From assembly GCA_047495785.1 (NCBI GenBank), contig JBLDXI010000031.1, forward strand, positions 992,001 through 1,056,000: a stretch of DNA of 64,000 bases, given 5' to 3'. The position numbers and the translations under genes are program-made. This DNA comes from Lepidodermella squamata. Its lineage: Eukaryota > Animalia > Gastrotricha. Shown here piece after piece: positions 1-64,000 of the stretch. Every line of letters begins with the position of its first letter. Positions within the stretch are counted from its first letter, which is position 1. The notes under the pieces were generated by a model. The model was not told where the DNA came from, searched no databases, and saw only the letters and a list, made by a program, of their open reading frames with translations.

Positions 1-300
1 TTGTGCGAGCACCCATGTAGTGTTCCTGGCAGCCGAGTGTTTCGTGAATTGCCTTTTTTCGATGCCATGCAATCAAATGGATATGATCTGTATTATTTCG
101 GCGATTATTTCGGCTGAGGCGCCCGAAGATGAATGACACGCCTGCTGGCAATCATTCTTTATGCTCTATGGTTGTTACATGCCCAACGATGCCCGCCATG
201 GTAGTACTTCCTGAAATAATCCCTATTCTCACGCTTGAAGGTGATTTCGTCTATTGGCAGGGTGCAGGGTGCTTTTGTTGATTGCTTAATGCAAACCATT

Positions 301-970
301 ATGGCCAAACATTTGACTCAGGACTCGTTTACTACAGGTGGCAATGACACGAAGAATGCCTGGGACAATCGTGATTCATCGGTAAAGTTACTGTTGCTTC
401 ATCAACTGGAGCCCGAGCTCCATCATCTCATTACACCCAATAATACGGCTAAGGGTAGGTGGGAGGCGTTGAAAGCATATTTCGACACCCAATCCATTGC
501 CCGGAAGTACCGTGCAATAGAGTCTCTATAGACGATACAGATGGGACATCTTACTCCGGAGGGACAAGTCTGAGCTTTCACTAAGTCCGTTGAGGCTTCA
601 ACGAAGGCCGGATGCACCACGGACGATTTTACCATGTCTTGTATTTTCTTGCGAGGCTTGCCCGGTATCTACACCCAATTCAGAAACGGTCAGCTTAAGC
701 AAACGTCTTTGACGCTAACAACCGTCCGGACGGAGACGAGTCATCGTCCCCCGCTCTGGCGAACGTGACGCTTTTACAAGGTACTGCCTCCGCCCCAAGG
801 CGCGATAAGAACAGGCAGGTACCGAGGAGAATTGCTCACAGCGCGCGCAAGGACTCAAGACCACCTTGTAGTAAGTGCGCAGAGAGTGGAGAGACCACCT
901 ACAACTGCTACAAGCACCGCCGCGAGGCAGTTACCTGCATTTGTTTTAAGAGGCAAGGCATACTCAAACG
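301..970 (+). mobile_element. Degenerate Ty1/copia-type gag relic, in the intron after PRCP exon 1
   Basis: Translation WDNRDSSVKLLLLHQLEPELHHLITPNNTAKGRWEALKAYF...FLRGLPGIYTQF fits the copia gag (UBN2-like) pattern, with in-frame stops. Decayed zinc knuckle CSKCAESGETTYNC at about 866-908. No LTRs seen. Confidence 0.7.
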
Positions 971-1607
971 GATTAGCGCCCTACGCATGGGTCCGGTTAA
1001 AATGTTCCGCCCAATTAAATTTTCTGATTAAAATCGATAAAAGCAAGAATAAGTTTGGTTCTTATCTGATCGATGGGACTTCAAAGAATTCAACTTGAAT
1101 CATTAGGCAACTCGAGCACAAATTATCCTTATAATATTATTAACTAGTTCAACTAGAACTACACCCTGGAATATGTTTCGAAAACAAAAAACTAATCGGC
1201 TATACGGCTGATCTGGTCAATGACTAGCACGCATGAATCGCATTGCAAATACGTTCGCCCTCAATGGAACGGTTGTACAAGTTCAGGCATTGACTGACTC
1301 GATGATAGCAGGCACACGCGTACCTGCCCATCGGCGAGTATTCGCACGGGTCAGCTTCGGGCGAATTAAGAAATATTAAGAAAAAATTTCAGATTATATG
1401 CCAAATAGGCAGTTGAACAACATTGTTCCTCATTTATACCAGTTAATTTTCATGCTGATTCACGGTTAACTTATAATGAAGTTTTTTGCCACTTTTCCTT
1501 AATTAAATCATTAATTAGTTAAATCTGCCGATTTAGATTATTTAAAATTAATTAAAACAGAAAATTAATTAATTTCTCAATTTCACATTAGAAATTCAGA
1601 ATCTTAC

Positions 1608-2208
1608 CATCGACAACATCCGGGTATTTCATACGCATCCAAGACGCCAACATGCCGCCATAGCTGCCCCCGAAAACGATGACCTTCGAATTTTCCGCCC
1701 CGTCCCAGTTCGCCTTGATGTACCGAATCAGCATAGCGTAGTCGGCCATGGCCTGGTCCGCCGAAAAATACGCCAAATTAGCCCGGCTCGCATACGCATC
1801 CTTGCCGAACGGCTTCGAATCGCCGTAGTAGCGATGCTCAGCAAAGACAACCAGACCGCCGAGAACAGGCGCCAAGTCCCACAATTGACCGGAATTTTCG
1901 ACAAACAACTCGATAGCACCTTCATTTCCGGCGTAGAACAGGATTGGTCCGCCCTTTTTCCAGTCTTTCATCGAATACAACACCTTCTGCGAGTAGGTTG
2001 CGTCTGAACCAAAGCCGAAATTATCAATTCGTTGATCGATGTACGTTGTTTCGTAATCGTATTTTCGAGGAGACGATCTCAGTCGATTCAAGTTTCGAAA
2101 ATCAGGGTGGCCAGAATATGGCCGTTTCGTGTAAGGACTCATCGGCATAATCGAAAGCGCTTCATTGCAAAAAATTGCAAAAACCACAGCACTGATAGTT
2201 AGCCTCAT
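1608..2208 (-). CDS. PRCP: Lysosomal Pro-X carboxypeptidase (peptidase S28), first coding exon; rest of gene beyond the left edge
   Basis: Signal peptide; motifs PILFYAGNEG, AEHRYYG, GGSYGGMLASWMRMKYP (nucleophile elbow). Donor G|GTAAGA at 1608/1607. Confidence 0.9.
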
Positions 2209-2668
2209 TATTTTTGCATAAAAAATCTAAAATAAAACAAGAAAAATTAGTTAATTGCAAGAATACACGCGATATATTATAGGTTAATCGAATGATAAAA
2301 TAAAGATGCTCAAAGTCAAATTAGGATGGATCACAGTTTTTATCACGGGTATAACATGTCGAATGTTTCATCATCATTTGAAGAAGCTTGAATAAATATT
2401 ACAGAAAAATAATTATGCAGAATAAAGGCAGAATGAAGGCAGTTATCAATATAATCATTTTTGTTTATCCTGGTCCGGTAAAGCGGCGAGCCAAAATAAA
2501 GCAGAACTTTATATCACCACAGCAAGAAAAATCACGGCACAAATCGATCAAAATGAAGGATTTTTTTTACCATTTTTTTGAAGTTTACAGCAATTAAGAA
2601 AAATCACAACAAGCCATTCAAATCGGGTCAAATAATTAGAATTATGGTCAATATTTTCCATAAAGCAT

Positions 2669-5600
2669 TTAATTGCCAGTGGGCCAAAACTTCACCAAGT
2701 ACTTGATGACAATTTGCTTCGTATCTTTGACAATATACTCGGCGTAGTTGCTGTAGAGGATTCGGCCACTGTTCGGCGGCGGCGTAGCCAGACCGCCGTA
2801 TGGAATTTTCACATCCCCTGGCAAAATTCCGCAGTAACGCTGATCGGGAAGTTCGCTGTAAGATGCGACGATCGTATTGCAGTCTGCAGCAGTCGGCCCG
2901 GTTGCGGTTTGCGGGCAAAATCCATTGTACACGTTCAAAGCAACTGTGCCCAGGGCGACGTCACAAATCAGCATATAAGATGGCTTATTGCCAAAACCAT
3001 CGCAATAACTAACACTTTTCGCAAAAGTATCCGCAAAATAAATGCCATCGCCGTGAATTTGCCCGGTATGTTGAATGCCCTCGGGGCTCGATTGCAGCCC
3101 AGCACTCAAAATTCCGAGTAGATTTTGCAATTTCGTCCCGTGGAATAGCAACTTTCTATTGCCTAGCTTCAATTTCTGCTGCTGTTCAACTTCCTTGGGT
3201 CGATCTAGTTTATAAATTGCCTCGATAAAGCCCTTAGGACTTTTTTGGACCCAACTCGCGGAGATGTACCGCAGAATATTTTGGCCCTCATCCGATTGAG
3301 GATCCAAAAATTTAACGCCCATTCCGATTGAATTTACGATATAATCGCAGGGGTTACGATTTTTCGCCTGTTCAGCCGCGAGAAGAAGTCGCGTTCCGGC
3401 TTGAAAGTTCAACAAAACGTCAACCTTCTTCAATTCGTTGTTGATTTCATGCGTTTGCGCCAGCGGGTAGATTTCACAGTACGCAAAACCAGGACGAGGC
3501 ACAATGTGGAAATACTCCTCGGATAGTCGAGCGATTTTTTCGTGAATTTCCAGCGCTGAACCCACATTTTTATCGCGAACTCTGCTGTCACGCGTCGTCA
3601 CAACTTCGTGCAGTTCCTTCAATATTCTCTGGGCATCGCTCAACGCTTTCGGGGCAATCAGGCCAAATGGCGTCAAATACACGTTGCTAAGGCGCCGGAA
3701 AATCTCGCCGCTGTTGATGCCATTCAACGCCTCTCCAACAATACATTTCACGAGTTCGTACTCATTTTTCGACAAACTCGTCGGTTTGTCATCGAATTTC
3801 AAATCGAATTTCACCGAGATCAGCTGGCTGAATTTATCCGGCCTGTCCAGGGTGACTAGACGGTACTTTCGGGGCAGAACTTTAAACCCGTCCTTCGCCA
3901 TTTTCTTCCAGTCATTTCCGGATTTTTGCTTGAAAATTTTGCAAAATTCCATCTCGGCCTCGGTGAACAGCTTGAAGGGCGTTTGTTGGTACATGCCTTC
4001 GGTACCAATTCGGCCCCAACGCGTGAAAACCACGTATAGCCCGGTGTTTTTCATTTGAATCAACTGCAACTGGTAGAAATTGTACTCGGTCCAGCCACTC
4101 GCGTGAAGGTCGACCTTAGTCATCAAGGCATCATACGGTCGTTTCGTATCCACCTCAACAACGATTTTGCTGAAGGCGTGCGATGCGAAATATTTATTAG
4201 GAACAAGGTCTTGCTCCGGGTCTGGTTTCTCGCGCTTCCGCTTCTGCTCGGCTATTTTCTCCATTTTCGCCATCCAATCCTCCGAAACTTGTTCGACTTC
4301 GTGTTCAAGGGCTCGGGTAGCCTTCGATAAGCTCGACTGACTTCGCCCGAATTTCGGATCTTCAACCAGCTCCTGTGCGGTCTTTCCGGATTTATTCTTC
4401 ATTGAAACGAGTTTCGGTTCCATTTTCGCCAGGCAACGAGCCATGAAGCGACTTTCGATCGAATTGCGATACGGGCTGATAGCGACGGCTAGGTGGTAGA
4501 CCGTATTTCCGGACGAATTCAACGTGGCTAGCAGGTCAACTTTTCGGTCGTTAGTCGTTTCTTCAACGTGGTCCAGGACAGAAAAGTCGACCTCGCAGCT
4601 TCGATTCATACGCGTCGGGAGTTGGACGTAGTTAAATGAGAAGTTTTTCGGCAGCAGGTAATGAAGTTTCGCATCGGGGGCTTTTTTTACCGAGGATTGT
4701 TTCTCGGTCAGCGCAGGCGGAGTCGCCTTTTTCGGACGGTTCGAATGATGTTCCTCTTCCTCATCATCATCATCATCGTCGCTGCTTGATGAATTGTTAT
4801 CTAAAAAGAAAAATTTTATTGCATTATTTTGAAAGTTGTGTCGTGTGCCAAGTGAACAACCTCGATTCAGGATTCCAGGACTAAATTTGAGACTTAAGCA
4901 ATGGATTTTCCGAAAACATGATTCGAGCTACACGCCTTCAACAGAATCTCAAATTCTTTCGGTATCAAGCCAAATTTCAGTCTTATTAAGTCTAATTCAG
5001 CCTACGGAGCCGATATCGATATCAGCCAAATTTTGATTTTACACATCAGCGATTTTTTCGATATCAACCCATGAAAAAATGATGATTTTCTGCGTAGCTT
5101 GGGGTCAAAATAAACAATCCGCGGTTTAGAGAGGTCATCAGTATCGATAAAAAACCAAAAAAGCCGAACTCAACAAATAAGCAGTTTTAGTGCCGAAACT
5201 TTAGTAGTGCTTATATTTAGACCGTATTTTGAACCCTCAATGTAAAATTTACGAAACCACTAGGAATTTACCATTATGACCGCCAATCTTCGGCGCGGGC
5301 GGAGTTGGTTTCGTCGGGCGGTTCCACAGCGGTACCACTTCGGCATCATCATTGCTGCTGGATGAATTGTCATCTTGAAGGGAAAAATTATCATAACGAT
5401 ATTTTGCGCGCCCGCGGTAAAATTTAGAAGAACCATTCTTAGAAAATAACCGTCAATTTTCGAAAAAGCCGGTAATTTCATCCGCGTTCGATTTCATTAC
5501 AAAAAATGAACTGAATCGCTTCTCAACTAACAACCCAATAACCCTCTTTTAACACGGTTGTAATACCGTCTATAATGACTATCGGCATCGGAACCTCTGG

Positions 5601-8600
5601 TTTTTCGGTGCATGAAATTGAATAGATTCTCATTATTTTTGCAAATATTATGTTAATACAATTTAAATTTTTTACCTTCTTCATCCTCGTCCTCGGCCGG
5701 CTCGGGTTGATTGAATAAACTGCCGGCTTGGAAGGTCGACAAGACAGTTCCAGTTCCAGCACCAGCAGCAGCATTACGCAGCCGACCTTCCCGCTGTTCC
5801 TTTTCCTTCTGAATGAATGTCTCCAGCTCTCGCGGCGTCATGTGATAGCCAGCCTCGTTGAACGGCAGCAAGAATCGAAGAACCAGCCGCTCGTGGAATT
5901 TGACATCATGCACATCGTACTTCTCATCGACAACCGTGCGGCTGAGCAGCGAAATGAAACATTCGGGCGAATTCGCGATAACAGCCGCCATAATCGGGGT
6001 CAGCCCATCCGCGCCTTTGACGTTTACTAAAGTGCCGACTTTGAGTAGGGTCCACACCAGCTGGTAGTGGCAACTTTCGACCGCTCGAATCAGGCAAGTC
6101 GACGCCGTTAAATCCGGGTATTTTTCGAAGTAATTGCCGCGTATGAATGTCCACTTAGAGGTAGCGGGCGATGCGGCATGTTTCATTGGCGTAAAATTGA
6201 CAACTGCATTGTTTTCGTCTTTCTCAGCCACGAACGGAAAGAGATCGCTAAAATTAAGGAAACAACAAATTATTTCGTAATAGGAAAATATTGTTATAAT
6301 TTATAACTAGTATCGCGGTGTGAATTCATGAGAATGTTTCTTCTAATCGAGTCACTGTCGAAGTTTTTGATCATTTTTGTATATTTCAAGGATATTTTAA
6401 GCTTACACGATGCGATCAGCAGCTGTTTGGTTGGCCAAATTCCAAAAAAGCGCATGAACAGGGCTGCGGCCGAAATTATCCGACGCTCTCTTCACATTCC
6501 CCTTCGATTCTTTGACGAAAAATTGCACGAGGACTTTGTGTTGGTTCAAACAGGCGTAGTGCAGCGGAATGCAGCCGTAGCCATCCTTCGCGTTGATGTC
6601 ACATCCAAGGCTCTGCAACTCTTTACCAACTTTCAGGACCTAAGAACCCATGAAGAATTAATAAATGAAAATAATAATATAAGTCAATATTGGCTGAGAA
6701 ATTGAATTCTTCGAATAAAAAAATAAGAAAAGTAAACACAATTTTCAATTTTAATCTGGAATATTAATTTTGATACAAATTAATTTACTAATTTATTTCA
6801 TTACCTCGTCAAATCGATGAAAATGAGAAAGAGTTAAAACGTACCAAATCTTCATTCTTAGCAGAATTGACAGTTGCTCCAAGAGCAAATAGATGAAATA
6901 GATTGCGGCCATTCGCGTCATTTTTCGCCTTGATGCGCTGCTTCAAATCCGATTTCAGCTTAGCCCGATCGATCAAACTCAACGCCAAATTGTATGTCGC
7001 AACGCCAAGGGACGAGGCGATCAAATCGAACAAAATCATCTGGTCTTTATCCATAAGAATATCGATCAACAACGACGTCAAACCCTGCCATTGCAGCTTG
7101 ATAACAGCTGAAAATAGGTCAATACGAGCCGGGTGGCCCAATTTAGCAGCTCGTCTAGCTAATCTCTCATTTTCCCATTCAATTGCTGGTTTATTCTCGA
7201 CGTCATCTGAACTGCTATCATCCTCGTAATTAGCGACGGTGACTTTGCTCAAATCAGGCTTCGACTGGACTAGGACTAACACGACTGATTTCCTCGCGTT
7301 TTTAATCGCCAGGGACAACGGGGTGTCACCATTTTTGTCTACGGCATCAATTGAAGCGCCACGGGATAGGAGTCGCAGGCAGCATATCGCAGCGCCACAA
7401 GCCGCGGCGTAGTGAAGCGGGGTGCGGCCAATCGCGTCTCGCACATCAACACTCTGCTTTGCGGTCAAAGTCGCTAGTAACATATTCGTCAAATCCACAG
7501 GGTCAGTTTGTTCCGTAATCATCGTAGGCTCGTCTTTCGTGTTTGCAACGGTCAAGTACAGCCAATGCAGCGCAGTCCTGCCTTTGTTATCAACCACTGA
7601 ATGGCAATTTGCGCCTCTGTAGACAAGGAATTGCTCGATGTGGTTAGCTGAATCAACGTGACGTTTATTCGTCCCGATAGCTAACATTAGCAACGAACGG
7701 CCGAGATTGTTCTGATAGTTCACGTTGAAATCACCCAGCGATTTCACGGCCAAGGTTTCCAAGCATTTCAATCGCTCATCAACGTTCAAATCACCGAAAG
7801 AGCAAATCAACCCGCCAATCGAATCGTTCGTTTCAGGGACTTTCGACTCCAAATTCGTGGCGTTTTCAATCAAAATTTTGACTATTTCGAGCTTTTTATT
7901 CACAGCCGCGAGCAGTAATGGTGTTAAAGTCGGCTCCTTTTTCGAGACAAGATTTAAATCTGCCCCTAATTTGAGCAGAAATTTCAGAACATCAGCCGAG
8001 CCTTTAGCTGCTGCGGTCAAGGCCGGCGTGTACCCCATCGAATCGTACAAATTCAAATCTGGGGTGAATTTCGTCAAGAAATCAAGAGCTGGCGTGGCGT
8101 ATTGAGGGAACAACAAGTTATGCGCAAAAGTTGTGTGGTTGTCGTCGTTGTTCGATGCATCTTCTTCGCTAGACTGGTCGTCACTTGAAACTGAATCGCT
8201 TCCTGCATTATCCTCCTCAACCTCCTCCACTTCCGGCGGCTCTTCATCAACAACCATACCGTCATTTGTCGACGTTACAGTCGATACACTCGAACGTCTC
8301 TTCGCGACTCGGTTCTCTAAATCGTAAACTGAATCCGCCTTAATGTCACTGCCGAAGTCAACAATTAACCGGCGCATGAATTCCGGACCCTTAGCTACCC
8401 AATCCTTGTATTCCTTGGTTTCTTTACCGTGACTGCACGAGCTGGACGCATAGGCAGAACTCGCGACTATCAGCGGCGTCTCGCCAGCTGCATTTCGAGC
8501 TTTCACCATCGCTCGAAGTGGATTCTTATCAATCTTCCGCTTCAGCTGGTCGAGAATCGGACTCTGGTCTCTGTGCATGCAATTTCTCGCCAAATTGTGG

Positions 8601-11600
8601 AGCGAATTCGACCGATCAGCCGGGTCAGGTTTCGTACTCAGCTTGCCGCCGTGATTGAGCAAAAATTCAACCAATCCAGAGTGGCTGTTTTCAATCGCGA
8701 CATTGACCGGGGTTCGATTACCCGCCGCCTCCGCGCTAGGCGAACAGCCGTGATCAACGAGTAATTTCGCCATATTAAGGCGAATTTTTTTATATTCTTC
8801 ATATTGGGCAGGCATTACTGAAGATTGAGTCGACGCCAAGAAATGAAGGGCATTGCACCCGTAAATGTCGACAACCGAACAATCAGCTTTCATTTGAACA
8901 ACCAAAAATTCGAGCTGGTCGTACAGGCGCTGGGTGACCGGAGCTTGGCATGTCAAAATAACCAGAGTTCGGCCGTTTTTATCCCGGAAATTCACATCAG
9001 CCCCGGGGCGTTTCAGCATCTCCCGGGTTATACCGATGTGGCCCTTGAGGAATGAAACCGCTAACGGGGTTACGTTCCAATCGTTTTCTACGCTAAGATC
9101 AGCCCCGGCTTCAACCAACAGGTTGAGACAGTCTAGCCAGCCGTAAGCCGCCGCGTAATGGGCCGCTCGATTGCCGGATGTATCAGCCGGATTCGGGTCG
9201 GCGCCTTTTCGCAGCAAATACGCAGTTATATGGGTGTGGCCATTCTTCACCGCGAAAATCAGGGCATTTCGATTTTTCCGGTCTTTCCGCTCAATCAAAG
9301 CCCCGCATTCTTCAATCAAGTATTTGACAATCTTGAAATGACCACGTTGGGATGCGACCATCAAGGCAGTTTTTTTCTCACTTCCCGCCGCGAAATCGAC
9401 ATCAGCCCCGGCTTTCGCGAGTAGCTTTACAATGTCGAGATGGCCGTTCCAAACTGCGTGATGCAAGGCGGTTTTCCCGTCTCGACCGGCTTTATTAATC
9501 GCGCAGGGGCCGTATTTTGAAATTATAGCCGTCGAAGCTAGGACGGGTTTCTTTTTGCCACCTTCGCCGTCTTCGTCTTCGTCTTCATTTTCTTCATCCT
9601 CGTCCTCGTCTTCTTCGGTTTCGTGCTCTTCTTCCCCGTCGCCCTTTTGCGCATCCTTGTCCTTGTCCTTCGCAGCCTGTTGAAGCAACAGCTCGACATT
9701 GGCAGTTCGACCAGTCATCGCCGCGTAAATCAGCGGTGTTTGCCCGTTCGAGTCGGGTTCAATGTAGGGAACAGCGGCTTGCAGTAGGACTTTCAACGGG
9801 CCAGTCGATTCGCAGACGGCAGCGAAGTGAATCGGACGCCGGCCGCGTTTATCTGTGATGTTGTAGTCGGGCGAAACGCCGAGGAATGTTTTCAGGAAAT
9901 TCGCGTTCGGGTTGATTGCGGCGCAGTGCAGCGGCGAGATGTTCATCGTTCGCATGGTTTTCTTAGTGACAGATGCAGCTCGGATATTTCCAAGTTTTTG
10001 AACGCTGTAAATGCAAACACAAAAATTAGACAATTTCAATAGAATGCTCGATTGTGAAAGTTCAACTCGAATTCAACGACTTCTTAACATGGAGGAATAG
10101 AAATTACGTTTATACCGTGGTATCAAAAAGTGCAAAAAGATGCTTTGGAAGAAAAGCGCCACGATCACGAATTTTGAAGGCCTAATTAATGCTACCCACA
10201 CCATCATCGCTCTGAGCAAACGGATGCTTCATCTAGGCGATAAGTAGGTGATAGAAGGTCGATTTAACAACGACCACGTTGAGCAATTATTCTCCCAGCT
10301 AGTGGTGGAAATCGTCAATCGTTATTCTCTATCATTCTAACATTTTCAGCACGATCAAATTATTCGGGTTTCATTACTATTCGATTGTGAAACATCGAAG
10401 CAGGCGACTACGAGCTCTAGTTTGAAGCATGCTAGTTCGAAGGTTAAGCTGAATACTGTCAAAATTTACAGAGCTTCTGGAAGGCTGGCTAGCGCGTTAC
10501 CCGAAGGTAGGTATCGCGAAGAGGCGAAGGTGCGTTCGAGCTCGATGATTCTTATGGTTCTCTCGCCATCGTGTACTCCTTTCCCAGTCCGTCATTCGAA
10601 GCCCGCTTCCAGAGTTAGTGGGAGCAAGCAGTTTAATCCAGCTTACTTCTAGATCCCCTAGATCCAGCTTTCTCGATACTACATGCTGGCATGGCACCCC
10701 AACTGAATTCCTACTTTCGATTGGTTTCAAGCAATCTGAAGTGTACCTGTGCGTTTTCATCGGTTTGAACGTCATTCTTATGATCTACTTTTATGACACG
10801 CCGATTCAAAATCTACGCGGTCTAGGTTCAGCTTTGTAACTGAACTATATGGATCTGAGTAGCTGCGCCTAGAGCACCAAATTGACCTTATTCTTTGACT
10901 GGAAAAAGACAATTAGCTCACTCGCCTCTTTTGCCAAGACTTCTCCTGCTTTTTCATTGGACGAACCACACCATTCAATATGATTTAAATAGAAAATTAA
11001 GAAACTGCTCTTTCGTGTTTTTTTACCTACTTTTCTTTATACCGTGGGTCTTCCTATTACCGGAACCAAATTAACAGTGAACGGAACCAAATTTGCTGTA
11101 GCGGAACCAAATTTTAGAATTTTCTAGTGGCTTGAAATCGCTTTTCGGATATTTATTGCATGCCAAAATTGGCCCCAATAATTCTAGAAAATTCACCAGT
11201 GAATTCAGCGCAACATTCTCTATAACACGCAGTGTTCAATTCAGAATTCATGCTTAGCCTAAAATTCTTAGAAATATTCAAAAAATGACTCTCGGCATAT
11301 TTCGAGTTTGGTTCCGCAAAAAGGAAATTTGGTTCCGCTACAGCATATTTGGTTCCGATACAGCAAATTTGGTTCCGCTCACTGTAAATTTGGTTCCGCT
11401 GAAAGATATAGATCCCTTATACCGTCAGCGGAGTTAACGGCCTGAGCGAACGCCTATTAGATTTAGTAATCATTCGGATGTTCGCCGGTCACCAAAATGA
11501 ATTTTTATTAATTATTTTGCTTTTATTATCTCAGAAAAAAATATTTTAATGTAAATTTGCGGAAAAGGAAATAGGGATTTGCCGCCGACCAAGACCCCCA

Positions 11601-13218
11601 AAATTGCCCAAAATTGCGCAACTTTGGGGGTCCTCAGGCATTTTTTGCTATTCGAGTCCATCCCAAGCCGACGCGTTAGGTTTGAGACCCCAAGTGTTTA
11701 ACCTCGTTACTCAGAATTTCATGCTCTACAAGGTGGTACCAATATTTTGCGGATATCCGAAAGTTGATTTTTTTAGTATCTTGGGTGGCTTTCTGATCAA
11801 TAGAATAGATTCAATACAAAAAAATTCAAACATTCATTAAAATGGTTTCGACTTGAAGTTTGACCTGAAATGATAATAATAACTTACTCAGTATGAGTGA
11901 GAGCTCCAACATGCAGGTAGTTGAACGTGTCAATAGCCGATCGTTTGGCAATTTCCATCAGCTTACCAGCAAGCTCCCAGTGGCCATGAATCATCACATA
12001 ATCGATTTTTTGAATCAGCTCGTTGAAAATATTCGACGAATTATACTGCCGGCCGTAATTCACCCGACCATAACGGTTGACTGACACAGATTGCTGTGAC
12101 TCGTCATCCTCTTCATCGTTACCATCCGGGTTGTTATAGACCTTGACAATCGACAATGGAATGCGATGCTGCACAACAAGTTCAGCCAAATCTAAATTGT
12201 GACCAGAACCATCATCGTCCTGGGTCAACGCATTCAGCCCCTCGCGACCCCCGCGGGACATCAAAACGTCACGGATAACTGGAATTCCGAGAGATCGGAA
12301 ATTGTACGTTCCAGACGAGACACTCTGCAACATTGGCTGTTCCAGGGCGGCTCGTTTTTTCGGAGTTGGCGAATTCAACTCTTTCGCCAGGGTTTTTATC
12401 ATTGGCAAATTTTGTTTGATCAACGCCAATTCTATGGCCGTTTCGTCGCAATCGACTGATCTCGGCACTCGCAATGACGGGCATTTATTCGCGTCGTTGA
12501 TAAGCGCCTGTACCTGCTTCACATCGCCATTCAACACGGCTTTAATCAACAATTTCGATGAAACAATGCCAGAAATCGTGTGGTTCTGCGGGCCAGGTAG
12601 AAACCCGTGGTCATTTTCCGGCAACAGTTTTATCGCTGGATTTTCTTTCAATTCGTCGTTTGGAATTACGTAATTTTTCGGTAATCGCTTTGGTTTTTTC
12701 GGTTTTTCCTTCTTCGCCCTTTTCATCGCTGGTTTCTTCTTCGATTCAGTCTTTCGTTTTCGCTGTTTAGGGCTCGGTGGTTGGCTCTCGGCGGTGTCTT
12801 CGCCGTCAGAAATTCCACTCGATTCTGAACTCTCCTCCAATTTATCACTCATGATTCTCCGTTTTTCTTTATTCGATAATTGAAATTTTTCCGAACCTAG
12901 GGGTGTTAAATCCACCTCGCCTATGATTGTTTTGACACTGATAGAATCTGCATAGTCGAGTTTGTAGCTGCCTGATTTTGTGACTTTGGTCAGCCATCGA
13001 ATGTCGAGATCTTCCGAGTCATCTGTAGACTCAAGCCACAGAACGCGGCGAGCCCTAGCGAGGTAGAATCCATCTGGATCGTCTTCGGTTTTGACGGCTA
13101 TGAAGACCCAGGCTTCGGAGTTGGCAGTTGTCTTGGGCGGGCGTTTCGGGGGTGAGGCTTCGTGGATGAAAAAATCAGGAGCGGCTCGTTTCCGCTCAGG
13201 CATTTTCGTGCGAACCAT
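2669..13218 (-). CDS. Ankyrin-WGR-PARP (PME-5/tankyrase-like) paralog 1, about 2509 aa. Exons 11888-13218, 6845-10004, 6407-6639, 5676-6247, 5272-5373, 2669-4800
   Basis: Many ankyrin repeats (TPLHYAA, TALHHAV), WGR motif FTRWGRIG, PARP regulatory helices, catalytic H-Y-E triad (LFHGT, GIYFAD, YAEYIV). All GT/AG junctions are phase-compatible; total 7530 nt. Confidence 0.92.
10140..10312 (+). mobile_element. P-element/THAP9-type transposase C-terminal relic
   Basis: FEGLINATHTIIALSKRMLHLGDK*VIEGRFNNDHVEQLFSQL, then frameshifted GGN; matches the Y-x-L-T-x-R-F-x-Q-D-x-L-E-x-x-F-x-x-x-R-x-x-G-G motif. Confidence 0.7.
11046..11416. mobile_element. MITE/foldback element with 9-bp TSD (Mutator-like)
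   Basis: Direct repeat TTATACCGT at 11037-11045 and 11417-11425. Inverted termini built of CGGAACCAAA subrepeats. Paralog 2 shows the empty site near 26475. Confidence 0.85.
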
Positions 13219-13667
13219 TGCGGTTGAGGTCCGTTATTTGAGGTATCTACAGAATATAAATAATTTAAATTCGTTTTTAAGCTGGGTTTCTCCCGAAAAT
13301 TCAACCAAAATATGACTCTTAGTAACCATCTTAACCAGGCATATTATTTTGATGCTAAAGCTTGCTAGGAATTCTGGGCGGAAGTAAGGCAAGAATTGAT
13401 GCCATCGGACCATCGAAATCCTCGAGTTTTATGCTCAACGAGATCAGGTATGTTTAAAACGAAATGTAATGGACTCAATTAAAAATGTCTCTTAGTATTC
13501 CACGCGGTATATTAATAAGTACTGTTTATTATGTAAAAACTTACCTCTTTCACTCTTGACTTGCTTGCACCAGTGACAGACAACAATTCATTAAATAGCT
13601 AACCTCAGTATTTTTGCATTAAAATCTAAAAAATATACAAGAAGAAATTAGTTAATTGCAAGTATAC

Positions 13668-14745
13668 CCCTACATAACAAATATACACTTCAAAATGTTG
13701 AAAAATTTCATCAGGTATATTCCCATATACCATGACATAAGAACGTCTACAAAATTGACGTTTTATGGAAAATTCAGTATTATCACCCAGTACATGTCTC
13801 AATTACTGCAATTTAGCCTGAATGTCACCGCTTTTCAATCTTAATATTATCAGCTCTCTTGTATGCTAAAAATAAAAGGTTTTCTGAAGAATTTTTCGAA
13901 AAAATATACACCTCAAAATAAAAAATATATAGTCTATCTTCAAAATATATACCACGCGAAGATGACATCTCGGATGACCCGGACAACAACTCGGATTGAT
14001 GTTGGGCTGCAACTCAGTCATGACGTATTTCCACTCTGTACAATGCGTGATACAAGACCTGACTGATTTTGCAGTCGATATATCGTCAGCGAAAGACTAC
14101 TCCGAAACACATCGAACTCGGACGGCCAAGCTTACATTCAACAAGAACGCCGGCAAGGGTCGCGTACGAATGTGCGACACTCTCAGACGCCACCATGTCG
14201 TCGACTTGGCACGCGAGGTCCTAGGCGGCACTTGGGCTCCATGGCTGTTGATTGCAACGCTTTGGTTCTTGCTTGTTTTAGCTACTGGGTCACGCGTTGC
14301 TAAAGAAATGTTGAGTCTGCAATGGGACGATGTCTCGTTGATCAAGTACGAAGAAGTTGTGAATGGCAAACTGGTGCAACAAGAATATCTTGAACACAGA
14401 ATTCGGTCTCGCAAGAACGATTCCGGAAAAAAAAGCCGTCAAAAAGTCGTCTCGCGGTCAAAGAAGGTACCACTCGCCTCTTTTTCGACGCAGACGATTC
14501 GACGATTCGACGCAGTAAGATGATGTCTACAATGTGATATTATATTGCTTAATTTGAGACCGAAATATAAATACAAGTGAATGGATATCAAGTTCATATC
14601 AAATGTTTCAATAATTTGGAAATTTTCATTTTTGAAATATAAAAACATGAAAAATCGGGACTGATAAAGTCAAAATTTAGTGAAAATATTTCCATATACC
14701 GTAACATAGCAATTTTTAAAATTAATATTTCGGTGACTGAGGAGT
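13668..14745 (+). mobile_element. 1.1-kb insertion with tyrosine-recombinase (DIRS/Crypton-like) fragment
   Basis: LATGSRVAKEMLSLQWDDV...RIRSRKND (about 14270-14420) is YR box I plus the catalytic Lys region. Absent from unit 1; flanked by imperfect direct repeat AGTATAC/AGAATAC. Confidence 0.7.
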
Positions 14746-15111
14746 AGAATACACGCGATATATTATAGGTTAATCGAATGATAAAATAAATATGCTCACA
14801 GTCAAATTAGGATGAATTTTATCACGGGTTATAACGTGTCGAATATTCATTTGTTTCATCATCATGTGCAAGCAACTTGAATAAATAATTTTGCAGAATA
14901 AAGGCAGTTATCAATAATTATTTTGGTTTATCCTGGTCCGGTAAAGCGGCGAGCAAAAATAGAGCAGAACTTTATATCACCATAATAGAAAAATCAAGCA
15001 AGAAAAATCGATCAAAATTCAGGATTTTACAGCAATTAAGAAAAATCACAACAAGTCAATTAAATCGGGTCAAATAATTATGGTCAAAATCGTCCTTAAA
15101 GCGGTCAACAT

Positions 15112-18100
15112 TTAATTGCCAGTGGGCCAAAATTTCACCAAGTACTTGATGACAATTTGCTTCGAATCTTTGACAATGTACTCGGCGTAAGCGTTGTAGC
15201 TGCGACGGCCGCTGTTCGGCGCCTGCGCAACCCGACCACCGTACGGAAGTTTCACATCACCAGGCAAAATTCCGCAGTAACGCTGGTCGGGAACTTCACT
15301 GCTAGACGCGACGATCGTATTGCAGTCTTCAACAGTCGGCGAATATTGCCAATATTGCAAGCAAAATCCAGAGTTGTCATTCAATGCAGTTTTACCCAGG
15401 GCGACGTCGCAAATCAGCATGTATGACGGCTTGCTGCTATTATTATCGCAATAAGCAACACTTTTCGCAAAAGCATCCGCAAAATAAATGCCATCGCCGT
15501 GAATTTGCCCGGTATGTTGAATGCCCTCAGGGCTTGACTGCAGGCCAGCACTCAAGATTCCGAGTAGATTTTGCAATTTCGTCCCGTGGAACAGCAACTT
15601 TCGATTGCCCAATTTCAATTTCTGCTGCTGCTCGATTTCCTTCGGCCGATCCAGCTTATAAATTGCCTCGACAAAGCCCTTTGGATTCTTTTGGACCCAG
15701 CCCGCGGAAATGTACCGCAGAATATTTTGACCCTCATCCGATTGATGATCCAACAATTTCACGCCCATTCCGATTGAATTTACGATATAATCGCAAGGGT
15801 TGCGATTTTTCGCCTGTTCAGCCGCGAGAAGAAGTCGCGTCCCGGCTTGTAAATTCAGCATAACGTCAATCTTCTTCAATTCATTGTTAATTTCATGCGT
15901 TTGCGCCAGCGGGTAGATTTCACAGTACGCAAAACCAGGACGAGGCACAATGTGGAAATACTCTTCGGATAATCGAGCGATTTTTTCGTGAATTTCCAGC
16001 GCTGAACCCGCATTTTTATCGCGAACTTTGCTGTCACGAGTCGTCACGACTTCGTGCAGTTCCTTCAAAATTCGCTGGGCATCGTTCAACGCCTTCGGGG
16101 CGATCAGGCCAAATGGCGTCAAATACACGTTGCTAAGGCGCCGGAAAATCTCGCCGCTGTTGATGCCATTCAACGCCTCTCCAACAATACATTTCACGAG
16201 TTCGTACTCATTTTTCGGCAAACTCGTCGGTTTGTCTTCGAATTTCAAATCGATTTTCACCGACGTCAGCTGGCTGAATTTATCCGGCCTGTCCAGGGTG
16301 ACTAGACGGTATTTTCGGGGCAGGACCTTAAACCCGTCCTTCGCCATTTTTTTCCAGTCATTCCCAGATTTTTGCTTGAAAATTTTGCAAAACTCCATCT
16401 CGGCCTCGGTGAACAGCTTGAACGGCGTTTGTTGGTACATGCCCTCGGTACCAATTCGGCCCCAACGCGTGAAAACCACGTATAGCCCGGTGTTTTTCAT
16501 TTGAATCAACTGCAACTGGTAGAAATTGTACTCGGTCCAGCCGTTCGCGTGAAGGTCGACCTTAGTCATCAAGGCATCATACGGTCGTTTCGTATCCACT
16601 TCAACAACGATTTTGCTGAAGGCGTGCGATGCGAAATTTTTATTTGGAACTAGTTCCTGTTCCGGGTCTGGTTTCTCGCGCTTCCGCTTCTCATCGGCTA
16701 TCTTCTCCATTTTCGCCATCCAGTCCTCCGAAACTTGTTCAACCTCGTGTTCGAGGGCTCGGGTAGCCTTCGACACGCTCGACTGGCTTCGCCCGAATTT
16801 CGGATCTTCAACCAGCTCCTGTGCGGTTTTTCCGGATTTATTCTTCATCGAAACGAGTTTCGGTTCCATTTTCGCCAGGCAACGAGCCATGAAGCGACTT
16901 TCGATCGAATTGCGATACGGGCTGATTGCGACGGCGAGGTGGTAGGCCGTATTTCCTGACGAGTTCAACGCGGCAAGCAGGTCAACTTTTCGGTCGTTAG
17001 TCGTTTCTTCAATGTGGTCCAGGACTGAATAGTCGATCTCGCAGCTTCGATTCGTACGCAGCGGGAGTTGGATGTAGTTAAATGAGAAGTTTTTCGGCAG
17101 CAGGTAATGAAGTTTCGCATCCGGGGCTTTTTTTACCGAGGATTGTTTCTCGGTCAGCGCAGGCGGAGTAGCTTTTTTCGGGCGGTTCGAAACTTCGTCT
17201 TCATCTTCATCTCCAGCTCCACTATCGCTGTTGGATGAATTGTCATCATCTAAAGAAAGAAAAATACCATTAAAAAAGTCTTAAAGTTTGATTTTTGAGC
17301 TTGAAAGCTTGAACTGAAAAATTAGAAAGCCTTATCTATCTATTCACCATTTTGAACATGACTGCCAGCCTTGTTCAGTGAAGTTGGCTTTTTTGGGCGG
17401 TTCCATAGCGGTACCATTTCTTCATCATCATCGCTGCTGGATGAATCTACAAGGGAAATTATAGCTACAATATTTGTAACCCCACGGCAAAATTTAGAAA
17501 GCCCCATCTTGGAATATAACCGTCAATTTTCGAAAACTGCGGGTAATTTCATCCACTTTTGAGCACATGGCAAAGAATGAACTTATTTGTAAAATTCTAC
17601 CTAAAATGGAGACAACCGACAAAGTTAAATACCGTGTTGGTATACTAAAATGACTATTGGCATCGGAACATGTTGGGTCGACCTTAGCGTTTTCCTCTAG
17701 TTGGACATCGGGAATAATTTTGATCTCACAATCCTTTTCGCCGGGTTTTTTTTCACTATTTTCATGTTTCTATGTAGTTTTATTTTTCATATCTACCGCC
17801 ATATTCTTACTGTTGGTTTTCTTTTTTCGGCGACCAAGTTCCATCTAATTCGGATTTTACGGTTCATGAAATTGCATAAGTAGCAGCTCCTCATTAATTT
17901 TGGGAATATAAGGATGTTGTTGAATTTCAATTAAATTTTAATTTTTTTTACCTTCTTCATCCTCGTCTTCGGCTGGCTCCGGTTGATTGAATAAACTGCC
18001 GGCTTGGAAGGTCGACAAGACAGTTCCAGTTCCAGCACCAGCAGCAGCATTACGCAGCCGACCTTCCCGCTGTTCCTTTTCCTTCTGAATGAATGTCTCC

Positions 18101-21100
18101 AGCTCTCTCGGCGTCATATGATAGCCAGCCTCGTTGAATGGCAGCAAGAATCGCAGAACCAGCCGCTCGTGGAATTTGACATCATGCACATCGTACTTCT
18201 CATCGACAACCGTGCGGCTGAGCAGCGAAATGAAACATTCGGGCGAATTCGCGATAACAGCCGCCATAATCGGGGTCAGCCCATCCGCGCCCTTCACGTT
18301 GACCAAAGTGCCGACTTTGAGTAGGGTCCACACCAGTTGGTACTGGCAACTTTCGACCGCTCGAATCAGGCAAGTCGATGCCGTTGAATCCGGGTATTTT
18401 TCGAAGTAGTTGGCGCGTATGAATGTCCAGTTTGCGGTAGCGGGCGATGCAGCGTGCTTCATTGGCGCAAAATTGACAACCGCATTGTTTTCGTCTTTCT
18501 CAGCCACGAACGGAAAGAGTTCGCTAAAATTGAGAATAAAAAATTATTTCATCATAGCAAACTATTATCGCGGTCATGAGAATCTTTCTTCAACTCGAGT
18601 TTACAAGGCAAGAAAATCGATTTCTGTCGAACTTTTTTGATCATCTTTCGTTTGAGACCTATGCTTCACTTTCGTGCAGGCCTGCCTAAAACCATCTACA
18701 GTACTGGAAAACACAAACGGCGACATAGGATTTTCAATGACTTCGAGAAACTAGCGGATTTGGAACGCGACCATGGCAGGGTTCCAGTAGTAGGAGTGAC
18801 ATTCCAGATTCACGTGTCTGACGGTTCAAAAATCAAGCAGTACTCGAAGTCCACAGGAAATGTCCCATCGAGCTGGGAGCGTGCCGAAAAGTTGGTGGAT
18901 ATGAAAAAAGCTTTATGGAAAGTAGTTCGGCTATAAGCGAAGATATTCAACAGAGGTGTTTAGGAAATCGCTCATCGGGCTGACTTCAAACGACTGATCG
19001 ATCAGCAAACCCTTAAAATGGAGCGATTTTCGCTGTTTGCTGATGCCTTTACCTACTATTGTCCTACTATTTCAACGCTTCTAACGGTTCGCATTCGTTT
19101 TCACAAGGCCAGCTCGCCATGTCAATTTCGATGAGGTAAAAAGGACTAAAACCTACAAATTGGACGACACGAGGCTGGCAGTATCGTAGCTAGCGACAGC
19201 AAAGTTCATCTTCGCCGCGTCAGTAACGAAACGGCGAAAGCATCGCAAACTTGTAAAATGGTTGGCGGAAAATGGGTTCGACTCGGCCTTAAATGGCTGG
19301 TACGAGGGTTTTTCAGATTAGAGCGCGACAACAAATAGGTCAAGGTAAATGCAATACCGAAATCTGAGCATACATTCTATGCAACAGTTTCAGGAAACCA
19401 TTGCGAAAGACAATCTGCTGAGCTACTTATACAGGAATAATTCGATACCAGAAAGTCAGTTTGGATTCTTATCGCCTATTCATTCGAAAAATGCTTTGAA
19501 GGAGACTCGAATAGACTAATCAAATGGTTCAATGAGAAATGTTTGTCTGTAAACTCTAAAAAATGTGTTGTACTGAAAATGGGTAAGAAAGGCTTTCCAT
19601 TTCAATTCAACAACAGTGGTGTAGAAATTCAACTTTTCAACTCTATGGGAGCCCTCGGCATTGCTATAAACTAACATTCTCAGAACATTGCCAGTCTCTT
19701 CCAGCAAAATTTCATCGCATAAACGGCATTATCAGCAAATATGTCTTTTCTAAAAGCCCTCGCTATTGGACTTATGTCCAGCCGTATATTCGACTTTTTC
19801 GCCTTAAACTTCTCATTCAGGTTTCTACAAGACTTTTATGCGGCAATTTTCGGTGAACCAACTCTAGGAGTGTATGCAAATTTATATCTTTTAAAAATAA
19901 AAGCTTACATGATGCGATATGCAGCTGTTTGGTTGGTCAAATTCCAGAAAAGCGCATGAACAGGGCTGCGGCCGAAATTATCCGACGCTTTCTTCACATT
20001 CCCCTTCGACTCTTTGACGAAAAATTGCACGAGGACTTTGTGTTGGTTCAAACAGGCGTAGTGCAGCGGAATGCAGCCGTAGCTATCCTTCGCGCTGATG
20101 TCACAGCCAAGGCTCTGCAACTCTCTCCCGACTTTCAGAACCTAATAATCCATGAAAATAATAAAAATAATCAATCAGTCAATATTGGCAAAGATATCGA
20201 ATTAATCGATTAAAAATTCGATTGAATTATTCGATTCAAAAATACGAGAAATATCAATAATTTTGATTTAAATTTTGATCTATTTCATCTATTTGCTATT
20301 TGATTCAATTTTTATACTTAATATATTTATTTCATTTTCAAATTTTCAAATTTCAAATTTTAAGATTTTTAGGAAATTTCCCCAAGTAGTATCCCTCGTC
20401 AAATTGAAAAGGAGATGTGAAAGAGTTAAAACGTACCAAATCTTCATTCTTAGCCGAATTGACCGTTGCTCCAAGAGCAAATAGATGAAATAGATTGCGG
20501 CCATTCGCGTCATTTTTCGCCTTGATGCGCTGCTTCAAATCCGATTTCAGCTTAGCCCGATCGATCAAACTCAACGCCAAATTGTACGTCGCAACGCCAA
20601 GGGACGAGGCAATCAAATCGAACAGAACCATCTGATCTTTATCCATAAGAATATCGATCAACAACGACGTCAATCCCTGCCATTGCAGCTTGATAACAGC
20701 TGAAAATAGGTCAATACGAGCTGGGTGGCCCAATTTAGCAGCTCGCCTCGCTAATCTCTCATTTTCCCACTCAATAGCAGGTTTTTTCTCGACACCATCT
20801 GAACTGCTATCATCCTCGTAATTAGCGACAGTGACTTTGCTCAAATCAGGCTTTGACTGGACTAGGACTAACACAACCGATTTCCTCGCGTTTTTAATCG
20901 CCAGGGACAACGGGGTGTCACCATTTTTGTCTACGGCATCAATTGAAGCGCCACGGGATAGGAGTCGCAGGCAGCAAATCGCAGCGCCACAAGCCGCGGC
21001 GTAGTGAAGCGGGGTGCGGCCAATCGCGTCTCGCACATCGACACTCTGTTTCGCGGTCAAAGTCGCTAGCAACATATTCGTCAAATCAACAGGGTCAGTC

Positions 21101-24100
21101 TGCTCCGAAATCATCTTAGGCTCGTCTTTCGTGTTTGCAACGGTCAAGTACAGCCAATGCAGCGCAGTCCGCCCCTTGTTATCAACTACCGAATGGCAAT
21201 TTGCGCCTCGGAAAATCAGGAATTGCTCGATGTGATTAGCTGAATCAACGTGGCGTTTATTCGTTCCGATAGATAACATTAGCAACGAACGGCCGAGATT
21301 GTTCTGATAATTCACGTCGAACGCTCCCATCGAGTTCACGGCTAAAGCTTCGAGGCATTTCAAACGCTCATCAACGCTCAAATCACCGAGAGCGCAAATC
21401 AACCCGCCAATCGAATCGTTCGTTTCAGGGACTTTCGACTCCAAATTTATGGCGTTTTCAATCAAAATTTTGACAATTTCAAGCTTTTTATTCAAAGCCG
21501 CCAGTAATAGTGGCGTTAGAATTGGCGCCTTTTTCGAGCAAATATTGAAATCTGCCCCGAATCTAATAAGGAATTTCAGGACATCAGCCGACCCGTTAGC
21601 TGCAGCGGTGAAGGCTGACGTGTACCCGTTCGAATCGTACAAATTGAAATCTGGGGTGAATTTCGTCAAGAAATCAAGAGCTGGCGGCGCGTATCGAGGG
21701 AACAACAAGTTATGCGCAAACGTTGTGTGGTTGTCGTTATCGTTGCTCGACGCATCTTCTTCTTCGCTAGACTGGTCGTTGTCACTTGCAACTGCTTCGC
21801 TCCCTCCATCGTCCTCCTCAACCTCCTCTACCTCCTCTACCTCCGGCGGCTCTTCATCTACAACCATACCGTCAGCTGTCGACGTTACAGTCGATACACT
21901 CGACCGTCTCTTCGCGACTCGGTTCTCTAAATCGTAAACTGAATCCGCCTTAATGTCACTGCCGAAGTCCACAATTAAACGGCGCATAAATTCCGGACCC
22001 TTAGCTACCCAATCCTTGTATTCCTTGGTTTCTTTACCGTGACTGCACGAGGTGGACGCATAGGCAGAACTCGCGACTATCAGCGGCGTCTCGCCAGCTG
22101 CATTTCGAGCCTTCACCATCGCTCGAAGTGTATTCTTATCAATCTTCTTCTTCAGCTGGTCAAGAATCGCGCCCTGGTCTCTGTGCATGCAATTTTTCGC
22201 CAAAATGTGGAGCGAATTCGACCGATCAGCCGGGTCAGGTTTCGTACTTAACTTGCCGCCGTGATTCAGCAGGAATTCAACCAAGCCAGAGTGGCTATTT
22301 TCAATTGCGACATTGACCGGTGTTCGATTACTCGCCGCCTCCGCGCTGGGCGAGCAGCCGTGATCAACGAGCAATTTCGCCATATCAAGGCGGATTTTTT
22401 GATATTCTTCATACTGGGCGGCGGAACTCGAAGCTTGGGTCGACGCCAAGAAATGAAGGGCATTACACCCGTAAATGTCGACAACCGAACAATCAGCCTT
22501 CATTTGAACGACTAGAAATTCGAGTTGGTCGTACAAGCGCTGGGTGACCGGAGCTTGGCATGTCAAAATAACCAGAGTTCGGCCGTTTTTATCCCGGAAA
22601 TTAACATCAGCCCCGGGGCGTTTCAGCATCTCCCGGGTTATACCGATGTGGCCCTTGAGGAATGAAACCGCTAACGGGGTTACGTTCCAATCGTTTTCTA
22701 CGCTAAGATCAGCCCCGGCTGTAATCAACAGGTTGAGGCAGTCCAGCCAGCCGTAAGCCGCCGCGTAATGAGCCGCCCGATTCCCGGACGTATCAGCCGG
22801 GTTCGGGTCGGAGCCTTTCCGCAGCAAATACGCAGTTATATGGGTGTGGCCATTCTTCACCGCGAAAATCAACGCATTTCGACTTTTCCGGTCTTTCCGC
22901 TCAATCAGCGCCCCGCATTCTTCAATCAAGTATTTCACAATCTTGAAATGACCGCGTTGGGATGCGACCATCAAGGCAGTCTTTTTCTCACTTCCCGACG
23001 CGAAATCGACATCAGCCCCGGCTTTCGCGAGTAGCTTCACAATTTCGAAATGGCCGTTCCAAACTGCGTGATGTAAGGCGGTTTTCCCGTCTCGACCAGC
23101 TTTATTAATAGCGCAGGGGCCGTATTTTGAAATTATAGCCGTCGAAGCTAGGACGGGTTTCTTTTTGCCACCTTCCCCGTCTTCGTCTTCATCGTCTTCA
23201 AATTCTTCGTCATCGCTGTCCTCATCTTCTCTCGTCTTCTCATCGGATTCGTGCTCTTCTTCCCCGTCGTTCTTCTCCGCATCTTTATCCTTGTCCTTTG
23301 CAGCCTGTTGAAGCAGAAGGTCGACGTTGGCAGTTCGACCAGTCATCGCCGCGTAAATCAGCGGTGTTTGCCCGTTCGAGTCGGGTTCAATGTAGGGAAC
23401 ACCGGCTTGCAGTAGGACTTTCAACGGGCCAGTCGATTCGCAGACGGCAGCGAAGTGAATCGGACGCCGGCCGCGTTTATCTGTGATGTTGTAGTCGGGC
23501 GAAACGCCGAGGAATGTTTTCAGGAAATTCGCGTTCGGGTTGATTGCGGCGCAGTGCAGCGGCGAGATGTTCATCGTTCGCATGGTTTTCTTAGTGACAG
23601 ATGCAGCTCGGATATTTCCAAGTTTTTGTACGCTAAAAATGCAAACACAATTAGACAAAATCAATAGAATGCTCAATTGTGAGAGTTCAATGAATTCTTA
23701 CACAATTTTAGCCCTACTTAAAATGAAGTCAGATAGAGATTTTTACGCTGAAAGTGAAAACGAGGAGCCTATAATTTGGTAGCGGATTCTTTGATATAAC
23801 CGATGAAATAATTGCATTTTGCTCGTAAGACAGTTCAACGCCTTAATTTGGTGCATTGATTTTGAATTCGAATTTCTTTCGACTTGATTTGATATAAAAA
23901 TTGCTTATTCGCAGCGAAAAATAGGGAATGAATAATAATGAATTTCCTTTACTTATGATTATCAATTCACGCGTATCGTCCAAGTAGCCCCATCCCATCG
24001 ATCAAGCCTCGGCCCGTGAACGATGCAAGTCGCTGAAGGCTTACTTTGGCCCACCCTCGATCGCAAAGAAATATGCTTCCATGTGCCGCCTTTCTGCGAT

Positions 24101-27100
24101 TGCGATGGGGAGGGAAACCACCCTTGAAGCTATCATCCAGGAGTTTATGAATGCCGTCAAAGTTTACAGAGCTTCTGCTATTTCATTAAGACAGATATCG
24201 CAACTTCAAGAGGTAACAGGTGCGTTCAAGCTCGATGATTCTTTTGGTTCCCTCACCATCGCGAACTCAAACCCTGGTCCGCCCTACGAAGCCCGTCCCG
24301 AGAGCAAGAGGAAGCAAGAAAACAGCGATTTCCCCATCAAATCCTAGAATTCCCGAGTTTATTGAGAGAGTTAAACGCAGAAAGCTGTAGTTATTGGCTG
24401 AGGGTAATTCCAGCTTTCACTTTGCTTTCGATGAGATATTAAGATCATTCCCTGACTACGATTCCCTCATTTTTAAGCATCAAACAATCTGGTAAATGCT
24501 GGCATGACCTCATGACAAGTGGACAGTTGCGTTTTCATCGGTTACAACATCCGTCTTGTGATCTAAGTTTTAACAATCTTCCTATCGGAGGCAAACGCCG
24601 AATTTAAGCCTTCTTTGACAAATGTAAGAGTAATTAATTATACTAGATTAATAGAGGTATAAACAACAACAATCTCTCAATGCTTGTTATGACGCAGTCG
24701 AAAACCCGTGGCGGTGTCAACACCACTTTTCTACCGGATGGTGCCCCGTCAAACAAATTATCTGACTTGTTTCAGTCCGTCGAATTGCATCGGCTCTATG
24801 AACGCATCACTCAATCTGACAAAGGGATTCCTATGTTGATCAAAATGATGCCTAAAACGGATGAATATCTTCCCCGAGAAAAAGCCTCTGCTGCTCGGGT
24901 CATTTATTCATTGGACGTCGTTGCTCAGATGCTACAATCCAGCATCTTACACGGTCTTCTCTCCCGAGTGCCAACAATGAACCGTGTCAATTCAAAAGAC
25001 GCTGAAATGATTCTCGGAGTGAACAATGCTTCTATCGGCATGCTCAATACCTATGCAGCTGCAAAGGAGAAAGGATTTAACAACCGATCTACAGGCACAA
25101 GATATGTGCCATACCTTATTTACGGTTATGCTCCCTTTCCTTATGGCTTACAGCCAATTTGAATTACCTACGCGAGAGGAGTACAACATGATCAAGCGCA
25201 TAGCCTGTCTCTTTGCCAACCAGTACCTTATCTCACCCACTTGTATAGTCTGTCGACACGACCAACTGTGTTCAGGCTGTTTGGCTACTCACATAGCTAA
25301 CACCCTTCACGGGCTACTCACTGGTGATTATGCCGCTGCAAGGTTGGGTTTAATCCGCCTCATCGATTATATGAGTTTTTGTGGCGGAGACGACAACACT
25401 CTAATGAGCAAGAACTTCATAGTCCCGTCGGCCAAAGTGAAGAAAAAATATGGCGATAAAACGCCTCTTGAGCTTCTGCAACTGTTGTACAGAGAAGCTG
25501 GCGGTATTGCGCATCCGAAGAAAATGCGAATGACGGATTTGTCAATCGATGAACATGTTTCAATTTCCGATGGCGAGCTCCATTTCCAACCACCTGCTCA
25601 AATCTTTCCAGAAAAGCCAGATGATGAACCCGTTGTCTCCTTTGGTAAAATGACCATTTCAATATCTGTTGGTCAGTACCATTGGTCGAATCAACGGCTC
25701 GAATCCGTCTCTGGTGACTCTGCCATCCAAAAAGATGAGAGCAGCAAGAAACTTTATATATCTATTGGGAATGTCTCAAAGATCTTATTGTTGGCCTGCC
25801 AAGCCAAAGAACATCGTGTTGTTCAAACTTTTTGTTCAATTTCATCTGCTGTCCTAAGTGTTTACAAGTTCTTCTGGAGTATCGGCAATAGCTTCAACTC
25901 GGAAGTGACCGACCCAGAATTTTTGGATCAATTTGTCAAACTGCTCCGGACGAAGGATCGTATGGGTCAGCTACTTGTTGTCGTTTGCATTACCGTTTGT
26001 CTGCTTATCATCATGCGTTTATTCAAATTGCGTGGTGAAGTCTTCTACTGTCTATCGTTCATCATTATGTTGGCCGTTACACTGATTTTCAATGCTTGTT
26101 ATGACGTTTCCCAACTGTCACATTAATTATAATGATATCAATAGACAATAGACTATAAATACCAACCTACCATTGTAAGAAAGAGAGAGAGTTACTTTCC
26201 ATCCTAATTTAATATCAGAATAAAAGAAGTAGTGATATCCTAACCCGCTAGGAGTTTTGAACCCTCCCGAAGATCGTTACCAGTAGCGGGGAATCATCAT
26301 AAAACCCCCGTTACACAAAGGAGAAGTCGCCAATTTGTCTATTTTGAAAGGACTTGCTTGAGATGTGCTCCCCGATTTCGGTGAACCTTCCAATAAACCT
26401 TCCACTACGCACTAAACCATCTCTCTCATCAACATGATTTCATCTTCTTATTCGTGTTTATTTTACCACATTTTCTTTATACAATTAGCAGGCTTAACGC
26501 CTATTCGATCTAGTAATGCTAATTGTTTAGAATTATATGGTATTTTTGTGGATTTCAGATAAAGAGGGTAGAGTCTCTTAATGAAGCATAAATTAGCGGC
26601 CAAAATTACAGCCCATGATATTACAATAAATTTAAAACATCCATTTTTGAGGGAATAGATTTACTTGGCAAATACTTGGCAAAGTAGAACCCAAAATAAC
26701 TATTATTCAAAGACTTACTCTGTCTGAGTGAGAGCTCCAACATGCAGGTAGTTGAACGTATCAATAGCCGTTCGTTTTGCTTTGTTCATCAGTTTACCAG
26801 CAAGTTCCCAGTGGCCATGAATCATCACGTAGTCGATTTTCTGAAGCAACTCTTCGTAAATATCCGACGCATTACGCCGCCGGCCGTAATTCAACCGACC
26901 ATAACGGTTGACTGACACAGATGGCTCTTCCTCCTCATCCTCCTCATCATCACCATCCGCGTTGTTATAGACCTTGACAATCGATAGAGGAATGCGATGT
27001 TGCACAACCAGCTCAGCCAAATCAAATTCGTGATTTGAACCGTCATCGTCCTGGGTCAACGCATTCAACCCCTCGCGACCTCCGCGCGACATCAAAACGT

Positions 27101-28049
27101 CACGGATGACTGGAATTCCGAGAGATCGGAAATTGTACGTTCCAGACGAGACACTCTGCAACATTGGCTGTTCGAGGGCGGCTCGTTTTTTCGGAGTTGG
27201 CGAATTCAACTCTTTCGCCAGCAATTTTATCATAGGCAAATTTTGTTTGACCAACGCCAGTTCTATGGCCGTTTCGTCGCAATCCACCGATCTCGGCACT
27301 CGCAATGACGGGCATTTATTCACGTCGTTGATAAGCGCCTGCACCTGCTTCACATCGCCATTCAACACGGCTTTAATCAACAATTTCGATGAAACAATCC
27401 CAGAAATCGTGTGGTTCTGCTGGCCAGGTAGAAACCCGTGGTCATTTTCCGGCAGCAGTTTTATCGCTGGATTTTCTTTCAATTCGTCGTTTGGAATTAC
27501 GTAATTTTTCGGTAATCGCTTTGGTTTTTTCGGTTTTTCCTTCTTCGCCCTTTTCATCGCTGGTTTCTTCTTCGATTCAGTCTTTCGTTTTCGCTGTTTA
27601 GGGCTCGGTGGTTGGCTATCGGCGGTGTCTTCGCCGTCAGAAATTCCACTCGATTCTGAACTCTCCTCCAATTTATCACTCATGATTCTCCGTTTTTCTT
27701 TATTCGATAATTGAAATTTTTCCGAACCTAGGGGTGTTAAATCCACCTCGCCTATGATTGTTTTGACACTGATAGAATCTGCATAGTCGAGCTTGTAGCT
27801 GCCTGATTTTGTGACTTTGGTCAGCCATCGAATGCTGAGATCTTCCGTGTCATCTGTAGACTCGAGCCACAGAACGCGGCGAGCCCTAGCGAGGTAGAAT
27901 CCATCTGGATCGTCTTCGGTTTTGACGGCTATGAAGACCCAGGCTTCGGAGTTGGCAGTTGTCTTGGGCGGGCGTTTCGGTGGTGGGGCTTCGTGGATAA
28001 AAAAATCAGGAGCAGCTCGCTTCCGCTCGGGCATTTTCGTGCGAACCAT
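15112..28049 (-). CDS. Ankyrin-WGR-PARP paralog 2, about 2522 aa. Exons 26719-28049, 20437-23632, 19909-20141, 17952-18523, 17348-17446, 15112-17249
   Basis: Same exon structure and motifs as paralog 1 with H-Y-E intact; total 7569 nt in frame. Confidence 0.92.
19235..19800 (+). mobile_element. LINE (CR1/L2-like) reverse transcriptase relic in PARP2 intron
   Basis: KHRKLVKWLAENGFDSALNGWYEGF...VKVN and GDSNRLIKWFNEKCLSVNSKKCVVLKMG...ALGIAIN...FSEHC...TYVQPYI match LINE RT mid and thumb motifs, with stops and deletions. Confidence 0.75.
24647..26126 (+). other. Endogenous viral element: RNA-dependent RNA polymerase of an RNA virus (Pisuviricota-like), one frameshift near 25080
   Basis: Motif F KTDEYLPREKASAARVI (24854-24904), A DLQAQD (25086-25103), B SGCLATHIANT (25272-25304), C GDD (25386-25394), D LYREAGGIAHPKK, E VSFGK, in canonical order and spacing. 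Intronless, inside host intron 23633-26718. Confidence 0.85.
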
Positions 28050-28641
28050 TGCGGTTGAGGTCCGTTATTTGAGGTATCTACAAAAAATTCAATTCGTTAA
28101 TAAGCTGGTTTTCTCCCGAAAATTCAACCAAAATATGACACTTAGTAACCATCTCAACCAGGTTTATTATTTCGATGCTAAAGCTTTCTAGGAATACTGG
28201 GCGGAAGTAAGACATGAGTATCTACATCGAAATCCTCGAATCCATGAAACCGAATTTGGTTCTAAACATTTTGTAATGCTATCTTGAATGAGCTTAGAGG
28301 TGAAGCTTAAAAGGCTAGAAAAAATCGGGAAAGGCCCGCAACTTCGCACCTAAAAGGAAAAATAGCTAAAAAACCTTTTCAAAGGCAAAATTACTGGAAA
28401 TTTGAGTTCGTCAGGTAAATTAACTACCCTTAACAAAAGGTATCCCACGTGGCACTGTATTAAAATTATTGGTTACTATTAAAAAAATTACCTCTTTCAC
28501 TCTTGACTTGATTGCACCAGTGACAGACAAAAATTCATTAAATATCTAAAGAACGAAGAAGCGTTTAGAAATTGTACAACAAATTTCAAGCCAGTACGGA
28601 AAGAAGCCGATTAAAAAATTAAAATCTCAAAAATCTTAAAA

Positions 28642-29076
28642 TCAACAAATATCAATCAAACAATTATCACTTGCGACCTCGACCGCCGTTTTACACTCCT
28701 GTTCAGGCTCATCGTTCATTATTCGCTGCTTCTCTTTCACAGATAGCCGAAACAAATTGCGACCAAGCGACGTCAAATCAACCTCGCCAATCACCGTATC
28801 GGCGTGAATTTTATCCACATAGTCCAACTTATAGAGGCCACTATTTTGCTGCTTAGTCAACCACCTAATCGCAAATTCCCCATCAGAATATTCAGTCCGT
28901 CTAGCCCGAACTAAGTAGAAACCATCAGGGTCATCGTCAGTTTTGACGGCTAAATAAATCCAAGATGGCGAATTTATCGTGTATTTCGATTTGGTGGAAC
29001 GTTTTGATTTCAGAGAATTGTCAATATAAAGCTCAGGAGCTTTACGCTTTCGCTGGCCATGTTTAGGCTGAACCAT
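28642..29076 (-). CDS. Stand-alone paralog of the PARP N-terminal domain (144 aa)
   Basis: WIYLAVKTDDDPDGFYLVRARR...IRWLTK...YKLDYVDKIHADTVIGEVDLTSLG aligns with the PARP N-terminus. ATG at 29076. Confidence 0.75.
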   Translation of the reverse strand: MVQPKHGQRKRKAPELYIDNSLKSKRSTKSKYTINSPSWIYLAVKTDDDPDGFYLVRARRTEYSDGEFAIRWLTKQQNSGLYKLDYVDKIHADTVIGEVDLTSLGRNLFRLSVKEKQRIMNDEPEQECKTAVEVASDNCLIDIC

Positions 29077-29311
29077 TCGAGAAATAAATATAGGTGACAA
29101 AAATACTATTTACACAGCTATAATTTTCGAAATTGTTAGCGGACAGTGCTTCAGATCCCTTTGAGGTTTGAGGCGTTGAAAATGTTTAAAAATTATTTTA
29201 ATAAATCCTAAAATATTCAAATAAAGCTATTCATGCTTCAATTAATTCATTAAAAATCACAAAAAATTACAGCCTCTTCAATAATAAAAATAAAATAAGA
29301 TAAGATAAAAT

Positions 29312-29668
29312 TCAATTTAAATTTAGCAATATTTTTCTTTTTTCCACAACAGGCAGTCTGAATTTTTTGGGTTCGAGTTTGATGACTTGCACCGTACGAA
29401 TGATCGTTTTTCGGCTGATTCTATCGTCATAATCGAGTTTGTAAGTATTTCCACGAATTTTTGTCAGCCATTTAATTGGCAAACTGTCCTCGATGTAGAT
29501 CTCGCACTCAGACAACGTACTTCTCCGCATTCGAGCAAGGTAAAAACCGTCCGGATCATCGTCGGTTTTCACCGCTATAAAAGCCCAAGCCGAAGATCTA
29601 AAAGTTGCCTTGCCAGATTTTTGGCTTCGCGGGTCACGTTTCACAGCCTTTTCTAATGTTCGAACCAT
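29312..29668 (-). CDS. Second stand-alone paralog of the PARP N-terminal domain (118 aa)
   Basis: MVRT start; WAFIAVKTDDDPDGFYLARMRR...IKWLTK...YKLDYDDRISRKTII; intact ORF; TTTTAG acceptor 18 nt upstream of ATG. Confidence 0.75.
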   Translation of the reverse strand: MVRTLEKAVKRDPRSQKSGKATFRSSAWAFIAVKTDDDPDGFYLARMRRSTLSECEIYIEDSLPIKWLTKIRGNTYKLDYDDRISRKTIIRTVQVIKLEPKKFRLPVVEKRKILLNLN

Positions 29669-29732
29669 AAAATGTATTTAAAAAATCTAAAAATCAAGAC
29701 ATTTGTTTAAAAAGAGGTTTTTTTAATAATTT

Positions 29733-29942
29733 TTAAGAGTCAGTGTTGGCCTTATTTTTCTTGGCCTCTATCCATTTGTGAAAATCACGGGTTCTAGAAT
29801 ACTCGTTTCGATAGTCATCAAGGTAAAACGGAAGGCTAACAAGAAAGACCGCTGTGGTGACCAGGCCGAACGACGCCAATTTATGCGAAAGGATCCATTT
29901 TCGCCACGAAATTATACCAGTTTGCGGGTATTTGTAGGCCAT
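29733..29942 (-). CDS. 69-aa single-TM microprotein (possibly mitochondrial)
   Basis: ATG ORF with basic N-terminus, one hydrophobic helix (LASFGLVTTAVFLVSLPFYL) and a charged tail. Family not recognised. Confidence 0.55.
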   Translation of the reverse strand: MAYKYPQTGIISWRKWILSHKLASFGLVTTAVFLVSLPFYLDDYRNEYSRTRDFHKWIEAKKNKANTDS

Positions 29943-29943
29943 T

Positions 29944-30267
29944 TCAATTTTTCTTCGTAACTTCCTTCTGCGGCAGGCGTTGAGTCTCTTTGCGGGCTTG
30001 CGCTTCTTCTAGCTCCTTCTTACGGTTGATTGTTTCGAGACCTTCCGGCTTATCGAGGGAGCGATCTGGGTTTTCGAAGAATAACGGCGATCGTCTAGCT
30101 TCAGGAGGCACGATTTTATCGTTGAATTGCATACGATACCAGGCGTAGTGCAGCCCGGCAAACCCGATACCTTTGAAAAATTGATAAAATTTCTAAAAAA
30201 ATCTAGAATTCGTTAAATTACCGAAAACCGCTAAAAACTTGGCTGTTGGGCCGGTGAACAGCGACAT
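29944..30267 (-). CDS. 90-aa single-TM microprotein; exons 30222-30267 and 29944-30170
   Basis: Spliced ORF MSLFTGPTAKFLAVFGIGFAGLHYAWYRMQFNDKIVPPEARRSPLFFEN...; 51-nt GT-AG intron in phase. Confidence 0.7.
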
Positions 30268-30522
30268 AATGCACCGGTAATAAATTAGGAAATAAAGCTC
30301 TAACAACGGAGATAAGCCACAAGTCTTATTCATCAGTATGATAAAATTTCTTATCTCAGTCATATATTAATACCGTACAATTTTTACTCTACATAATAAC
30401 AAACAAATCAAGCGATTTATCGCTCAATTTTTAAAGGTAGTAACCATAAATAAACCGGTTGTGCGATGAGAAGAAACTATGCATACTGAGCCTAACTCTA
30501 CAGTAGTCAATTATTTTTGCAT

Positions 30523-32083
30523 TTATTGGCTTTTTGTATCAGCCGCGATTGCTTCTTGTGGCTTCTGGCCAAGCATGACATTGGCAGTGTGGTTGTCGAA
30601 GAAAATGGTCTTCTTCTGGCGAGCCGGGTCCTTTGGAGCCTGCTCGAGCATGTAGTCGCAATACCGCACCCAGTAGTAGTGGAAAACGGCTGTAGCACCG
30701 CCGAATATTAGCAGAAACTAAAATTTGAAATAAAAATACATCATTATTTTCGAAAAAGTAGCATAAATTCGGATCGAATTTTGAGTTTAATTGGGTATGA
30801 CACAAACTCCAAATTCTTCAGTACTGCGAGAAAATTATTCTACATGATATACTTAACGCGCTTTTAGAATTTTCGTCTTCCTGAGCAAGCTCGTCAATGC
30901 TCAGCTCTCAGCTCTTCACTCGCTAGTTTTTACTTTTAGTTACTTAACGTCGTAGTTGGAGAACCATGGCAACAGAATTTGACTTATCGCGTAGCTGTAA
31001 ATTTTTCGAAAGTTGAAGAAGCTGAGCGATATGTTGCAAATCCTCTTGTATTGTCAAATGGAGAACAATTGCAATTTTCCAAACATTCCACTTTGGACTG
31101 GAAAGATCCTCGAATATGGAAAATCACTAAAACTGAGGAGCTCGAGGCTGTTGCTGAGCAGCTTAAGATAAACAACTTGGGCCAAATCATACCGGAGATT
31201 TTACCGGATGTTGTCTGCCTCGTTGAAAAAATTGCCGAGAATTTGGACACCGAGAATTTGATCGATGACTCGGACGGACTGAAGAAAGTTGTTTTAAACA
31301 AGGCTCCTGCGACTGCTAATGGACCTACGCTGTCATTTATTTCGAAACTCTAAATTCGCAGCGATTTTTTGAACTCAGATTTCCTTAGTTTTTCGCGATC
31401 TGAAGTCACCAACAGTATTAACAACAGTGGTCACCTGCTAAGAACGTGCCCCAATAAGCCATATTTCGCCAAAAGATGCAGCTTAATTTCAAGCACAACA
31501 CGGCAACAGCAAAACTGACATGCCGTGGGTTGTATCAAAAAATAATCCAGCCGACATTTCCGGTCAGTCTATCGAAAGTCTTATTCAGCAGGAGAAAGTA
31601 AGATAACTTTAGCTGTCATTTCGCTGTGATAACTGACATTTTTCTGCCATCGGATGCTACCACCTACCCTTCTCGCCAGTTAGCACTGGAGCGATTTGTC
31701 GCTGGATTGTGTGTAAACTCGAAGCCTATTCTAACGCTTTTTCTCTTGAAAAGGGCAAATTGCTCATTAAGTATTACATTGAATCTGCCAAAGTACCAAC
31801 TCCTCAAACGAACTGCAAAAGGAAGTGAGCCAGGAAGTGTCTCACGGGATGGTAACGGAAATGAAGAGGCTCAGCTTGACAATGAGAGACCCATCCTGGT
31901 TCCCAAAATGATACTGTTATCCTTAAACCGCTTAGGTTTAGGCATTGATTTAGGTAATAGTTATATAGACTTCTCAAATTTCACGTTTCCAAATCAATTT
32001 TCGGGTTGATAGAATTATTGCAAAAATCAGATTAAACTCTAACATACCTGAGTTGGTGTCGGTTTCCTCCAGTTGATCGCCAT
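30523..32083 (-). CDS. 76-aa single-TM microprotein paralogous to the previous gene; exons 32048-32083 and 30523-30717 (missing from ORF track)
   Basis: MAINWRKPTPTQ|FLLIFGGATAVFHYYWVRYCDYMLEQAPKDPARQKKTIFFDN...KSQ*; donor CAG|GTATGT and acceptor TTTTAG, both phase 0. Confidence 0.7.
30979..31353 (+). mobile_element. Possible LINE ORF1 (RRM-like) relic inside the microprotein intron
   Basis: VAVNFSKVEEAERYVANPLVLSNGEQLQF resembles RRM-type ORF1 segments; no ATG start; weak. Confidence 0.3.
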
Positions 32084-32271
32084 TTTCATAATACCAATAT
32101 AAAACGAGTCTATCAACGAAGGAAAATCACAAAATACTAAAAAGCAGCAAAATTTATGCTAAAAAAACGAACGATGAATGAAAGTTATACAAGAGAAGAA
32201 GAAATGCGTTAATGAATGACTCTTTATATTCCACTCGGTGAAATTTCGCCGCATCACAAATGTTTTCATCA

Positions 32272-35200
32272 TCACTTTTTCTTGGCAGCTTTTCGAATGC
32301 GATCTTCCTCCTCCATTCGCTTTCGAACCTCAGGATCGTCGAGCAACTCATTAGAAATGATATCACCCGGCTCACCATCGTCTTCCTCTTCTTCCTCTTC
32401 TGGTGGCTGCTGTTCCGCCTCTTCGCCTTCGTCGTCAGAAATTTCGTGAGCGGGTTCATCGGTAATTTTAACCGGGTTTTCGGCAGCTTCCGCACCGGGC
32501 GGGAGGGGTTCAGGCGATTTTTCACGGTTGATTTTTCGCTTTCTCCCCTTTTGAGCAGCCGGAGGTGGAATTTCGAATTCGTTATCCTCACGAACTCGGC
32601 CCTTAGCCTCGGCCAAAACTCGCGCCTTCTCCTCCTCAATTTTCGCCAAACGCTGCGACTCAGCCACCATTTGCTCGACGCGTTGCTGGTAGAAGCCATA
32701 GACGAAATGCGCCATAGTCGGCATATCCTCAACAACCATAGCCGGGCTAAGCGGGGCCGCGTCCAACAACCGATCCGTCGGATGTGCTTCACTAGGCAGC
32801 AAGCACAGCTTTTGATTACGTTGAGTCAACTGGTTGAAAACCGGGGTCAATTCGAAGCAGTTCGAAAACAGCTTAGCCCGGCCGAAAATGTAGAGACCAA
32901 GACGAGCGCGGGACATTGCGACCACCAAACGCCGCACATCTCGCAAATGACCGACCTGTTTAGTCCTGACGAGTGACAACAGGATGAAATCGTTTTGCTG
33001 GCCCTGGTACTTGTCGACAGTCGCGATTTTGTGCGGTTGCCCGAAAACTGGGTTCAGGGCACAGCGGCGCTGCAAAACGTCTCTGATCAAATTTTTCTGG
33101 CCGTTGTACGTCGTTAGAATCGTGATTTTCTCAGCGGGATAGCCGATCAGACGCATGTACATAAAAACTGCGACGACATACTCGGCTTCGGCGAGATTTT
33201 GAATGAAATGCGGGGTCGGCTCCGTCTCGCCCTGGCCTTCGAAGTCTTGCACGTCGATGAGTTGGTAGTCGTAGAGGAACCCGGCGTTTGAGACTTGGAA
33301 TTCTGGCTGGGCGAGCACGTGGGGTAGGTTGTCGAGTTTCTCGTAGCGCCACGTGTAGAGTGAGCAGAGCGAGGGGCGGGCACGGCCTTGAGCGTCCAAA
33401 TTGACGGTTGGCACGCCGAGGCGGACGAACCGCGTGAATAAACTCTGTTCCATGTTTGAGAATTTCTGGAAGGCCATGTTCTGGATGATAGGCGGCAGTT
33501 GGTGGTGGTCTCCAATCATGATCCATCTATAAATAATTTCAAATTTAAGATAAAAATCGCAAAATGCGTTGGATATTCCAATATTTTAATATAAAGAAAA
33601 ATTTGGCTACAACGTAAAAAAATCATTGACAAAAATTATATTTTCGTAGTGAAAAATTCAAATTATAGCATCAGTGGTAGGTAAATTACAAGTTAGGTAA
33701 ATATATTTACAGAGGCTGCAAATTACGACAGGTTCATAAAAACTTCTTAAATTTAATATCGAAACCAAAATTCAAAATCAATTTACAATTTTCGAAAATC
33801 TTCAGGATTTTTCGAATTGGGCAATAGTGACCAGTGGCTCGAAATTTTTCTAGCCTCGGTAATCAATCTACCTACATTTACCAGAGATAAAAAACTGATT
33901 AAAGATGATAACATACTTTTTTGGAAATTTTTCGAATTGATGTAGAGTATTTAAGGGAATAAAAACACGAGTATTTTGTTTGACTAGCTTGTGGTAGGAA
34001 GATCAGGATCAATCGATTGTGTTAAAATAATCTGTGATATCAACTACTTCCACTGCAAATTACAGTAACAAAGATCAACCCATGCATGTACTACAAGGAT
34101 AACGCAAATATCGAATTGGAGCAAATTTTTTCAGCCATTCCGGTTTATGAGCCTAATATGGGCCACTTAACAAGTTATCATGGCTAACACTATCAAGTGA
34201 TATGTGAAGGCCTTATTTTGTCAGCTTGCGAAAGTCGAGAAAAAGCATGGCACAGGAAATGCACCGAACTCTACTACCTAGAATACTACGAAGTATTGAC
34301 CAGTGCTTTGCCTCACATGCAATATTAACGTGGACAGAGTGAGACCGTGCATTATGCACACAAGGTCACGCATTTCGCATCGCAAAAAAGCAAGTATTTC
34401 CAATATAGACTACAGTACAAGGCACGGACCAATAAAAGAGGGGAAATTGGCAATATTTCTATCTTGTGACGGTAACGAAATATAAATATAGCAGATTGGA
34501 TTGCTAGATCCAGGCAACTTTCGTTCAATAAATTGGAAGAAACTTCTATCCGCAGCAAATTATTTGTATTTCCAGAACATTTTTTTCCCGCAAGAACGCC
34601 TCTTTTATGCAACAAATCGACTTTTCCCCGCAGCAGATATTCAACAATGATTTTTTAATTAGCAATTAGCAGTATTTCATCATGTCAGAAACAGATTTAG
34701 GGTGCGTAAGTCTCAACGTGACCGGTCCTTAAATTATTGATTTTGTTCTTCAGCCATAATAAAAAGATGAAATTTCTGTGAACAAGACATGGCTCGGGTG
34801 GTTTAAATTTCCGAAAAATATATAATTTACGGATACAAAATGTAGAAAATTCTAGACTTTACTGAAAATAGGACGAAGGCTCCAGGAGGCTTTGAAAAAA
34901 TAAGCTCCAGAGAATAAACTGCGAATTCAATAAATTAAAAGAAAGAAAGAATAGCGTAAATAAGGAAAATTGTGTTTAGAAAATGTTCATTTTGTTATAA
35001 TAACTCCTTTTTTGTAAGAAAATTGGCAAATGTGGAAAAATACTCACCGTTTGAGTCGAGATCGGCCTCGGTCAGGATTTTGCAGCAATAGCGGAATGAA
35101 GGTTTCGATTTCCAAAATCTGAGCCGATTCTTCCATCAGAATGTTGTCGTACTGGAACAACGCCTGGACCAAATCTCGCCGTTTCAACGCCGCGTGGGTG

Positions 35201-38200
35201 CACGTCATCGCGATGATTTTCGCCTCCTTCACCAGCAAATATTTCGCACGATCCGCGCCGTTTCGAATGAGTTCGAAGGCACGAAATTCTTCGAGTTGCG
35301 TGAAAATCGACTTTAAATGGCGGAAACAGCCGTGAGCGATTTCTAGATCTTCATCATAAGACGCGCCTTTGAACAACGGCTGAGGGGCGTTTTCGAAAAA
35401 TTTGAAAAACGGAAACTGCTCGTGAATCACCGAAATTTCTCCAGATTTTCGCGCAATTTTCGACAAAAATTCCTCCCATCGCCGCAGAACTTCGCATAGG
35501 TAGAAATAGCCGGCAGTTTCGCAGGTATAAGCCACATCGCCCCGAACTCCAAAACTGTCCTGGAGGCGTTTGACTTCATTCAAAAGTTCAAGTCGTTTCG
35601 CTAGGACGTAATTAACTCGACCGTAACGCGAAAAATCTTTCTCAGTCTCCAACATTTCCTCACCATGGCCCATACGTAGCAAATGCCGTTCGTCGATATC
35701 CAACGCCATAATTTTTTCGAAAAGCTGATTCAAAGCCTGGTTAGAATGGGTGACTAGAACAGTTCGCTCATTCGGGAAATTGTGGTAGATATTCGAGATG
35801 ATTTGAACGGCTACATCGGTTTTACCAGTACCAGGCGGACCAACGATTAGCGTTAAACCGGGTTGCATACCCGATCGGATCGCCTCTACCTGGGTTGGGG
35901 TGAATCGCACCTGGTTCATTTTCGGCACTGAAGCCGGGTAAGGGCCGCGATTTACTGGCTTGTACGGTTGGACGACGATCGACTTCTCGCCTGGGAAATT
36001 CGCCCGTTGCCCCTTGAAACCCGGCCCGGCTGGGATGGTAATTCGGTACGGCGGTTTAGTTAGATCAAGACACCCTGGTTGAATCTTGAAATTCGGAAAA
36101 CTCTCAGCCAGATGCGAGTAGTCGAGGAAGGTATCACACCAATCGAGCTCCTCAATTTGATTCGCCATATTCGAGTAATGCGCCGAGGCCGGGTCGCCGA
36201 AACCCAAAATTACGTCATGCAACCAGTCCGGAACAACACATTTCACATTCATCAAGTCCCGAATTGTATCCAAAACCGCCTTGAAATTATTCTCCTTCGG
36301 ATTTCGGCGAACGACGACCGAAAATTGCTTGTAAGGATCTTCGTTATTTTCAAGGTCGATTTGGTATTGAGCAGGGTCGAGTTGAACCCGGTACGTCCGG
36401 TTATTCCCGGTAAAAACCGGTTTAGCATCCAGGCCTTCCTCGTAGATATGCCCGTCCTCCATGACTAGACCCTCGACCTCAGCACCTCGGATGTACTTCA
36501 CGCCGAATTCCTCGCAAAACGGCTTGTCATAATCGAATTTATCGCCAATCATTTTTTCAGGCTTGATCCCAACCAGGAAAATTACGTCGTGTCGCCTCAG
36601 ATTTTCCCACTCCTTTCTCGCGTCATTCCGCAGCCCGCCGATATTTATAGTAATTTCAGCCCGGACAAAGGCTGGTTTTGTGTCACCCAGCAGCGGCTTG
36701 CCGACATTGATGATTTGGCACGAAAACAGGGACAGGGCCATGCGGGCCTGGCCGCCGCAGTAAACCGACCCGTTTTCAGCCCGGTACGGTTTGATTCGCT
36801 TCAACGCGTCCTGAATGTCCTCCCTAATCTCATAGGTCGACTCGAGACGGAACAAATCGAAATTTCTCAGCAAATAGTCGTGTAGGGTCAAAAATTGAAG
36901 GTTCAATTTCGGCAGGCTCAAACACTCGACCCCGCTGTAAAACTCGGTTGGAACTACATTTGTATCCCAAATAATGCTCTCAGTCGGGTAGAGAGGCATG
37001 TCATTCAGCGTATCAATCTGCGACTTTCGCTTTTGGGCACTAGCCACGATGATTTCTAGCAGCAATTGCTTCGAAAATTTCGCCGATTTGTCGTCATTTT
37101 CCGGCAATAGATGCACGAGTTCAGCTAATTTTTTCAATTCTTGCGGTTGCAATTTTCGCAGAAATGACACCAATTTATCACGCTCATCAACCGCCGAAAC
37201 GTTTGATAACGCAAATTCTGATAAAGTTGAGTTGAAATGTTTGAAGGCGGCTTTTTGCAATTTCCCGACTTTTTCGTAGTGAATATCAAGAACTTGGCCG
37301 TCAGTCAACGGCTCGCCCGTTAAATCATCGATTTCGAAATACGCGTAGAAATTCAACCGATCAAGCAGCTGATTCAACAAATTCGCCTCTTTCCGCTTCA
37401 GGAAAGGGGCTAAACGAGTTCGGGTGCAAAAATGGCGACTTCCAAGGAGGATGTTCAAAAAACGCCTCGTCGGCAGTAACGACAAACAATCGACGATCAA
37501 TTGCGCGAATCTTTCTAACCACGTCACTTTTTCGTGTTCGATTTGGTCGGTAGTTAACGACTCGAGAATTTCGAAATACCGCGAGATCATATTGTCGAAA
37601 AATTTGAAGGCGAAATCGCGGTCTTTGCGCGTCGATTCGTCCATTTGCTCGTATTGCTTCTGGAAAGCTCGCCACATTTTCTTCAATTTTGGATTTTGGT
37701 CCAAATATTCGTCGCGTAGCCCCGGTAGTAGATTAGTCCAAATCGGTAGACCGATCAATAGCTGAACCTCGCGCCTGATTACATCGACCTCGAGGCTGTT
37801 AAAGCAGAAGGCTAGAAAAGTGAGCAGGACGGTCTGCTCGCGGACTGTTGCGCGTTTTAAGCTGGGTTCGACCAGGGCTTCGAGAATTCGCCGGAAAAAG
37901 TAGCTGAAATGTCGTGGGTTGGCGACGAAGCAGTCCCAGGCGGGGACGCGCTCGCGGAATTTTTCGTTAACCATCACAACAATCGACATCATGTGGAAAT
38001 GAGATGCCTGAAAAAAAGAATAAAATTTAATAAAAATCCAGAAATAAATTGAAGGCAGATATTTTTGTGATTTTTGTATGAGAATCGCCTTCAAAATGCT
38101 ATTCAATTTAGAATATTTTTCTGCGAGTCCCTTTATAATATACCATCTCAAATTTTCTTCAAATGAGTGACTGTCCAATTTGCGATTGAAATTTAATGCC

Positions 38201-38584
38201 TTGAACCATTCCAGTATAATTAACTGGAAAACAATTTTTTCTTATTTCACTCTGCTAACCTGTTCATCGTAGTACTTCCACAGAAAATTCTCCAAATACT
38301 GGCTGAACTCGAGCATCATGATACGCCGAATATTGAAGTTGGACTTGATCACTTCTTCCATGTAGATTTCATCCACAATTTTGCGGTTGAACGGCAGCGG
38401 TGTTGCATTGTCGAATGCCCAGTAACTTTCAGCCAACTATTTTTCACATCAATTGTAAGTTTCACTCCAAATTTTGAGATTTTTTTTGATATCTCACCTT
38501 GGTAATTCGATCCGCCTCAATTTGATCAACAGTCACAGTTCCACCTCCAGCAGGTTTCTTGCCTTCAGCGGGTTTTCTACTCAT
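32272..38584 (-). CDS. AQR: Intron-binding RNA helicase Aquarius; exons 38498-38584, 38260-38436, 35048-38007, 32272-33526
   Basis: [65 protein letters not shown]; junctions in phase. Confidence 0.95.
34200..34325 (+). mobile_element. Decayed PHD finger (LINE ORF1-like) in AQR intron
   Basis: C...C...WHRKCTEL...Y..L, then frameshifted LCLTC. Confidence 0.4.
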
Positions 38585-38886
38585 TTTATCCACCAGTAAA
38601 AACTCTAATAATCACATAGAAACAAAGTTTTAGAGCAAACGCTTTATTTTCTTACATTAGTACTGTGCAAATAATTCATTTGTAGATAGCAAGATCATCT
38701 ATTCAACGGCTAGATTCGAGCCAGCCCGACAAAAACAGTTAGTGGAATTAATAAGAACGCGACGACAACAAAAAATTAACATCAACAACAATATTCTCAG
38801 AGTTGAATTTTCAAGACCAGAGATAGAGAGAGAGAGATAACGGAAGACGCAATAATTATAATTGCTGCCGAAGACTACTTTTGCAT

Positions 38887-40089
38887 TCACACCGATAATT
38901 GAACGATACTGTGATAAGCGCTGATATTGCGCTTTAATATGTCGGAGCAAGGTCCGAGAAGTCGCTCGAACCGGCTGCGGTCCAGTTTAACACATTTTAG
39001 ACGAGAATCCGCGATTACGGTCGCAGCTCTCGGCCGGTCCAATAACTACAAAAAATATTAAATTTGCATTTGAATAATCAAAAGCTTGTCTTTGCATACC
39101 AAAGCGATTTCGCCGAAATAATCAGATCGGCCTAATCGACCGACCTCAACGGCTTCCTCGGAGTCGTTGGATTTTTGAAGAACCCTCGCCTCTCCCTCGA
39201 CAATAATGAAGAAATCATCGCCTCGATCGCCTTGTCTAACCACAGTTTGACCGGCCTCGAATTCGCAATCTTCCAATGCATCGGCCACGGTTAGACGTTC
39301 CCATTCGTCTAGTGTCTGGAGTACGGGAACTTGTTTCAAGAAATCTTCGAACATTTTTCGTTTCCGAATAGTAGAATTCATGAGTAAGCGTCGATATGAA
39401 TCGCCGTCGATAGCCCAGAGTTTCACCTCACATTGAGCTCGAATAGTCGCAGCACGCGGCATGCCAGATATAAGGGCCAGCTCGCCGAAAGAACCACCTT
39501 CCCCTATTGTCGTAACTGTTTTTCCGTCAACTTCAACCTCAGCCCGACCGCTTTCTATGACATAGAAATTATCACCCGGCTCGCCTTGCCTGATTATCAC
39601 TTCGCCGGCTTTGAAAGTAAGCGGGAACATAGCGTTGATTACGTCGGTTTTTTCGTTCATATCTAGATGACGAAATAGCACATTCTTCTCAACGGATCTC
39701 TCAATTTCATGAATGGTTTTATAATCTTTCGGGACAATTTTTTTCACGAGATTAGCTGCCTCGTCTTCGGTGCATTGAGGGGCGGCGAAAGCTGCCCGTC
39801 GACCTCGATTGAGCATGTCTGGTTCCATATCAGACTGGACTTCATCGTCGTGATCGCCGTTCTGAGCTGCGGCAGATGAATTTTGATCATTGCCATTGGG
39901 GCCGTTGCGTTCAACGTCAATTTTATCAAAGTAGTTTCGGATAAAACGCACAGGATTATCAGGCTTCTGTTGACACATCTGCACTAGACAATCCTTGAGC
40001 AGGCGTGGAATGTCATGCCGCTGGACATATTCTTCGTATTCCCTGATAGCAGACCTACTGCCAGAATTCGCTGAGAAAAAGCCACTCAT
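38887..40089 (-). CDS. PRKAR1: cAMP-dependent protein kinase regulatory subunit type I; exons 39100-40089 and 38887-39045
   Basis: Dimerisation/docking domain, pseudosubstrate RRAA, two cNMP domains ([15 protein letters not shown]; [15 protein letters not shown]). Confidence 0.93.
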
Positions 40090-40207
40090 TCTTTTGAATT
40101 ACACGTTATTCTTTCTCTTTCATAAAGGAGCCTATCAAATTGATCATTTCGTTCATGAGAATAATTATAAAGTGAGACATAGACCACAAAAGTGCATCAG
40201 TTTTTCA

Positions 40208-40676
40208 TTACAGCTCTTTAGCAGGCGGATCGCGTTTCAAGTTCACGAGCTCGACCTCAAAAAAGACAGTCGAGCCAGCAGGAATCTTCCCGGTTTTCTC
40301 GTTACCATAAGCCATGTGAGGCGGAACAACAAGACGCCGTTTTTCGCCAACGCACATGCCTTTCACACCCTAAGCAGAAGCATTGTTGAAAATATCAAAC
40401 AATAGGTAAGCTACAAACTTTGTCTAATCCGTCAATGACATAGCCGGAGCCAAGTTTGAAATCGAGAGTTTTATCGCGCTTGTAAGTAGAATCAAAAATG
40501 GTACCATCTTCCAAGAAACCATTGAAATGAATCGACAACCGGTCGTCTTTCTGAGCTTTCAAGGCGCAGTCCTTAGCGGGAGGCTTGAGAGTTTCTATCT
40601 TCAGCGTCTGAATTCCGACAGAGCCGCAGTCAGAGCCGACTATGGAAAACGCTATTAGCAACAAGGAAGCCAGCAT
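40208..40676 (-). CDS. Secretory FKBP-type PPIase ending AKEL; exons 40419-40676 and 40208-40369
   Basis: Signal peptide, DGTIFDST, GMCVGEKRRLVVPPHMAYG, FEVEL. Confidence 0.88.
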
Positions 40677-41589
40677 GCTTTATTCTCTAGTTCGCAGTAC
40701 GCTTTAAAATGCACTGGAGCAATATTCATCGCGAGGCAGCTATTCGCACACAAAAGCGTCACATGGCAGAAGCAGAGACATTAGGTTCTTAACAAACAAA
40801 AGAAAACAATGGTAATGAATGAAGATAAATGAATAGGCAGGGGGATTGATTCGAAGTGCTAACTTGAAAATGGGACATTTTGTCTATATGAGGCCAGCCA
40901 GAGGACAACTGTTTTTCACAAGGGTCCCTTCACCTGAGACTTCTCTACCAGACCTCAGACTCAACTATGCCTAAAAGCCGCTCCCAAGCGGCGCGTCGCG
41001 TGAATTGTGAGCCAATAAATTGAAGTTTTTTAGTTCTCACAGATAATATCAAGCTTCTATTTTGTTTTGCTTTTTGGCAATTTTTAAAATGATCTACATT
41101 GCACTTACGCTATTTGACCAGGTTTTTGAAAATCATAATCAGCTTTTCGAAAAAAATGTTGGCTGTCCCTTCGGCGCTTTTTCATTCGTGCGGTTTCGCA
41201 TTTTTCAGGTTCGCTGTTCCCTTCACAGGTGTGCGAAGACCTAAGACCTTCTTTCTTTGGTTGCAGTTAGGCAGTGGAATCGTCATGTATACTTATGCCA
41301 CTTGGTACTTCTAGTGTTTATATTTCAAAGATCGCTGTTTACTTTTTTCTTTATCTTGCACATTTTTCATTTCTGTTATCAAAAATTTTGTTGCACTTTT
41401 CTCGTGTTCGCTCGTAACGATTTGTTTGCATGCGTCAATCGTGCGACGTTGCTGGTAATCCTACTTCATTGAATACGGAATCAGTGAGCTGTGTCTCGGT
41501 GAAAGTTGAAAACCACTTCTCTACTTATTATCTTAATTATTATTCTTTAGTTTCAATTTTTAAATTGAACAGTTTAAATCATCGAAATC

Positions 41590-42065
41590 ATGTCAAAAGT
41601 CCTGGTGTTTCTTGGCTTAGCTATTCTTGCCACCATTGTCTGTGCTAGCGAGAAGTCAAATCAAAATCTCCGGATTGGTATCAAGAAAAAGATTTCTCCT
41701 GAGAACTGCCCTATCCAAGCGAAAAAGGGTAAGAACTGGCCACTGATCCTCAGTTTCTTTTTATTGACAGTTTTACAGGCGACAACGTTCATGTTCACTA
41801 CCGCGGAACGTTGGAGAATGGCAAACAGTTTGATGCTAGCTACGACCGCGGAGAGCCTTTTACCTTCAAGCTCGGCAGCGGCCAGGTCATCAAGGGTTGG
41901 GATCAAGGTATCCTTGGTATGTGCGAAGGGGAACAGCGCAAGCTTGTCATCCCGCCATCCCTTGGCTACGGCGATGCTGGCGCTGGATCTTCGATCCCCG
42001 GCGGAGCTACGCTTATTTTCGAAGTTGAACTCATCAAGATCGACCGCCCGAAGGGAGAGCTGTAA
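41590..42065 (+). CDS. FKBP2: ER FKBP2-like PPIase ending KGEL; exons 41590-41728 and 41779-42065
   Basis: Signal peptide, [40 protein letters not shown]. Confidence 0.9.
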
Positions 42066-42251
42066 TCTTACCCATGCCCATTGCAATATCATTCCTAGTC
42101 TACTCATGACATTTCTGTCTGCTATTATTCTGACTTCTTGCTGATGTGATTTAATTGTGATGCTGCCATTCCTTTTAGTGCAAATTTCATTTTGTTCGAA
42201 ATATAAATTATGCAGTGACACATTTTATCGCCCATTAGAACCGTTTTAATA

Positions 42252-42712
42252 ATGAAATACTGGGCTCAGCTGTGTGTTTCTATTGTTGCATTCCTGTTCA
42301 TTCATCATGTTTATGCTGCAAGGAAACTTCAAATCGAAATCATGAAGAAAATGACTCGCGACAGTTGCCCTGTTCGGTCCAAAAACGGTGATACTATGTA
42401 CGTGTGGTATCGCGGATCCCTCGAAAGTGGTAAAGTTTTCGACACCAATCGCAATGGAGGCTGGCCCTACTATTACGTACTTGGTGCTGGTCAAGTTATC
42501 CAGGGTTACGAACAAGGCACTGGTGAGATATTTTGCCGTGAAATCTTCCTAACTAAAACAATTGTACAATTTCAGTTAACATGTGTCCTGGTGAAATACG
42601 GAAGTTGACTGTTCCACCAAATCTTGCTTACGGTGATTCTGGCGTTCCTCCAGATATTCCGCCTAACGCAACGCTCATTTTCGAAGTCGAGCTCATCGAG
42701 ATTACGTATTAA
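42252..42712 (+). CDS. Secretory FKBP paralog without retention signal; exons 42252-42522 and 42576-42712
   Basis: [46 protein letters not shown]. Confidence 0.88.
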
Positions 42713-43020
42713 TGGCGATCTTTCATTTTAAACTATGCTCATGAAAAATCAAACCGGCTACCTCAATTGTTATTGCTTCCTTTCAATTTTTTAAATAATT
42801 TTACCAAAAATTGTTTCAAGTATGCGGTGACAGTTTTATTTATAAATAATCTCATTCTTATAATTTTATTTATTTTTAGATTTTACTAATTATTAATTAT
42901 GCAAACTGCTGCTTCACGATGTAAGGTTTTTCCTTTTGTTATGCCACGTCATGCTCTATTATTTAACACATGAAAGTTAACTTGAGTATTTACAGTAGTT
43001 GAGTTTTCATCGTCATCATC

Positions 43021-43480
43021 ATGGCTAGAGTACGCTTCGCCTTAGTCATCTTAGTTTTACCACTAGCTCTGTGCGTTGACTTCGAATACAAAGTTTTAAG
43101 GCCTCCGCCAGAAAATTGCCCAATGAAAGCCCGGGTTAATGACACTCTATTTGTTCATTACCGCGGCTATTTCTTCGATATGCTTCCATTCGAGACAAGC
43201 TACGGAAAAGACCCATTTGTGTTCATGCTAGGTGGTGGTACCGTTATCAAAGGCTACGAACTAGTATGGATTGATTTTTTTTATTAAATTCGTAATATTT
43301 AAGCTGAAATTTCAGGGTGTTCCGGGTATGTGTGAGGGTGAAATCCGCCGGTTGAAGGTCCCGCCTCATCTCGGCTACGGGAATAACCCAACTGGAAAAA
43401 TCCCAGCCAATTCCCTGCTGTATTTCGATGTAGAACTTTTGAAAATCAAACGAAATTATTTCAACTGTTGGTGGTACTGA
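43021..43480 (+). CDS. Secretory FKBP paralog ending CWWY; exons 43021-43263 and 43316-43480
   Basis: HYRGYF, VIKGYELG, GMCEGEIRRLKVPPHLGYG, FDVELL. Confidence 0.88.
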
Positions 43481-43499
43481 ATAATGATTGTATAGAAAG

Positions 43500-45913
<2,414 letters not shown>

Positions 45914-46262
45914 ACGTGATAATTGAAAATACTGACCGGAAATTGAGGAAAAACCGGCTAACTTTTCATGCGCTTTTCATTCTAACCAGAAAAATAACGC
46001 TGAAATATTTTTGCGTGTAGCTCATTGTTTTTTCATTTTTTAACATCAAGAGTTAAGATTCAAGAGTGTACTCGAGCAACGTTTTCTACGCGTTTTCTAC
46101 GTTTTAAACGAACAATCTCGCACTTGTCATGAAAGCTCTGAAACAGCTTTGTTTGTTCTGATTTTTCTCAAGCCGCTTCTAATCCACTGAAATTTCGAAT
46201 AAACTTATCGCAATTTTTAAATTTGAATATTTTTTATTTTAGATTTTTGTTAGACATTTTGT

Positions 46263-48921
46263 ATGGCTCGGCCTGCCGACCCACTTTACGCCTCGTTGAA
46301 GGTGAAGCCGTTGCTGCGGAAGCAAAACTGGACCTATAAAACGATACTGCTGTTGTTTTTCCTGATTCTGACGATCGTTTCTCTGCTAGTCTCTGTAACT
46401 ACACCCGGTTGGATTTTCTTCAAATACATGAACCGGAGAACTTTCTACGGCGTCTGGTATCTACTTGTCTGCGACGAATTCGTATCACAATGGACTTGGG
46501 GTATGTGAATTTTCAAGCAATTTGTTCCTTCGATTGCCTCTTGGTGGGAAAATGTAGAGCACCGCCAATTTCGAAATAGTTGTTATTCTGAAAATAGGGA
46601 GCATAGTGAAAGATTTTAAGCAATTTGCAATTTATTGACCAACTAATGAATATGCCAAGCGAACGAGCGAATGTTCATTGATAACCGGCGCATATTTATG
46701 CGCTGGAAGCTGCGCCGTTCATTCTTCCAGCGTCGCCATGTGGCAAAGAAAGAAAACATCATGGAACGCTTAAGGGAGTCGGAGCTCGCAATAAAACATG
46801 AAAACCGGGGCCGAACAACAATAGCTATTTAAATATCAATAGAAAGAAACTGAAGCTCACGCGATTACGCAGCACGGTAGTGAGGCATCACTGATCCACA
46901 GTCACAGATTATGACACAGAAATGAAGCTACAAAATTTACGGGATGTAGATGAACTTCACGCTCGCATCGGATAGGTACATCCGACGGGGTACGCACTGA
47001 AGCGGCAAAACTGAAGTTTCGTGAGGAATCACGCCTTGAAATGATGAGGCGAGCACAACGTATAATCCACGAAAGCTGATTAGAGAACTTGGTGGAATGA
47101 AACACTCGCAGAAGAAAATTCAACGAACAAACCAGCGAAATCAAAATCGGTTGTATGGATATAACCATGGAATGCATAGCAAATGGCGCATGTGATGGTA
47201 TTTTACTTAAACAGGGCGCATTTAATTATTAAACAACGATCTAGGATAAAGAAGAAAGATAAGAAGCGACGGCGATGAAGAGGACATTAGGCCCGCAGAG
47301 CCCACTAGTGATTGCTATGTAGGAGGACATGTAGGGTCGGCTTTTGCCCTCGAACTCGAGTTTTCGTTGCGAGCATTATGGCTTCATCGGCACTGTCTCG
47401 GCACTGTCTGTACTCCGACGACTAGCACGGCGTTTGTAGCAACAGCAACGTTCTGGCCGAACTCCGCCCTAACACGGGAAAACAGATTCGCTATGATGGG
47501 TTCAGGATTATCTCTCAGAAGAGCCTTCTCAAAAATCCTGAATTCGGGCAGGTGGCTGGGCAAAGCCGAGAAGAAGAAAGCGCAAAGGTCCTTAGGCGAA
47601 CGCTAGCCTTCAGCGGCGGTCTTCAAGTCGGTTCCAAAGGCCGTGATGTGCGCGTCGGGCGAGCTGCCGGGGAAAAACTTCCGCGGCGCAGTTCCTAAAG
47701 GCAACAAGAGCATCCACTTGGCTCTCCGCGTCCACTTTCGCGAACTCGGCGGACAGAGCCAAATAACAGGACTGTGAATCAAATTCGTCATTCACCAAGT
47801 ATCGTAATTTTTCATCTACGGAATTGTAAATGGCAAACCTAAGCTACGCCTGGCATCGTAGGCCGCTCGTAGGCCGCCGGAACAGAGACAACAGAAAAAT
47901 TACGCATTAACTATTATTATGCACGGTTAGGGTAAACGGATAGGTAATTGAGAAATAAAATAAAATCCAAACTTTACAAGAGCCCATGCCTCGAAAGCCG
48001 CCTTGGAGTTGTTTCGGATGGTGTTTTGGGAACCTAGTCTGGAACCTAGATACTAGTCTGGGGCCTTGTAGGGTTAAAGGCCCCCGGGGTAGCTTCAACT
48101 AAACTTGGTTGGAATTGAACGGAAACCAGATAAAAACCCTAAATTTCCAATTGAAATTAATTTAGTTCGGCATGGGTTCTCCAGTTGGTCGGCAGTTTTC
48201 CGAAAGAATACCCGAATTTCGGCTGGCTGAGATTGAATGTTATTCTTTGGTCTTCTTAGTTTTACATTATTTGTCATTTTTTTTAGAACATTGGTGGGAA
48301 TACACAACAACAATTCAGGCCTCAATTTGCCGGTACCGATTCTTCCCCGAGCTCGGCATCCGCGAGTCGTTCATGCTCATCAGCGACTCTGTCCAATCCG
48401 ACCAGTTCCGCTACCTGGACAGCAACGACTGGCTAATCGCCTCGGAGGCTCTCTCAACCCTCGCCTGCGTGCTCTACTTCATCTCCTTCATCATCATCAT
48501 CGTCGGCATTGCGAAACGAACCTTCCGCCCGCACTACGTCGACGCTATTTTCTACTCTTGCACCGGCTTCGGCGCGGCCTGTATGGCTACAGCTGTTGCG
48601 CTGTTCATGTACAAAATGTTTGAGCGCTGCGCGTTCTCCACCGATGCCAACTGCTGGATTGGCTATTCGTTCGGTTTCGCGTGCGCCAGTATTGGCTTCG
48701 CGTTGATTTCGATTTTCATCCGCCTATGCGAACGGCGAGGCATCTGTTGCAATGGTGATGATTCATTTCTAAATACGGCTAGTCAGGGCGGGCAGGTTAC
48801 TGAAATGACGCCGTATCCGCCGTTTTCGGGCACTATGAGTGGCAAAATCGCGACTGGAACGCCGCCGCCGGGTTATCCCATGTCGACTTTGTCCCAAAAA
48901 ACGGTTGTATCAAATTTGTGA
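46263..48921 (+). CDS. Claudin/PMP22-superfamily tetraspan protein; exons 46263-46500 and 48287-48921
   Basis: Four TM helices, W...YGVW...C...C loop signature, IGYSF before TM4, C-terminal PPGY motif. Confidence 0.75.
47400..47800 (-). mobile_element. Possible LTR-retrotransposon gag relic in claudin-like intron
   Basis: LCAFFFSALPSHLPEFRIFEKALLRDNPEPIIANLFSRVRAE resembles a copia gag C-terminal helix pattern; stops and frameshifts. Confidence 0.35.
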
Positions 48922-48940
48922 ACAAAAAGAACGGAAAATG

Positions 48941-49140
48941 AGGCTCGAGAAAAATTATTTTAAAAAATTAGAAAATTATTTGAAATCGGGCTAACATTTT
49001 TATTAAATATTTGATATATAATTAAATATATATTAAAAATCGACTTCAGCCGATTTTCGAGAATTATTAAATTTTCAAGATTTTCGAATTAAATTCAGGG
49101 ATAATTTTTAAAATAATTTCAATTAATTTTTCTCGAGCCT
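48941..49140. repeat. 200-bp MITE-like inverted repeat in 3'UTR
   Basis: 17-bp perfect TIR AGGCTCGAGAAAAATTA with AT-rich interior. Confidence 0.7.
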
Positions 49141-50753
49141 TCTATCTTCTACGGGAGTAGTTGGTAGGTACCAAGTACCGAAATTGAGTGTTTTTCGTCA
49201 TTTTTTTTATATTGGCTAGTCAAACTAGCGGAAACCTAGCTCACTCTTTTGCCTGTTACTAACTGATTCCATAGTTGTGTATTCGGTTGTTTTTTAAAGC
49301 GATTTAAATCTTACAAAAACAAATGTGACGATCTTCATCCATTCTCTCTTCTCTGCGCAATTTGACATCAAGGTTGTGAATTTTTTATACTTATAAATAA
49401 TTTATTATTCGATTTTTTGTGCACTTGGATATTATTATTCTAAGACAATCACTCTGTAAACATGGATTATATGCAAATGATTTTATACCATGTGCCTCGC
49501 GTTGGTTTTGTTGTGTTTGAATGATGGTTGCTATCAATGTTGAAAAGGTTAGTGAAAAATGCTTCAAGATTCCATCATTTTGTACCGCGTTTTACAGAAA
49601 AAAATTCAAAATAAATCGATAAATCAATGATTTTTCGTCATTATTTTTCTACTTCTAGACTGAGTCTTATCTACTGGAGTTTGAAGCCCGAAGAAGTTTT
49701 TGCTGTCAGGAAGTAACGAATCCAGGAGAAAAAAGAAAAATGAAGATGAAAGAAGAAACCGGCAGCTGATTAATTCTTTGTCAGCTTTTGCTGAGGTTAA
49801 ATTTTCCCCATCTTATCATTTCTTGTGACGTAGGTATCGTCCGTTGAGAACGCCAGTCATGTTTAATGAATCAACTCAGGTCTGATAATTTTTCGAACTT
49901 GGGCGCGAAGAGTTGACGGCTAAGTCGACTTCATTCTCTCGTTTTCTTATCAAGAGTTGAGTTCTGGGCTTTTCCAGTTGCGTTTTTTATTGTTGTTTTT
50001 CTCTCGTTTAAAATGCCAAATTGAGGTACTCGAACTAGGCTGCAAAGTTGGAGCGGCAATTTTTTTCTTTTGTTTTCTCGACTTTATTTTACGAGGTTTT
50101 AATTTAAAGAGGCAGCAGGTAGGTTTACCAATTTATGGTTTATGGCTCCATAGCCGTTTAAGCGTGTAAAACATCAGGCATTTTCCTCCAATAAACCATG
50201 TGTGTGATTCATGTGTGATGAGCTTTCCGGTAGATGAGTGGGAGCTCTACGTGAATGTAGAGAAACTGTCTACTTTTGTTCCGATGATTTTCCTCTTTTA
50301 AAATATTTTGAAATATTGTTGACATTTCGTGCGTGGCCACGTGGTAAGCTACGATTGCGGCACGTGTCGCCGCCGGGCGCAAGTTCGGGGGTCAAACAAA
50401 AGCCGGAACACAACACTCGTTCATTATTATCATCATCTTCGTTTACACGCCAACTATAATGCTAATAATCATCGCCGGATTTGTATAATGCTAAGTATCG
50501 ATGTTGCTGCTTAATTATTTCACTAATGCACGCACTCACACACTTTTTATGTGCGTCGGCAGAAAATGCGAGGACCTTCAATAAAAAGGTCAAGACTGCG
50601 CACATTTTGCAATTGCTTTTCGCTTTCATCTACTTTTATTACGTGCGAACAGCAATTTTAAGGCGGATTTTTTAAAATGCGCTCGATTCGACGCATTCTA
50701 TTATTAGCAAGTCGCGATTTTTGCTGAATTTATGAATGAAATTTTTTCGATGA

Positions 50754-51092
50754 TGACGTCACATGTGGCCTGGCCCGGTTGACTTGAAACGTGGCACGCG
50801 TCGCACAGGTGCTGATGGATGTAAAAAGTGGCCGACTGCGAGTCGGATTTCTTGTTCGTTTCGGCTCTTCGCGCAATAATAATAATACTCTCGCCTACAA
50901 TCATCGTAGTGGCCACTCACTAATAAGGCAACGAGTGCGGGCGGACGTGCAAGTACTTGCGTTATTATTATTACAATGAGACTGTGTGTGTGTAAAACGC
51001 GCGCGCATGTTTGTAGAGAGTAGCTGATGTAGTATTACCGTAGACGAGGCTGCAAACCCCGCCGCAAACCCACTAAACCTCATGACGTCATG
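50754..51092. promoter_or_regulatory. Two palindromic CRE motifs upstream of MTA
   Basis: TGACGTCA at 50754-50761 and 51083-51090 (extended CATGACGTCATG) in a CpG-rich upstream region; function unproven. Confidence 0.35.
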
Positions 51093-51440
51093 GCCGCGTG
51101 CGCCGCTGCAGCTGCGATTTCGAACAAACGAAAACGTGAAACACGACCCATCACTTGCTGGCGCCAAGTCTGTGCGACAGCCTCCTTAAAATTCGCCCGG
51201 TGAAATAACCCCGTTTTCACCGCTGTCCTGATTTCGCAGCCAAAATCACCTGTCGCCACCAGGAAATTGACGATTTTTTTGTTACCCGTCTAGGAACACT
51301 GTTAACGTTTTGTTATTTTCTCGTGTGGCATCGTCGGAATGACACGGCTTTAACTACGAGTGTGTCATTGCTAAACCACCGATAATTCAACTTGATCATC
51401 AAAATTTTACCACTATTATCGAAATCGATTAATCATCATC

Positions 51441-54400
51441 ATGGCTCAAGCTAACATGTACCGCGTAACCGTTGGAGGTTTGTTACCTGATGTTTTTTTG
51501 CCTGATTTCCCGATTTACCGGTCATTTTTCGCAGATTTTGTCTATTTCGAGCAGTCTCCCGGTGCGCCTTATCTGATTCGCAAAATCGACGAGCTCACTA
51601 TGGTAATTTGAAAAATTGTCATTTTTTCACAGGATTAATTTTGGCCCATAGTGGGACCTTGGGCCGAGTTCTTTGCTCCCTATTAATCGCTCAGTTTTTT
51701 TATCGATTCATTGATTAGGTTGTGATTCATTGTTTATTTTTAGATGTTCTGATTTTATTGAGAATGGGGGACATTCTGCCCGATTTTTTTAGAATTGTGC
51801 TAAATTATTTTTTGGAATTTTCGGAAGCGCTTTAAATAATCCAATTACTCACAAATTTTTGGCATTATTTTAGGACTAATTTTCACTAAATTTGCTGATG
51901 AATAATTTGATATAATTTTGGCCCAGAATTGATATTTTTGTCGAAAATTGCGCAAATTTTTGGTAAATTTTATCATTTTTTGTCTCGTTTTAGACGCCGA
52001 ATAAGAACGTGGAAGCCCGGTGTTTATGTTTCTATCGTCGGCGCGATTTGCCGCCGAACCTCCTCGTCATGGCCGACCGCTACCAGTCGTTTTACGACGT
52101 CGACCAGGACGACGACCAGGCCGAGAACGGCGGCGGCGGTGGCGGCGGGTCGCAAAACGGCTCGGTGCTCGGTTCCCCGATGAAAACGGGCAACGGCCGG
52201 CGGCCGGAAGAGGCGGAGCACAACAAGCTGCAGCCGCGGCAGCTGCACCAGGTGAAGCACCGCGAGCTGTACATTTCGCGGGCGGTGGAGACGCTGCCGG
52301 CGACGGGCATCCGCGGCAAGTGCACCGTCACGCTGCTCAACGAAGAAGAAAGCCTCACCAGCTACCTCAATGCAGAGGTAAGTAATTGCTGCAATTATCA
52401 TTATTTTCGCATTTTAGAACACTTATGCAACTCGATTAAATCATTTTTTTAATTTAGAGGAAGGGAGGATTAATCGCGGATTAATGCTCTGATCTAGCTA
52501 GAAATAGCTAAACAAATTTTAAAATTAAAAGTGGAAAAACTATTTTTAGAAGAGAAATATCGTGCAAATGTCCCGTAAAATTGCCCGATTTCAATTAATT
52601 TGGATAAAATTGCATTAAAGACAAATTTCTTATCTCACTAAACTGAGATACGTGAAATTTCTTAATTTGAATGAAAAAAGAAATTTACGGGAAAAGTTCC
52701 CTTATCATAGGAAAAACTATCCACTTCAAAGAATAATGGAACAACTATAAAGAAATCGGCCGGAAAAAATATCCTGGCGAAAGAGATTTTGAACGAAATT
52801 TGTTCCTTGATTAGCGTGAAGAATTTTCATGGAGAAATCAGTTTTTAAAAGTGGGGTAGGTTAGAACCGAATTTGTCCAGCCTTCGTCCTCTTCTAAACC
52901 GGAACACAGTCGCTAAGAGTCGGCCTAAATAATTTAGGTGATTATTATTGCAAAATGCCTAAAAATGGTTGAAAATTGAGAAAATTGCCACATTTTCGCT
53001 TATTTTTGCATTACAACTTGTACATTTTGAGGCGGAGTTATTTTTCATGTTTGAATTCTTCTTATCTTGATGGCTTCATAATTTCAAATTACGAGACTTG
53101 GCTGGGACAAACAGTTCCTCGAATATTCCATATTGCTTCCCGTTCATTTTCGTATTGAATTGGGCGGAATTCACGAAAATTCTCACTTTTCATGCATTAA
53201 ACGTCTATCAAATATTGGGTTCATATAAATCTTATGAAAGTAATTAGCCGAGACCCAATTTTAATATTTTTGTTATTTCTGTTTTGTCTAGGATGCGTTC
53301 TTCTACTCGCTCAAGTACGACCCGCAACAGAAGACGCTCAACACAGACCGGGGCGACATCAAAGTCGGCTCCAAGTACCAGGCCGACACGATCCCGCCCG
53401 TGAACCGCGCCGAGGCCCTCGCGCGCAGCAGCGAACAGTTCGAAACCCTCGTGTGGAACCCGGCCACGTGCAATCTATCCGACGAGCAAATCTCTCAGTT
53501 CATCATCGTTGCCAAGTAAGATAACAACAATTCAAAAAACAGCTAATTTATCAACTATCAAAATTATCGAAAAATATGATTTTTCTGTAAATTCCGTGTA
53601 AAAATGCTCAAAATTGCAAAAATTCACACATTTTGAGTTTATTAAGCTGGGTTTTTCAATAACTTTTTCATTCATTTTTTCCAATTTTTAGAGCTGTTGG
53701 TTTGTACGCTCGGGCAGTCGATGTGAACAGCACTGTTCGGTCCCCATCCCTCCACGCCGCCGCCATCATGTCCTCGCGCGACTCGATACTGCAGTTCGCC
53801 GCCGACGTGCTGCACCGCTCAAGCTACGACGTTGCGGCGGCGATGGCCGAAATCGTGCCGGCGGGTACGGGGCCGGTGTTGGTGCGAGACCAGCTCGAGG
53901 AGTGGTCGCCGGCTGAGGCGGCGCTCTTCGAGGAGGGCATCGAGAAGTACGGCAAGGACTTCGAGAACATTCGCGCCGATTTGCTCAGTTGGAAGTCGAT
54001 GCGGTCGCTCATCGAGTTCTACTACATCTGGAAGTCGACGGACCGCTATCAGAACAGGCGCAAGGCCAAGGCCTCCGAGAATGAGAACAAAATGAAACAG
54101 GTACGCATCAGACAATTCTTTGAAAAGCTACGTTTTCTCCCCCATCAAGTGACACAAATTTCCAAAATTTCCACGATCTGTGTGATCATTCAAATCGTGA
54201 TAGCAAATGCTTTTAGCGAAACAACATTGGCGTGTTTTGGCATCTGTTGTGTCAATATTTGACACCAAACGCGGAACAAACAAAGCTTTCACTTCTCGAA
54301 TGAATTTATGAAAATAACCCGGGATAAGGTTTCCTAGAAAATGTCAAGCTGGCCGTATTTGTTCCTAGATAGTAGCCCGGGCTACAAAAATTTCAACCTC

Positions 54401-57400
54401 GACATTTTGAAAAATTCGAAAATTAATTATTGGGAAATCGATCATTTTTCCATGTTTTCAAACGGATTTGACCCTGGGCTACTATTGGAACAAATACGAT
54501 AATTTATGATAAATTGTTATAAAATCTGAGAAAAACTATGGAAAAGGCATTAATGAATTATCAAAATATTCAAATATTTTTGGCTCAGCTAGAATTAATC
54601 TGCTATTGAACCTGTTATTGTATTTCTGCGAATATCATGAGATTAAACTAAATTTGTTAGCATCTCGTTGTAAAAGATGTGTTACATTCGAGATTTTGAT
54701 TGGGAGGATAGAATGACCTATAAGTTACTTGGGAGACAGTATAAAATTTGAAACATGCATAATCTAGACTCAAAAACATGCGAAAAATCGTGGTAGACAG
54801 ATTGGAAATATTCTGTTTGGAATCCGAAATGAATTATTTATCGATATTTCAACGATCATCTTATTGACGTGAATTTGACCTAAAAGTTTCATTGATTGTC
54901 TGAAATTCAATATTTGATGAGCCTGATTCAAAGCTCTAAATTTATGCGTTTTACTTGGAATAAGATTGTTAATCAAATCTGTTTATTTCTATGATTTTTC
55001 AGGTCTACATCCCAGCTCACACCAAGCCGAACCCGGCCCTCATCACGCCGAACAAGGGCGTGGGCGCCGATGGCAAGCCGCTGTTCTGCGAGTCGTGCGC
55101 CACCACGGACTCGCCGCAGTGGTTCGCGTGGTCGCAGACGCCGGCGAGCGCCGCCGCGACCGCCCCTCAGAACCTGACCTCGAACGCCGCCGCCCTCGCC
55201 TCGCCGCACAAACTGTGCCAGGTGTGCTGGACGTACTGGAAGAAGTACGGCGGGCTGAAGCAGGACTCGACGCGGCTGGACGGCGCGGCGGGCCGGCCCG
55301 ACCCCGGCCACCGGGCCGAGCGCGTGCAGCAGATGCAGCAGAACGCGTCGAAGAAGATGGTGTCGTGCCAGGTCTCGGACTGCGCCAAGATGTTCCGCAA
55401 CCGGCAGCACATGCTGCGGCACCTGTACAACACGCACGAGGTGTACGTCGACGAGGCCGGGCAGACGTTCCCGCTGATCAAGACGCCGTCCGCCTTCGTC
55501 ATGACCGCCTCGCTCGCCACCATGCTGATGCGGCGGCTGCTGGCGCGCGGCACCGTGCAGCTGGCGCGGGTCCAGCGCTGCCCGACGCAGCCGATTGATT
55601 TCGCCAAGGTGCACAAGGAGTACAACCTCATTTCGGAGGCGACGAAAAAACTCGAGGTACGTCTCGTTTTTTTGTTATCAAATTACACCAAAATATTAGG
55701 CGGAGACTCTGCCAACGATTGTATCAGAGATGAATGATGAATCGCTTGAGCTTGGATTATTGAAAAAATTTGAGAAAATGATGGATTTTTTGATAGCTCC
55801 ATCTGAAAGTATGGACTCGATTTTTTCAACTAGGTAAATTTTTACGGGGATTTGGAAAAAATACCACTTGACGAAAGCTAATTATTTGTATCAATTGTTC
55901 TTAAAATTTACCTAATAGGATGAAACAGTCCGAAAAAGTTGTGAAATCCAAAATGTTACTTTATTTTTCTAAATTAGACTGATCTATTTTACCAGGGGCT
56001 ACCCTAGTCTCATTTAGACAAATTTCGCTGTAGTCTTCAGTTATTCTGGGGTTTATCAAAATATTGCAAAAGCCAGTACCTTTGAAAATTTGGAATAATA
56101 GCAATTGGTAAAATGATTCAGTCATTGGGTTGGATTCAAATTTTTAGAACCAACAGCGACCGCTCAATACTGCCTTCAAAAATGCAAGTTAAGGGAGCCA
56201 TCTTGCACCCTTGCAGTCGTGAAATTCGAGCGTGAAGAAGACCATCCTTGTAGGTTTGTCATGAAATGCGAACTCAACTTCGCAATTCTTGGGGTCTTTC
56301 AACCCGCCTTAAAATTTTTGTTTCATTTCCGATTTATATTCGATAGCAAGGAGGATTTTTTTTCTTGAAATCATCAATTCGGCTGTAAATCTATCGTTTT
56401 CTCATTGAAACAATGCGCACGAGTCTTTCATCATGTTTTTCATGTGAGAGATCGAGGGTCATCTCTATTGAGTTTGGTGCGAAGCTAAATTATTGCCGCT
56501 ACATCAAGTAGCACTGCAATCCCAAATAAACGTATCAAATGGGTGTAGAAGCTATGCATTAAAAATTAATTGAGCTGAAAACATCGTTAATATGTTAAGT
56601 GAAAGAGTTGCTATACACGCTATTTATTGGCGTAATTGCTTTGAACTTGCGGTGATGAAGTAAATCCTAATTTTAGGCTCCATGAATTTAACAAGAAAAA
56701 TGTAACAAAATCTCAAAATCTTATATGAGAATCGTCAAAATCGTTCAATGGGTTGCAAATGAGGAGAAAAAGAGAAAGACAATTCACTTCAAACAAATTT
56801 GATCTATTTTCTAATTTTTACTGAAATTTAATAAAAAACGGCATTTTTGATTATTTTTTCTTCAATTTTTAGGCTAAGCGACTGAAATTGCGGAAGCGGA
56901 AACCGCATTTCCTAGCTACTGGCCTGCGCCGGTTGAACGTGGACGTGACGCAAGCGAGCCCGGAGTGGCTGCAGCGGCACGGCGAGCCGAAGCAGCCGGC
57001 GCGCATCGCGTTCCCGAAGCCGGACAAGATGCCGTGGCCGCAGGACCAGCAGCCGCTCAACGACCGCAAGGGCCAGCAGCCGCCGATCATGCGAAAGCGC
57101 AACGTCGACGCCGCCTCCATTTCACCGGTGCCGCACGCCAACAGCCAGAACCCGAACCCGGTCGCGAATACTGCGAACACTGCCTCGGCCCGCCAGGCTA
57201 TGGCGTCGATGATGGCGGCGGTGCCGAAGCTGGAACCGGCGAACCTCAGCACCTCGGCGGCTGTCAAGGCGGAGGCGACGGCGCCGACGAACTTGTCGAC
57301 GGGCGGGCAGCATCACAATGGTGTAGGTAAGATAGCTATTGTCTGTCCTATTTACTAACTCGCAAGTTTTATTTTAATTTACGCTCATTTATTCTCGCTT

Positions 57401-59368
57401 TTTTCCCGCTCTTCAAAATTAACTTGATTTGGCTTTATTTCAAAAATTTCCTAATTTAAATTTTAAATAAAATAAAATAAAATATTTTGAACTAAAAATC
57501 GATCAACGGGAAGATAATGACTGCAAATCATGAACAGGGCCTGGTCCAATTTTCACCTGAATTACACCAATCGATAGCCCTTGATCACAGCAATCGACTG
57601 ACTTGTAAGGTTAAATATTAGGAGGAATAGTAGAATAGCATTTTCTTAAAAAGTAGAATTAAAATTAAATCCGTAAGTTGGCCGCATCTGCCACAGCTTT
57701 CGAAGTTCGCGAGATACTCCTCGACTGGGCCACCATCCCTCGTTTTTTCCTTCTGGAACTTCTCCAAAACTTCCGGATTTTTAGAAAATGTCATCCTTGA
57801 TGCAACACTGTGTTGATCAAACGGGAGAAACTCCGACATAAGCAATGTACCCAGCTTGACACCCATTGTGCCGATGTTGTTTTTTCATATCAAACTGAAA
57901 AAACCAAATTTGCCTGGTTCGGAAGCAATTTTTGCCGCGTTGATCACCTGATACCCCGCCCCGACCTCGAGAAGACAGTTTAGCTCCTCCGCCACCTTAC
58001 CCCAGGCTTTCCGTGCGTTGTGAACTGGTATCCAGGCTTACCTACGTCAGCATCGTGACGGAAAGCGTCAACTAATATTATTTTGCTGATATGGCTGTTA
58101 ACCTAATGCCGTAACTATTTTTCATGAATATCATTATCGATGTGAACTCGCTCGAACGTTGCCGTCGGTGTCGGCAATGTACCAATTTTCACAAGGGGTT
58201 CACAAGTCGGACAACGAAATTGGAGCCGTCCTGAAGGAAGCAGATAAAACCACGGTCAAAAGCACTTTCAATGGGTTCGAACATTGCGCACATCATTGAT
58301 ATCGTCAAATCCTAACTGTGTCTGTATTCCCTTATGAACAAACCTGTGCGGAAGTAGATGAGCAGCACAAGAATCTAGCGTTCGACCAAGAACAATGCAT
58401 GTTTCGTAGGGTACATGTTTCGGTTGATTGCTGACTTTGCGGAGTTGACACTTTTCGCATTCGGCGCAATAAGCTCGAACTTCTGCAGCCATACCTGGCC
58501 ACCAAAAATCAGTTCGTACTCGATTCAGCACTTTATTCGCACCCAAGTGTCCTGATCGTGCGAAAACAAGGCTATAGAATAATTTCATTAGCAGCTCGAG
58601 CTGAATCCAACGATATTTTATGTTTATATACGAAAAACATACATAAATAATTCGTGAATCACGTCAAAAAAAATTTCTCATAACTTCTCAATATTGAAAA
58701 CTCGTATTTATAGACTACGAAATTGTTTCGGAAATTTTTTAAAACTGTTTTTATAATTGTTAGGTCCGACTCCTGCTAAGCAGCAACACCTGAGCCAGAG
58801 CCCGGCGAGCCACGGCGCGTCGGGTCGCAGCAGCAACTCGCGCCCGCCCACGCACTACCCGCAGCAGAGCACAGCCAACAACAGCAACAGCACGGCGACG
58901 AGCAACGGCACGAGCCACGCGACGACGGGCCCGCAGCGCATCGCCCCGGCCGGCAGCCGCGCCGCCAACGGCCAGGGCGGCCCGGTGAAGCTGGGCGAGG
59001 GCGCCGGCGACGAGTTCACGCCCGACGACATGTTCTTCGTCGCGACGCCGCCCATCGCCACCGCCCGCAAGGTCCTCACCGCCCCGGCGCTGCGGAAGGC
59101 CTCCCGCCGCCCCTTCTCCGTCATCAAGCCCGCCCCGGTCGTCAAAATGGAAGCGACAGCCACGCCCGCTGCTGGAAACGGCAACGGAAACGGCAACCAT
59201 GCTGCCAGCGCAGTGGCCGCGGCTGCGATGGACACGAACAGCAACGCGTCGCACCACAGCGCGAATGGCAACGGGGCGAACGGCTCGACGACCGGCTCCA
59301 TTCCGGACATGAAAATGGCAGCGGCGGCGGCGGCGGCTGACGGCCGGACGGCGATGGTCGTCGACTGA
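51441..59368 (+). CDS. MTA1: Metastasis-associated protein MTA (NuRD subunit); exons 51441-51477, 51535-51602, 51994-52377, 53292-53515, 53692-54100, 55003-55656, 56873-57326, 58764-59368
   Basis: BAH (NMYRV.VGDFVYFE, IRGKCTVTLL), ELM2 (IKVGSKYQA), SANT (RDQLEEWS..E..LFEEG.EKYGKDF), GATA finger (CESC...CQVCWTYWKKYGGLK), additional C2H2 finger. Confidence 0.93.
54354..54498. repeat. Short MITE in MTA intron
   Basis: Imperfect TIRs CGTATTTGTTCC..ATAGTAGCCC and GGGCTACTATTGGAACAAATACG. Confidence 0.65.
58135..58560 (-). mobile_element. Ty3/gypsy integrase relic in MTA intron
   Basis: GHLGANKVLNRVRTDFWWPGMAAEVRAYCAECEKCQ (zinc-binding domain) and, after a break, GTLPTPTATFERVHID (core start). 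Confidence 0.8.
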
Positions 59369-59494
59369 ACGAGTTCCAATTCATCTCATTCGCGTGTTGC
59401 TCTCTATCTTTAGCTATCTCTCTCTCTCTTTCCGTGTTTTTCTCTTTTTTCTTTCTTTCCTCGCGTCTCATGATGATACTGAATATTGACGGAA

Positions 59495-59720
59495 TAAAAT
59501 CAGATTTTCCACATTTTTCCTGTCAAAACACGTCCAGAATTTTTGGTGAAATTTACGATGATCCGTAAAATTCGAAAAATTGGTAAAATTGTTCAAATTT
59601 AAATAGTTACTTCAGAATTTCAATTTTTGGAATTTTGGAAATTTTTATTTAAATTTAAAATATTTGAAAATTTTCTTGATGTTTTGGCAGGTTTTAAAAT
59701 CAACGGAAACTGATTTGAAA
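59495..59720. repeat. Imperfect long inverted repeat in MTA 3'UTR
   Basis: AAATCAGATTTTCC...CCTGTCAAAACA pairs with TGTTTTGGCAGG...GGAAACTGATTT. Confidence 0.55.
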
Positions 59721-61236
59721 AATTAAATTTAACTGATATCATGTTGAGATGACCTGTGTCTGGTCAAAAAAAGAAAGCAAGATCGTGTTTTATCCATCTC
59801 TCTCTCTCGCCTGCTGTAAATAGAAATCGTGTTAACAAAAACAACAACTCTACCGCTTCTATTTGAGGTTGTAATAAATAAACACACAAACAAACAAAGC
59901 AAAACAAAATATGGAATGCGTCCTCGGTTCAATTTTTTCTATAACACCGTGTCTTGCGTTGCTCTTGTCATTATATGAAGAAGTTGACCAAAATATCGAA
60001 TGCTTGCGTTGGAAATCTTCTCGTCTTCTTCTGTTCTACTTCTTTCTTGTGGTGGTGATACGGCGGCAGCATCAGCACATTATACAAAATTATGGTAAAA
60101 TGAAGGAAGGAATGGCGCCGGAGCGGCGATCAAATCGCGGCCCGGCCTCGGTCTTTTTTATCTCTGTGTCTCTTCTGTGTCCCGTGTGCGCGCTGGCTGA
60201 CAGGTGTTGGCGTTCATATAATTATAATTATATAAAAAAAAGTTGAAATCAAGTGATGAATGACTGCAAAATGGATGGATCATGGGCCGACAAGCGAGCG
60301 GCTAGATTTTCTTGACGACGATGGTCTGAGAGCGCGGCTGTTGACGTAATATCCGATGTTCCGATCGAGCGTTTCTTTCTCTTTTTTGTTCAACATACAA
60401 TATTAAAATGCGAAAAGCAAACAAAAATGATGTTATTGCCGGAAAATAAAATAAATAAAACTGCGAAACTGCAACACACTGACTTTTGAATTCATTGAGT
60501 TTCAGCTGGTTTCGCGATTTAACGATGAGCCTTCCCCCTTCCTCGATAGTTTTTGGCTATGCAATCCTGGTAATATGTGAGCTTTTCCAGCTTGCAGAAT
60601 CCAACCATAGCAAAAAAAGTCACCTATGCAGATCATGAAAATGGCTCAAGTCGAAATATTTTATGAAGTGTTCTGCAAATTGACGAAATTGATAATCGTT
60701 TCAATTTCATGCGCGCTGAGACGATGATGAGAGCGAGGCAGAGTCGATTGGTCAAGCTCATTAGTTACTTTCCTAAGTTCCCCAAATTGACCAGAACAGA
60801 ACTGAAAGACCTTTTCCTTGCGGCGTTTGGAAATTTCTCTTCTCCAATCCCAATTGTTGGACCAAAGCAGGTTCTTTAACAGGAAAGAGATCGCCTTAAT
60901 CTCTCCAAGAATCCAACTAGAAAGAGAAATTGATTTTTCGCGATCCCCAAGGTAAACAGGCATCTTTACGTCATGCAAACGGCTAGACCTTAGCCATTAG
61001 CTCTCATTCAGATCTTCTACGGGCTTTGAAATGATTGTCTTTTATGCTGAGACACCAACATATTATTTATAAGCCGTGTTAATAAATGCTACTTTTAATT
61101 TATTTTATCAAATAGGAAATATAAAATTTCATAGATTGACCAATTGAATACTTTGAAAAAAGAGATAGCAGTCATTTGAGACTATAAGATGAAGATCACC
61201 ATGAAGATCAAGTTGCAAGAATAGATATTATGTCAC

Positions 61237-61745
61237 TTATAAGCGACGACTTGAGTCCAGTGTTTCATTGATGTTGTCATCGCGAGACTTGTCAACTTCA
61301 GTAGTAGGATCCAAGCGACGCTTAACTCTGCGTCGCCTTGCGAAGAGAGCGTTCAGCTTCCGCAAAAATGGATGCAAAAGACGTTCGTTTCGGAACTCGC
61401 CAAGTTTGACCCATCCAGTGCAAGCGCTGGTCAGAAGTCCAACAATTACCACAACAGAGATTCCCACAATGGATACGTAGAGGTAGGAAACAGCGTACAG
61501 ATTTTCAAAGTCATTCAAACGGTTTGTATCATAAGGCCGGTCATGGATGTAATTTGGAATGATTGGCTTCGGCAGCATCTCGCTGTCGCAAGCCAAAGTT
61601 GAGATGGAAGGCATTGCTTGGGATAGGCGTACATTCGGCGACATTCTCGCTCCTAGCGTCATCCAAACAGTGACTGCAATCACTGATATCAGTCCAACTA
61701 ACGCACCAATGGCGTTAATCCACGGGACGAAGACACCACAAATGT
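61237..61745 (-). pseudogene. 3' fragment of an SLC5 (SMCT/SMVT-like) sodium:solute symporter
   Basis: GVFVPWINAIGALVG, YAVSYLYVSIVG...VIVGLLTS..TG, ERLLHP. No splice acceptor upstream, only a purine-rich tract. Confidence 0.6.
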
Positions 61746-62367
61746 CTTCCTCTTCCATCTCCTTTTCTTCCCTCTTTCTTTTCGTCCTATTCTTCCCTTC
61801 TCTTCCCTCTCTCTTCCAATTCTTCCACTCTTCCTATTGCGCCTAACGCGGCGCTCTTCCTTTTCTTCCTTTTATAGAAAATTTCTCGAGTTTTGAGTCG
61901 CTGACGAGCCAATCAGCTTGCGACAAATTTCATTTCGAAAATCATTAAGGCGCATTTTTTATTATTTTGTTTACTGTTTTTCGCGCACTTCAACATAAAA
62001 TTGTGTCCAATTTTTTAATCAGGTTTTTCATTTTGCCATAATTCTTGAGGCAAATTATTTATTCGTCGTTCTTGATTTCGGCGAGATTATGAATAACTCA
62101 CCACGTCTGTTGAGATTTGCTCTGCTCGTATTTTTGGGTCGGCAGTTTGTATTATTAGGGGTAATAAATAAGGCACTCGCGCACACTAGCAAGCCACATT
62201 GTTCAGCATTATATAATTATGATTTTATTTTTAATTTTTACTGCGCCGGAATTTATTTGTATCATTTTTTTACGCTAACTGAAAAAATGTCGCAACCCGT
62301 ATAGTTTTCACTTGTGGCGGCTCATTTTCTTGTCATTCTCAGCCGGTTTTCAGATTTGATACACGAT

Positions 62368-62759
62368 ATTTGTGGTGAAAAAGTTCATTTTTGAAAAATG
62401 CTATTTTCCCGCTTTTGTCATTTTCCTGTAGTAAAGCTAAATTGGACCATATTCTTAGCAGGAAGTGATGTCAATACCGCCCCGTTCACAGATATTTTCA
62501 TGTTGGACTGGATAGAAACGTTTCTGAATAACGAAATGAGATCCAGATGGGTTTTGACATTTTTGGGGGACTGCACCAAATTTGCAAAGCTGCAAGTTTC
62601 GGGTTGTGCAATTGTTGATTTTTGTGGAAATTGGTGACATGGATGAATAGTGGACAACCTCTCGACTAAATCTGAACCCACCAACAAGAAAAATGATTGC
62701 CACAAGTCACATCGGATACAAAATGGCATTTTTCAAAAATGAACTTTTTCACCATAAAT
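62368..62759. mobile_element. MITE with about 40-bp TIRs
   Basis: ATTTGTGGTGAAAAAGTTCATTTTTGAAAAATGCTATTTT (62368-62407) is inverted at 62720-62759 with 2 mismatches. Confidence 0.8.
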
Positions 62760-62954
62760 CACAAGAAGAATTTTCGTCACCAATTTCTCAAATTTTATTC
62801 CAAGTTAACGAGGATTTTAGGAAAGTTTACAACTGACTAGATCTATCGACTGCGGTGAAACTCGCTCCAAATAATTCCTCATGGTTACGGAGTTATTAAA
62901 AAAACTGCTCGGCGAAAAAATTATCATCCGTACTTGGAAATTTACCACCAATTA

Positions 62955-63165
62955 AAAATGGTAAGGAAAAATCCGGCGAAAAGGAGTTTGAAATCAAAAT
63001 TATACCCGATTTTCAACTAGTGTCTTTTGAAAAAGATGAATGGCGCATGATTGTTAACTCGATTGAAAACTATGAATTTTTCGGAAAAAGCAAGATCTTC
63101 AACTGTGGGGGTGGGTAAGAATTTCTCTTTGCCTGCCTTCGCCCTCTTCAAAACCGGAAACGGTA
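62955..63165. repeat. Dispersed repeat family member
   Basis: 62957-63020 matches the reverse complement of 17697-17760; 63104-63160 resembles 52851-52905. Confidence 0.6.
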
Positions 63166-64000
63166 AATGACGCTCAGTCTAGAAGAGGTTTAAATAAAAC
63201 TATTATTATTATTAAAAATGGTTTATTTATTTATTATTTTTGTTGAGAATTTTTGTTGTAAATTTTTTTGAACTTTCCGGGCAGCTGAGAAACTCTTGAA
63301 ATGCGGCTCTATTATCAACTGAAGCGGAAAAATGAAGAGAACACTAGAAAATCATGATATTGATTTTTCCAGTAGTAAATGATACTAATGATAATGATAA
63401 CGCTGATGAAGAAACGCAAAGTCAGGTGCAGATCTCTAAAATACCTAAGTAAAAATCGAAATAAAATAAAATCGGAACAACGAAGCAGTAAAATGATGGC
63501 GGTCACGCTACAGCAATGGCCTCAGCCGACGTTTCGATTTGCTTGATGGTCTCCCTTAGACCCTTGGATGATGATTCTTCAATGTTTCAAACTGAATAAT
63601 TTTCAAACTGAATTATTCAATATTCAATCTCTATCTTAAAGCTAGTTTTAAGATAGAGGTACTGAGCCTGGAAACGCCATGGGCACCAATGTTGTGATGA
63701 ATCAGCATTGAGTGGTTGGAAAAGTAAACCAATCAGGTGATTTTTCGATTCCCGATTTCTCATTCAAGGTAATTTCCTTGGTGAACACTATGCCACTATT
63801 TTTTCGAAATTTTCAGAGCAATATAGAGCAGCCAAATCAGGGAAAAACAATTTCTTGATATCAAATACTGTATACGGCTTAATTTTCGTCGTGTTTTTAT
63901 TTTCGTTATAGCCATGCGCAGCGAAAACGTTAACCCTCTGACATCGAGTTTTTCGGTGCTTTTGGCTCAATTTTCCAACTTTTTACACACTTTCGGCAGG

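Follow-up and report, generated by a model that had tools for sequence, protein, structure and literature searches.

A truncated, probably viral RdRp inside an LTR-like repeat in a PARP intron of the gastrotrich Lepidodermella squamata

Results and discussion

We analysed a 64,000-nucleotide stretch of the Lepidodermella squamata genome (GenBank assembly GCA_047495785.1, contig JBLDXI010000031.1, positions 992,001 to 1,056,000 of the forward strand), hereafter the window, in which position 1 is the first letter. Two tandem ankyrin-WGR-PARP genes lie on its minus strand at 2669-13233 (copy 1) and 15112-28064 (copy 2), with an ankyrin-WGR-regulatory-catalytic layout according to Pfam. The features of the locus are collected in Table 1. 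A third, more diverged start of a PARP first exon was seen at 28642-29109 (-), and a 181-aa frame between the two copies, at 13978-14523 (+), looks by eye like a tyrosine-recombinase fragment and has no Pfam match. The Aquarius protein has 56-59% identity to most of the named animal proteins among the matches listed, 50% to the single nematode protein there and 74% to one unnamed protein; in a quick tree of 29 rows, 28 of them taken from at least 120 matches, it stands on a long branch.

Table 1. Features of the PARP locus and of the insert in the copy 2 intron
Feature	Position	Strand	Basis
Matching intron of PARP copy 1, lacking both LTR and viral insert	10005..11887	-	Sequence comparison
PARP copy 2, WGR / regulatory / catalytic frame, H-Y-E motifs present	15115..17280	-	Pfam, sequence
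PARP copy 2, ankyrin-repeat exon, open frame	20356..23632	-	Open frame, Pfam
Host intron of PARP copy 2, GT...AG, phase 2	23633..26718	-	Open frames; paralogue intron likewise phase 2
CAAA, left copy of 4-bp target-site duplication	24619..24622	.	Sequence
Solo-LTR-like element, 1693 bp with insert, 281 bp without; ends TGTAA...TTACA	24623..26315	+	Contig bounds and sequence
18-nt direct repeat, left copy	24677..24694	+	Exact repeat search
Putative viral RdRp fragment, two frames with one frameshift, 1394 nt	24695..26088	+	Bounded by 18-nt repeats and empty-form joints
Motif F-like KTDEYLPREK..RVI, first frame	24854..24904	+	Sequence; P0001 alignment starts at motif F arginine
Motif A DLQAQD (DxxxxD), second frame	25086..25103	+	Sequence and P0001 alignment
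Motif B SGCLATHIANT (SGxxxTxxxNT)	25272..25304	+	Sequence and P0001 alignment
Motif C GDD	25386..25394	+	Sequence and P0001 alignment
18-nt direct repeat, right copy; single copy in empty LTR forms	26089..26106	+	Joint 24676->26089, 18 letters fit both sides
TATAAA of LTR, presumed function, downstream of viral piece	26154..26159	+	Sequence
AATAAA, presumed LTR polyadenylation signal	26219..26224	+	Sequence
PARP copy 2, exon upstream of intron	26719..28049	-	Open frame

The first-pass annotation had described a near-intact viral RdRp in the minus-strand PARP intron 23633-26718, and had found none in the equivalent intron of the other PARP copy. The location is borne out by the GT/AG ends and phase 2 of the intron. 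Likewise, neither an RdRp nor an LTR match was found in the copy 1 intron at 10005-11887, where neither half of the LTR element described below has a match. Intron sequence to the left of this element scored 67.5 against the paralogue intron (shuffle maximum 50.5), and sequence to its right scored 68 (shuffle maximum 69) with a blastn match of 39 nt (82%, E 2e-4). Two blocks are common to both copies (24148-24318 / 10450-10628, 70%; 24517-24570 / 10739-10792, 78%), the remainder of the introns being mostly unalignable. An Rfam search of 23600-26800 returned no match. The copy 1 intron carries an inverted-repeat, MITE-like element of its own at 11061-11114 and 11325-11398.

Two overlapping plus-strand ORFs make up the RdRp-like region (24647-25162, 171 aa; 25023-26126, 367 aa). 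As had been claimed, they carry RdRp motifs with one frameshift and no stops: motifs F, A, B and C can be read directly, D is alignable with a library protein described below (P0001) and E was assigned only by eye, while a single frame switch falls in the ORF overlap just ahead of motif A and the two used frames are stop-free. Motifs A, B and C follow the canonical order and spacing of a viral palm-domain RdRp (Orthornavirae). The span originally given, 24647..26126, encloses a real RdRp region, but both its edges are LTR sequence: the first approximately 16 and last approximately 12 codons belong to the LTR and thus the viral part is 24695-26088. Calling it near-intact was an overstatement, as what remains is a truncated, frameshifted core. 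The end of the second ORF, at approximately 25950-26088 (+), is strongly hydrophobic (19-residue mean up to 2.6) and may come from a membrane anchor or from an adjacent viral gene.

Three tests of RdRp identity (Pfam, ESM Atlas and a protein library search), each weak on its own, are concordant when taken together. The profile check proposed earlier succeeded in part: RdRP_1 was the sole Pfam family matched by the second ORF, but at E 0.043 it fell below the cutoff, and the first ORF had no family match. The ESM Atlas yielded 30 matches in 10 rows (0.91-0.93), all 10 rows consisting of 96-100% viral clusters and 9 of them including an RdRp family; the top match had 142 of 256 features in common, with the two frames not joined. 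Among 1,835,955,588 representative proteins searched, a single match reached E<=0.001: P0001 (E 5.2e-4), itself an RdRp by Pfam (E 2.4e-23). P0001 comes from a 1684-nt JGI/IMG contig and is picobirna-like by PDB match (A1 profile against 5i61, E 8.5e-19). Its alignment to the fragment covers 171 columns at 30% identity from motif F to motif C, taking in both frames in order with A, B and C in register. Each frame alone scored above 200 of 200 shuffles against P0001, a protein preselected as the best of the library. Judged by sequence, the remnant in the PARP intron is a real viral RdRp from an unclassified RNA virus, and the earlier reading as a viral palm RdRp instead of a retro RT agrees with the sole Pfam family, the viral Atlas rows and a P0001 alignment across both frames. 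A retro-RT is ruled out by GDD and SG..T..NT in place of YxDD and by all Atlas rows being viral.

Placement among known viruses is another matter. A grouping with Picobirnaviridae or Durnavirales would stand on one match at E 5e-4, the top one out of 1.84 billion proteins, and the motif F1 wording of this picobirnavirus-like RdRp is unlike that of the fragment, giving no basis for a family assignment. Searches for virus relatives returned none at E<=1 among proteins of 644-2000 aa and none at E<=0.1 among proteins of 270-861 aa. A motif-pattern search had zero matches in viral contigs and 50 in metagenome contigs, none of them a relative, and each frame alone found no meaningful match in the PDB. 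A single-sequence fold of the second ORF gave a low-confidence model (pLDDT 41, pTM 0.26). Among seven other single RdRp-like loci, the best reached 8.3 bits, with the second ORF only. The motif-B pattern of the window retrieved many 10-11 kb flavivirus-like contigs, which together with the motif wording had raised a flavivirid reading. This found no support, with profile scores of -0.8 to -5.2 bits that were matched by 4 to 76 of 200 shuffles; the test profiles were pesti- or orthoflavivirus-like (11, 68 and 23 sequences) and did not include hepaci-like and large-genome flavi-like groups. The suggestion of an undescribed virus lineage is in keeping with a single distant match among 1.84 billion proteins.

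That the RdRp was inserted within the PARP intron proved right, but the insertion is not bare: it is carried inside an LTR-like repeat that the first-pass annotation had missed. The bounds of this repeat were taken from contigs of two public runs with contigs on the locus, the DNA-like X1 and the RNA-like X2; a run X3 had no contig placed there. On the left, contigs in both X1 and X2 have loose ends before 24623, and on the right a contig starts at 26286, 30 letters inside the end, with a depth drop after 26315. Depth is raised on both LTR flanks; with the repeat taken to end at 26315, the extra depth is 363 versus 381. Both runs contain empty forms that skip 1408-1438 nt. The flanking sequence is thus a dispersed repeat, given these joints, the loose ends and the raised flank depth. 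The contig-set bounds, which are independent of motifs, coincide with the 5-bp inverted ends and the 4-bp duplication (chance approximately 4e-6). The exact 18-nt repeat compares with a maximum of 15 nt in 300 shuffles of the intron.

The element at 24623-26315 has TG...CA-type ends, short inverted termini, a 4-bp target-site duplication, TATA followed by a poly(A) signal and copies with other flanks, and by these marks it would be a solo LTR. The duplication length suggests a Ty3/gypsy type, a tentative label based on the ends and the 4-bp duplication. Neither internal gag/pol nor a second LTR was found at the locus, and no further LTR copy was found in the window. A Ginger-type DNA transposon was also considered and rejected; such elements have long terminal inverted repeats of tens of bp, and the inverted ends here measure only 5 bp. 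The viral piece has the same orientation as the LTR that carries it, and this LTR runs opposite to the PARP gene. Since the TATA box is downstream of the viral piece, the insert sits in the presumed U3. Elsewhere in the window, an integrase zinc-binding (H2C2) fragment was seen at 58268-58663 (-) (E 7e-17), with no LTR match nearby.

X1 behaves as DNA since intron and exons are both covered. Its depth over the viral piece (120.5 and 122.9) is like that of the intron (111.9 and 111.5), which makes the viral piece genomic and single-locus; X1 may be the window's own sample, and its depth therefore checks the assembly and is not independent support. The right virus-LTR joint is spanned by a contig at depth 109 and the right LTR-intron joint by another. 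Both contigs have 30 letters on the short side, one letter under the tool's junction rule of 31. X1 falls to about half depth (68-69) over 25057-25328 and approximately 25926-25988, where the second allele may differ or may have lost its contigs to filtering. In X2, no contig covers 24828-25991, although contigs cannot evidence silence. An assembly chimera or contaminating viral sequence could find some encouragement in the two stretches of halved depth, in the possible identity of X1 with the source sample and in left junctions that none of the contigs listed bridges. We give this explanation almost no credence in view of the 4-bp and 18-nt duplications, both of them exact, a depth equal to intron level in a run with intron coverage, the contig over the right virus-LTR joint and colinearity with the paralogue's intron. 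The description as a non-retroviral EVE fits the intron-level depth, the LTR with its 18-nt duplications, the viral Atlas rows and the RdRp library match.

How the viral piece came to lie within an LTR can be explained in two ways. Probably, it was captured by RT template switching into U3 with an 18-nt backward return, followed by integration, solo-LTR formation and one frameshift. In such a scheme, an RT (probably gypsy-type) copying U3 would jump to viral RNA, copy 1394 nt and return to the LTR template 18 nt behind its exit point, leaving the 18-nt duplication. An integrase would then insert the LTR-virus chimera, creating the CAAA duplication, LTR-LTR recombination would remove the element interior to leave a solo LTR, and one frameshift would arise in the viral piece. 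Capture is supported by the viral piece itself, its 18-nt edge duplication, the LTR ends and target-site duplication, empty forms elsewhere and a paralogue without the insert. The 18-nt duplication could, however, also be left by an insertion, target-primed or through repair, into a solo LTR already in place. Staggered-cut duplications are established for LINE insertions. An exact 18-nt duplication would therefore suit a staggered cut in a solo LTR that was there first and later received viral cDNA by LINE-type target-primed RT or break repair, in which case the target-site duplication would be the 18-nt repeat. A single-locus chimeric LTR, as indicated by depth, and related copies that begin at other points without alignment to the 5' part of the LTR also favour such a sequence of events. 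We consider it rather unlikely, as a 281-bp repeat in a 3-kb intron is a small chance target, links between EVEs and LTR elements are well documented (PMC6797480; 10.1101/2020.04.02.022509, as far as the accessible text goes) and, as a mild point, neither junction has a poly(A) tract. Template-switch capture and later insertion both make the viral piece a passenger, and the present data fit either.

Whichever route applies, the insert is likely a recent neutral passenger. With the TATA box downstream of the viral piece, no sense transcription by the solo LTR is expected, and the sole expected transcript would be the spliced-out antisense intron. The viral frames run for 1365 nt without a stop and 4.27% of substitutions would create one, which bounds neutral drift at approximately 5% or less (95% level, uniform rate assumed). 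The two PARP copies differ by dS 0.14-0.25 and dN 0.04-0.06, and from the comparison of the drift bound with this dS the insertion postdates the PARP duplication. On such sequence arithmetic, the insertion is likely young, with under 5% drift.

A related copy was found in X1, where a 1181-nt contig (depth 57) aligns to 24711-25080 with 70 of 370 nt differing (81% identical) and carries 658 upstream letters without a match to the locus. The 34 differences listed comprise 27 third-position and 7 first-position changes, and 30 of the 32 changed codons among them are synonymous. Mostly synonymous changes do not fit neutral genomic decay, so the related copy is likely a separate capture of another strain, its divergence being more likely a product of virus replication than of change within the host genome. 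The presence of at least one related copy in the DNA-like run points to the capture of more than one virus strain. Loose ends in X1 at 24698 and 24786 probably mark a short third copy, with a similarity of at least 90% and, by subtraction, a depth of approximately 75, if, as it seems, both lie in one contig. The excess of synonymous codons (30 versus 2 non-synonymous among listed differences) and the long open frames might also come from a domesticated protein family that diverged in the host under purifying selection, with the present copy recently broken. This is very unlikely: the present copy has a frameshift ahead of motif A and lies antisense in an intron with no upstream sense promoter, the copies differ in their upstream sequence, and the other copies stand at approximately half depth.

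It had further been proposed that the insert couples a PARP gene to sequence-specific immunity, being retained because the PARP pre-mRNA supplies antisense viral RNA for piRNA or siRNA production against the cognate virus. With this geometry, any transcription of copy 2 would indeed yield antisense viral RNA, the insert appears by depth to be on both alleles, related viral strains seem to have been circulating in the host and, according to the accessible part of PMC6797480, antisense EVE piRNAs restrict virus in Aedes. We nevertheless regard the proposal as distinctly improbable and its main expectations as unsupported. The antisense orientation needs no selection, since the viral piece runs in the sense of the LTR, which itself lies opposite to the gene, one of two possible ways round. 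All eight listed PARP pieces in X2 fit copy 1, with 23 of 24 diagnostic letters, and the X2 spliced joint 23632->26725 has inserted letters that are those of copy 1; X2 bears another organism label and contigs may drop variants, making the copy 1 fit a lack of support and not a disproof. Known antiviral PARPs have a macrodomain or ZAP layout, which the ankyrin-WGR-regulatory-catalytic layout of the host gene does not resemble. In the available parts of the EVE literature, active EVEs elsewhere lie in piRNA clusters; the present insert is in a gene-dense region. The wider idea, that LTR retrotransposons repeatedly archive an undescribed virus lineage in U3 and that an intronic antisense fragment feeds antiviral small RNAs outside piRNA clusters, is improbable as well. 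If small RNAs were found, they would represent EVE immunity from an ordinary intron.

Retrotransposon capture of viral RNA is a known route, and it is the layout inside one LTR that is unusual and well preserved. According to the accessible text of PMC5177903, a nodavirus-like RdRp (eBxnv-1) lies between two LTRs of a Bel/Pao element in Bursaphelenchus xylophilus, and copy-choice capture was proposed. Like the present fragment, it is described there as a truncated, recent RNA-virus RdRp that kept its catalytic motifs and was carried by an LTR element. It differs in being located between two LTRs with pol remnants and in being transcribed, clearly nodaviral and in one open frame, whereas the present fragment lies within a single LTR in an intron, carries a frameshift and is unclassified. 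The same text refers to Geuking 2009 and Tanne and Sela 2005; in the latter, as cited there, just the element's terminal repeats were left, and this case may be close to ours.

In Aedes aegypti, virus-LTR hybrids include a CFAV EVE with Ty3/gypsy flanks in a piRNA cluster (PMC6797480), and a bioRxiv study ties EVEs to gypsy and Pao Bel elements (10.1101/2020.04.02.022509); in the accessible parts, the recombination is reported as not driven by homology. These nrEVEs resemble the present case in joining a viral fragment to LTR-retrotransposon sequence. As described in those parts, they lie, unlike ours, for the most part in piRNA clusters, give rise to piRNAs and correspond to known viruses, and none among them is an insert inside a solo LTR whose junctions are duplicated, as seen here. 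Further insect EVE surveys exist (PMC12810003, PMC12922265; seen in part). At title and abstract level, our literature search found neither a viral insert within a single solo LTR nor an EVE in a PARP intron; supplementary EVE tables and subscription papers could hold cases of either.

Virus-LTR junctions, 18-nt duplication and integrase signature are all intact, leaving an unusually clean footprint of germline entry, and with junctions and duplications preserved, models of capture can be tested on this insert. The fragment is also the sole trace found of a virus lineage for which 1.84 billion representative proteins include no close relative, and more than one strain of this lineage appears to be present in the host genome. 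Short dispersed and inverted repeats also occur in the window (17697-17762 versus 62955-63020; 62368-62407 versus 62720-62759).
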